A stretch of DNA of 64,000 nucleotides from Takakia lepidozioides (Eukaryota > Plantae > Bryophyta): the NCBI GenBank assembly GCA_030704615.1, contig CM060732.1:29822001-29886000 (forward strand), read 5' to 3'. How positions within the stretch are numbered: the first letter of the stretch is position 1; every line of letters begins with the position of its first letter. Shown here one piece after another: positions 1-64,000 of the stretch. The notes beneath the pieces were generated by a model. That model was not told the DNA's origin. It searched no databases and saw only the letters and a list, made by a program, of their open reading frames with translations. The position numbers and the translations under genes are program-made.

Positions 1-1134
1 CTCAACCTTAACCTCCTCCTGAACGAGCGCTCGCCTTCGTGGGCAGCCTCCCGCGAGTTCCCCCTCGCCAATTTGTGACAATGAGGTAACCAACGTGTAT
101 GCAAGCTCGGGTGAGGTCAGGGAAACGGTGCAACACATAGAACTGCTTGGCATACAAACAGACATGCAGTGTGTGTTCTTTGCAATGCGCACACTTAAAT
201 GTGGAGTTCGGAACCTTCTCATGAGCTCGAAATGGTTGGTGAGCTGTGCCTGTCCAATCGGTCTCGTTCCTGTGACCTCTGGATTTAAAGTGGAAGCAAG
301 TTGGGGAGAACACCGCAACGCGCCCGCACAAAAAACTTAGCGCACCCGCACACCATAAGCATTCATGCTGGTGGTTTTGGTAACGCACCAAGGATGACCG
401 TCATGTTTTCTATCCATATCTGTCAACATTCCGGACGCCCTCGAGTAGTCCGCCCGAGGAGGGAACTCAAAGAAGATATTACGTCGACGTCGGCGGGAAG
501 GCATGTAACCGATTTATTGCGAACTTGCTGTAGTCCAGCCCGGCCAGCTCCGACCGGTGTCCCTCCAGGTGAAGCCCTCGCCAGAATTTCTAGAATAGAT
601 CGAACTGCGGTGCTCTGCTGGGAATATGACTCCCTCCTCCACTGACGTCCATTGAGGACTTGCCTGATCTCCAGGACGACCTCGGAACTTCCATGACCTC
701 GTCTGAGTCGGACAGGTTGTGAACAACCGGTTCTCGGTCGTCTCATGGATGGGTTCGGCTCTGGATTTACTTCGTTGCGGACTTCTCTCTTTGAGGTACC
801 CACTCTCTGATTCGCGGATTGTTTCGTGGAAGGCGCCAGGATAGACGGTGCATTTGGCGGGCAAATGAAGTCCCCAACAGCCCTGTATATGACGCTGTCC
901 GATGGTGGAACTCGCCATTCCCTGCCATCGCCGAAATCATCGTGGAGCACAACAATACTCTCGACAACAAGGCCGTTGAGTCCTTCCTTTCCTCCTCCAA
1001 AAAAACCGACCCCGGTTTCAGGTGGTATCGAACGCACAGATATTTTCTCCATCACCCGGCAGGTCCCCTCTGCACGGAAATGAAGCTCTATGCTCGTGAG
1101 GAGGGGAGTACACTATAGCGCTCGGGTCCGCCAT
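1..1134 (-). pseudogene. GCM-like (WRKY-GCM1 superfamily) zinc-domain protein, 5' part of a probable transposase-related gene; runs off the left edge
   Basis: Joining frames across three 1-nt shifts and one TAA gives VTCLPADVD(G)NIFFEFPP...MDRKHDGHPWCVTKTTS...VFCAGALRC..PTC...FKCAHC...C...TRACIHVG.HCH. This parallels the GCM pattern W..T...C.G...C...CxxC...C...GxHxH. The start codon is uncertain. Confidence 0.55.
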
Positions 1135-1424
1135 GGAGATGTGCACACAAGACTGCCAGGATGGCGTGCGGGGAAGCTCCCTGGTAGAAGGGGGTGCAGA
1201 GGATGGAATGAATGCGATGCCGATTTGTCGAGCGACGAAGCCTGATCCAAATCTAGGGAGCCAACTATCTCAAAAATCCACAGTCAGAGTGTAATGAACC
1301 TTGTCTCCGGAATGCGGCCCCTCGTCTTTGCGCAATAACTGCCAACGGATGCAGTCAGAAAGTGGGGGGCCGTCGGATGATGACGGCTGAAGGGATAAGC
1401 CGGCACCGTGCCGTCACATACTAC

Positions 1425-2450
1425 CCCCGAATGGAAATTCGGCACCCAACATCCAACAGAGGAAGCCCGCATGAAGTTGCCTCGGGCGCAGAGGCCGGAG
1501 TGTGTGCGACAGAGAACATCCCTGGATGGAGATTCGGCGCCGAAATTCCATCCGGTCCCCCCAAAGGGAGTCGTGTCGGGGGGTCAGGCCGAAACTGGAC
1601 GGCATAAAAACATCCCCAGATGGAAAAACGGCGCCGAATTTCCATCCGGGGCGATTCGGATGCAGTCGGGGAGGGGGGAGTGGCCTGCAGTTGGCTGTCA
1701 CATTTCAACCCCGGACGGAAATTCGGCAACGAATATCGAACAGGGGACGCCCGATGAAGTCGCCTGGGGCACAGAGGCCGCCAGTGTGCGACAAGAACAT
1801 CCCCTGGACGGACATTCGGCGCCGATTTCCATCCGGGCCCCCCAAGGAAGGGTTGTCGGGGGGTCAGAGCGAAAACTGGCCGACATAACCCTCCACAGAT
1901 GGGAAACGGCGCCGATTCAATTCGGGGCCGTTCCAAATGCAGTCGGGGAGGGGAAGGTCCGTAACCTTGGCAGTCATATTTCAACCCCCGGGACGGAAAT
2001 TCGGCACCGAATATCCACCAGAGCGGCGGATAGGCGGCACCTCTCCGACAAGACCATCCCCGATGAGATTCGGCGCCGAATTTCCATCCAGCAGGTAAGT
2101 GGAATCTCGATGATGGAGATTCGGCTGCCGAATTTCCATCCTGCAGGTTCGAATCCCCGAACGAATGGAGATTCGGCGCCGAATTTCCATCCTGCAGGTA
2201 ATTCGAATCCCGGACGAATGGAAATTCGGCGCCGAATTCCTCCAGCAGGTAGTGGAACCTCGGATGGATGGAGATTCGGCGCCGAATTTCCATCCTGCGG
2301 TAATTTCGAATCCCTTCTGGATGGAGATTCGGCGCCGGATTTCCATCATGCAGGTAATGCGAATCACGGATGAATGGAAATTCGGCGCCGAATTCCATCC
2401 AGCAGGTAAGTCGGATCAGTGCCGTATGGATATTCGGCGCCCGGATTTCC
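1425..2450. repeat. Array of a ~30-bp palindrome (GGATGGAAATTCGGCGCCGAATTTCCATCC consensus), ~94-bp then ~52-bp spacing
   Basis: Copies near 1430, 1523, 1620, 1713, 1805, 1898, 1991 form a ~283-bp trimer higher-order repeat. Further copies near 2062, 2112, 2165, 2218, 2266, 2320, 2374, 2425. Confidence 0.9.
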
Positions 2451-2870
2451 ACTCGCCATTTATTCTGAGCGAGGATTACCTTCGTGCAGGTATTCCCATA
2501 TAAATTACCTTCGGGCAGGTAATTCGCATATAAGAATTACCTTCGTGCAGGTAATTTCCAGAGACAATTACCTTCCTGCAGGTAATTCCAATCGATTTTA
2601 TTCCTCGTCCAGAATTACATGCACAAAGGTAATTCTCATCTGGAAATTACCTGATGAAGGTAATTGATATATGCGAATTACCTGCACGAAGTAATTCTTA
2701 TATGGGAATTACCTGCACGAAGGTAATTCCTCGCTCAGAAATAAATGGCGAATGGAAATTCGCGCCGAATATCCATATGGCACCTCCGACTTACCTGCTG
2801 GATGGAATTCGGCGCCGAATTTCCATTCATCCACGATTCGAATTACCTGCAGGATGAAATTCGGCGCCGA
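2330..2870. repeat. Large imperfect inverted repeat built from AATTACCT..AGGTAATT units; orientation switch of the array
   Basis: 2400-2500 (agcaggtaagtcgga...ctcgccatttattctgagcgagg) is the reverse complement of 2700-2800 (cctcgctcagaaataaatggcg...tccgacttacctgct). Centre ~2600. Confidence 0.8.
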
Positions 2871-3980
2871 ATTACCTGCTTCAGGGAAATTTGGCGCACC
2901 GACCTCCGCGCGATGGAAATCGGCGCCGGATTCCATCCGCGCGCATCCGAATTACTGCGGAAGGAAATTGGCGCACCGACCTCCTGCGCGGATGGAAATT
3001 CGGCGCCGGATTTCCATCCGCGCGCATCCGAATTACCTGCTGGAAGGAAATTTGGCGCACCGACCTACCTGCGCGGATGGAAATTCGGCGCCGGATTTCC
3101 ATCCGCGCGCATCCGAATTACCTGCTTGAAGGAAATTTGGCGCACCGCCCTACCTGCGCGGATGGAAATCGGCGCCGGATTTCCATCCGCGCGCTTCCGA
3201 ATTACCTGCTTGAAGGAAATTTGGCGCACCGACCTACCCCTGCGCGGATGGAAATTCGGCGCGGGATTTCCATCCGCGCGCATCCGAATTACCTGCTTGA
3301 AGGAAATTTGGCGCACCGCGCTACCTGCGCGGATGGAAATTCGGCGCCGGATTTCCATCCGCGCCCTCCGAATTACCTGCTTGAAGGAAATTTGGCGCAC
3401 CGCGCTACCTGCGCGGATGGAAATTCGGCGCCGGATTTCCATCCGCGCCGCCTCCGAATTACCTGCTTGAAGGAAATTTGGCGCACCGCCCTCTGCGCGG
3501 ATGGAAATTCGGCGCCGGATTTCCATCCGCGCGCCTCCGAATTACCTGCTTGAAGGAAATTGGGCGCACCGCCCTCCTGCGCGGATGGAAATTCGGCGCC
3601 GGATTTCCATCCGCGCGCCTCCGAATTACCTGCTTGAAGGAAATTTGGCGCACCGCCCTCCTGCGCGGATGGAAATCGGCGCCGGATTTCCATCCGCGCG
3701 CATCCGAATTACCTGCTTGAAGGAAATTTGGCGCACCGCCCTACCTGCGCGGATGGAAATTCGGCGCCGGATTTCCATCCGCGCGCCTCCGAATACCTGC
3801 TTGAAGGAAATTTGGCGCACCGCCCTCCTGCGCGGATGGAAATTCGGCGCCGGATTTCCATCCGCGCGCATCCGAATTACCTGCTTGAAGGAAATTTGGC
3901 GCACCGCCCTACCTGCGCGGATGGAAATTCGGCGCCGGATTTCCATCCGCGCGCTTCCGAATTACCTGCTGGAAGGAAAT
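2870..3980. repeat. Homogeneous ~85-bp tandem repeat, ~13 copies, each with a 38-bp near-perfect palindrome
   Basis: Unit gcgcggatggaaattcggcgccggatttccatccgcgc-gcatccgaattacctgcttgaaggaaatttggcgcaccgccctacct is read directly from the sequence. Confidence 0.95.
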
Positions 3981-5004
3981 TCCGGGACTGTTTTCGTCGA
4001 TTTTCTTCCGACATGGAGGGCTTCATCCGACATTTAATTGCGCAGTTGGGCAATAAATGTCGACGGCCGTCGGTTATTAATTCGGGCTGGCGACGCATGG
4101 CTTCCTGGACACGTACCCTAAATCTCATGCTATACTTGGCTTAACATGGTATTCCAGGCATGTACCCCAAAAAGGAGATCTTTTTGGCTGGGACTTATGC
4201 CGCCTGAAGGGCGTGGCTCTCCTGAGAGAGACCTCAGATCCAGACGCGGCGGAAGTTGAAAGCTCTGTACTACGGACGACGGCCAATCTCTCGCATGGCC
4301 AAACTGAAGCTCCAGCAGGAGATTCCAGTGTCTTGCTCACAACCTGCGCCAACTGAAGCCGAGTACTCTCAGGCAAGCCATTTCTGCTTTCGGTTTGTTC
4401 GATTTCTTTTTGCTTTCGCTTCGTTACCTCGCTTTGTTTCTGCATCTTCATCCTGGCTTTGCTGTATGAGTGAACTTTAGATAGTTGACTGAACCTTAGA
4501 TTGTTTGCAATGCGTGTGCAAATCCGGCAGCTCTGGAGAAGGCTGCTTGTGCATGTCATTCTTAGGCAATGGTTGCATTTGTTTTCATTGTTGTTGCATG
4601 GCTCTCCATACTTCCTAAACTTGTTATGTTTTCATTTTTGCTACATGATTGCTGCTATGGTGGTTGCGCTGTGCTTTTTGCACCGCTGTTGGTGTTCACG
4701 ATTTTTGTCAATCACAGAGTGACGACGAGCCCGGCACGCTGGTGGTATCATCGACAGCTCCAACTCATCGCATGTTTGAATCGCCCAACTTGGGGCGAGA
4801 GGGCAAACTTAAATCTTTTGTTGGTGGACGGGAGGACTTTGCAACGAGATTACGATAGAGTAGGCATTGGGGAGGTTGGTGCAGGCGGCATGGCAGGTGA
4901 AGGGCGTGAGGACATGAGGACAGCAGATCCGGCAATGGAGGTTGTTCATGCACATGCAGTAGGGCCCGCCCGCCCACGAAAAGAAAAAGAAGAAAGCTAA
5001 GCAC

Positions 5005-8000
5005 ATGCAATCCCCGGCGAGAGAGCAGTCACGGGCTGCGGAGGGGGGAGTGAGCAGTGCGCGCGAGGGTGTCAGTTCGCCTCAATCAAAGGTGGTCGTC
5101 CTGGAGGGCTCCCCTGTTGCTAGCCCTAGTAAGAAAACAGAAAGCCGTGAGAGGGCAAAAGAGAGGGCAAAAGAACAGACGAGACAGAATGCTAGCAAGG
5201 AGGAAAGACAAAAGGCAGCTGAAGAGGCCAGGGGTGCCCAAATGACAGATGCCAATGTAAGCGAGGGACACACAGAGACGGTGGATCCCTACAAGACACC
5301 ACAGAGAGGCAGTAGCACACCGGTTAGACCATCGCGGGCAAGTGCAGCCCCCGCAATTACCCATACGGTGGAGAGTGGAGGAGAGGAAAGAACACCTGAA
5401 AGAGCACCGATTGTGCAAGTTCGAGGTGAAGCCAGGGAGAGGGCAGTAGAGACGACGAGAGTGCTGGAGGTGGTTTCGCAGGTGGCTGACCCTGTTGAGG
5501 AGGACGACATGGATGTTTCTGACCAGGATGACATTCTCCCGGACATCCCCAGGCCCCAAACCCGGAGCATACAGGCTGGATTTGGCGGTCTTGGTGGGCT
5601 GCCGGAAAACCCCTCTGCAGCAGACGTCATGTCTGAGGCGGATATGAAGTTGGCCGCTGCCAAGATGTTGGAGGCAACCCACAGCAACATTGGCAGGGTG
5701 CTGGGGGCATGGTGTACCCGGCCAAGCTTCGAATTCCCCTTTGCCGCTTGGTGTCATTTGCAGGTGGTGAGACCTGCCCTCCCAGGCGATATCGACAAGC
5801 TGAAATTCTCTTTCCGGGATGGATATCGAATGGGGTCTGCCGCCTTTTACGTTTCCATTGAGAACGACCACGGAGCTTCCCGTGCCCACACTTCCGATGA
5901 GGTGGACAAATGGGGTCCCCATTGGCAAACGCGAAATGAGGAGTTCGAGAGATCGATTGCTAGTGATCCTCTTTTCCAGCACATGTCCGGTAAGATGTTC
6001 TACGTGTGGGACGGCAATCATCGCCTCCTGGCATGGATGGAGCACATTGCCCAAGCCCACCCCAACGATCTCGATTGGCATTTCGCCGTCGATTGTGTTG
6101 TGCTGAAGGTTGCGGGGCCCAAAGATCGCAGTCTTCTCAAAGCTGCAATGGCCGACATCAACTCGTAAGCTACAACCCCTCTCGCTTTTGGACTTTGAAT
6201 TTGGAAGTCATTTCATTGCGAATCCTCATATATGATGAAAATTCCCATTTCAGTATTGTTTGATGGAAATGTGGCACTGCAGGGTGACTGAGAATGCCTT
6301 CATTGCCACCAACTTGTCCCATATGCTCTTCCGAGTGAAGGATGTCGGGAAGCAGGGGGTGCAGAGTTTGCCAATTCCCTCAGTGCCGACCTCCTGCGCA
6401 AGTCGGAGGCAAAGGCAGACAGAACCTGGTATAGCTGAGCGTCGACGCCATGGTGGACTACATATTTCGGGTAAAGCTCCTGCAGTTTTGTTGAGCTAAT
6501 TTGTCTCTCCTCCCCCAATAGAAGAAATTGTGTTGAGCAGGATCTCTAATCTTATGTGCGCCTTTTCGACAGACGAAAATACAGCAGGATTTGGCACATG
6601 TGCGGAGGTTCTACATGGAGTCAGAGGAGAAGAATCCAACCCTCCCGGAACTCGAATCGTATGTCAAAGCTGCGGAGGTGAGGGCCCGCATAAAGTACAA
6701 GTCGCGGATGGTAAAGTACGTGGCCATAGCTGATCCCGCCCTTGGTGCCGACTTTCTGGTGGAGGTGGGAAAGCACTACTCTCGCGCTCTGAAGCCCACG
6801 ATGACATTGGAGAAGCTCCATCGTCTAGCCACATCCTGTGTGGATGCAACAGAAAAGGTGATACATTCTTAACCAAATTGTGGTGGCAACAACTCCTTTT
6901 TGTGGTGTTTGGCGCTTACGAATATGCTGGGTGGTTGGACAGACCCGGTGGCTCCAAATCTGGAATGGTTCCCAAAGTACCAGGGACATGTGGAGCTTCC
7001 CCAAACCGGACAAACTCTCTGACCCCACATTCGACATGTGGATGAACCGCATGACATGGTGGTTTCAGGTACTTCCCCACGCTTCGTTTGGGGCTTCTAC
7101 TCTAGTAGGGGGTGGATTCATTGTATTTTTTGAGGAAAGCGATCTGATGGACAATCGCCACAGGTGACGACGAATGCGCAAGAGCAGCTGGACACACAAG
7201 CACATCAGTTCAAGATGGAGATATCTCCTGCAGCAGAGAGCCTACGTGACTATGTGACGAGGTACTTTCTGCTCTACAAAACCAACCTATTCTTTCGGGA
7301 GATAGCAGATGCTCGCCGGAGCCACGAGTTCACCGACCAGCCGAACGCGGACAAAGCAGCAATGCGCCTTCTGTACAGGTACATACGCGCTGCCTTTCTT
7401 TCAAGTCCTGGCATTTCAGGATGTTAGAGGCCTAAGTGGTGTTAGGGAAAATGGCGCCGAATTTCCAGTCAGGGCTCCGAAAATGGCAAAGTCCCTAGAC
7501 TGGCTGGCCCGGAACTGGAAATTCGGCGCCATTTTCCAGTTCCAGGCCCTATTGCCGTTCAGGGACTTAGCCATTTTCGGGCTAAGTCCCTAGTGTGGCT
7601 GGCCCGGAACTGGAAATTCGGCGCCGTTTTCCAGTTCTAGGCCCTATTGCCGTCCAGGGACTTAGCCATTTTCGGGCTAAGTCCCTAGACTGGCTGGCCC
7701 TGAAGTGGAAATTCGGCGCCATATTCCAGTTCCAGGCCCTATTGCCGTCCAGGGACTTAGCCATTTTCGGTCTAAGTCCCTAGGGTGGCTGGCCCGGAAC
7801 TGGAAATTCGGCGCCGTTTTCCAGTTCTAGGCCCTATTGCCGTCCAGGGACTTAGCCATTTTCGGGCTAAGTCCCTAGACTGGCTGGCCCTGAAGTGGAA
7901 ATTCGGCGCCATATTCCAGTTCCAGGCCCTATTGCCGTCCAGGGACTCAGCCATTTTCGGTCTAAGTCCCTAGGGTGGCTGGCCCGGAACTGGAAATTCG

Positions 8001-10623
8001 GCGCCGTTTTCCAGTTCTAGGCCCTATTGCCGTCCAGGGACTTAGCCATTTTTGGTCTAAGTCCCTAGGGTGGCTGGCCCGGAAGTGGAAATTCGGCGCC
8101 GTTTTCCAGTTCCAGGCCCTATTGCCGTCCAGGGACTTAGCCATTTTCGGGCTAAGTCCCTAGACTGGGTGGCCCTGAAGTGGAAATTCGGCGCCATATT
8201 CCAGTTGTAGGCCCTATTGCCGTTCAGGGACTTAGCCATTTTCGGACCTCATTGGGTTTTTCATGAATGCAGGTACTGTAAGTTCTCGCTTTTGGAGAAA
8301 GGTCATCTGTCTTTCGAGCCACCATTCTTCCTGGCATGGAGGAACCCTGGGGCTGACTCCATGTACACTGACGATATTGTGAAGGAGTGGCATCTGGAAC
8401 ATTTGCGTGATTGCCCTTGGTATGTGGACCTTCCGCCCGGCTCGCTCGACCCATCCGAGTTTCAATTGAAGCTGGATGCTGAATTCCGACGAAACCGGGC
8501 TCCGCTGCCTCCGTTGGGTGCAAAAGAGGCAAAAGCGCTTGCGAACTCCAGGAAAGCGGCAGAGCTTGCTCAGGCAGGAATTCAGGAGAAATTGCATGAG
8601 AAGAGTAAAGGTCAAAGGAAAAGGACAAGGAAACAGGTGACTGCAGTAACACCCAAAAAGAAGAAAACCATCGGGGCATCGGAGGAGGCGCAGGAGGGGA
8701 CCCAAGAGAGTGACTCCGACGCCGATTTTGTTCAAGGTCCTGCGACTGCTGTTGCTCCTACCCAGTCACCGGTCGTCCGGGTTCCCAAGTCAGTTCGGAG
8801 TGGGACTGGCTCTGCCAAGAAGTTGGCATTTGAGGGCGAGCCTACACGGCGGTATTCGGCGGTGACGTTTACGCACAGGCCAAAGCTAGAACCTCCAACC
8901 ATCATCCAATGCGTCAATGAGAGCTTCCTTGACGCTCTCGCTGCCAGGGCGAAGAAGGTGGCACACAACAAGTCTCTGGCGGAGCAGAAGGGGAAAGCCA
9001 AGAAGAGGGCTGCCGGTACAGAGCCTAAAGACACCCCTGGTTTTGAAGCCATGATGGAATTCTTCACGGCTGTGAGCACGAATTGCAAGAGCACTCGGGG
9101 GGGGGTTGAGGTGGAGAGAGCTTGCGACATGATTCTCCTCGACATTCCAGATGGGGAGCTGCTGGAGGGCCTGGATGGTGTGCCCACCTGGAACAGGTTT
9201 ACTGAGGACTACTGGAAAGCCGGGTTTGGGCTGGCGGGGATGCTTCTGGATGACGGTGGATGTGTGGTTGTCCTTGCCACGAGAGGGAAGACCACAGAGA
9301 ATGCGGTGGCAAGGTGGACACCGAAAAGTGTCACCCCGGTCCTCCTCAGAAAATGGTTCTGCATCAGTACGCAGGGGTTGCGAACAGAGGGCCAAAGTGT
9401 AAGTTATCAATCTATTGCATTCACTTCATATTGTGGTGTATGTTAAGTAGACCCTGGAATTGATCCCTTCTTTGTTGGATGTGCAGACATTGGTGTTTGA
9501 GGCATATTGCTTTGTGAAGAGAGGGTCTACGTTCAAATTCCGCAACGACGGTCGTCTTGTTGATGCCGCTGTGGACCCTGTAACCTACGATGTCCTCTAC
9601 AACTATGTGCCCCACTCTAGTATGCCGAAGGACACAAAGACAGGCAAACCGTGGCGGTACAGCCGGACCCGAAGCCCTGCTTTCATCCAAACCCTCATGG
9701 AGACGTGCTCGGATGTCCAAGGGCGGATTCTGGACCTCACATGCGGCACGGGTAAGCCTTCACGTGCTCAGTTTGTCCCCTGGCCCCATTGCAATTGCAT
9801 GCCGCAAGCTATTAACCGCCCGCTTTGTTCCTCAGGTGCTTCAATGTGGGCAGGGACGTTGTCCGACAGGCATGTGTTCGCCTTCGAGCCAGATACTGCC
9901 CTCCACAACTCGGAACTTGCAGCGGCTGAACGTCTGCCGAAAGAGGAAGAGGCATCCTCGGAGGATGAGGAAAAATCCGAGAAGGAGCAGGGGGAGGAAG
10001 TTGGGATCGAGGCCGAGGAGCCCCCGGTTTACGAGTGAGTGGTTGCATTGTAAGTTGCCTCCAGATTTTGTGAGGCACCTCCCTCCGCTCTCTTATTTCA
10101 TTGAAAACCCTTTCTGGTTGTGCTGGTATTGACATTCTTCAAGTGGATTTGTTCTTACTGTAGGATGCCAAGTACTGCCGGAGGGACGTCTACACCGGAG
10201 TTCATGGGCAGGAGGAACGTGCCTTTTTTTGCCAGGGGAGATTTCATGCCTAGTCCAGAAAGGGAGTACATCCTGCCTACTTATGCTGCCCGGCTTGCTT
10301 CGGTGTCCATTAGGAGGTGTTCCGAACGTAGTCGTGTACAGCAGATTTTAGACGAGGCAAGCCTCAAGAAAATGAAGATGAGGGAGGAGGCAGCAGCTAT
10401 TAGAGCCCGTCGGGCTCGTAGATTTGTGTTGGATTCTGCTGAGGAAAGTGGGGGAGAAGACGCAGAAGATTCCCAGGAGGTGAGGTGGACAGTCCCCCAA
10501 GGAGAGGACGGGATTTTTGAGAGGCATAGTGGAACTGATGCATCACAGAGCTCGGAGGATGAGGGGGATGAGGGGGATGAGGAAGAAGGTGGGGCAAGTT
10601 CCTCGGAGGGTGTAGGAGAGTAG
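5005..10623 (+). CDS. Spliced gene: low-complexity N-terminus + ParB/Sulfiredoxin-like domain + helical region + beta-class N4C/N6A DNA methyltransferase-like domain + acidic tail
   Basis: Predicted exons 5005-6164, 6283-6470, 6573-6857, 6943-7068, 7164-7378, 8273-9398, 9487-9751, 9836-10034, 10164-10623. All introns are GT-AG with consistent phase; exon 2 needs two 1-nt corrections. Motifs: QVVRP..DIDKLKFSF..G / FYVWDGNHRLLAW (ParB-like), CDMILLDIPDG (motif IV-like), RSPAFIQTLMETCSDVQGRILDLTCGTGASMWAGTLSDRHVFAFEPD (motifs X-I-II). Additional frameshifted 5' coding sequence is likely in ~4010-5004. Confidence 0.75.
7440..8250. repeat. Intronic 95-bp tandem repeat (190-bp dimer), 8 copies plus one inverted partial copy
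   Basis: GGAAATTCGGCGCC(A/G)TTTTCC at ~7517, 7612, 7707, 7802, 7897, 7992, 8087, 8182. Each unit also holds the hairpin AGGGACTTAGCC-attttcg-GGCTAAGTCCCT. The array lies inside intron 7379-8272. Confidence 0.95.
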
Positions 10624-10849
10624 TGCCCATTCCGGCTATGACAGTTAGAACACACTTGTATAGACGTGGCTTGCCACAAAATTTGCAATAAAATGTTGCA
10701 TTTTAAGTCCACTGGTGCCACATTCCAACTTCACATGACCCTATTTCCGTGCCTCCTAACCCTATTTCCGTGGACTCACAATGGTCTGCTCATGCCTTTT
10801 TTTTTTTCCGCTCATGCTCATGCCGCTCATGCTCATGCCGCTCATGAAA

Positions 10850-11095
10850 TAGCAGCCCCCCCTCAAATTGTAATTTGAGCCCTTGAAATTGTCAATTCCA
10901 ACCCCTCAAATTGCACTTCTAGCCCCTGAAATGACAATTCCCGCCCCTCAAATTGCAACTGTAGCCTGTGAAATGGCAATTGCTAGTGCAGCACCTGAGA
11001 TTGGCAATTGAAGCCCCTGGATTGGCAGTTTCAGCCCCTCAAATTGGCAATTCGAGCCCCATAAATGGCAATTTCAGCCCCTGAAATTGGCTATG
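10850..11095. repeat. Degenerate ~21-bp tandem repeat (gcccctcaaattggcaatt-like)
   Basis: About 11 imperfect copies are visible downstream of the ParB-MTase stop codon. Confidence 0.75.
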
Positions 11096-11099
11096 GGTG

Positions 11100-13740
11100 A
11101 ACCAATCATTCCCCTGCCAAATGATTTTGGATTCATTTGAAACTTTGCGAGTGTCTCGTACATGCCCTCTTAAAGTTACTGGACAAGTATGATGTCAATG
11201 TTAAATGGTTCAAAGGGTGAACCAACATTTCCCCTGTTGGATGATTCATGATTAATCGTTAACGATTGATCTCATATTACACTGGGACCTATCAGAGGGT
11301 ACATTGAACACACTGGCCAAGTCTCAAAGCCAACGAAAATCATTTGGATGGGCAACCATCCGTCGGCCCATTGAACGAATTTCGATTGATCTCATATTAC
11401 TCTGGGGCCTCTTCCATGGCACATTGAACATGCTGGCCAAGTCTCAAAGCGAACCAAAATCATCTCGATGGCCAACCATCCGTTGAGCCATTGAATGAAT
11501 TTCGATTGATTTGATATTAGTCCGGGACCTGTGAGAGGGTGTCTCAAACATACTGGAAAGTTTGGAAGCAAACAAAAATGATTTGGATGGGCAACCATCC
11601 GTTCACCCGTTGAATGTATTCCGCTGGATCTGCTATTGCTTTGGGACCTGTTGGACTGTGTTTCGCGTGCTCACGATTTTTTTTTCATTCGGTTTTTCAA
11701 TGGGGCGTGTAATGTAGCCATATGCAACGTGCGTGCCAAATTTGGGAGCGAACATAATTTATTTGGACCCAAAACCACAATTTCTTCCCTGTTTTGCACT
11801 CCAAACTTGATTTGTGTTCAACTTCATGCACTCTTCATAGAGAGTTATGCAATAATGAGCAAAGAGAACACTTTTTTTTGGGGAATTTTTTATTGGTCCA
11901 AATTTTGGCAGGGGAGTAGTAGTGGGATGCTGGAAGCCGTAGAACAAAATTGAGCCAAAAACAAAATCGATACGTGCCAGAAACCCCCAATGAAAGGCAG
12001 TGCAAACCTATTTATTGGCTTAAAATTAATTTAAATTCAATTACATTATGGAATGGCTTGGTGTCGATGGGGAGGCAAATGATTTATTCGTCTGTTGTGT
12101 CTCCGCACATGTGTCGCACACATGTTCAAGCACATGCGGGCAAAAGAGGGGCTTCAACCACATCCGTTCAATGGGTGCAATAGCCATGCACGCATTGCAG
12201 AATTTCTTTTTCGCAATGATAAAAAACCAGATGACAACTGAACGCCTCATTGGCCCATCGAACGAATTTCGATTGATCTCATATTACACTGGGACCTACC
12301 AGAGGGTACATTGAACACACTGGCCAAGTCTCAAAGCGAACGAAAATCATTTGGATGGGCAACCATCCGTCGGACCATTGAATGAATTTCGATTGATCTC
12401 ATATTACTCTGGGGCCTCTTCCATGGCACATTGAACATGCTGGCCAAGTCTCAAAGCGAACCAAAATCATCTCGATGGCCAACCATTCGTTGAGCCATCG
12501 AATGAATTTCGATTGATCTGATATTAGTCCGGGACCTGTGAGAGGGTGTCTCAAACGTACTGGCAAAGTTTGGAAGCAAACAAAAATGATTTGGATGGGC
12601 AACCATCCGTTCACCCGTTGAATGCACTCCAAACTTGATTTGTGTTCAACTTCATGCACTCTTCATAGAGAGTTCTGCAATAATGAGCGAAGAGAACACT
12701 TTTTTTTGGGGCATTTTTTATTGGTCCAAATTTTGGCGGGGGAGTAGTGGTGGGATGCTGGAAGCCGTATAACAAAATTGAGCCAAAAACAAATCGATAC
12801 GTGCCAGAAACCCCCAATGAAAGGCAGTGCAAACCTATTTATTGGCTTAAAATTAATTTAAATTCAATTACATTATGGAATGGCTTGGTGTCGATGGGGA
12901 GGCAAATGATCTATTTGTCTGTAGTGTTTCCGCACATGTGTCGCACACATGTTCAAGCACATGTGGGCAAAAGAGGGGCTTCAACCACATCCGTTCAATG
13001 GGTGCAATAGCCGTGCACGCATTGCAGGATTTCTTTTTCGCAATGAACAAAAACCAGATGACAACTGAACGCCTCATTGGCCCATCGAACGAATTTCGAT
13101 TGATCTCGTATTACACTGGGACCTATCAGAGGGTACATTGAACACACTGGCCAAGTCTCGAAATGAACGAAAATCATTTGGATGGGCAACCATCCGTCGG
13201 CCCATTGAACGAATTTCGATTGATCTCATATTACTCTGGGGCCTCTTCCATGGCACATTGAACAGGCTGGCCAAGTCTCAAAGCGAACCAAAATCATCTG
13301 GGGGCAAATGATTTATGCGTCTGTTCATTTATTTGTGATTAATCGTTAATGGTGACAAGGATAAACCAAAGGTTCATTGATAAAAAAAAATTTGAATGAT
13401 TTGAAATTTTGCCAGTATGTTCTACATGCCTCTTACATGGACCGGAGAAGTATGAGATCAATAAAAAATGGTTCACATGAGGAACCAATGGTTACTTGAT
13501 GTGCCGATTTCTGAATGCTTTCAAACTTTGCCATTGCATTGTACATGCCCTCTTAAAGGTACCGAACAAGTATGAGTTCGATTTAAAATATTGCAATGGG
13601 TGAACTAATGGTATCTTCATTCAGCAAATTTTTATTGTTTTGAAACTTTGCCAGTATATTGTTCATGCCGTCAAACAGGTACTGAACAAGTATGAGGTCA
13701 TTCAAAAATGGTTCAAAGGATGAACCTCGTATTTCTAAAA
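11100..13740. repeat. Composite repeat: ~119-bp subunits within a ~830-bp tandem duplication
   Basis: ttgatctcatattac(a/t)ctggg blocks at ~11265-11615, 12270-12620 and 13095-13300. 11796-12620 is duplicated from 12624. Diverged ~120-bp units occur at 11100-11260 and 13340-13740. Confidence 0.85.
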
Positions 13741-13823
13741 ATTACGTAGACTATACAGTGGGTTGCACATTTAAGTTTTCACAACCCAAGACCTTTGGCC
13801 TACTCCCTACGTTTGCAGCCTTT

Positions 13824-16375
13824 CTAGTCATCTTCATCTAGATTTATTACTTCGTTGTCGTCATCTCTAGATGTTGATGAAGATGCTCCGGGTGTAGAGG
13901 ACGTGCCTCCACCAGTACGGAGAGCTCGAGCCTGGGCTCGAGTGGTCAAAGAGGGACCCAGTGTTGTGTGGTCCACCTTTGCCATCATGCGTAGCGTTCT
14001 AGGCGAGTGCTGACTCTCTTCCACATTTGCGCTCTTGCTACGGCGGCATGCAATTTTTCAATTAAATCCGATATGTTTGGAAGTGGCAAGAACACCCCTG
14101 GAATAGGGGCAACTTGGTCACGTCATGTGTTCTGCTAATACTTTTCCACACTCGTGATGACAGCCTTGAAATTGTCCAACACCTCCTCCTGCTGGGGGTC
14201 TCTGCGCAACTCTGGAAGAAATGGCCTATCATCCCGACGAGGCACCCAGTACGTCTCATTCATATTCTCCCAACGGATGCTAGCGGCCTCCAACTCCCTC
14301 AGAAATAGGTCTCTCCCAATCAGTTCGCGATTGTATGGGTCATTTTCCGCTGGCACCCACGAATCCTCAGGTAGTTGGAAGAATCTTTGTCTGGTACAGC
14401 TCCAATGCCCTCCCAAGTTCCGGCAAAAAAGCTCCCTTTGGACTGGGTCTTGTATGCCTCTAGCACGCACGGTTATTTCCCAGTTGGATGTCACCCAAAA
14501 GGTCACCGGATCTTTAACCCTAGTTAACGTCTTCGCATCCAAGGCGTGCATCTCTCTTGGAGCATCCCATGTCATTGTCTCCCCCCAGTGCTGCCAAGTT
14601 AAAAAATCGTAAGGCGATACATCCAATGGCATGTTGTACCGGTTGTACTCGTATCCCATGGGCATATTGTCTTGCAACCCAAACAACTCGTAGAAACGTC
14701 GATGGATTGGTCCACGGCAGTCAGGGCATTGGCTGGCTCGCATGGCTGCCAATATGAGACATTTGGGATGGAACAAATGGCCACATGAACCAAGCATATA
14801 GCCTCCCTCCGGTCCATAAGGGTTTAGGCACATTGTGCACACCGTACCATCTGTTACCCATGACGCTGGATTGCTCTGTGGTATCCACGTCCGTTTATCC
14901 TCATTAATGAAGGATGACATCCTCGGCCTGGTGTCCCACTCCTCCTCTAATTCCAAATCCCAGTTTATGCTGTTATTGGTATCGGAAATTGTATGCACAC
15001 AGTGCTCAAACATGGCATGCACATCACCCCATGTGGTGAATCTAGTGTACTTCGACGTGAAAACATCACGCACATTGTCGTGCCTTTGTAAATTAGCATA
15101 GATGCTATCTACGCTTCGATTCGACAAACGTGCTGCACGTTGGAGGGAGGACAACGCTTCTTCTATCCGTGTTTCCCGCGATGCTAGATGGCCCGCCCAT
15201 GTCACCCAATTCCGCCAATTCCCCTTCAATCATGGCCACGATCGGATTTGCATGGCACTTGAGTACCGATATGCAACAGCCCTAGCTTGCTCGCGTTCCC
15301 CCACAAGCTACTCTAATTCCTGTTCTTGGGCCGATGTAATTTGCACGGCTGAACATTCCCCAGTTTCCACTATGGGGTCCTTCCATTTTCTTGCCCTTTC
15401 CGCCGCAAGTCTTTCTTCCTCAACCCTCGCCGGGTCTAGTTCAGACGTTTGCACTTCATTCCCATGCCCGATTGAGTCAACCCCGTCGATGACGCGGTCA
15501 ATGTTCATTGGTGACATATTCAAACGCGCCAATATGTCTTGCTTGTTGGTGATTGGCCTCGGGTCCTGAAGCACACCGCGTACGCTGTCGAGAGTCCCCA
15601 ACCCCATTCTTTCCAGCAACTTTGCTAGTTGCCACCGTTGCAAATGAACAATGTCCTGCAGGTCTTTGTTGTGCTGTTCATGTGTGGCCAATTGTTCCTC
15701 CAATGGAGAGCGTACCTCGCCCCCCTCCACCTCAGACGTTGAAGGCCCGGCTGCGGAGACTTGTTGTGGCGTATAATCTGGAGGTTGGTCTGCATTTCCT
15801 CCTTCTTCCACATCGTCGCTTCCATCCGCCTTTCCTCCTTCTTCCACCTCGTCGTTTCCATCGAACCGTATGATGTCCTGCCCCTGACGTATATACAAGT
15901 CTGGGATATCAGAGAACATGTATAGTCTAGTACGCTGTCTCGCAGTGGCAGTTTGCCAATCCACTGGTCGCAATAAAATCAACTTTGTGTACAACATAGC
16001 CGCAAATAAATACGGGACCTTGTTGTTGATAAGCGGTTGACCCCACAATGTTGTATGTACCTACTCTGCCCTGTGGCGGAAATGCGGGTTGACGCAGGAA
16101 TGCAAGCTAGCTTGATTTTGTTTGGTTTGTGGATCATGCCTATCTCTGGGCCACAAACGATTTATGTGACACCAGTCCACAAATTTCCTGCAGTCACCAA
16201 GCGACCACCGCTGCCCCAACTACCAAACTTCCCAACCTGGTTCCGCAAGAATGTTGGGGTCATTGTATATGTCCCAACAAAGTTCGTACCTGGCCCATTT
16301 TGGTTTTTTTTTAGGAGGTCCAGGTTCATTATCGTCATCCCTGGGATGACCTCCTCTGTCTTCCTCCTCCGCCAT
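13824..16375 (-). pseudogene. RING-H2 finger protein pseudogene (probable transposon cargo)
   Basis: A continuous frame from ATG 16375 (MAEEEDRGGHPRD...) passes three in-frame TAG stops into 15308-16048 and 14135-15229. It contains CTMCLNPYGPEGGYMLGSCGHLFHPKCLILAAMRASQCPDC (C3H2C3). Confidence 0.75.
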
Positions 16376-16799
16376 TTATGGCTTTGGCTTATCCCTACTC
16401 GACAGGTGTTTGCTAAGAAAAATGCTCTCCCAACCCTCCTAAATCGTACCTAATTCTACTTCCTAATGAATCCTCCCCAAGTACTAGAGGCACGTGTCAC
16501 TCCCTCGGCAGTTCTAAGTGATATGACGCAATGCGCAATGAAAAAAACGTGGGTGCTAGAGGAGGGCTTCCCGGGAGGTACTCAGCATCGATTTCGTAGG
16601 TTCCAACGGCCCAGAATACCCCCTACCCAACAAATAGCACCCCTCTCCACTTTGACTCAATGACAAGGAATGCAACATCCCATCGCCCACCAAGTCCTGG
16701 TGTGGAGAAAAGTGAGGGAGAGAATGGCCTCCGAGGCCTTATAAGCCCCCCCTCCACACTCGGGGCGCGCGCTGTCATTATGACTGCGCACGCTATTCA

Positions 16800-17670
16800 T
16801 AGCTGCGACCACCAACAGGGGTGGTCACATCTTTTTTTTCTTTTCTTTATTATGTGCGACCACCAGCAGGGGGTGGTCGCAGAATTTTTATTTTTTTTAA
16901 TAGGTGCGACCACCGGCAGGGGGGTGGTCGCAGATCTGTTTATGTTTTTTAATGGGTGCGACCACCAGCAGGGGGGTGGTCGCAGATTTGTTTATTTTTT
17001 TTAATGGGTGCGACCACCAGCAGGGGGGTGGTCGCAGATTTATTTAATCAGCAGGGGGGTGGTCACAGATTTATTTATTTATTTAATCAGCAGGGAGGTG
17101 GTTGCATATATATATATATATTTAATAGGCGCGACCACTAGCAGAGGGGTGGTCGCAGAAATTTTGTTTAAAACAAATAGGTGCGACCACCACCTGCTGG
17201 TGGTCGCACTATTTTCTTTTTCTTTAATAGATGCGACCACCAGCAGGGGGTGGTCGCATAATTTTCTGATTTTTTAATATCTACCAACAGTCAGTAGCTC
17301 AGTTGGTTAAGTGCACTGAGTGCGACCCGGACAATTCTGGGGTCAAATCTTGCTACTTGATGGGTGTGGTATGGTTCGTGTGTGATGCCCCATTCCTACG
17401 CCACTTGGCGCATAAATGAAAGAGGTTATTTTCTCCTCTCACTACTAAGGGGCCTGATTTGTGAGCTGTCGCTCCCAGGTGTTTTCCAAAATAAAATAAA
17501 ATAAAATCTGCGACCACCAGCAGGGGTAATCAGTAAATCAGTAAATAGGTGCGACTACCAGCAGGGGGGTGGTCGCAACATTTTTCTTTTATTTTAACAG
17601 TTGCGACGACCGCTACTGGTGGTCACACAATTGTTTTTTTTAAAATAGGTGAGACCACCAGGAGGTTGGT
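16800..17670. repeat. Array of palindrome TGCGACCACC-N(5-8)-GGTGGTCGCA with AT-rich spacers
   Basis: More than 12 copies; the array is the reverse complement of the one at 21350-22020. Confidence 0.9.
17283..17502 (+). mobile_element. tRNA-derived SINE-like insertion (~220 bp)
   Basis: A-box TAGCTCAGTTGG (17295-17306), B-box-like GGGTCAAATC (~17340-17349), (AAAAT)n tail and imperfect TSD aatatct/aaaatct. It interrupts one array unit. Confidence 0.65.
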
Positions 17671-18192
17671 CCCCTTGCACCTGTATGTATGTTTGGAGAG
17701 GCAGATGAAAAGCACATGTATCGACTCCCCATGGATTTGTGAAGGGGAAGATGAATGTTGGGAGCTGCACCTGGATTTTGTGGCTTTCGAAACCATAATA
17801 GGAAATCAACAATGTAAAGGTAATGACGAAACACAAACACACGCACCTTTCTTGGGTACATATATTCCACCATTTTTATTTCCGTACACGTATGCATGTA
17901 CCCAAACTGAAACATGGATATCCATGGAAACATACTACACATCATGTGATAGGTCACAGAAGTTATAGCTGTACCTAATTCCGTCTGGCACGACGACGAT
18001 GGTATGATCTCACGTCTAGTACAAAATCTTCGTCCCCACTCACTTCACCCCCGTTCCCATGATCAGTGCTAGAATTATGATCTCCATCTGTTCTTTCATT
18101 TCCAGAGGCAACTGGCCGTTGGACCTGTAGTCATCCTCGGAGTACGTTCAGTTGTCTCTCTGGTCGATTTCCACTCCTATCATGAATACCAT

Positions 18193-20929
18193 CTAGGGTA
18201 TCATGTTCACAGGTCGGTCACCAACAAAAGGTTGCACAATTCTCTGCCGTTTCTGGGCTTGTCCCGGATTTCGTGGTGGCCTTAGAGCAGGTCTCGTATG
18301 AGGAAGGCTACTCGCACGTACATCAGAGGGGCCGACATGAGAGGAAGGGGCATGAGATGGACCAGCAAGGGTCGAGAGAGCACGGTTCACATGCGGACGT
18401 CGTCGGGCCAAATGAAACGACAATGGCCGGTCGTCGTCATCCGATGGTTCGACTTGCAAACGTCCCGCAGCAGAAGAACCATCTCCCAGGATTGGAGTAG
18501 CGATGGAAGGAATTACATGAGGGGGAGAGAGACTAGATGGACCAGCATGGGATGGACCGGCTTGAGAAAGAGAAACATGAGATGGAGCGGGGTGAGATGA
18601 AGCACGGTTCACAGGGGCACGATGTCGGTGAAGGAATGACAACGGCCGGTTGTCATCATCCGACGATTCGACCTGCACATCTCCCGCAGTCCGTGGAACT
18701 CGTGGTGGGGGAGAGTTGACCTCAACTTTATTGTTGAGAGTGTGCTCCACTGGGGGAAGGGGGTCCACAATTGGGATGACACCATGTCGCAGTTCATCAA
18801 CAACAAGGTCATCGAAGGATGGATGCATTGCAGCATCATCGTCATTAAATTCATATGGGTCATGTGGAGGATTGCCTACATCATCGGACCCATCCCAACC
18901 GTCGGAGTCGGAGTCCCTCGCGGCGTCAGTGTCATCATTCCTGCTAGATTGGACCTCTGAGGGCAGATTCTTCAGACAACAGATTCTTCTCGTACCATGC
19001 AGATGCGTCACTTGCTCTCCTCTCTCGCAGTAACTTACAATTCGTGTAGACATAAACCAATTTGTCAGCCCTGGCAGGATTCAACCTGTTGCAAATCTTG
19101 TTGTGAACAAACGAGTAACTGCTCCAGTTCCGCTCACACGACGAGGCAGAGCACACTTGAGCAAGAATACGCTTTGCAATGGGAACTAATGTTCTTGCTC
19201 CAGCTCCAATCAGATCCCACCATTCATGTGGTAACATGTTTATTGCTTTTGGATCCGGCATGTCATGGAAATGATTCTGCCAATCCGAGAAGCACTGGAA
19301 CTCGGACAACGCTCGCTCTGCCATGTTCAAGGGTGCAAGTTGCATGATGACCCGTACAAGCCCGACTTTGGCATCCACATCGTCTCTCAAAGCCGTATTG
19401 TCCAGCAAGAATGGATTCAGCAAGGCCCCCACATAATGCAAGTCCGTGCGAACCATCCGTTTGCGGTCGTAAAATGCATCCTCGGTCCTTGCCGCCAAAT
19501 CATCGTCCATAGAAAATGAAGGATTGCACGTGCTTCTCAAGGTTTTCCAATATCAACCATGCTTTACCCATTATTGGTTGTTTTCCATCAAACTCCTGTA
19601 AAGCAATCAACACCGGCTTCACCATATACACAAAATTTGCACATTTCGCCCAGAAATCGTCGGAGCGAATGATTGCGCGGACCCTCCGACTTTTGCTCAA
19701 AGACTTGGACTTACAAGAGTCGCGTAAGGTGCCCACATACGCATCCCATTGAAGGTCAATAATCACCTGCTCCAGACCCGCCCTCACAGTCACCAGTCGA
19801 TCCACCATCAAAAAGTTTGTGGCAAAGCGGGTTTCAGCCGGGTTCCTAAGGCTGTATTTGGGTTCATGATTTCTAAACAATGCCAGAGGAATGTGATGTG
19901 TACGAATGAACGTCACAACCGACTTTGCCCTTTTTACTAGTTGTTTCATCCACGATTCTTTTCCCAATCCTCCAAAATGAGATCAAAGATATGAACAGCA
20001 CACCCTTGGTAATATAGATGGGGATATCGTACAATCAAAATATCGGCCATATTAACCATGTTAGATGCATTGTCCGTGCACACTTGGACAATTTTATCAG
20101 CTCCAATTTTATCGATGTAACTCGTCAACAACCCTGCTTGATAACGTGCATCTTTTCTCTCCCCGCTTGTGTCAACGGATCCCAAAAATTGTTTCCCCGC
20201 AGGACAGACCAGCATGACATTGAACAGTGGTCGATTAGTAACAAAACTCCAACCATCCGCACATATAGTGCTTCCATATTTCTGGAGAGAATCACCTGTC
20301 CTTTCATTCACCTTTTGGATGAGGTCAGACATAGCCTCTTCTAGCAATCTTGTGCGGAGATCGCGATAACTCGGAGGTATGTATGTGGACTTGGAATCGG
20401 ACGTGGCTTTGACAGCAGCCACAAATGCAGGAAGCCTCGAGACATTGACCGGAATATTGGCCTCGTAGAAAAATTGGGCCCACTTCTTATCCAGAGTCCT
20501 CCTGTGCGACAAATTTAAGCCTTCTTGCATTGATTGTTACCTCAATGGTCTGGTCCGTACAAGTGCTGGCGTACAATCGGGTGTTGCTCCTGACCCACCG
20601 GCTTCTCCACGAACAGTAGACGCCTCGCAAGAATCCCCCTGGGTATAATTCTGAGGAACAGTTTGATTCGAACCTGGAGTGTTTGGCTCAGAAGCCGCGG
20701 CCACATCAAGAGACGGTGGGATATTGCCTCCACATTGGGCAAAGTGGGCTTTCACTCGCATGGAGGCTTTTGGGCACAAACTAACCCCTGCATTCTTCCC
20801 ATTTCTGTAGCCGAGGTGATATAACATGCGATCTTTGCGACCCGCCAGCTTCAATGCACAAAGATTGCATTGAACACCGTCCTTTTTGTGCGGGTCTATG
20901 GTGAACCAATGGATCCACTCCTCCCTCAT
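18193..20929 (-). pseudogene. hAT transposase (BED-like Zn finger, DUF659, hAT dimerisation domain), disrupted
   Basis: VQCNLC..RMLYHL; KWAQFFYEANIP..PPSYRDLRTRLL; ICADGWS; VCTDNASNM; GCAVHIFDLILED; PAETRFATNF; SASSCERNWSSYSFVHNKICNRL. Split over five ORFs by a stop and frameshifts. Confidence 0.92.
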
Positions 20930-21349
20930 CCTCACACCCAAAACCCTAACCACAGACTTAAGGTTGAACGAAGAACACAAGTGTACTTGATAGATTTGTC
21001 AAGAGCAATAGAAGTTAGAACAGAATGTGATGGCCCAACACTACGGCATCAATCCAAGTGGATCAATGCACCATGTAGTATTGTGCTTTTCGACAATTTG
21101 CTGCAGTGGCTCTGGTGGAAGCCACAACAGCAAAAAGTCCGCACCCTCATTTTGGGCTTACACTCTTGCTCAAGGAATAAGGAACATTCACTCGCCACAA
21201 AAGTGTTTGCCACAAAAGAAGTAAGGGGCATTGGGACCACCTTATATACCCTCCAACCTCCAAACCTCACACGCTCGACGAATCAGATCCAATGTTGTGA
21301 CCGCTCCAGGTCGCACGAGGAAGTTGCATATTATTTTTAAAAAAAACTG

Positions 21350-22020
21350 CTGCGACCACCCTCATGTTGGTGGTCGCACCTACTAAAAAAAAAAAATGCT
21401 GCGACCACCCCCATACTCGTGGTCACAAAGATTATTTATTATTAAAAAAATAAAAAAATGATGCGACCACCCTCCTGCTGGTAGTCGCACCTATTAAAAA
21501 AACAGAAAATTTCTGCGACCACCCCCCTGCTGGTGGTCGCACCTATTAAACAGATAGAAAATTTCTTCGACAACCCCCATGGGGGTGGTCGCACCTATTA
21601 TATAAAAAAAAATGTTGCGACCACCCCCATGCTCATGGTCACAAAGAATATTTTTTAAGAACAAAAAAAAAAAAAAAAAAATCTGCGACCACCCCCTGCT
21701 GGTGGTCGCACCTATTAAAAAAACAGAAAAATATTGCGACCACCCCCATGCTGGTGGTCGCAGATATTAAAAAATAGAAAAATGTTGCGACCACCCCCCT
21801 GATGGTGGTCGCACCTATTACAAATAAAATTAAAATTGTGCGACCACCAGTAGCGGTGGTCGCAACTGTTTAAGAAAAGAAAAAAATGCGACCATCTCTG
21901 CTGGTGGTCGCATCTATTTAAAAAAAACAAAAAATGCTGCGACAACCCCTTTGCTGATGGTCGCAACTATTAAAAAATAAGATAAATTTTGCGACCACCA
22001 CCATTTGGAGGTCGCACCAA
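21350..22020. repeat. Subterminal palindrome array TGCGACCACC..GGTGGTCGCA with A-rich spacers
   Basis: About 15 copies upstream of the transposase, inverted relative to 16800-17670. Confidence 0.9.
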
Positions 22021-22177
22021 TTTAACAATAATGATTTAAAAATGACCTCAACTATTGGCGGATGAAGTAATTTATAAAACAATTCATTCACTTGCCAAGG
22101 TGTCGCTTGGAATACAACGTGTCCACCTACGTGGCATATTTTTCACCTAACTCATGTTTTACTGATTTTTCGTCAAA

Positions 22178-22270
22178 ACTGACGTGACGTTGGTCGCGTC
22201 AGCGTCAGGTCTGACGTGACGTTGGTCGCGTCAGCGTCAGGTCTGACGTGACGTGACATCACTGACGTGT
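22178..22270. repeat. Subterminal ~34-bp tandem repeat rich in TGACG(T)
   Basis: ctgacgtgacgttggtcgcgtcagcgtcaggt x2 plus partial copies, directly before the candidate TIR. Confidence 0.8.
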
Positions 22271-22584
22271 GCAACCCTGAGAGCATCTCCACGATGAGCA
22301 TGGCCCGTCAAACGTTATATACCCTGGTTATAGGGATGACGGTATGTCTTACAGGGACGGCTTGGTTGTCACTCCACGGTTGGGACGGTAGAAGACCTGG
22401 TAGAGAGAGCCCTAATCACAACTTGGCAGCCGGCACGATCACAATCTTGGAGCATTGCAATGGATCTTTGGAGGGCACAATTGATGGCTGGGTGGAGGGC
22501 ACAACTTGAAGATGAACATGAAGAAGAGGTGTTTTTGAATGCATTGGTGGCTGAGGATCAGCACCAGCCGAGACAGAGACAGAG

Positions 22585-23164
22585 TGTTAGGGGGTTGTCT
22601 GGGATTTAGACAGTTTTACGGGTTCTGTGGGGCACCCTTAATTTTGCGCAGACCTACGAATAGTAGTATGAGTCTTTCACAGTATGACACGGCATGTTAC
22701 AGCGTGACACATGTAGAATAGGTAGAGTAGCGACATAGAGGGGATCACTTCTCGGACATCACTTCTGGATGATCGCTTCTGGCATCACGGCGGAGAGCAC
22801 GATCTTGGAGCACAGGGATGGAGATTACACAAAGATGGAGATACGACGAGATGATGCTTGATACATGCAAGCTGTAGATTTGTACTGTAGGGGAGAATAG
22901 AGACACTATGGCTTCAGCCTAATACATGATAGTTATAAATCTGATTCTTATTTCATACTCACACAGTGTAGAGAGATATGAGTGAAGCTGTGGAATGAAT
23001 GCTTGAGTAGATGGAACATGGTAGATTGCAGAAGCAATCTGATATTTAATCATAGACAAAATATAACTTGCTAACATGAATGCGAGAAGGAATACAAATA
23101 AGAAAGCACCCCCATGATACACTAGTTGTAGGTCACGACTGATTATTCTGAGCGGGAGGAGTAC
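22585..23164 (+). mobile_element. Older family-A 5' LTR, first part (host of the nested insertion)
   Basis: Starts TGTTAGGGG and is a diverged reverse complement of the family-A LTR. It continues at 36561 after the AGTAC TSD. Confidence 0.8.
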
Positions 23165-24156
23165 TGTCGCGCGGCTTTTACTCACCCATCCCTTCGCTAT
23201 CCGAGGCGGAAACTCCAAGATAGAAGAGTTGGAAATCTCTAAGTACTCAGCCCGCGCAGAACAATCAGTCATGACCTACAGCTAGTGTATCATGGGGGTG
23301 TTTCCTATGCGTTTCCCTTTTCGCATTCATCTTAGCTACCTTTGGCATTGATAATTAAGTATCAGTTTGCTTCATCAATCTATCGGTTTCCTTCACTCAA
23401 CCATTCAATCCACAGCTTCTCTCAGATCTCTCTACACAGTGTGATTGTATCGTATAAGTATCAGATTATGATTTATCAGGTATCAGGCCGAAGCCATTAT
23501 GTCTCTAATCTGCTCTCCAATATCACTACAGCTTTGCATATAACAAGCATCTACTAATCCTCTTTCCTCCTTCATCGTGCTCTCCATCTCTTGCCTCCGA
23601 TCTCCGCTCCTGCCTGACTCCGAAGTCCTCTCCCGAATAATGATGATCATGATGATGATCCCCCTTCATTCCCCGTTTCTCCCTTTATCCTCCTATCCGC
23701 GGTTCTAACCGTTTCCCTCTCTAACCGTCGTATGTGAACTAACATGTTCCCTTCACAGGTGTTGTTCCCCACAGTCGTTCCCTGTCCTACTCTTCGTTCC
23801 CTATTATCGTGACAGCTGTGTCAAGCGGTGACTGGCTGTGTTTGGCTGTGTCGGGCTGTGACTGGTGTGTGGCTGTGCCGGGCTGTGACTGGTTGTGTGG
23901 GCTGTGTCTGCTGTGACGACTGTGACGGGCTGTGTTGGCTGTGTGGCCTGTGACTGCTGTGTCGGCTGTGTGGGCTGTGACTTCTGTGTCGGCTGTGTGG
24001 GCTGTGACTGCTGTGTCGGCTGTGTGGGCTATGTAACCCCCCTCTACAGTGCGCTGCTGTCACCCCTAAGGCTCCTGTTGGTCTCAGTCTGTGCAAAAAT
24101 TAAGGGTACCCTACAGATCCCGTATAAGTGTCTAAGTCCCCTACAGTCCTCTAACA
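23165..24156 (-). repeat. 3' LTR of family-A element (992 bp)
   Basis: TGTTAGAGG...CGCGACA on the minus strand, preceded by the PPT. Contains a CACAGC-type repeat at ~23820-24030. Confidence 0.95.
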
Positions 24157-24173
24157 TTACCCCTTCCCCCCTC
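24157..24173 (-). promoter_or_regulatory. Polypurine tract
   Basis: GAGGGGGGAAGGGGTAA immediately upstream of the 3' LTR. Confidence 0.9.
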
Positions 24174-24193
24174 AAAAGCCGTGTCCTCACGGT

Positions 24194-27100
24194 TTACTGT
24201 TTCCGAGTAGCAAACCTTTGTGAGTGAGCACCTTGTTGACGTTGAGAGTTTCGTGGTGGGCTGTGTGTACGAGCCCGAGGTCTGTCTCTGGTTGATGGAG
24301 ATGGTTGATCACTACCTGGATAAGTGAGGCCTTCTGGAGGCTGATATCGAGGTAATCTTTCCGGCATAGGAGATCCCCTTTGTTTCTTCTCTTCCATCTG
24401 AATTGCATAGTCTTCTCCCATGTCAAAAGAATTGTGTGAAGAAACAGTTGTATCAGAATCCTCATCGCCTCTCAGGTGTTTTAATTTTCGAACTTTTTGT
24501 GGAATCATCTGGGGCATACAATGCTGTCCTACCATGTCTGGAAGTTTGTATTTTACAACTTGGTGTAACCGCTGAACAGCAAAATTGGTGTAGGCACTGA
24601 GCTCCTTGTCTGTCCAGATGAGTGGGGTACCAATTACTGGTGCAGCGTGCAAGTACTTCCATGCCACATGTCCCTTATAGAAATGTCATCAAGTCCGAAT
24701 TTCTGTGTTGACAATTGGTTGCAGGCTGCTTGAAACCATGAACGAATTTGAGAATCCTTCTGCATCATAACTTTTGGTCATATAGGTACATATGAGGTGG
24801 CACCGAAGGTAATACCCAATGATCTCCACTGGAGTAACTTTGAAAGCGTGTTTGCATCTTTTGTTGCTCAATGTGGTAACGTACCAGAAAACAAGCAGCG
24901 TAGTATAGCCCGCACCCCATGACAATACTTGCTATCTCCTTGGTCTTGGTATAAATGAGTCCATGTACAACCTGGAAAGCAACCAATTCCCTCAACATGG
25001 TACCTGCCTCGTGCCAGTATTGTGCAAAGTGATGATCTTCAATATGTCGATTGTTTGGAAGAACTTTAGTCCTAGTTGCCACTGGCAGCCAAATACGCAT
25101 GATTTGGTAGTAATGTGCGAATGACTGCGGAGGACTAAATTCTTTCCAAGCCAAATCCAACATGATGGGAATTTGGTTGAAGGGCATAAGCATAGCCCTA
25201 CTGTACTCCCTTGCAGCTGGAGTTTTAGGTGGGTTAAAAGCGGCATTGCCCCATACCTCCGGCTGTGGTGGCTGTGGTGTGGTTGTAGTAACCACAGGTT
25301 CAGCTATTGGTACAGTGACCTGTTGTGGTGGTGGTGGTACTGGCTCCTGTATCATTGGCATCTCCTGCACCTCCTGTGAAGACTGAAAAGCCAGAGTTCT
25401 GGCTTGCAAATAAGAAGCCATTAGCTGTTCCTGAGGGATATAGACTCTTTGGTCGATGTTTGAAGTGAGGTCTTCCACTTGAGTCTGGAGTCCGTCTACA
25501 TCCTCTTGTAACTCTGCTATCCTACTATAGACATTGTCTATAGTAGTTGTGGCAATGTTCTGCACCTGCAGTCTGAGCTCATTCATCTCGCTTTGGGTGA
25601 GCTTCCGTGGGCTTTTGCCCTCTACTGGCCCTTGTGCTAACCAGACCTGCATAAGGCTGTTATCCACCAAGCTGCTTGTGGTTCCCCTGAGAGTTTGCTC
25701 TTCTCTTAGCTTGTACAATTCCAACTGCTGTTGTAAAGCCTCCATGCGCTTCGCCTGTGGCTCAACCAATTGCGCATAGGCAGCAAGTAGATTATTGGCT
25801 TCCTTCGAAGCCTTGTTACTGACCGCGATTTCATTTCTATTGGCCACGATGGTTTGTTGCAACTCCACGATGTGTTTCTCTTGATCAGCTTCCCTCTGCC
25901 TGTATTGCTTGAAAGTATCTTCATGGCGACAGATTGTATTCTTCATATCGACAATGAGCTTCATTTGCTCAACATTCTCTTCTTCTGCCTTCGTACATTT
26001 TTCCGCTTGACTGTTTATTTCTTTTGTTGATTGGTCAAGCATAGTTGTAAATGTAGCACATTGTATCGCCATCCTGTTATGCACTGTCTGCAACTCCGTA
26101 TGTAGTGCATTCAGTTCTTGCAACTTGCTTTCATGCTGCACCTGCATTTGGTATAGCTGTTGCTTATGTGCTTCGTGCAACTGGTCTTGCGCGAGGCCTG
26201 CCTCAATCAATTGTTGCTTGGCCAACTGCAAAGCCATTTCTGTATTGCCCAAGTCCTGCTTCATCTTGAGAGTGACCTCTTCATCGACCTTGTTTGCACA
26301 CTCAGTGGCAAGTCGAGCCTCAAACTCCTTCCTGAGTTCCTCTTTCAAGGCTGTCAATTGGGTAATTGGAACATGGGATTTGACATAAGTCCCCAACAAA
26401 TTAAGTGTCCTGCCTATGGAACTCATCAGCATTGCCTGTTGAGGGTCATCATGGTGAGGTTGCTGCTGTTCCTCCCGATCTTCAACAGTATGATGTCTCA
26501 CTAACCATTCAGGCCATTGTCCCACCGGATTTTCTTCCTGAACTACTTCATCTATGACTGGTGTTACAGTGTCATGACCTTCCGCCTGTGGTACCTCCAA
26601 CACAGGTGTGTGCATTATATGCACCTCAGGATTTCCCTTGGGCAACTGTTGCACCTCTGGGATTTCTGTCTCCTTGACCAGACCAGAATATTCATAGAGA
26701 AGGTCCCCTTTCTCTATTTCTGCCACTATCTGTTCTGTAGTTGGAATCTCTATCCTTCACTTTCCAAATCAATTATTTCGGGTTGAGCTGCATGGATAAC
26801 TTGTGACCTTGTGACAAGTCGTTCAAGTGGCTGTGTTGGCTGTGATGCAGAAGTAACTTCCTCCTCCCTCTCTGAAGGTCCTGCTTCCAGTAATAACATT
26901 CTTTTGTGCTGCTGTGCCCCTTCCTGGTCATGAGCTTGGGAAACATTATCATGCGGAATCCGTGAAGCCAGTGGATCCGCCACTACAGTCTTTCCCCTTC
27001 TCTGCCTCTTAGTCTCGGGTTGTGCTGCTAGTCCACCCTCACTGTGTGAAGAGCCTTGCTCTTCCATTGCAGTTGTTTCTGGCTCAAACACTCCCATTTC

Positions 27101-28035
27101 CTTCCTTTCTTGTGCATTAAGTATGCCAGAATTAAGGATTATTTGAGCAATGATTGGGCCAGACACTATGATAGGAGACTTTGCGGTAGTACCTTGTAAT
27201 CTTTTCATCTCCTCTACTAGTGCGTTGTACATTATGTCCGCCCATTGTACCTCTTGTCCCTTCAGGCCTTTGAGTATTTCCTCTGTGAAGGATCTGCTCA
27301 AATATTGTTGGTTCTGTTTCAGGGCAAACAGAACGTTCAATACCTGGCCTATCTCTTTTAACCCTGGGTACACAGCTTTGGTACAAGCATAACCCTGAGT
27401 TTTAAAGAAACTCCCTTCTTGGAATAAGTCCCCTATTTGCAGTCTTGCCCTGTGTTCCCCACATGCACCTGACCTGCTGGCAATCGAAACAATTGCTGGA
27501 GGTATAGGGGAGTAATCATTAATTCAACTCCCTTCACCGTTGTTGTTCCTGTCCTTGGCTCAAAGTTCTGCAAAAATTGTAACATGTACTGTCTATGGTG
27601 TAGTGTCCAATCTAGGCTTTGCAATCCTTCCAATCTCAGCTCCTCCAGTATCTTTATCGCCTGTGGGGTAGCCATCGTTTGTTTCTGCAGAATTGTGGTG
27701 CTCTTCACCCTGATTTCCTCCATTCCTCTCACTCTCTTCATCTTAGACTCACAGAACTGCTTTGGCTGTAACAACTGCAGGAATGCCTGTAGTGCACAAA
27801 GCAGAAACGTATGGTTGCCGCAGAAAGCTATGGGTAATCTCTTGTAAGCCTGCGGGGCTTGCAAGCATTGTTCAAGAGAAAAGCTCTGCTCTTTCGTTTC
27901 GTGTCTATGCCATTGCGTAAGTAATATTGCGAGCGTATAGTCTGTTAGTTCCTCCATAGTTTCCAAGTTATAGCATTTATGGCCTGTCCTGTCGAGACGC
28001 CCGTTACTCAGAACGACGCCGCCTCTTGCGCTCAA
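24194..28035 (-). CDS. Extra sense ORF 3' of pol (ORF3, ~1250 aa when joined; coiled-coil), frameshifted in this copy
   Basis: ORFs 27433-28035, 26750-27373, 24765-26726 and 24194-24667. The first three are contiguous in the second copy (58252-60273). Q/E/L-rich heptad region. Confidence 0.8.
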
Positions 28036-28419
28036 TTTTCTCCATTTTCTTGATCATTTCTCTGGTTTTCTATTGGCTGTAACCGCTGTGACGTGATTTT
28101 AGATTTCATTTTCTTTAGTGGACTTTCCCTGTTGGATAGTCCACTAGGATCACACATGCGACATGAATTCAGCTTTTCTGTACTTGCCGTTCGTTCTGTT
28201 TCCCTTTTTCCGTATTCATTAATGGGCCCGCCTTTCATCCCATTTGACGGCCGTTCTTTTCCTCTTTCTTTTTGACACCTGTCCTTGCACTTCATTCTCT
28301 GCTGTGTGTCGCACCCTGACCTCCACGTGTCTATTTTTAAAGTAATTTCCGTTTCTCTTCCGTCATCCATTTTCCTGAAGTTTTATGTGTCCACTTGTCA
28401 CTGATTCTATGGATCGTGT

Positions 28420-28720
28420 AACTTTAGTAGGCTGTGTTGAGCTGTGACAGGCTGTGTCATACTGTGTTTCGCTGTGATAGGCTGTGATGCACTGTGGTAA
28501 GCTGTGATAGGCTGTGATGCCTGTGGTAAGCTGTGATAGGCTGTGACACGCTGTGGTAGGTTGTGATAGGCTGTGTCACGTCGTGATGGGCTGTGGTTGG
28601 CTGTGTCACGTCGTGATGGGCTGTGGTAGGCTGTGTCACATCGTGATGGGCTGTGGTTGGCTGTGTTGCGCCTTGCTGGGCTGTGGTTGGCTGTGTCACG
28701 TGGGCTGGTGTATAGGCTGT
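28420..28720. repeat. GCTGTG-based ~20/30-bp minisatellite between pol and ORF3
   Basis: gctgtgataggctgtg.. units; also at 47240-47450 and 60670-60880. Confidence 0.85.
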
Positions 28721-31700
28721 GCTGTGGCCTCGTATATGCTGGGCCTAGCAACAAGTGTTCCATACTCCGTTCGTAACACTGGTGCAGCCCGTGACTGTTC
28801 TTGCGGTTCTATATGCAAATCATGCTGCAGGGGTTTGTCATGGATACCACTGTAACCCTTCAACTTATTTGCATTGACTCTTCCCAGCATTTCTTTGTTA
28901 ATGGTTTGTAACATAGCGGTGTTGTTATCATACATCTTTTGTATGACATAAGGTCCTTTCCACGGTGATTTAAGCTTAGAAGCTTGAATCTTTCCTTTCT
29001 TCTGCAACCATAGAACCAAATCCCCCGTCTTAAAAGTCTTTAATTTGCCTTCATCAAACTGTTCCTTTCGCTTCATCTGAATTCTGGTCATATTATCAGC
29101 TGCATCAGCACGTACTTCTTCCACATGGTATAATTCATGTTTCCTGACCTTGATGGAGTCTTGCAATTCCATTCTTTTTCCCCACTCCGTTCTCATGGTA
29201 GGTAACAGGAATTCCACTGGAAGTAAGGCTTCCATACCATAAACTAATTGGAATGGTGTATATTTAGTGGTGACTTTATATGAAGTCCTGTATGACCACA
29301 AAGCTGTCAGCAGCTTTGTATCCCAATCCGTTCTGTTTGCATTGACTATCTTAGCCAAGATAGTACATAGTATTTTGTTGGTAGCCTCTGCCTGCCCATT
29401 ACCCTGTGGGTAATATGTTGTACTCTTTCTATGCACAATCATAAACTCTTTAGTCAACAACTCAATGGTCTCATTCATGAAGTGACTTCCTTGATCACTG
29501 ATAAATTCTAAGGGACATCCAAATCGTGTAAGTATGTTCTCGTACAGGAACCTTGCTGTGGACTTGGCTGTGTTGTCCCTCAAAGCTTTAGCTTCCACCC
29601 ACTTTGTAGTATAATCAGTGGCTGTAATTATGTACCTGTTTCGTGTATTCTTGGATGGTGGATTAATTGGTCCAACAAAGTCTAGTCCCCATTTCTGAAA
29701 TGGTTCCGTAGGCATTGTAGGATGCAAGGCCATTCTTCCAGATCTCTGCAAAGGTCCTAGCCTCTGACATTCATCACACTTCTGACAATACTCATGTACA
29801 TCTTTGAACAAAGTAGGCCACCAGTATCCTGCGAGTAGTATCTTTCTACTGGTAGTCTCTTCTCCAAAATGACCTCCAGCCACTCCTTTATGAACTTCCT
29901 CCAAGACTTTATTTACTTCATGGTGGTACAAGCATCGTTTTAGTACTCCATCAGGTCCTAACTTATACATTCTGCTTCCTACCATAGTATAAGGATAAAG
30001 CTTGATAGCAATTCTCTTCCTCTGCTCCTTACCATAACTAGGTGGGCACTGACCATGAGCAAGGTAGTATCTGATTGGCCACTGCCAATCTAACCATTCA
30101 TCTGCACTTCCTTGCACCTCCATTACAAATAAACTCGCATCAGGTAACTGATCGTCCACTCCTGTGGCGGCCTCTCCTGTTGTTAGTCGTGACAAATGAT
30201 CTGCCACAAGATGCAAACGGCCAGGCTTGTAAATAACCTCGAACTCAAACTCATGCAAGATTATTAACCACCTCGCTATCCTTCCACTTATCAAAGGTTT
30301 GTTCACCAGATATATCAGAGCCTGGTGATCCACATAAAACATAAACTTTCTTCCCAATAGGTAATGCCTGAATTTCTTGACTGCATAAATCATTGCCAAT
30401 GCTTCTCTTTCCGTTGTACTATAGTTCCTCTCAGCACTGTTCATCAATCGGCTAGCATAGTACACAGGTGAATCTATATTTCCTGTAACATTCTGGGCTA
30501 ACACCGCACCCAACGCTTCTCCTGATGCATCGCAGTGAACATGAAATACTACATGCCAGTGAGGGTTAATCAGCACAGGTGTAGTTGTTACTGACAGTGT
30601 AAGTTCCTCAAACGCCTGTTGACATTCAGCTGTCCAGGCAAACACTGCATCTTTCTTCAGAAGCTTGCTCAATGGTGCTGCTATTTGTGCATACCTTTTG
30701 ACAAATCTTCTGTAATAACTGGTTTGCCCAAGGAATCTCCTTAAACTCTTAACATTCACTGTGGTGGAGAGACTTTAATGGACTCTGTCTTCCTGGGATC
30801 CACAAGAAGTCCCTTCTTACACACAATGTGTCCCAGAAGCACCCCTGAGTTCACACAGAAAGTACACTTCTCTGGATTCAAGCCCAGACCTCTCATCCTG
30901 CATCTGGCCAGGCATAACTCCAATTTATGCAAGTGCTCATTCTTAGAGCTGTACACACTGAAATCATCCAAAACACCTGCATGAAATCATCCAGATACTC
31001 ATGAAAAGATTCACTTATCACTCTCTGAAAGGTCGCTGGTGCATTACAAAGTCCAAAGGGCATGACTTTGTATGCATAAGCCCCCCAGTCTGTGATGAAA
31101 GCTGTTTTCCCTTGGTCTTCTTCTGCCACTTGCACTTGATTATAACCACTGAAGCCATCCATGAATGAGTACATCTCATGGCCTGCCACAGTGTCTAATA
31201 CTGCTTCTGTGAATGGCAAAGGGAAAGGATCTTTCTTCGTACAAGCATTCAGCTTCTTATAGTTCACACATACTCTTAGCTTGCCATTCTTCTTTGGAAC
31301 TATAACAATGGGTGACAACCAAGTTGTATACTCTATTGGGTATATAAACTTAGCCTCAGCCAACTTCTTTATCTCTTCTCCAACCTTCTGTGCGTAGTTG
31401 GGATTCATTCTATACCTCGCCTGCTTGATTGGTACTGACCCTGGTTCCAGTTCAATCTTATGCTGACAGACTTCAGGTGGTATCCCTTTTAGATCCTCAT
31501 AGCTCCAAGCAAATACATCTCTGTATTTGATGAACAAGCTTTTAGCTTCTTCGAAGAATTCCGGCTCCAAATCAGCTCCTACTTTCACCATTCTCGGTTC
31601 CTCCTGAGTTCCCACATTTACTTCTCTCACCTGCTCATCAGCTGTGATTGTCCAACCAGTCACCACTTCATCCTTTAAGCTCACAGTGGCTGGTTCTTCT

Positions 31701-32881
31701 AGGATTTCTATCTCTCCCTCCTTTTCTTCATAGAAATGTGGCGGGTAACAGTTGGTTTCCTCTTCATTGGTGTTGCCGACACTACACCACAGCAGATACC
31801 TCTTAAACAACTTAGGCTTTCCAGCCGCATCTCGCAACCTGCTCCCATTCTGGGTGTGCAGCAAATAGGGTAGCTTCCTGCTCCTCATCCAGTCCTCCTC
31901 TCCAGTCATACTCTCTGACTCCTCGAGGTCTTCTTGTAGCAGGTAATCTACTAGATTTCTTTGTGGTAATTTGTATCTCGTGCATCCCATTATGCACAGT
32001 TAGTAACTGAGAATTCCAGTCATGGAATACCCTGGCCTGTTTCAGCCACGGACGTCCCAATAATAAGGAGTAAGCCTCCATGACTTCATCCATTTTTAAT
32101 ACAGTTACTGTGATCATAAAGATCATTTTCTGTATCTGTATCTTAACTCCTCTTATTAATCCCAATGGCTGTACACTTCTTTGATCTGCCATTGTTACTG
32201 TAAATGGGGCTGGTTTCATGTTACTTAGACCAAGCTTTTCCTTAATTGGTCTGTCATGATATTTACTCCAGAACCACCATCTATCAGTACATCAGTTAGT
32301 TCTGTGCTTCCAATTCTCAATTGGATTACTGGCATAGAATCATCAAAGTCCATGACTGGTTCTCGCCCTTCCGGCTTCACATTATAACTGGTCACCTTGC
32401 TGTTCAGGTCTGTGTTTCCTGTCTCTTGGGCAATTCGATTGATTGCTTGATACAGCCTGTGCCTACAATAAGGTGCCACAGCTAATAGCTGTCCAATGGT
32501 AATTTCTGCTTTGGTCTGACATATTACTGCAGCCAAAGTCTCTTCATTACTTTGCATGTCTGCATCTTCTTTTTTCCTTTCTTCCTCACTCCCTTCTTTT
32601 TCTCCATCCGAATCAGAGGAATCTGCCACAGGAATATCAGTACTCTTTTGCATTTCCCTTATAGTATCTGCCACTTCCTTGTGCAGTTCCTTCTCATCTT
32701 TCCAAGTCTCTTCATCTTCAGGCATATCATTGCCACTTCCATTCTCATCTTCTTCCTCTTCTACTGGAGGTATTAGTTTGGCTTTACTTCTTGTTACTAT
32801 CATTGTACTTACTTCTGGTACAACACATGGCCTAACCATGTGAGCTGCCACCACTGGGCCCTCATTCACAGGAGCTCTCAT
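28696..32881 (-). CDS. pol: pol: aspartic protease, reverse transcriptase, RNase H, integrase (several 1-nt frameshifts)
   Basis: LIDGGSGVNIM; FAWSYEDLKG..WLSPIVIVPKKNGKLRVCVNY..MDGFSGYNQ..MPFGLCNAPATFQR..DDF; HCDAS..NYSTTEREAL..DHQAL; H..GGHF..C..CDEC, WGLDFVGP, SDQGSHF, QGNGQAE, GPY. Confidence 0.95.
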
Positions 32882-32895
32882 CTCATTCTGGTGTC

Positions 32896-34674
32896 TTATC
32901 CAGAATGAACAGGCTGCCTTGCGATGTCCTGGCTGATTACAATAGTAACATAGCTCTTCACCATTGGGTCCTCGCCCTTGGTCTGTTCTTGGATTATTTC
33001 TATAATCCTGATTCCCGGGCTGGTAATTCCCCCTTGGATTACCCTGATAGTTGCCTCTGGAATTTCCTTGGTAATTCCCTCTTGAATTACCTCTCCTTCC
33101 ATGCCATTGTTATAACCACCAGACCTACCATAGTGGTCCTGATCATTATTTCTTCTTGGCTGGGGCTGCACCTGATGCACCCTTACTTGCCTAGGTTCTC
33201 TTGCAGCTGTCCTTCTGTTGTAGTAACAATTCTCAGTAGAATGGTTATCCATTTTACAGATAGTACAGTGTTTCTCCTTCATGTGGCATTCTGTGGTGGT
33301 ATGGCCTTCATTCTGGCACTTTGCACACCATACACCCTTCCTCCAATGTGTTGCAGCCTCTGTGGCATACTTCTTCAAGATTTCTTCCAATTTTTTTTCA
33401 TAGTTATCCCTCTTCAACTTCTCCTTTCTCTTACTCTTTCTTTTTAGTTCTTGCTCTTCTTCTTCATCTGACTCATCCTCAGAGTCCTCATCTTCTTTTT
33501 TCTCTCTCCTGAGCATTCCCAATTGCTCAATTCTGTTCGCAGTTTCAAATGCCTCCTCCACTGTATTATGGGGTAACATATCCACTTTCTTTTGCAACTC
33601 TGGTCTTAGTCCACTCACAAACCAAGTCTTCTGTAAACCGGGCGCTGGTACTGCAGCCAGCTTTTTCATCATCAATTCCATCTTCTCCATATACTCTTCA
33701 ACAGTTTCATGCTTCTTCTGCTTCAGCTGTTGTAAACTTCCATACACTTCATCCTCAGTTTTACTTGTCCTGAACCTATTTCGAAATGCTGTATTCAAGC
33801 CATTCCAGGTTAGGAAATGATTATCAGGGAATCTTGCATACCATTCACTTGCTTTCTTGATAAGTGAACAAGGAAACAGTCTCATCTTGGCATCATCGCC
33901 ATTCTCATTGTTCACTATACACATGTGCTCAAATTGGCTAATGTGTACATCGGGATCCCCTTTTCCTGAATATATTGGAAAGGGTGGTTTTGCCCGTGTT
34001 GGTTGTAACGCCATCTGTGGCCCTACCTTCTGCCCACTGACAGGTGCTGGCACCCTTGCTGGTGCTGGTCCTTCTGGACCTGTTGTTTTTGTGGTGGATC
34101 TTCCACCAAGTGGTGGCCCTTGAGCACTCCTTGCTTCTGGCCCCACGATATTCACAGTATTCCCAGCTTCAGTTGCACTACTTCCCACACTCCCTGTCCC
34201 CCCAGAGCCAGATCCAGGCAGCCCGCCTGATCCCCCTGAGCCGACACCTTCGTTGGCCTGTGATCCAAGTGCTCCACTTGATCCAGGTCCAACGGGTTGG
34301 GATGTCCTGGTTGTAGTCTCAACCTCAGCTGTTGGGTCTACTTCTTCATATTCTTCCTCTTCTAATTTCTTCTCTCTGTTTTCATCCTCCAAGTTCTGCC
34401 CTTGGGTTTCTTCTTCACTCATGTAACTCAACTGTAATGGTGTTGGAGAGTCTGAACTCTCCGTTGGCTCTGCCACATCCTCTTCTCCTTCTTCACCTTC
34501 TGCTTCAGAAACTGGAGTTCCTGCTTTTGGTGTTCCATGCCAACTCTTATCAAAGATTTCTGTCAAGTCTTTTATCCAAGGATGTACCTCAGATCTTTCA
34601 CCTCGTGATTGATCTTCTTCCTGTACCAATTCCCTTAATCTTTCTTGCAAAGAAACAGAAGGAGTGGCATCCAA
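32896..34674 (-). CDS. gag: gag with retrotransposon capsid domain and three CCHC-type knuckles
   Basis: PPFPIYSGKGDPDVHISQF..FPCSLIKKASEWYA..LQQLKQKKHETVEEY; CAKCQNEGHTTTEC, CTICKMDNHSTENC and, after a frameshift, CYYCNQPGHRKAAC. Confidence 0.92.
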   Translation of the reverse strand: MDATPSVSLQERLRELVQEEDQSRGERSEVHPWIKDLTEIFDKSWHGTPKAGTPVSEAEGEEGEEDVAEPTESSDSPTPLQLSYMSEEETQGQNLEDENREKKLEEEEYEEVDPTAEVETTTRTSQPVGPGSSGALGSQANEGVGSGGSGGLPGSGSGGTGSVGSSATEAGNTVNIVGPEARSAQGPPLGGRSTTKTTGPEGPAPARVPAPVSGQKVGPQMALQPTRAKPPFPIYSGKGDPDVHISQFEHMCIVNNENGDDAKMRLFPCSLIKKASEWYARFPDNHFLTWNGLNTAFRNRFRTSKTEDEVYGSLQQLKQKKHETVEEYMEKMELMMKKLAAVPAPGLQKTWFVSGLRPELQKKVDMLPHNTVEEAFETANRIEQLGMLRREKKEDEDSEDESDEEEEQELKRKSKRKEKLKRDNYEKKLEEILKKYATEAATHWRKGVWCAKCQNEGHTTTECHMKEKHCTICKMDNHSTENCYYNRRTAAREPRQVRVHQVQPQPRRNNDQDHYGRSGGYNNGMEGEVIQEGITKEIPEATIRVIQGGITSPGIRIIEIIQEQTKGEDPMVKSYVTIVISQDIARQPVHSG

Positions 34675-34865
34675 CTCTAGTTCTTCCGGTATAGGTGATG
34701 CACTTTTTGATCTTGATGGTGTGAGAGGTCCAGATGATTCCCCTATGTCTATTCCTCTCTCCCAAAGATATGGATAATTAGCTTTCAGATAGCTTTCTCT
34801 TTTTGATGAATATCTTGTCGTCTAGCTTCTCTTTCATCACTCATGTCCCATGTCTTTCATTTCTT

Positions 34866-35561
34866 TTAATGTGGCAATAACCAAAACTCTCTTCTGTAAT
34901 ATCTCTCGTATATGCCTGGGTTTCTTTCAAGCTTCAATGCACCCTTGGCTATACTTGAAGTCTCCGTTACCATATAACCATATGGCAAACAAGTCTGAAA
35001 AGCTGTTCTTGGTGTGAGTTTGATCCACAAAATATCCTTTGGAATCCAATTCTTTACCAGTACAAGCTCTTCATGCATATGAGTATAAACATTCACCTTT
35101 CTTTCTTCCCAGCCTTCAAACTCTACTCGTTTAATGGATAGCAACGCTATCACATAAACTAATGTTGGTAACCAACGTGCTCTTCCTCTACAGGCTACCT
35201 GATAAATCTTTATCACTCCTTTCTCCAGACCCCATTCTGGATCAGCATCATGCACTCGTTTAAGAATATTTTCTTTACATCCGTCTGGCAATTCCAAGAA
35301 CCTTTGAAAGAATTGTTTGGACAATCTTTCTTCCTTCGTTCCACAGGGAATTTGATTCACTTCAAATTCTTTAATGGTCCAACCACCATGATCCCACCAG
35401 ATGCCTGTCACATCTGGTTGTTCATGTCCCAGGTCCCCAGTATGGTCGCCAAATGTCGCGCGGCTTTTACTCACCCATCCCTTCGCTATCCGAGGCGGAA
35501 ACTCCAAGATAGAAGAGTTGGAAATCTCTAAGTACTCAGCCCGCGCAGAACAATCAGTCAT
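34866..35561 (-). CDS. Extra upstream ORF (ORF0, 231 aa) starting in the LTR and reading through the PBS; function unknown
   Basis: Open 231-codon frame. The peptide is conserved with many third-position changes in the diverged copy at 36556-37216. Confidence 0.6.
   Translation of the reverse strand: MTDCSARAEYLEISNSSILEFPPRIAKGWVSKSRATFGDHTGDLGHEQPDVTGIWWDHGGWTIKEFEVNQIPCGTKEERLSKQFFQRFLELPDGCKENILKRVHDADPEWGLEKGVIKIYQVACRGRARWLPTLVYVIALLSIKRVEFEGWEERKVNVYTHMHEELVLVKNWIPKDILWIKLTPRTAFQTCLPYGYMVTETSSIAKGALKLERNPGIYERYYRREFWLLPH
35435..35451 (-). promoter_or_regulatory. Primer binding site (probably tRNA-Arg)
   Basis: TGGCGACCATACTGGGG 2 nt after the 5' LTR; the same sequence is at 36641-36657 (+). 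Confidence 0.8.
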
Positions 35562-36555
35562 GACCTACAGCTAGTGTATCATGGGGGTGTTTCCTATGCG
35601 TTTCCCTTTTCGCATTCATCTTAGCTACCTTACCATTGATAATTAAGTATCAGTTTGCTTCATCAATCTATCGGTTTCCTTCACTCACCATTCAATCCAC
35701 AGCTTCACTCAGATCTCTCTACACAGTGTGATTGTATCGTATAAGTATCAGATTATGATTTATCAGGTATCAGGCCGAAGCCATTATGTCTCTAATCTGC
35801 TCTCCAATATCACTACAGCTTTGCATATAACAAGCATCTACTAATCCTCTTTCTCCTTCATCGTGCTCTCCATCTCTTGCCTCCGATCTCCGCTCCTGCC
35901 TGACTCCGAAGTCCTCTCCCGAATAATGATGATCATGATGATGATCCCCCTTCATTCCCCGTTTCTCCCTTTATCCTCCTATCCGCGGTTCTAACCGTTT
36001 CCCTCTCTAACCGTCGTATGTGAACTAACATGTTCCCTTCACAGGTGTTGTTCCCCACAGTCGTTCCCTGTCCTACTCTTCGTTCCCTATTATCGTGACA
36101 GCTGTGTCAAGCGGTGACTGGCTGTGTTTGGCTGTGTCGGGCTGTGACTGGCTGTGTGGGCTGTGTCTGCTGTGACGACTGTGAGGGGCTGTGTGGGCTG
36201 TGTTGGCTGTGTGGGCTGTGACGACTGTGACGGGCTGTGTGGGCTGTGTCGGCTGTGTGGGCTGTGACGACTGTGACGGGCTGTGTGGGTTGTGTCGGCT
36301 GTGTGGCTGTGTGACGACTGTGACGGGCTGTGTGGGCTGTGACGACTGTGACGGGCTGTGTTGGCTGTGTGGCCTGTGACTGCTGTGTCGGCTGTGTGGG
36401 CTGTGAATGCTGTGTCGGCTGTGTGGGCTATGTAACCCCCCTCTACAGTGCGCTGCTGTCACCCCTAAGGCTCCTGTTGGTCTCAGTCTGTGCAAAAATT
36501 AAGGGTACCCTACAGATCCCGTATAAGTGTCTAAGTCCCCTACAGTCCTCTAACA
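35454..36555 (-). repeat. 5' LTR of family-A element (1102 bp)
   Basis: Matches 23165-24156 except for a few SNPs/indels and a longer CACAGC tract. Confidence 0.95.
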
Positions 36556-36560
36556 AGTAC

Positions 36561-37216
36561 TTAGAGATATCCAACTCTTCTATCTTGGATTTTCCACCTC
36601 GGATAGCGAAGGGATGGGTGAGTAAAGTGCGCTTGACATTTGGCGACCATACTGGGGAACTGAGTCAAGAACAACCAGTTTTGACAGACATATGGTGGGA
36701 TCATGGTGGATGGAGAATCAAGGAATTTGATGTGAATCAAATTATCTATGAATCTGAGAAAGAAAGATTGTCCAAACAATTCTTTCAGAGGTTCTTGGAA
36801 TTGCCAGATGGTTGCAAAGAGAACATTCTTAAAGAGTGCATGATGCTGATCCGGAGTGGGGTCTGGAGAAAGGAGTGATAAAGATTTATCAAGTGGCCTG
36901 TAGAGGGAGAGCAAGTTGGTTACCAACACTGGTTTATGTGATAGCATTGCTATCCATTAAACGAGTGGAGTTTGAAAGCTGGGAGGAACGGAAGGTGAAT
37001 GTTTACACTCACATGCATAAGGAATTTGCACTGGTAAAGAACTGGGTACCCAAGGATATCCTGTAGATCAAGCTTACACCAAGAACGGCCTTTCAGACTT
37101 GTCTTCCATATGGATATATGGTAACGGAGCCTTCTAGTATAGCCAAGGGTGCGTTAAAGCTTGAAAGAAATCCAAGCATATACGAGAGATACTACAGGAG
37201 AGAGTTTTGGTTATTG
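36561..37216 (+). mobile_element. Continuation of the older family-A copy: LTR end (36638), PBS and ORF0; truncated by the DNMT element
   Basis: ..GCTTGACA-TT-TGGCGACCATACTGGGG; homologous to 34866-35560 in reverse orientation. Confidence 0.88.
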
Positions 37217-37746
37217 TGTCGTGCGCATACGTATCGCTACACAACTACATCGCCGTCCAAACTACACCACACATATATGGACAATAACGTAGTCTGCCAC
37301 AATGATTGTAAGAACTAAACTCACATGTTTGATAACAGACAAACACAAAACACAACACAAGCACTCGTTAAAAAAATAGAGTCGAGCCAGGGGCACCCCA
37401 AGCTATGGGGACTCCACCCCACAACATCCTATTCTCCCTTCATAAGCACACTCCGATTCTAAGCGGTGAAGGAGCTCGGTCGTGCAGGCTCAACTCGAGA
37501 GAGATGAGCCGCACGACTGACGCTCTCGTGAAGATAAGATGGTTCAGGTGTCAAGCTAAACTTGACATCTGACTTAACACTATAACTAAATCCAAGTGTT
37601 AAATATAAATAACTAGATTTATGCTAGTCAGTTTCACACTGTGTTTATTTAACTTGACAGCTGTCGTGCGCATACGTATCGCTACACAACTACATCGTTG
37701 TCCAAACTACACCACACATATATGGACAATAAAGTAGTCTGCCACA
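37217..37746 (-). repeat. 3' terminal region: two 85-bp TG..CA direct repeats (37217-37301, 37662-37746) bracketing a 353-bp LTR-like repeat B (37307-37659)
   Basis: The direct repeats differ at 3 positions. Repeat B has a homolog at ~53225-53510. Confidence 0.8.
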
Positions 37747-38006
37747 ATCGCCCCCCTAGCTGGTGGATAGGTCCCTCTAACTCTAGATAGCTACAAGATG
37801 AGATAGCCACAGCCGTACTAAGTCCTCTAACACTGTCCCTATTGTACTCAAATTCTATAGACCAAGAGGCCGGGTACAAGAGTAGCCCCATCGTTAGTCG
37901 CCGTCTTGCAATCTGTGAACTTGAGCCAGGATCTCGTGTGTTGAAGGTCTCATAGTAGCTTGGCCTTGCATTTCTTGTTAGCTTTCCATGGCTGTATCCA
38001 CTCCCA

Positions 38007-39547
38007 CTATCCAATGCAATGTGGACATAACCAATCCCCATTAGGAACCATCTCAAGAGGTGGAGTCAAACATCCCATATGCCAACCTCTAGAGCATCGA
38101 TCACACACCAGCATGGTGGCTGCCCCTCTAGCAGACCCACACAACATGCACCTCAAACTTGCAGGTACCACTGCCAGGTTTGGGTCAATCCTGCCATCGA
38201 CATTTGGAAGGTGACATGGCGCACAATTACGCACATGGTCCTTCCAAGTTATGCCATCCTGACCCTCCAAGATCAAGACGCCTGAGGGCAATACCTCTCG
38301 AACCCTCAAAATAACATGTCTTGCAGTCACATCCAGGTCGTAGGAGCAGTCTGCTGTAGATAAACATAGTCACTAGGGTTAAATCTCCGAACCCCAGGAC
38401 GATAGCCCCTACCACGTATGGTAGCATACCTCAACGTATCACGATGTTGTGCAATGGCAAGGTTCTCGAAAGCCATGGGCATGACTTTCTTGAACAACTC
38501 TGCACGCTGATCACATGTACGTGCCCACACGTCCAGATCGTCAAGGTTAAGAACTGTAGCAGCTTCTCTGCGAATGGATGTAGGCAAATCCGGCTCTCGG
38601 CCAAAGAGAAGAAAGTATGGTGAGAAGTAGGCAAGTGATGCTTGCTTGCTGAACCTATAGCCCATGGCTAACCAGGGTAACTGAAGGTCCCAATCTCCTA
38701 GGTGTCCCTTCTATAAGCCATACTTGCGCAAACCCCTCTTTATTGTCTGAACAACCCTCTCTGCCAAGCCATCGGCCTCAGGATGATCCCCAGAAGTGGT
38801 GCGGTGGTCTACCAAGGCCTGGTCACACAAAGCCTGAAACTCCCCCAATAACTCTCTCCCTGGGTCCGTGAGTACCTCATCTGGAGCACCGAATCGGCTA
38901 AGTACACAATCCAAGAATGCATACGCAGCTCCCTCACTAGCCTTATCAGGCAATGGAACCAACTCGATCCACTTGGAGAAGTGCTCCACCATCACCAACA
39001 CGTACTTGTTGTGGCGCATGGTCAGTGGCAACGGCCCTGCGAAGTCAAGACTCCACCTGTAGCCCAATCCCATGATCGCAAGAGGGTGCAATTGTGGAGT
39101 AGGGGCGTTGAATGAAGCACGCACCCTGTCACACACCATGCACCTAGCCACAAATTGTTGCACCTCTGTGTGCATACCACGCCACCAATACTGGCCCTGC
39201 AGTAGACTATGAGTGCGTCGCACCCCAAAATGCCCCAACTCCTCATGGGCATGCCGCACTAACCGTGCCTGCTGTGTTGGGTGAGGCACAATCCTCACTC
39301 GACCATCCTCCCACACTCGGAGCAGGTGTGTCCCCTCCCACTTGAACCTCTTGGCTTGTTGTAGGATCCGATCCCTCTCCTTGGCAGTCACAGTGGCTGT
39401 CGTGTCTCCAGTGCAGAGGTAGTCCAACACAGCTAAATCCTCATGTATATCTTTGGCGCCACCTTGCTCATTGCTGGCCTCAGGGTCCTCAGACACTTGA
39501 TCTACAGTCATCCCTGTTGCAGGTCCAACCTGGCCTTCCGCTGCCAA
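38007..39547 (-). pseudogene. Integrase with C-terminal PHD finger
   Basis: HEELGHFG..CMVC; WSLDFAGP; TDPG; ADGLAERVV; CMLCGSARGAATMLVCDRCSRGWHMGCLTPPLEMVPNGDWLCPHC (C4HC3). Confidence 0.92.
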
Positions 39548-39571
39548 GATACACAGAAATGCAGATGCATG

Positions 39572-41100
39572 TCATCTGGGCACCATCTCCTCGTCCGTCT
39601 CACCATACCACCGAGCTCCAATGTCATCCTGCGGGCTCGTGCATGGATTGCGACTCAACCCATCTGCATCCCGCTTGACCAAACCCGGTCGATGCACAAC
39701 CTGCAAGTCATACTCTTGAAGGATGAGTGCCCACCGTGCAAGCTTCCCCGTAAGCTTGTCTGACACCATCAACCACTTGAGTGGTTGGTGATCCGTGACA
39801 AGAGTGAAGAGATTGTCGTATAGATAGCACTTGAAGTGTGCCACGGCCCACACTGCAGCTAAGCATTCTCCCTCATATGAGCTATACTTAGACTCTGCAG
39901 CGTTGTTCGAGCGGCTAGCATAAGCCACTACGAACTCTCTTCCATCATCATCCACCTGTGTGAGCACCGCTCCAAGCCCCAGCATGCTCCAATATGTATG
40001 CAGCTGAAAAGGACGCCCCCTGATAGGTCGTCTCAAGATGGGCGCTGAGGTCAACCTCGCCTTGAGCTCTTGAAAAGCTTGTTCTTGCTCATCTTCCCAC
40101 TACCACTCCTGGTCTACCTTGGTCAGTTTGGTTAGAGCCTTTGCAATGGCACTAAATCCCTTAACAAATCGTCGATAATAGTTTGCTAACCCCATGAAAG
40201 CTCGAACTCGGCTCACATTTGTGGGGCGTGGAATCTGTGCAATGGACTCTACCTTAGTCTGCTCTACCCCCAATCCCCCAGGATATATCATGTGACCCAG
40301 ATATTCAATTTGGTTGTGGAAAAACTTGCACTTCCCCGGATGTAACTTCAATCCGTGCGCCCTCAAGCGCTCAAATATCACCTAGAGGTGTCTCTCATGC
40401 TCCTCCACCGTAGCACTAAAGATGATGATGTCATCTATGTAGCACCGAGCAAACTCCACCCCTGCTAGAATCCTTTCCATGACTCTCTAAAACTCTGCCG
40501 GAGCATTCTTAAGCCCAAATGGTAAGAACCGCCACTGGTATAGGCAATCCTTCCCGTGCTCATTGATCCCCCAGAGTGTCGTCTTCTGGTTATCCGCCTC
40601 CTTGATCGGCAACTGGTGATATCCGGATCATAAATCCAAAGTGCTAAAGACCTTGGCATGCCCAATGGCATCAAAGATCTCCTCTGGTGTTGGCATGGCA
40701 TACCTATCGGACTTGGTCTGACGATTTACAGGCCGGTAATCACCGCACATACGTCTCTCCGTTTAATTGCCATAGACATCCTTCTTGGCTGGCATCACTG
40801 TGGCTGAAGCATACTCTCCCCCAGATAGCTCCACCAAACCAGCCTCCCAAAGGTCCTGAGTTCTCATCTGAATCAAGGACCTCTCCATGTCACTGTATCT
40901 ATAGGGTCTCCGAAAGATTGGCGTGTCAGTAGCCAATTCAATGCGAATCTTGTGACCCTTCAGTGCTCCTAAGTCCTTCAAACTGAAAGCAAAGCAGTTC
41001 ATGTAAGCCCTCGAGAACCGTCGTATACGTTGTCTTTCTCCTCCGGTGACTATAGGTCCAACATCAGGCTCCCAGTTGTCCTCCGTGACTACAACCTTGA
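39572..41100 (-). pseudogene. Reverse transcriptase and RNase H
   Basis: PIFRRPYRYS..YASATVMPAKKD; LPFGLKNAPAEF; CYIDDIIIFS; LKLHPGKCKF..YLGH; AYASRSNNAAESKYSSYEGECLA..TDHQPL. Confidence 0.93.
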
Positions 41101-41416
41101 GTCCAGCAGGCTTTGAGGTAGAAGACGCGTCCCGTGGTTGCTATGCTGCAACCTCTTGAGCAGTGACCACTGCCTCCTCTGTCAGTGACAATGTCTCATC
41201 CTGCCCCATCATCCCATCCTTGAGGACCTCCTCAACCCGAGAAAAATCCCCAACCTGATACATCACCGCCGCCTTGGCTGCCAACTCCTTCTGAACCTCG
41301 AGCACCTCCCACGTGTGCTATGGATGCGGCCTGCACCTCGTGGTCCTCACCTGCTCGCCCCCACTCGCTGCCTGTACCGTCTCGGTAGGCAGGGAGACCC
41401 TCAAGGGAAGTGTACT

Positions 41417-42400
41417 TCATACTCTGCGTTGCTCAGCCATAGCTAAGCTGATAATCCAGGTCAAGCAATTGAGGTCCATTGCTTGCCTCGACACCTGACG
41501 ACGTGATGCCTCAGAAAGAGATGGCACCGCCGTGGTACCAGTGGTAAAACCCATCGCCCGCTCGCGCTTCTCGGCATTGGGCTCCACTAATTGCTGCAAC
41601 TGGCTATCCCACAAGAGGCGAGGTCCACAATCCCGAAAGGCATGAGATCCTGGAAAGCTGAGCAGTGTAGGCAATGCGGCTCGTGGGTGACCCACCTTGA
41701 CCACTGCCAAAGGTGATCGGTCATCGTGTCTCACATGCTGAGACTGTCTCCATTTCTCCAAAATGCTATCCACCGTTAGGTGTGGTGGCCGCTGCACCCC
41801 ATCAAATGCACGCTTGAGCAGTGCATGTGGCATCAAGTTGGTCCACCATAAACGTGGGCGATGAGCCCGTGACCCCACTGCAGCTGCATCCAGCAACACT
41901 GGTAACCCAAGCCAAGACCGCACTTGATGCACACTGGCCATCACCTTGGCCCGAGAATCACCCATCAATGGCACATTCTCCAAAATATATGCCGAAGAGT
42001 CTGTCTGCTGAAGCTGTAAATAGCGTAGGACCCTCAACATCTCCCAAAACAAGCGTGACCTTGAGTCTTGTAACCCATCGCCATCCCCGGCTGATGAATG
42101 CCCTTGGTAGGGCCAACCTGCCACTACCAAGTGAATAGGGTCAACCCGCTCCAAATCATGCGCCCACAGCAAAGAGATGTCTGCTGGCAATGCTTGTTGG
42201 TATCCACAAACTACAGACACTGGCAACAAATCAGGGTATTGCTGTACCGACTGAGCAACATGGCGCAGTGAGACGCATTGTGCAGTCTCATCCCTCTCCA
42301 CATACAGGTAACGTCGAACTCGTACACCTGCCTACAGCACTGCAGCCAATCCAGTGCTGATCCCGCCAAACAAGTCTAGAAGGCATATGCCTTCATCCGG
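41417..42400 (-). pseudogene. DNMT3-like C5 cytosine methyltransferase domain embedded in pol
   Basis: Motif I LLDLFGGISTG; motif II YLYVERD; motif IV VVAGWPYQGHS (PCQ->PYQ); motif V GLQDSRSRLFWE; motif VI YILENV; motif VIII DAAAVGSRAHRPRLWWTN; motif IX RERAMGF; motif X RRQVSRQAMD. Confidence 0.92.
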
Positions 42401-42532
42401 GCACTGCCACACAAGAGGTGTGGTGTCCAATGGCGACATCTGAGGTGGTCCTGGTGCAATCACTGCATTCTCCTCCTCTCCTGACGGTATGAAGGCCTCT
42501 ACCCAGGCTTGTTGCACCCGTCTATCAGCAGC

Positions 42533-45223
42533 CTACTGCAAATCCTTGGTCGTACCCCACAATGGAGTGTGAGCAACCATGGCAAGCAACTCCGCCGTAC
42601 CATGCATGTCATCCTGTTTTGTTGGAGGTGGCACATCCTCTGCATGGGCATTGCCCTCCAGCAACTCTCCAGGCCAACTAACTGCAGTTGTGAAGGCTGC
42701 TAATGCTGGCATCTTGCCCCGCTGGGCAACAGCAATACCCCCAATGAACGTCACAGGGAGCTGTACACAACGACCATCCCCTGACTGCCATCCAGGCCTG
42801 TAGGATGCTGACTCCTCCCAAAAATCCAGGGTGAAGCCCATGGGATACAACACTGCCCCACCAACGAGGACATCGTAAGATACCGCGTCTGTCACAATGG
42901 CCTTGGCTCGCATCACTGAGCCATCTATAGGATGATCCGGCTGTAGTCTAATGGCCAACTCACACCGTGTCATGCCTCGAGCCTGCTCTGATCCTCCCTG
43001 AGATGTCTGTATCTGGGAAGGGACAAAGCTCCATATCCGCCTCCATGAGGCCCAAACCTGCAATAGCAGCTCTGCCCAACATCAGTGGCTGAGCTCCCGA
43101 GTCCAACAAGACCCGCAGTGGCCAGTACTTCTTGCCTGCCGGTCCACTCAAAGTGAAAATGTCATCCTGGTTGTCTAACAAGACAACTCCAGGTGTCACC
43201 ATGGCGCGCTCAAAGGCTGGCTTAGCTGGCAGCTCCGTCAACCTGACAGCTGCAGCTTGCCATGGCCCAGCCGTGGCAATCTTGACCCTCAAATCCGAGG
43301 ATCCCTCTGCCACTACACCTTCCACTAACTCCGCAGAAGATGAAGTGACCTCCCCACTCTTATAGAGTGTTGCTGCTAGTCTGAACACTGCAGCTGGTCT
43401 TACCCCCGGCGTTGCAATCATGGTTGCCGAGAACAGTGGGGCTTGACACACAGAGGTGGCCGCCCCCAACAACACACTGGCTGCACTAGCCTTGGCAGCA
43501 AGTGTCAATGCTGCACGTGTCCCAATGACACAATAACCTCCGCCTCGGTATCCGTGGGACGAGAATTAGGTGCCATGGATGTCATCAACACTATCTCCGC
43601 CAAAATGAATGATTGAGGCATCCTAGGCTGACGGCTTGCCTCCCCACGTCGTGAATCCAACTCCACCTCTGCACCTCGTGGCTCAGGAACTCGTGCTGCC
43701 ATGGCACTGGTACCACCTGAGCTGTGGCCATGGCATCAAGCCTTTGCTCTAGCTGCTGAAGCCGATTGGCCATACCTTAGTCAATGCCCTGACGTCCACG
43801 TCCTTGGCCATACTGTGCTTGCCCTTGTCTTGCACCTCGTGCCTGAGCACCTCATCCTCTCTGAGATGCTCCACCTCACCCTCAGCCACCATTGTTACCT
43901 TGGAACTAGCCTCGCCGGAACTCAGGGTGCAAGTCATAACACTGGGCATCTCCATGCCCATACTTGCCACAATGCCCACACTGCAAACTGTGCAGGCTGT
44001 GCTTGTGCCGGCCCTTTGCCACTTTCAGGGCAATTTTTCTTGACATGGGGTCCTCCACATATCCAACATACCACCCCTGGTTGTTGTTGGCCTGCAAAAG
44101 AAGCTACTGGCCTCTGCACCTGAGGTCCCCTATAAGCTCCATGGAATTTGGGTTGGGCAACCTTGCCCCCCTGACCACGCTGTTGGGCAGTCCCTTGTAC
44201 CTATTGGCTGGCAGCTGCGCCTTGTGCAGGCATGTCCTTGCCAAATCCAATGGTAACAACTCGCTCCTCCACCATGTTGAGCTCAATCCGCTCAGCCAGC
44301 AGAAACACATCTGCTAATGTGGGTTGGGCCGCTTGTAATAGGGTTGCATCCCGCACCCTTCTCCTGAGCTCCTTGTTCAAAATTCCATACCAGAACTGGA
44401 CTGCCTGAGCTTCAGTAACCCCTTGGGTCACACTTATCAAGCGCCTCATACGAGTGTAGGCCTCTCGCAAGCTCTCACTGGATTTGCGCTGGAAGTCTTG
44501 CAAACTTCGTAGCTTCTCTGTCCGTACGCCTAGGTAGTTCGTCCGCAACTCCTAGAAGAACTCCACCACCGGGTTGAATCTAGGCACATGTGATGTAGTC
44601 GTGGCAGGAGGAGTAGTAGCACCTTTTGAACTGGTACCACCTGCAGAAGTACCGGCACTACTTGTTCCACTGCTAGTGCTGGCAGTGGGAGATATTGGTG
44701 CTGATACAGCTACTGGTCGCGTCGTGCCTTGAGTAATGGAGACGTAGTCAGGTGACCAATACATCCTCCACTCCTCAATCTCTGCTTCATGTCCTCGCCT
44801 AAACTCGTGGTAATCGTCCATAGGCCGGCCTTCCAAATGCTGGAACAGTCCCTTCCACGCCATGAATGGGGTGAACAGCTGTGGATTGCGCATCTGCTGC
44901 AAATCACACTAGCTGTCGAACTCCTGGATAAAGTCATCCAGTTCGATTGTGCCCATAGCTCTAGAGTACCTACAAAGCCCCTTGGTAGCTCCATACATCT
45001 CCTCCATGTTGTCCCACAACAATGGCAAATGAAACTGCACACCTGTTGATGAAGCCTCCGAGTCTGTGTCTGACTCTGCACTAGTTGAGGGTGGCGGTGA
45101 AGGTGGTCTGAAACGAACACCTCGTCTGGTGAACCCACTCTCACTGCTACTGCATGTAGCCGTACTCCCCTCAAAACCCTTGGGTAACTCCGTGATGACA
45201 TTCACAACCCGCACCTCCCCCAC
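42533..45223 (-). pseudogene. gag (two CCHC knuckles) and aspartic protease of the DNMT element
   Basis: LDDFIQEFD..FQRKSSESLREAYTRMRRL; CWICGGPHVKKNC, CGHCGKYGHGDAQC; VLLDSGAQPLML..YDVLVG. Confidence 0.85.
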
Positions 45224-45760
45224 GTGACACTATAAGGCTCTAGTACTAATTCTAATAGTGACACGGGTGAGCACCTGTTGCGGATTAAGGGTCATATCCC
45301 AATGGCTAAGGGCACCTGCACCTGCATCCACCGCAAGAACTCCTATGGTTGGCTGGTCATCAACCCAGCCTCACCATAGAAGAAACACTGGTGGTCTTGC
45401 TGGTCATCACTCCAGCCTCACCACCGACAGCATACTCTAGGATCGACCGGTGATCAAATCCGGCCTAATCCCTATGAAAGCAAGTGCCCACACAAAACCA
45501 ACATGGCGCCCAGTCAAGCATGCAGGTGTTGGAGGGGATCCAAACACAAGAAATCAAAACATCAACACCCCCACACCAAAATCCATCTGCAGTGTTGATC
45601 CTGCAGAACATCCCAGCCCAAAACCCTGGATTGACTGGCCTCCACCAAGAGAGGCTTTGGCAACTACAAGTACAAAGTAATGAAAATAGTAAAAAGAGGG
45701 AGGGGAAGAATAGAGGCCCGACCAAGCAAGATCTAATCCTGATCTATGCTATCAACTACC

Positions 45761-48700
45761 AGACTTCTCTCAAAGTGCCTCGCTCTGCATGATGGTAAGG
45801 TGTAGAAGGTATATCTATGTCCAAAAACCTGTTACTAATCTTATCCCAAGCTACAGTAGCTCGCTCTAACAGTATGCGCACGACAGTTGTCAAATTGTTC
45901 CAAGCCGAATGAAACCATGAACGAAGTTGGGAATCCTTCTGCATCATAACTTTTGCATCATATAGGTACATATGAGGTGGCACTGAAGGTAAGACCCAAT
46001 GATCCCCACTGGAATAACTCAGAAATTGGGATTGCATCCTCTGCTGCTTAATGTGATAACGTGCTAGAAAACAAGCAGCATAGTATAATCCACAGCCCAT
46101 GACAATACTTGATACCTCCTTGGTCTTGGTATAAATGTACCCATGTACAACTTGGAAGGAAATTAATTCCTTCAACATGGTACCTGCTTCAGACCAGTAC
46201 CTCGCAAAGTGATGATCCTCAATGGGTCGATTGTTCGGAAGAACCTTAGTCCCAGTTGCCACTGGCAGCCAAATGCGCATGATCTGGTAGTAATGTGCCA
46301 ACGACTGCGGAGGACTAAATTCCTTCCAAGCCAAATCCAACACAATGGGAATTTGGTTGAAGGGCATAATCATAGCCCGACTGTACTCCCATGCAGCATG
46401 AGTCTTAGGTGGGTTAAAAACAGCATCCCCCCATACCTCATGTTGTGGTGTGGCTGTAGTAACAACAGGGTCAGCTACCTTCACAGCCACCTGCTGTGGT
46501 ATTGGTACCACTGGCCCTTCTACCACTGGCATCTCCTATACCCCTTGCGAAGAAGACTGAAAAAATAGCTAACCTCCTGTGGGGCTTGCAAGTATCGAGT
46601 GAGAGAAAATGCACTCTCAATGCTTCCGTCCTTACGCCACTGCGTGAGAAATAAAGCGAGTGTGTAATCCGTTACATCTGCCATAGCTACAAAACTAGTG
46701 CTTTGATTGCCCCTTCCGTCGAGACCTTGGCTATTCAGAGCCACCCCGACTCTTCCGCTCATAACACTTCCTATTTCTTGTTCTTGTTTCTTGGAGGGAA
46801 CCACCTGCATGTAATTCGCACTCCTGATTGGCTGTGGACTGCTTAGGTAATTTCTTAATTCCACCCCCCTCCATGGACATTCCCACCTGGAATGTCCAGT
46901 AGGACAGCACATATGGCTTAGGTTTCCCTTTTTTGTACTCGGAAAGGGTTCCGTTACCCTTGCACTGAATGCATTAATGGGCTCACAATTAGTATTAGCT
47001 GTTGTACCGGGTAGGTACTTTGACGGCCCGATTTGTCCGTTTGCATGATGAGACCCTTTTTTGCAATTGATGCAGTGCGGTGTGCCACGCCTTAGTGGCC
47101 ACGTGTCCGTTTCTAAACATGCCCCCGACTTCCCCTCTCCGCGTGGCATATTCTCCAAGTTTGACTTCCAAACTTCCTCTTCACTCGATGGCCACTTTTC
47201 TAACGTTAATTCACGTCCACCTGTCACTGACCCTATGGACTGTGTGTATGGGCTGTGTTGGGCTGTGACAGGCTGTGTGGCACTGTGGTGGGCTGTGATA
47301 GGCTGTGTGACACTGTGATGGGGGGTGTGAGGCGGTTAGTGTCAAGTGTGTCACGCTGTGATGGGCTGTTGTGATAGGCTTGTGTCACGCTGTGATGGGC
47401 TGTGATAGGTTGTGTCACCCTGTGATGGGTTGTGATAGGCTGTGTGACACTTGTACTTCCCGCCCTGGTCATACACGCTCGGCTTAACGACAAGTGCTCC
47501 ATACTCCGTTGGTATCACTGGCGCAGCCCGTGACTGCTTTTGCGTTTCAACATGCAAATCGTGCTGCAATGGTTTGTCATGGATACCACTATACCCCATC
47601 AACTTATTGGCATTGACTCTTCCCAGCATCTCTTTGTTAATGGTTTGTAACATGGCGGTGTTGTTATCATACATCTTCTGTATGACATAAGCGTTTTCCA
47701 TGGTGATTTAAGCTTAGAAGCTTTAATCTCTCCTTCTTCTGCAACCAGAGAACCAATATCCCCGTCTTAAAGTCTTTAATTTGCCTCATCAAACTGTTCC
47801 TTCCTCTTCATCAAAATTCTGGTCATGTTATCAGCTGCATCAGCACGTACTTCTTCCACATGGTATAAATCATGTTTCCTGACCTTAATTGAATCTTCCA
47901 ATTCCATTCTCTTTCCCCATTCAGTTCTCATGGTAGATAACAAGAATTCCACTGGAAGTAAAGCTTCCATACCATAAACTAATTGGAATGGTATGTGAGC
48001 TGCCACCACTGGCCCCTCATTCACAGGAGCTCTCACCTCATTCTGGTGTCTGATCCAGAATGGACAGGCTGCCTTGCGATGGCCTGCCTGATTACAATAG
48101 TAACACAGTTCTTCCCCATTAGGTCCTCGCCTTGGTCTGTTCTGGAATTGTTTCTGTAATCCTGATTCCTTGGTGGTAATTCCCCCTTGGATTACCCTGA
48201 TAGTTGTCTCTGGAATTTCCTTGGTAATTCCCTCTTGAATTACCTCTCCCTTCCATGCCATTGTTATAACCACCAGGCCTACCATAGTGGTCCTGATCAC
48301 TGTTTCTTCTTGACTGGGGCTGCACTTGATGCACCCTTACTTGCCTAGGTTCTCTAGCTGCTGTCCTTCTGTTGTAGTAACAATTCTCAGTAGAATGGTT
48401 TATCCATTTTACAGATAGTAAATGTTTCCTTTCATGTGGCATTCAGTGGTGGTATGGCCTTCATTCTAGCACTTTGCACACCAAACACCCTTCCTCCAAT
48501 GTGTTGCAGCTTGTGGGCATTTTACTTTTCAAGATTTCTTCTAATCTTTCCTCATAGATATCCTCTTCAACTTTTCCTTCCTCTTACTCTCCTTTTCAAC
48601 TCTTGCTCTTCTTCCTCATCTGACTCATCCTCGGAGTCCTCATCATCTCTTTCTCTCTCCTGAGCATTCCAATTGCTCAATATGTTCGCTGTTTCAAATG

Positions 48701-49095
48701 CCTCCTCCACTGTATTATGGGGTAACATATCCACTTTCTTTTGCAACTCTGGTCTTAGTTCACTCAAAAACCAAGTCTTCTATAAACCTGGTGCTGATAC
48801 AGCAGCCAGCTTTTTCATCATCAATTCCATCTTTTCCATTATACTCCTCAAACAGTTTCATGCTTCTTTTGCTTTAATGTTGTAAACTTCCATACACTTC
48901 ATCCTCAGTTTTACTTGTCCTGAACCTATTTCGGAATATTGTATTCAAGCCATTCCAGGTTAGGAAATGATTATCAGGGAATCTTGCATACCATTCACTT
49001 GCTTCTTATAAGTGAACAAGGAAACAGTCTCATCTTGCATCATCGCCATTCTCATTGTTTCACAATACACATGTGCTCAAATTGCTAATGTGTAC
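45761..49095 (-). mobile_element. Internally deleted family-A variant (gag fragment, integrase tail, minisatellite, ORF3 N- and C-terminal pieces)
   Basis: Homology to 32840-33950, 28740-29260, 27850-28030 and 24700-25390, with deletion junctions near 47990 and 46560. Confidence 0.85.
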
Positions 49096-51029
49096 TGTTA
49101 GAGGACTGTCTGGGACTTAGACACTTATACGGGATCTGTAGGGTACCCTTAATTTTAGCACAGACTGAGACCTACAGGAGCCTTATGGGTGACAACAGCG
49201 CACTGTAGTAGAGGGGGGTTACACAGCCCGTCACAGTCGTCACAGTCATCACAGCCAACACAGCCAACACAGCCCGTCACAGTCGTCACAGCCAACACAG
49301 CCATCACAGCCAACACAGCCACACAGCCAGTCACAGCCCGATACAGCCGTCACAGTTTCACACAGCCAGTCACAGCTTGACACAACTGTCACGATCATAG
49401 GGAAAGCGAGCGAGAGCAGGGCAGGGAGGGAGGGAACGACGTGGGGAACACAACATGCAAATGGAAAATGTTAGTTCACGGACGACGGTTAGTGAGGAAC
49501 GGTTAGAGCCACGGGTAGGGGATTTTGATGGAAGCACTTGACGGGGGGGGGGGGGGGGGTTATTGGTCATGCATGAGAGGAGATCGGCGGAGAGCAAGAT
49601 CGGAGATGGCCAGAGCACGGGTGAAGGAGGGAAGATGATTAGTAGTGGTTGTATATGCAAAGTTGTTTTGTGTATGATATTGGAGAGCAGATTAGAGACA
49701 CAATGGCTTCGGCCTGATACCTAATAACTCATAATGTGATACTTTATACGATACAATCATACTGTGTAGAGAGATCTGAGTGAAGCTGTGGAATGAATTG
49801 ATGAGTTGATGGAATCCGATAGATTGATGGAAGCAAAACTGATACTTAATATCAATGTAAGGTAGCTAACATGAAGAGGAAAGGGAAACAAAATAGGAGG
49901 GGAAACACCCCCCATGAACACTAGCTGTAGGTCATGACTGATTGTTCTGCGCGGGCTGAGAGTACTTAGAGATTTCCAACTCTTCTATCTTGGAGTTTCC
50001 GCCTTGGATAGCGAAGGGATGGGTGAGTTGTAAAAGCCGAGCGACATTTGGTGACTACTGGGGATCTGGGTCAGAACAACCAGATGTGACAGGCATCTGG
50101 GGGATCATGGTGATGGAGAATTAAAGAATTGATTGTGAATCAAATTCCTTGTGAAACTGAGAAGGAAAGATTGTTCAAACGATTCTTCAGAGGTTTTGGA
50201 ACCCATTACCGGACGGTTTGTAAGAAAACATTCTTAGAGAGTGCATGTGATTTGCTAATCCGGGAAGGGGTCTGGAGAAAGGAGTGATAAAGAAATTTAT
50301 CAGGTAGCCTGTAGAGGAAGAGGCACGTTGCGTTACCAACATTGGTTTATGTTGATAGCCTTGCTATCCATAAGCGAGTTAGAGTTTGCAGGCTGGGAAG
50401 AAAGAAAGGTGGAATATTTTATACTAATAGGCATGAAGAGCTTGTACTGGTAAAGAATTGATTCCAAAGGATATTTTTGTGGATCAAACTCCACACCAAG
50501 AACAGCTTTCCAGACGTGTTTGCCATATGGTTATAGGTAATGGAGACTTCAAGTAAGTAACCAAGGTCTGCATTGAAGCTTGAAAAGAAAACCCGGCAGA
50601 TACGAGAGATATTACAGAAGAGAGTTTTGGTTATTGCCACATTAAAAGAATGAAAGACATGGGACTGAGGGTGATGAAAGAGAAGCTAGACGCCAGAGAT
50701 ATTCAGCAAAAAGAGAAAGCTATCTGAAAGCTCAATTATCCTATCTTTGGGACGAGAGGAATAGACATTGGGGAATCATCTGGACCTCTCACACCATAAG
50801 ATCAAAGAGACATCACCATACCGGAAAAGAACTAGAGTTGGATGCCACTCCTTCTGTTTTCTTTGCAAGAAAGATTAAGGGAATTGGTAAGAAAGAAGAT
50901 CAATCACGAGGTGAAAGATCTGGGGTACATCCCTGGATAAAAGTTTGACAAAAAATCTTGATAAGAGTTGGCATGGAACACCAAAAGCGGAGAGAGGAAC
51001 CTCCAGTTTCTGAAGCGGGCGGGTTGAAG
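49096..51029 (+). mobile_element. Family-A copy: 5' LTR (49096-50046), PBS, ORF0 and gag start; indel-rich, ends at the gap
   Basis: TGTTAGAGGACTG...GCGACA-TTTGGTGACTACTGGG; inserted in the gag of the deleted copy. Confidence 0.88.
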
Positions 51030-51529
51030 NNNNNNNNNNNNNNNNNNNNNNNNNNNNNNNNNNNNNNNNNNNNNNNNNNNNNNNNNNNNNNNNNNNNNNN
51101 NNNNNNNNNNNNNNNNNNNNNNNNNNNNNNNNNNNNNNNNNNNNNNNNNNNNNNNNNNNNNNNNNNNNNNNNNNNNNNNNNNNNNNNNNNNNNNNNNNNN
51201 NNNNNNNNNNNNNNNNNNNNNNNNNNNNNNNNNNNNNNNNNNNNNNNNNNNNNNNNNNNNNNNNNNNNNNNNNNNNNNNNNNNNNNNNNNNNNNNNNNNN
51301 NNNNNNNNNNNNNNNNNNNNNNNNNNNNNNNNNNNNNNNNNNNNNNNNNNNNNNNNNNNNNNNNNNNNNNNNNNNNNNNNNNNNNNNNNNNNNNNNNNNN
51401 NNNNNNNNNNNNNNNNNNNNNNNNNNNNNNNNNNNNNNNNNNNNNNNNNNNNNNNNNNNNNNNNNNNNNNNNNNNNNNNNNNNNNNNNNNNNNNNNNNNN
51501 NNNNNNNNNNNNNNNNNNNNNNNNNNNNN
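51030..51529. other. Assembly gap (500 N)
   Basis: Run of n. Confidence 1.
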
Positions 51530-53224
51530 GTCATAACGAACGGCTGAAAACGGCTCACAGTAAGGCCGGAGGCTATCTTTTGGCAAAGAACTTCAAACGT
51601 TCAGCACAACCTAGTACCACACAAACCCTGGACAGTTCCCCCTCCGTGACGCGTCTAGATTGCCCTGCTAGAAAGGGCTGACCCCCAACCCATCACTCTT
51701 CAAGCCACAGAATAGCAGGAAACTCCTTTTTTACTAAGGACTTGTGCTTTGAGGGTGCCTGAAATAAAACTTAACTTAACTGGCTTTCGAAAGGGGCCTC
51801 CCTCAACCTTGGGTTTGAGCCTCTTCTTTTCAGCTGCTGCCTGAGTCTGCAAATGCTGCACGCAACACTGCTCCTAACCTCCCACCTTCAATTCTTAGCT
51901 TGCATGTCTTACTTTGTCCAGTCTCTTGCTTGTTGCTCCCACTGCTTGCTAGGCTGGTGATGCATATCTGCAGAGGACCAGCAGCTCCCTCCATGTGTGG
52001 ATCACCCCTTCTTGAGTCCCATTCCCCATCCATTGTACAGTTCTGATGTCTATATAAGACGGTGGGAAGAGATATGGCTGGTTTGTTGCAAGGACTAAAC
52101 AATGTTGCAATGAGGCAGCTGCAAGCTGCCCATCAAAGACTTAGAAGGCCATCAGCTCTTTGGTTTGTTGTGCCCTGTTTCTTTCACGCTCAGCTCTCTC
52201 TAATGGTCTCTTCCTGAGCTGACAGTGCCCAACCTGTCGACTTCTCCACATTCTCTTTCACATCTCTACCGTCAGGTTGCTCTACCGAGACATCGCCAGC
52301 TCGCCGCTCCCGCTTCTTCCTGTTCTTAACAACGTCCTCTGCCTCCTTCAATTGCCCCACATGGCCAGAAGGTTCACCACACAGTTGAAGTCATCCACTG
52401 TAGAAGTGAGGCCATCATCTTGACTTACGGAATCAAAGCGCCCCCATGGCTACATGCAAAGAGAACCCATGATACAAGCCTCCATTTTGCAGTCCTTCAC
52501 ACAGCTGACAGCCACCACGCCGGGCAAGTCCTACACCTTTCTTTCGATCCCCCTAGTAGTCCGGACGGATGCCCAACCGTGGCTTGGAAGAGCGCCAGCT
52601 CCACACCACACTTACCCAATGTACTTAGCAGCACACGCCTTACCACTCGTAGCTGTGTTCTTATGCCGTGCGATCGTCCACTCCTGATATGCCTCTCAAT
52701 CCAATCCAGCTTCCGTTCGATCCATCCCCTGCGCTGCGGCCTCACCCTCTCAGTGGAGCCTCCCTGACAAATGGGAGCACAGGACGCGGTTATGTTCTCA
52801 ACGCTGTGACCAGGCTCCACTTTGCCAAGTACCTCTCCCCAAAAAGCAGACCGACCTGATTCCACATGAGTTCGTCTCCATGCGCGCAGGCTGCAGTGTG
52901 AAGAAGCTTGAAAGTGGCAGGCAGCCATGGCCGAGCTGCGTCGGTGCGCTCAATCACCACTCTACCTATACCCCCCCGAGTCCCACCATTGCGACTGAGG
53001 ATGTGAGACGAACTCAAGCTAGAGCCATTCTATGCTCATTGCTTGAGCTGTGTACAAGACCATGACCATCTATATTATAATAGTGCTTAAAAAACAAAAA
53101 CATCATATCTAGCTTAGCATTGGAAAAACTAGATGAGCAGGCATCTCTCTCGAGTGATAAGAAAGCTAAGAACACACTCTTACACAAGAAACATGAAATC
53201 CATCTCATCATCACTCTTCAGATA

Positions 53225-53510
53225 ATAGTCGAGGAGCCAGGGCACACCCACAAGCTATGGGACTCCACCCCCAACAACAACTATCCTCCCATCATAAGTA
53301 CACTCAGTTCTAAACGATGAAGGAGCTCGGTCGCGCAGGCTCAACTCGAGAGAGATGAGCCGCACGACTGACGCTCGCGTGAAGATAAGACGGTTCAGGT
53401 GTCAAACTAAACTTGACACCTGACTTAACACTTGAACTAAATCCAAGTGTTAAATACAAATAACTAGCTTTATTCTAGTTAGTTTCACACTGTGTTTATT
53501 TAACTTGACA
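53225..53510 (-). repeat. Second copy of LTR-like repeat B with serial hairpins
   Basis: Near-identical to 37380-37659; ends TTGACA. Confidence 0.8.
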
Positions 53511-54706
53511 TCCTCTACCACTAGCTGGGGTAGGGGTATAGACGCTGGTGCTACGGCTGAAGGAGAATAGGACCTGGGCACAGGCACAATAGATGTGGTA
53601 CGTGTGCGGGAGCGTCTTCCTGTCCAAGCTGGTTGTTGACTCTCTGCTGTGTGTTGCCGCTTGACTCGTTGTCCGTCGTCGCTGGGTGTTGCCGCTTGAG
53701 TCCACTGTCCTTCGCCGTTGCCTTGGACTTGTGCCCTCGTTGTCTCCTTTTTTTGTGAAGCATCCATTTGGTGGTGTACCACTTACTCCAGCAGAGGGGC
53801 CCAACTGGAATCCATTTGAAGACGTTGGTGCTGGGGCTTGGTACGGTGCCTCTACACGGGCTGCTATGCAGTCGTCAGCATTGTGGGTCCCACCGCTACT
53901 CATCGTTGCTGCCACTCGCTCTCTATTGCTTCACTCGCTCTCTATTCACGAATGAACTCATGTCTGAATGCTTTGCATATTCAGATTCATGGGCACCCAC
54001 ATGGCTTAGTGGTCAAATCTCAGCCCCATTTGCCCAAAATTCATATGGAGTCATTTGTATGTGGAATTTGGAGGGTGGAATTGTATTCCAAACAATGTTT
54101 TTTTTTGGATTTTGTAAAGTAGTTGGCGAGTCTACCTATCTCATGTAACTAGTGCTCATGTGGCGAAATCAATCAACAGGCTCATTTTTTCTGGTGGCTA
54201 TAGGCAAAAAATTTATATGTAAATATGGCGCATGATTTGATTTGTTTGGAGCATTTGGTGGCTAATTTTTTTTGTAGAGGTGGTGAAATAATGTGGCGAT
54301 TAACAAGGGTCAATTGTGGTTTGGATGGCATCCTAGACCCTTAAAAGAGGGCTTTCTGGCGAATAGAACTTGGGAAGAAATACAGACATGAACTGCAAAC
54401 AAGGGCCATTCACAAAGATAGAGTTGTGGGGGGATTGAAGACTGCCCTCTGCAGCGCAACTCACCTACACCTACAAAACAAAAATGACATCAAATGTGAC
54501 CCAAGCAAACAATTCAAATATGGATCACGGAAGAGGGTGTCATAACATGCCGACTTCAAGGAAAGAAAAGCCTGTCTGGCTGATCAATATTCATATTGTC
54601 CATATGAATTAGTTCAGACACATTGAACCATAATAAGCCATGCTTACATTTGCACACTCAAATGGTGCCTTGGATTTGCCATAACCTTTGCAGCCCAATA
54701 CCTCTA

Positions 54707-55398
54707 AGTGTAGTTGTAGAGGACATCGTAGGTAACAGGGTCCACAACGGCATCAACAAGACGACCGTTGTTGCGGAATTTGAACATAGACCCTCTCTTC
54801 AAAAAACAATATGCCTCAAACACCAATGTCTGCAAAAGAGGGATCAACTCCAAGGTCTAGTTTAGATACACCACGATATGAAGTGAAGGCAATAGATTGA
54901 TAACTTACACTCCGGCCCTCTGTTCGCAACCCCTGCGTATTGATGCAAAACCATTTTTTGAGGAGGACCGGGGTGGCACTTTCGATGTCCACCTTGCCAC
55001 AACATTCTCTGTGGTCTTCCCTCTTGTGGCAAGGACCACCATACATCCACCGTCATCCAAGAGTATCCCCGCCAGCCCAAACCCGGCTCTCCAATAGTCC
55101 TCAGTAAACTTGTTCCAGGTGGGCACACCATCCAGGCCCTCCAGCACCTCCCCATCTGGAATATCGAGGAGAATCATATCGCAGGCTCTCTCCACCTCAC
55201 ACACCCCCCCCCCCCCCCCCGAGTGCTCTTGCAATCCATGCTCACAGCCGTGAAGAATTCCATCATGGCTTCCAAACCAGGGGTGTCTTTAGGCTCTGTA
55301 GCGGCAGCCCTCTTCTTGGCTTTCCCCTTCACCTCCTCCGGAGACTTGCTGTGTGCCACCTTCTTCGCCCTGACAGCCAGAGCGTCAAGGAAGCTCTC
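54707..55398 (-). pseudogene. Second, decayed copy of the methyltransferase exons (with intron) of the ParB-MTase gene
   Basis: ESFLDALA..CDMILLDIPDGEVLEGLDGVPTWNKFTEDYW..TQGLRTEG. Homologous to ~8920-9605 and cut at 55399 by a family-A LTR. Confidence 0.9.
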
Positions 55399-56431
55399 TG
55401 TCGTGCGGCTTTTACTCACCCATCCCTTCGCTATTCGAGGCGGAAACTCCAAGATAGAAGAGTTGGAAATCTCTAAGTACTCAGCCCGCGCAGAACAATC
55501 AGTCATGACCTACAGCTAGTGTATCATGGGGGTATTTCCTATTTGTTTTCCTTTTGGTATTCATGTTTGCTATCTTACCATTGATAATTAAGTATCAGTT
55601 TGCTTTATCAATCTATTGGATTCCATCAGCTCATCCATTCATTTCACAGCTTCACTCAGATCTCTCTACACAGTGTGATTGTATCGTAAAAGTATCCGAT
55701 TATGATTTATCAGGTATCAGGCCGAAGCCATTGTGTCTCTAATCTGCTCTACAATATCATTACAGCCTTGCCTATATCAAGCATCTACTCATCATCTCTC
55801 TATCTTCACTTCCGTTCCTCATCTCTACCCGATCCCCTCTCCTCTATCACCAAGAAGTCCTCCTCCGAATGATGTCCCTCAATTCCCCGTTTTCCCCCTT
55901 TATCTTCCTATCCGCGGTTCTAACCGTTTCCCTCACTAACCGTCGTCTGTGAACTAACATGTTCCCTTCGCAGGTGTTGTTCCCCACAGTCGTTCCCTGT
56001 CCTACTCTTCGTTCCCTATGATCGTGACAGCTGTGTCAAGCTGTGACTGGCTGTGTGAAACTGTGACGGGCTGTGACTGGCTGTGCGACTGTGTTTGGCT
56101 GTGTCGGGCTGTGACTGGCTGTGTGGCTGTGCCGGGCTGTGTCGGCTGTGTCGGCTGTGTCTGCTGTGACGACTGTGACGGGCTGTGTTGGCTGTGTTGG
56201 CTGTGACGACTGTGACGGGCTGTGTTGGCTGTGTTGGCTGTGACGACTGTGACGACTGTGACGGGCTGTGTAACCCCCCTCTACAGTGCGCTGCTGTCAC
56301 CCCTAAGGCTCCTGTTGGTCTCAGTCTGTGCAAAAATTAAGGGTACCCTACAGATCCCGTATAAGTGTCTAAGTCCCCGACAGTCCTCTAACATTACCCC
56401 TTCCCCCCTCAAAAAGCCGTGTCCTCACGGT

Positions 56432-59400
56432 TTACTGATTTCGACTAGCAAACCTTTGTGAGTGAGCACCTTCTTGACGTTGAGAGTTTCGTGGCGGACT
56501 GTGTGTACGAGCCCGAGGTCTGTCTCTGGTTGACGGAGATGGTTGATCATTACCTGGATAAGTGAGGCCCTCTGGAGGCTGATATCGAGGTAATCTTTCC
56601 GGCATAGGAGATCCCCTTCGCTTCTTCTCTTCCATCTGAATTGCATAGTCTTCTCCCATGTCAAAAGAATTCGGTGAAGAAACAGTTGTATCAGAATCCT
56701 CATCGCCTCTCAGGTGTTTTAATTTTCGAACTTTTTGTGGAATCATCTGGGGCATACAATGCTGTCCTACCATGTCTGGAAGTTTGTATTTTACAACTTG
56801 GTGTAACCGCTGAACAGCAAAATTGGTGTAGACACTGAGCTCCTTGTCTGTCCAGGTGAGTGGGTACCAATTACTGGTGCAGCGTGCAAGTATTTCCATG
56901 CCACATGTCCCTTATAGAAAATGTCATCAATGCCGAATTTCTGTGTTGACAAATGGTTGCAGGCCACTTGAAACCATGAACGAATTTGAGAATCCTTTTG
57001 CATCATAACTTTTGGGTATATAGGTACATATGAGGTGACACCGAAGGTAATACCCAATGATCTCCACTGGAATAACTCAGAAAGCGTGTTTGCATCTTTT
57101 GTTGCTCAATGTGGTAACGTACCAGGAAACAAGCAGCGTAGTATAACCCGCACCCCATGACAATACTTGCTATCTCCTTGGTCTTGGTATAAATGAGTCC
57201 ATGTACAACCTGGAAAGCAATCAATTCCCTCAACATGGTACCTGCTTCGTGCCAGTATTGTGCAAAGTGATGATCTTCAATATGTCGATTGTTCGGAAGA
57301 ACTTTAGTCCTAGTTGCCACTGGCAGCCAAATACGCATGATTTGGTAGTAATGTGCGAATGACTGCGGAGGACTAAATTCTTTCCAAGCCAAATCCAACA
57401 TGATGGGAATTTGGTTGAAGGGCATAATCATAGCCCTACTGTACTCCCTTACAGCTGGAGTTTTAGGTGGGTTAAAAGCGGCATTGCCCCATACCTCCGG
57501 CTGTGGTGGCTGTGGTGTGGTTGTAATAACCACAGGTTCAGCTATTGGTACAGTGACTTGTTGTGGTGGTGGTGGTACTGGCTCTTGTATCATTGGCATC
57601 TCCTGCACCTCCTGTGAAGACTGAAAAGCCAAAGTTCTGGCTTGTAAATAAGAAGCCATTAGCTGTTCCTGAGGAATACAGACTCTTTGGTCGATGTTTG
57701 AAGTGAGGTCTTCCACTTGAGTCTGGAGTCCGTCTACATCCTCTTGTAACTCTGCTATCCTACTATAGACATTGTCTATAGTAGTTGTGGCAATGTTCTG
57801 CACCTGCAGCCTGAGCTCATTCATCTCGCTTTGGGTGAGCTTCCGTGGTGCTTTGCCCTCTACTGGCCCTTGTGCTAACCAGACCTGCATAAGGCTGTTA
57901 TCCACCAAGTTGCTTGTGGTTCCCCTGAGAGTTTGCTCCTCTCTTAGCTTGTACAATTCCAACTGCTGTTGTAAAGCCTCCATGCGCTTCGCCAGAGGTT
58001 CAACCAATTGCGCATAAGCAGCAAGTAGATTATTGGCTTCCTTCCAAGCCTTGTTATTGACCGCGATTTCATTTCTATTGGCCATGATGGTTTGTTGCAA
58101 CTCCACGATGTGCTTCTCTTGATCACTTCAATCTGCCTGTATTGCTTGAAAGTATTTTCATTGCGACAGATTGTATTCTTCATATCGACAATGAGCTTCA
58201 TTTGCTCAACATTCTCTTCTTCTGCCTTCGTACATTTTTCCGCTTGACTGTTTATTTCTTTGTAGATTGGTCAAGCATAGTTGTAAATGTAGCACATTGT
58301 ATCGCCATCCTGTTATGCACTGTCTGCAACTCCGTATGTAGTGCATTCAGTTCTTGCAACTTGCTTTCATGCTGCACCTGCATTTGGTATAGCTGTTGCT
58401 TATGTGCTTCGTGCAACTGGTCTTGCGCGAGGCCTGCCTCAATCAGTTGTTGCTTGGCCAATTGCAAAGCCATTTCTGTATTTCCCAAGTCCTGCTTCAT
58501 CTTGAGAGTGACCTCTTCATCGACCTTGTTTGCACACTCAGTGGCAAGTCGAGCCTCAAATTCCTTCCTGAGTTCCTCTTTCAAGGCTGTCAATTGGGTA
58601 ATTGGAACATGGGATTTGACATAAGTCCCCAACAAATTAAGTGTCCTGCCTATGGAACTCATCAGCATTGCCTGTTGAGGGTCATCATGGTGAGGTTGCT
58701 GCTGTTCCTCCTGATCTTCAACAGTGTGATGTCTCACTAACCATTCAGGCCATTGTCCCACCGGATTTTCTTCCTGAACTACTTCATCTATCACCGGTGC
58801 TACAGTGTCATGACCTTCCGCCTGTGGTACCTCCGGCACAGGTGTGTGTATTATATGCACCTCAGGATTTCCCTTGGGCAACTGTTGCACCTCTGGGATT
58901 TCTGTCTCCTTGACCAGACCAGAATATTCATAGAGAAGGTCCCCCTTCTCTATTTCTGCCACTATCTGTTCTGTAGTTGGAATATCTAACCCTTCACTTT
59001 CCAAATCAATTATTTCTGGTTGAGCTGCATGGATAACTTGTGACCTTGTGACAAGTCGTTCATGTGGCTGTGATGGTTGTGATGCAGAAGTAACTTCCTC
59101 CTCCCTCTCCGAAGGTCCTGCTTCCAGTAATAGCATTTCTCTGTGCTGCTGTGCCCCTTCCTGGCCATGAGCTTGGGAAACATTATCATGCGGAATCCGT
59201 GAAGCCAGTGGATCCGCCACTACAGTCTTTCCCCGTCTCTGTCTCTTAGTCTCGGGTTGCCCTGCTAGTCCACCCTCACTATGTGAAGAGCCTTGCTCTT
59301 CCATTGCAGTTGTTTCTGGCTCAAACACTCCCATTTCCTTTCTTTCTTGCGCATTAAGTATGCCAGAATCAAGGATTATTTGAGCAATGATTGGGCCAGA

Positions 59401-60273
59401 CACTATTATAGGAGACTTTGCGGTAGTACCTTGTAATCTTTTCATCTCCTCTACCAGTGCGTTGTACATTATGTCCGCCCATTGTACCTCTCGTCCCTTT
59501 AGGCCTTTGAGTATTTCCTCCGTGAAGGATCTGCTCAAATACTGTTGGTTCTGTTTCATGGCAATCAGAACGTTCAATACCTGGCCTACCTCTTTTAACC
59601 CTGGGTACACACCCTTGGTACAAGCATAACCCTGAGTTTTAAAGAAACTCCCTTCTTGGAATAAGTCCTCTATTTGCAGTCTTGCCCTGTGTTGCTCCAC
59701 ATGCACCTGACCTGCTGGTAATCGAAACAATTGCTGGAGGTATAGGGGAGTAATCATTAATTCAACTCCCTTCACCGTTGTTGTTCCTGTCCTTGGCTCA
59801 AAGTTCTGCAAAAATTGTAACATGTACTGTCTATGGTGTAGTGTCCAATCTAGGCTTTGCAATCCTTGCAATCTCAGCTCCTCCAGTATCTGTATCGCCT
59901 GTGGGGTAGCAATTGTTTGTTTCTGCAGAATCGTGGTGCTCTTCACCCTGATTTCCTCCATTCCTCTCACTCTCTTCATTTTAGACTCACAGAACTGTTT
60001 TGGCTGTAACAACTGCAGGAATGCCTGTAGTGCACAAAGCATAAACGTATGGTTGCCGCAGAAAGCTATGGGTAATTTCTTGTAAGCCTGCGGGGCTTGC
60101 AAGCATCGCTCAAGAGAAAAGCTCCGCTCCGTCCTTTCGTGTCTATGCCACTGCGTAAGTAATATTGCGAGCGTATAGTCTGTTAGTTCCTCCATAGTTT
60201 CCAAGGTATAGCATTGATGGTCTGTCCTGTCGAAACGCCCGTTAGTCAGAACGACGCCGCCTCTTGCGCTCAA
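56432..60273 (-). CDS. ORF3 of the second long family-A copy
   Basis: ORFs 58252-60273, 57003-58106 and 56432-56899 match ORF3 of the first copy. Confidence 0.8.
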
Positions 60274-60889
60274 TTTCCCTCCATTTTCTTGATCCTTTCT
60301 CTGGTTTTCTATTGGCTGTATCCGTTGTGACTAGATTTTAGATTTTATCTTCTTTAGTGGACTTTCCCTGTTGGATAGTCCACTAGGATCACACATGTGA
60401 CAAGAATTCCGCTTTTCTGTACTTGCCGTTCGTTCCGTTTCCCTTTTTCCGTACTCATTAATGGGCCCGCCTTTCATCCCTTTGACGGCCGTTCTTGTCC
60501 TCTTTCGTTTTGACACCTGTTCTTGCACTTCCTTCTCGGCTGTGTGTCGCGCCCCGACCTCCACGTGTCTATTTTTAAAGTAATTTCCGTTTCCTCTTCC
60601 TTCAGCCATTTTCCTGAAGTTATTATGTGTCCACTTGTCACTGATTCTATGGATCGTGTAACTTTAGTAGGCTGTGTTGAGCTGTGACAGGCTGTGTCAT
60701 ACTGTGTTACGCTATGATAGGCTGTGATGCACTGTGGTAAGCTGTGATAGGCTGTGACACGCTGTGGTAGGTTGTGATAGGCTGTGTTGCGCCTTGCTGG
60801 GCTGTGATAGGCTGTGTCACGTCGTGATGGGCTGTGATAGGCTGTGCTTTGCCTTGATGGGCTGTGATAGGATGTGTCACGTTTGTTTT

Positions 60890-63846
60890 GTCCACCCTGG
60901 TCATATATGCTGGGCCTAGCGACAAGTGTTCCATACTCCGTTCGTAACACTGGTGCAGCCCGTGACTGCTCTTGCGGTTCAACATGCAAATCATGCTGCA
61001 GGGGTTTGTCATGGATACCACTGTACCCCTTCAATTTATTGCATTGACTCTTCCCAGCATTTCTTTGTTAATGGTTTGTAACATGGCGGTGTGGTATCAT
61101 ACATCTTTTGTATGACATAAGGTCCTTTCCACGGTGATTTAAGCTTAGAAGCTTGAATCTTTCCTTTCTTCTGCAACCATAGAACCAAATCCCCCGTCTT
61201 AAAAGTCTTTAACTTGCCTTCATCAAACTGTTCCTTTCGCTTCATCTGAATTCTGGTCATATTATCAGCTGCATCAGCACGTACTTCTTCCACATGGTAT
61301 AATTCATGTTTCCTGACCTTGATGGAGTCTTGCAATTCCATTCTTTTTCCCCACTCCGTTCTCATGGTAGGTAACAGAATTCCACTGGAAGTAAGGCTTC
61401 CATACCATAAACTAATTGGAATGGTGTATACTTAGTGGTGACTTTATATGAAGTCCTGTATGACCACAAAGCTGTCAGCAGCTTTGTATCCCAATCCGTT
61501 CTATTTGCATTGACTATCTTAGCCAAGATAGTACATAGTATTTTGTTGGTAGCCTCTGCCTGCCCATTACCCTGTGGGTAATATGTTGTACTCTTTCTAT
61601 GCACAATCATAAACTCTTTAGTCAACAACTCAATGGTCGCATTCATGAAGTGACTTCCTTGATCACTGATAAATTCTAAGGGACAGCCAAATCTTGTAAG
61701 TATGTTCTCGTACATGAACCTTGCTGTGGACTTGGCTGTGTTGTCCCTCAAAGCTTTAGCTTCCACCACCCACTTTGTAGTATAATCAGTGGCTGTAATT
61801 ATGTACCTGTTTTCGTGTATTCTTGATGGTTGGTTAATTGGTCCAACAAAGTCTAGTCCCCATTTCTGAAATGGTTCCGTAGGCATTGTAGGATGCAAGG
61901 CCATCCTTCCAGATCTCTGCAAAGGTCCTAGCCTCTGACATTCATCACACTTCTGACAATACTCGTGTACATCTTTGAACAAAGTAGGCCACCAGTACCT
62001 GCGAGTAGTATCTTTCTACTGGTAGTCTCTTCTCCAAAATGACCTCCAGCCACTTCTTTATGAACTTCCGCCAAAACTTTATTTACTTCATGGTGGTACA
62101 AGCATCGTTTTAGTACTCCATCAGGTCTCCTAACTTATACATTCTGCTTCCTACCATAGTATAAGGTAAAGCTTTGATAGCGATTCTCTTCCTCTGCTCC
62201 TTACCATAACTAGGTGGGCACTGACCATGAGCAAGGTAGTATATCTGATTGGCCACTGCCAATCTAACCATTCATCTGCACTTCCTTGCCCCTCCATTAC
62301 AAATAAACTCGCATCAGGTAACTGATCGTCCACTCCTGGTGGCGGCCTCTCCTGTTGTTAGCCGTGACAAATGATCTGCCACAAGATGCAAACGGCCAGG
62401 CTTGTAAATAACCTCAAACTCAAACTCATGCAAGATTATTAACCACCTCGCTATCCTTCCACTTATCAAAGGTTTGTTCACCAGATATATCAGAGCCTGT
62501 GATCCACATAAAACATAAACTTTCTTCCTATAGGTAATGCCTGAATTTCTTCTTGACTGCATAAATCATTGTCAATGCTTCTCTTTCAGTTGTGCTATAG
62601 TTCCTTTCAGCACTGTTCATCAACCTGCTAGCATAGTACACAGGTGAATCTATATTTCCTGTAACATTCTGGCTAACACCGCTCCACAACGCTTCTCCTG
62701 ATGCATGCAGTGAACATGAACATACTACTGAATGAGGGTTAATCAGCACAGGTGTAGTTACTGACACATGTAATTTCCTCAAATCTGACTGTTGACATTA
62801 GCTGTCCAGCAAACAAACTGCATCTTTCTTCAGAAGCTGCTTGGTGCTCTATTTGTGCATTCTCAATTGACAACTTTGTAAAAATGTTTGACACAAGATC
62901 TAATAACTTTAAAACTCTCACTTAACGTCGTTGGAGAGGTTTAATGGACCTGTCTCCTGGGATCCACAAGAAGTCCCTCTTACACACAATGTGTCCCAGC
63001 AGACCCCTGAGTTCACACAGAAAGTACACTTCTCTGGATTCAAGCCCAGACCTCTCATCCTGCATCTGGCCAGACATACTCCAATTTATGCAAGTGCTCA
63101 TTCTTAGAGCTGTACACACACTGAAATCATCCAGAACACACCTGCATGAATCATCCAGATACTCATGAAAAGATTCACTTATCACTCTCTGAAAGGTCGC
63201 TGGTGCATTACAAAGTCCAAAGGGCATGACTTTTATGCATACCCCCCAGTCTGTGATGAAACTGTTTTTTCCTTGGTCTTCTTCTGCCACTTGCACTTGA
63301 TTATAACCACTGAAGCCATCCATGAATGAGTACATCTCATGGCCTGCCACAGTGTCTAATACTGCTTCTGTGAATGGCAAAGGGAAAGGATCTTTCTTTT
63401 TGTACAAGCATTCAGCTTCTTATAGTTCACACATACTCTTAGTTTGCCATTCTTCTTGGGAACTATAACAATGGGTGACAACCAAGTTGATACTCTATTG
63501 GGTATATAAACTTAGCCTCAGCCAACTTCTTTATCTCTTCTCCAACCTTCTGTGCGTAGTTGGGATTCATTCTATACCTCGCCTGCTTGATTGGTACTGA
63601 CCCTGGTTCCAGTTCAATCTTATGCTGACAGACTTCAGGTGGTATCCCTTTTAGATCCTCATAGCTCCAAGCAAATACATCTCTGTATTTGATGAACAAG
63701 CTTTTAGCTTCTTCGAAGAATTCCGGCTCCAAATCAGCTCCTACTTTCACCATCCTCGGTTCCTCTTTAGTTCCCACATTTACTTCTCTCACCTGCTCAT
63801 CAGCTGTGATTGTCCAACCAGTCACCACTTCATCCTGTAAGCTCAC
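60890..63846 (-). pseudogene. pol: pol fragment (RT, RNase H, integrase), many indels
   Basis: Same motifs as 28696-31990, fragmented over many short ORFs. Confidence 0.9.
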
Positions 63847-64000
63847 AGTGGCTGGTTCTTCTAGGATTTCTATTTCTCCTCTCTTTCTTCATAGAAATGT
63901 GATGGGTCAATGCTGGTTTCTTCTTCTTCTTCAGTTGGTGTTGCTGTCACTACACCACAACAGATACCTCTCAAACAACTTAGGCTTTCCACCGCATCTC

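Follow-up and report, generated by a model that had tools for sequence, protein, structure and literature searches.

A spliced ParB-methyltransferase fusion gene with palindrome arrays in Takakia lepidozioides, a candidate accessory gene carried by a plant DNA transposon

The bdelloid N4CMT is reportedly a bacterial-type amino-methyltransferase in a eukaryote, and together with the Marchantia DN4MT1 it was named by the initial annotation of the locus described here; the closest precedent, however, is provided by the accessory genes of algal transposons. In the brown alga Ectocarpus, the large DNA transposon Sola1-1_Ec32 encodes, on the strand opposite to its transposase, an accessory protein of ~1100-1300 aa with ParB-like and N4C/N6A methyltransferase domains, which was proposed to bind and modify its own element (PMC12477816). 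The novelty first claimed for our locus was overrated. In the red algal Plavaka elements, PAG2 combines PF01555 with SET and PAG3 combines ParB with a 2OG oxygenase, tandem inverted-repeat arrays lie beside the ParB gene, and the cassette moves between superfamilies including Mutator (bioRxiv 10.1101/2025.02.11.637652). In the VANDAL/VANC system of Arabidopsis, short motifs that vary by subfamily have multiplied into tandem repeats, both upstream and within introns (PMC5735166). The Marchantia DN4MT1, with its TSPPY tetrapeptide, is a host sperm enzyme with demonstrated 4mC that was aligned with beta-class enzymes, the word ParB being absent from that text (bioRxiv 10.1101/2021.02.12.428880).

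The ParB-methyltransferase gene found in our window (the whole stretch of 64,000 nucleotides that was analysed) is real. Its nine exons, separated by eight introns that all run from GT to AG, were reproduced on the window sequence as first annotated, together with WDGNHR in exon 1, DMILLDIPD (9126-9152) in exon 6 and the motif X/I stretch spanning exons 7-8. Contigs of two sequencing runs guessed to be RNA (X1 and X2) were aligned to the window, and runs X3 and X4 were also compared with it. The features are as follows.

1 to 1220, minus strand: frameshifted 5' portion of a head-to-head gene that continues beyond the window edge; probably a Mutator-like transposase (MULE/hAT-type, CxxH)
1420 to 3990, no strand: upstream tandem arrays, with units of ~53 bp and 84 bp, and further scattered copies; 26 palindromes of ~30 bp each
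5005 to 6164, plus strand: exon 1, low-complexity N-terminus, then ParB/Srx-like domain (~5700-6164) with WDGNHR at 6007-6024
6283 to 6470, plus strand: exon 2, lacking single bases at 6362 and 6433 that X3 has; matches the continuation of P0003/P0005
6573 to 6857, plus strand: exon 3, helical middle region
6943 to 7068, plus strand: exon 4, join 7065>7161 in X2
7164 to 7378, plus strand: exon 5, joins in X2 and X1
7440 to 8250, no strand: intron-5 array of 95-bp units, 9 variant palindrome copies; intron skipped in X1
8273 to 9398, plus strand: exon 6, end of middle region, charged linker and poly-G tract (~9096-9104), followed by the N-half of the putative beta-class methyltransferase, motif IV being DIPD (9141-9152)
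9487 to 9751, plus strand: exon 7, motif X region, then the first residues of motif I (DLTCGT, 9733-9750); joins in X1
9836 to 10034, plus strand: exon 8, rest of motif I, acidic residue past the next strand (FAFE), acidic tail
10164 to 10623, plus strand: exon 9, a short conserved part followed by an acidic tail
54711 to 55398, minus strand: dead fragment, 3' half of exon 6, intron 6 and start of exon 7, with a poly-G frameshift

Compared by description only, the Ectocarpus gene likewise unites ParB-like and methyltransferase domains; it belongs to a brown alga and a Sola-1 element, whereas our relatives are in land plants with a probable Mutator-like host, the eroded motif IV is a feature of our family, and the Ectocarpus passages name no binding site (PMC12477816), while we have a candidate palindrome. 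The Plavaka elements share with our locus the two kinds of domain on DNA transposons and the inverted-repeat arrays adjoining the ParB gene; as described there, however, ParB and methyltransferase lie in separate genes with PF01555 detectable, whereas here they are fused, no SET or 2OG domain is seen in our gene, and a defined core is kept throughout our subfamilies. The likeness to VANC lies in a Mutator-like element with an accessory gene and subfamily-varying motif arrays upstream and in introns, but the VANC motifs are non-palindromic and wholly different between families, homology to the window protein is not expected, and demethylation, which was demonstrated for VANC (PMC5735166), we infer for our protein. 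With prokaryotic PF01555 enzymes the gene shares the motif order IV-X-I, the SAM-binding strand-loop and profile homology, and it differs from these and from the phage ParB-methyltransferase loci described (PMC7544214, PMC4738411) in its eight introns, its ~550-aa spacer between the two domains and its motif IV off consensus. With DN4MT1 it has in common, by description only, a bacterial-type amino-methyltransferase in a eukaryote.

The splice junctions foreseen by the initial annotation were seen for introns 4 (X2) and 5, 6, 7 and 8 (X1), all GT..AG, and for introns 1-3 no join was found among the X1 and X2 contigs, none of which bridges exon 1 to exon 6; the X1 exon-1 contig has a stop. At intron 8, X1 is spliced from a donor lying 15 nt downstream (10050), bringing in an in-frame TGA, and relatives use the donor equivalent to 10035. 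Exon 9 has tblastn matches 3' of the methyltransferase exons in L016, L032-34 and L050/53/55. The start codon at 5005 is uncertain because the frame is already open from 4963, because runs X3/X4 have indels at 4838-5144, and because the relative L013 has an intron 5' of its ParB exon.

Members of the ParB/Srx superfamily have a conserved nucleotide-binding motif G-x-H/R-R, and in our family GNH is invariant in 14 close members, the N being invariant and the G and H conserved in at least 90% across 82 members. In its AlphaFold model (pLDDT 92), the N-domain folds like ParB/Srx, as first proposed: against 48,161 chains, ranks 1-8 were all of the ParB/Srx fold at modest Z-scores of 3.6-5.1, led by Srx (Z 5.1, rmsd 3.5, 74 aligned) and KorB (Z 4.9, rmsd 2.6, 78 aligned), with Pnob8 ParB (4.8), PadC (4.7) and Spo0J (3.8) also matched. 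Foldseek gave nothing for this model at E<=0.001, a few of the 82 members had weak DndB and DUF1015 matches, and pattern-limited searches of viral and prokaryotic contigs found no relative of the domain, giving no support to direct acquisition from phage. No helix-turn-helix was matched after the N-domain, where the middle region is modelled as helical with low confidence, nor was a ParA partner found among the ORFs scanned.

The C-domain is, judged by profile comparison, a beta-class amino-methyltransferase homologue. With hhalign, family profiles were compared with 73 phage beta-class enzymes, and the N-half aligned to the motif IV region (P=80%, E 1.4e-5) and the C-half to motifs X/I (P=97%, E 4e-11), against <=3.3% for reversed and 20 shuffled controls, so the order IV - TRD - X/I upholds the initial reading. 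The Pfam support sought for both domains did not appear, with zero matches at E<=1 for the nine exon pieces scanned singly; exon 7 of L010, also as a single exon, reached E 0.006 and 17 bits against PF01555, below the gathering cut-off of 26.7, and Atlas features of 0.89-0.90 to PF01555 clusters serve as a lead only. DLTCGTG aligns to DPFxGSG and FAFE to GxE, the F of FxGxG being T here, and the SAM-binding loop of motif I and the acidic residue on the next strand are retained. The beta-class motif IV consensus is (D/N/S)PP(Y/F/W), whose fourth residue stacks on the target base (PMC7544214), and when M.TaqI or EcoP15I lose this residue their activity drops (as cited in PMC3036652). The window gene departs from this consensus with DIPD, and its relatives have DIPE, DVPS, NVPG, DVPF, DFPI and others; since D-I-P-x without an aromatic is usual in the family, catalysis is doubtful, which bears out the caution already voiced about the altered tetrapeptide.

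We found 431 relatives, and nearly all of the loci are decayed. L010, 28% identical, is one open spliced frame of 983 aa with the domain order of the window gene, and six of its seven compared introns agree with window introns in phase, with offsets of 0-3 columns. The ParB-like and motif-IV parts occur together in 4 of 10 long annotated proteins, all from Adiantum, and 11 distinct sets of loci have motif-IV exons downstream of their ParB exon; both L010 and these four Adiantum proteins place the two domains in one gene, as proposed. Because Pfam does not detect the family, annotations of ferns and liverworts have probably missed it.

That a mobile element carries the gene, also proposed at first, agrees with the many and mostly decayed copies and with the transposase-like head-to-head gene. 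In L034 (E 8e-8) and in L075/L076 (E 0.002-0.003) a homologous gene stands head-to-head 5' of the ParB gene, being common to 2 of 51 locus groups, and the L076 copy extends into FMxD...CxxH; Pfam gave no match, and the gene is probably a Mutator-like transposase. Neither terminal repeats nor a target-site duplication turned up in the window, the left end of the element lying outside it. What had been called a second copy is a dead 690-nt fragment, 90% identical, lacking the ParB part and motif X/I and ending at an LTR border.

The palindrome arrays, like the head-to-head gene and the frame breaks, had been overlooked. The palindrome, with core TTCGGCGCCGAA, occurs in 35 copies in 1438-8187, 26 upstream and 9 in intron 5, and none was found at <=1 mismatch in 17001-64000; the upstream arrays hold 21 matches to the 22-mer (<=3 mismatches) vs 0 in 100 shuffles. 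Their CpG o/e is 1.1-1.5 vs 0.65-0.66 in exons 1 and 6; the intron-5 array, at 0.68, is not CpG-rich and has only a 23-nt stretch in common with them. Among 51 non-redundant loci there are 34 paired-flank sites vs 0.43 per shuffle, by a search pattern picked after the window and L013 had been seen. The core is common to three deep branches and is kept between proteins only ~35-43% identical, while the arms track subclades and the flanking repeat units are unrelated; distant relatives too have arrays of this core upstream and within introns, with arms that are specific to the subfamily, the array-bearing introns differing between subfamilies. Most of the 51 locus groups show no arrays, many loci being too short to show them, and zero paired-flank sites were found in the long loci L059, L067, L045 and L076 or within the gene of intact L010. 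A neighbouring hAT element has palindromic subterminal arrays of its own.

We propose, with a probability of roughly 0.55, that the gene is an accessory of a plant DNA transposon whose protein binds the element's own palindromes, likely averting silencing. The head-to-head gene would supply the transposase, probably Mutator-like; a protein dimer would then, rather likely, recognise the palindrome by its fixed core and subfamily-specific arms; and the ParB-like domain, more tentatively, might load at or spread from the arrays, perhaps gated by nucleotide. The methyltransferase fold is on balance expected to keep binding SAM and DNA and to occlude the 5mC enzymes of the host, with weak catalysis or none, instead of acting as an ordinary 4mC/6mA writer, and the net outcome could possibly be VANC-like anti-silencing. 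A bolder form, in which a land-plant ParB-parS has been repurposed so that the fusion loads at the palindrome with its subfamily-specific arms, spreads along the transposon and shields this element from host 5mC through non-canonical 4mC/6mA or as a pseudo-enzyme, seems to us rather doubtful.

An active amino-methyltransferase, guided to the palindromes and writing 4mC (or 6mA) on its own element so as to block host 5mC and deamination, is the same idea that was proposed for Ectocarpus (PMC12477816), and it would fit the retained SAM-side residues (D..xGTG/DxNxSTG and the acidic residue past the next strand), the D or N that opens motif IV in most relatives, the aromatic kept in three Adiantum proteins (DVPF twice, DLPF) and in L054 (DIPW), the DIPY/DLPY of 16 of the 73 phage enzymes, and the 9 silent and 12 changing differences between the window copy and the dead fragment in the methyltransferase half, vs 1 and 9 in the linker. 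However, the base-stacking fourth residue is D in the window, E in intact L010 and S, G or I elsewhere, and in 33 decayed sites each core C/G was lost at similar rates (kept in 14-24 of 33), so no protected cytosine is visible; we consider this reading unlikely, and nothing found here in the sequences favours the writing of 4mC or 6mA. Still less probable is that the arrays are bound by the transposase or by a host factor, for instance E2F, with the ParB-methyltransferase gene as cargo in another role. The plant E2F consensus is WTTSSCSS, to which the 84-bp array has 13 matches at a second sub-site, but the palindrome core has none, nor have array A and the intron-5 array. The arrays of the neighbouring hAT element, the subterminal repeats common in MULEs (PMC5225508) and the AtMu1 transposase, described as binding and activating its own element (bioRxiv 2026.08.24.746577), would suit such sites, whereas arrays within internal introns of the accessory gene, in introns differing by subfamily, and arms that shift with the ParB tree yet remain palindromic speak against them.

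A third alternative, in which the frame breaks are real and the window copy either died recently or was assembled as a chimera, bears on this copy and not on the family. The nine-exon model first annotated is not one open frame on the uncorrected sequence, which first stops at codon 503 and has 36 stops in total; the listed differences to X1 are near neutral (3 silent and 8 changing in exon 1, 4 and 11 in the linker), the poly-G tract varies (G9 in the window, G10 in X3, G16 in the dead fragment), and most relatives are decayed. Against this, each of the four breaks (5702, 5757, 6362, 6433) is an indel of one base within a short run and is absent from the 1.9-kb contig of X3; X4, X1 and X2 are in agreement at 5702 or within 5718-6029, and the unit lengths of the 84-bp array vary from 80 to 87, as indel errors would give. 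The indels at 5702 and 5757 compensate each other in exon 1, the break proper falling in exon 2, and applying all four yields a single 1341-aa frame with zero in-frame stops that also brings back the family motif IPLCR. X3 has one more G at 9096, which would shift its own frame ahead of the methyltransferase, so neither the window nor X3 is fully open alone. Most likely, judging from these sequences, the window breaks are assembly indels, and a dead or chimeric copy is improbable, at about the level of the active writer.

In the literature searched, we found no land-plant family of this kind, no eroded active site and no conserved candidate site, the binding and modification of their own transposon by ParB-methyltransferase proteins having been published for algae as a proposal only. 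This locus supplies a plant-type copy that is spliced and almost intact, together with a concrete candidate site, and because the core is conserved at ~35-43% protein identity while the arms vary, the self-binding idea is directly testable. A repurposed ParB-parS, if true, would be a second anti-silencing mechanism besides VANC, with a predicted target site. The self-binding idea, if true, would add a prokaryote-derived anti-silencing route and possibly a site-directed epigenome tool.

The gene at 5005-10623 (+) has nine exons with GT donors and AG acceptors throughout, just as the initial annotation had it, and introns 4 to 8 are spliced out in contigs of two sequencing runs (X1 and X2) guessed to be RNA, whose spliced contigs are our evidence of expression. 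In these guessed-RNA runs, we saw no contig joining exons 1-4 and none bridging the ParB part and the methyltransferase part. The window sequence as it stands loses its frame in exon 2 and contains 36 stops; a further run, X3, holds an unspliced copy, about 99% identical and four coding single-base indels apart, and once these indels are applied, the gene model becomes a single 1341-aa frame and regains the IPLCR motif of the family. We read the four indels as assembly errors in the window. At exon ends, the donors 10035 and 10050, 15 nt apart, are both in-frame; the distal one, used in X1, brings a stop with the loss of exon 9, and relatives take the proximal one. Further 5' exons, masked by indels, may lie at 4098-5004 (+), where an X1 contig covers 4245-4464. 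A poly-G tract just 5' of motif IV measures 9, 10 or 16 nt depending on the copy:

9096-9104: poly-G tract of the gene
about 55205-55220: poly-G tract of the dead fragment at 54711-55398 (-), length 16

In X3, the tract of the gene is longer than in the window and would break the X3 frame, and X1 contigs end on both sides of it; therefore, its length varies among copies, and such a change would decide whether the methyltransferase half is read in frame. The 690-nt fragment that carries the other tract had been taken for a second copy of the gene, and it turned out to be dead.

At E<=0.001, 431 relatives of the exon-1 domain were found; most of the best 150 are single-exon gene calls, and the named relatives (9 of the 20 matches looked up) are from the fern Adiantum nelumboides and the liverwort Riccia sorocarpa. 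Of 200 metagenome loci, we analysed the best 80, which form 51 groups; the ParB exon is followed by methyltransferase exons in 11 distinct locus sets, most other loci being too short, and stops or frameshifts are present in all except L010. When spliced, L010 yields one open 983-aa frame that is 28% identical to the window protein over 613 aa (25% over the methyltransferase), and six of the seven introns compared agree in position and phase. The ParB-like part and motif IV also occur together in 4 of 10 long annotated proteins. The fusion is therefore old and conserved, and the earlier proposal of one gene with both domains is upheld. A word-indexed search with exon 1 gave no match among longer proteins, and a search with a C-half profile yielded no full-length protein but 10 products that are single-exon or read through an intron. 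Two rearranged relatives were also seen, one with an internal deletion in which exon 2 directly abuts the motif I exon (L036:227-1230), and an Adiantum annotation (P0164) in which a retrotransposon gag domain is fused to the methyltransferase N-half, probably through a nested insertion.

In the case of the N-terminal domain, the ParB/Srx-like assignment is borne out by a model of pLDDT 92, whose top eight matches among 48,161 chains all have the ParB/Srx fold, with modest Z values of 3.6-5.1. Foldseek with this model and with a second one (P0101, unreliable past the ParB part) gave no match at E<=0.001, Pfam no match for the window exons of the gene, and PDB sequence searches nothing meaningful. 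Relatives of the domain were not found in viral or prokaryotic contigs, which is weak evidence with one peptide pattern per search. The middle region of about 330 aa is helical in a model of low confidence. Beta-class homology of the methyltransferase is supported by profile-profile probabilities of 80% and 97% for its two halves (controls <=3.3%). A profile built from 73 phage beta-class methyltransferases gives the spliced domain 12 bits for the window and 26 bits for L010, and shuffles do not exceed 3.6 bits. In tblastn against phage, the L010 C-half had weak matches only (best E 0.05; 19 of 20 rows among the matches listed are annotated DNA methylases), and the L010 N-half gave no useful match.

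The sequence of this domain retains the SAM side, and its motif IV reads D/N-[IVLF]-P-x in the family. The fourth residue is D in the window and E in L010, and it is aromatic in only four relatives; the beta-class consensus needs a stacking aromatic there, according to the passage on this motif in PMC7544214, and its loss reduces activity in other enzymes, as PMC3036652 relates in citing others. In the reading that we prefer, the methyltransferase fold would do more binding than catalysis; the main rival explanation is an active 4mC/6mA writer.

The candidate target is a palindromic site of about 30 bp with a 12-bp core, to which 34 of the 37 GGCGCC hexamers of the window belong, with 26 copies at 1438-3928 and nine in intron 5, in repeat units having little else in common. 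A relative whose ParB domain is 42% identical (L013) has six upstream copies of the core, four of them exact. With a search pattern tolerating C-to-T decay and picked after seeing the window and L013, we counted 128 matches close to the gene over the whole set of 80 loci versus 7-22 in 20 shuffles, and, in 51 non-redundant loci, 34 matches with five or more of the seven flanking bases paired versus 0.43 per shuffle. Two or more such paired-flank sites occur in five of the 51 locus groups, and they are absent from several long loci and from the L010 gene body. In relatives, the sites are found 0.4-1.4 kb upstream or within introns preceding the methyltransferase exon, not always the identical intron; their arms vary by subclade but remain palindromic, and three deep branches of a 35-row tree contain the core. 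In decayed sites, every core C/G position is lost at a similar rate. CpG observed/expected is 1.1-1.5 in the upstream arrays of the window, which could reflect their youth, 0.65 in exons and 0.68 in the intron array, which is not CpG-rich. One relative lacking the core (L059:6811-11618) has another 13-nt word in four copies, 5' of the gene and inside it.

A further rival holds that the arrays are transposase or E2F sites; the latter idea comes from one paper that reportedly describes E2F sites amplified by transposons. Each unit of the 84-bp array at 2890-3902 has a second sub-site, TTTGGCGC, that fits the E2F consensus of plants, to which the array holds 13 matches, but the palindrome core does not match this consensus.

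The window is eukaryotic and transposon-dense, with several Gypsy elements, one of which is listed among these neighbours:

10859-13726: 21/43-bp and 120-bp units in arrays, with an 827-887-bp duplication, 3' of the gene; the palindrome core is absent, and this may be subterminal DNA
13820-16380 (-): RING-finger gene (PF13639, E 6e-7), convergent with the studied gene, one stop at about 15310
16790-22030: broken hAT element with DUF659 and dimerisation domain, second ORF at 18193-19080, with inverted arrays of another palindromic unit (50-52 bp) on either side
18944-20998: hAT transposase
41417-42331 (-) and 38007-38369 (-): Gypsy-type element with a domain of the C5 cytosine methyltransferases (PF00145, E 1e-7), a second transposon-borne methyltransferase within the window, and with a PHD finger at its C-terminus

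We judged the RING-finger gene, the hAT and the Gypsy elements to be separate; no RING or hAT match occurs in the 80 loci. Another gene, at 1-1220, stands head-to-head with the studied one; L034 and L075/L076 carry homologues arranged in the same way, and the L076 copy runs on into FMxD...CxxH, the CxxH being common to MULE and hAT transposases in the account of PMC5225508. Since Pfam gave no match for it and no element ends were found, we infer rather than show that it is probably a Mutator-like transposase.

Transposon-borne genes of the ParB plus methyltransferase kind are already known, given the published precedents of Ectocarpus, Plavaka and VANC. The Ectocarpus element Sola1-1_Ec32, as its description in PMC12477816 has it, carries opposite the transposase a 1104-aa gene that, like ours, unites a ParB-like domain and an N4C/N6A methyltransferase, with self-binding proposed. 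In red algal Plavaka, as outlined in bioRxiv 10.1101/2025.02.11.637652, the two domains are in separate genes accompanied by inverted-repeat arrays, whereas here they are fused and accompanied by palindrome arrays. In our literature search, covering few subscription journals, we found no paper on this gene type in land plants, on the erosion of its motif IV or on the palindrome site. Beta-class enzymes act as dimers (PMC7544214, in its treatment of the class), and in the mechanism that we propose, a dimer of the protein would recognise the palindrome, the ParB-like domain would load the protein onto DNA at these sites, and the bound protein may shield the element from host 5mC, an anti-silencing role for which VANC, as presented in PMC5735166, offers the functional model.
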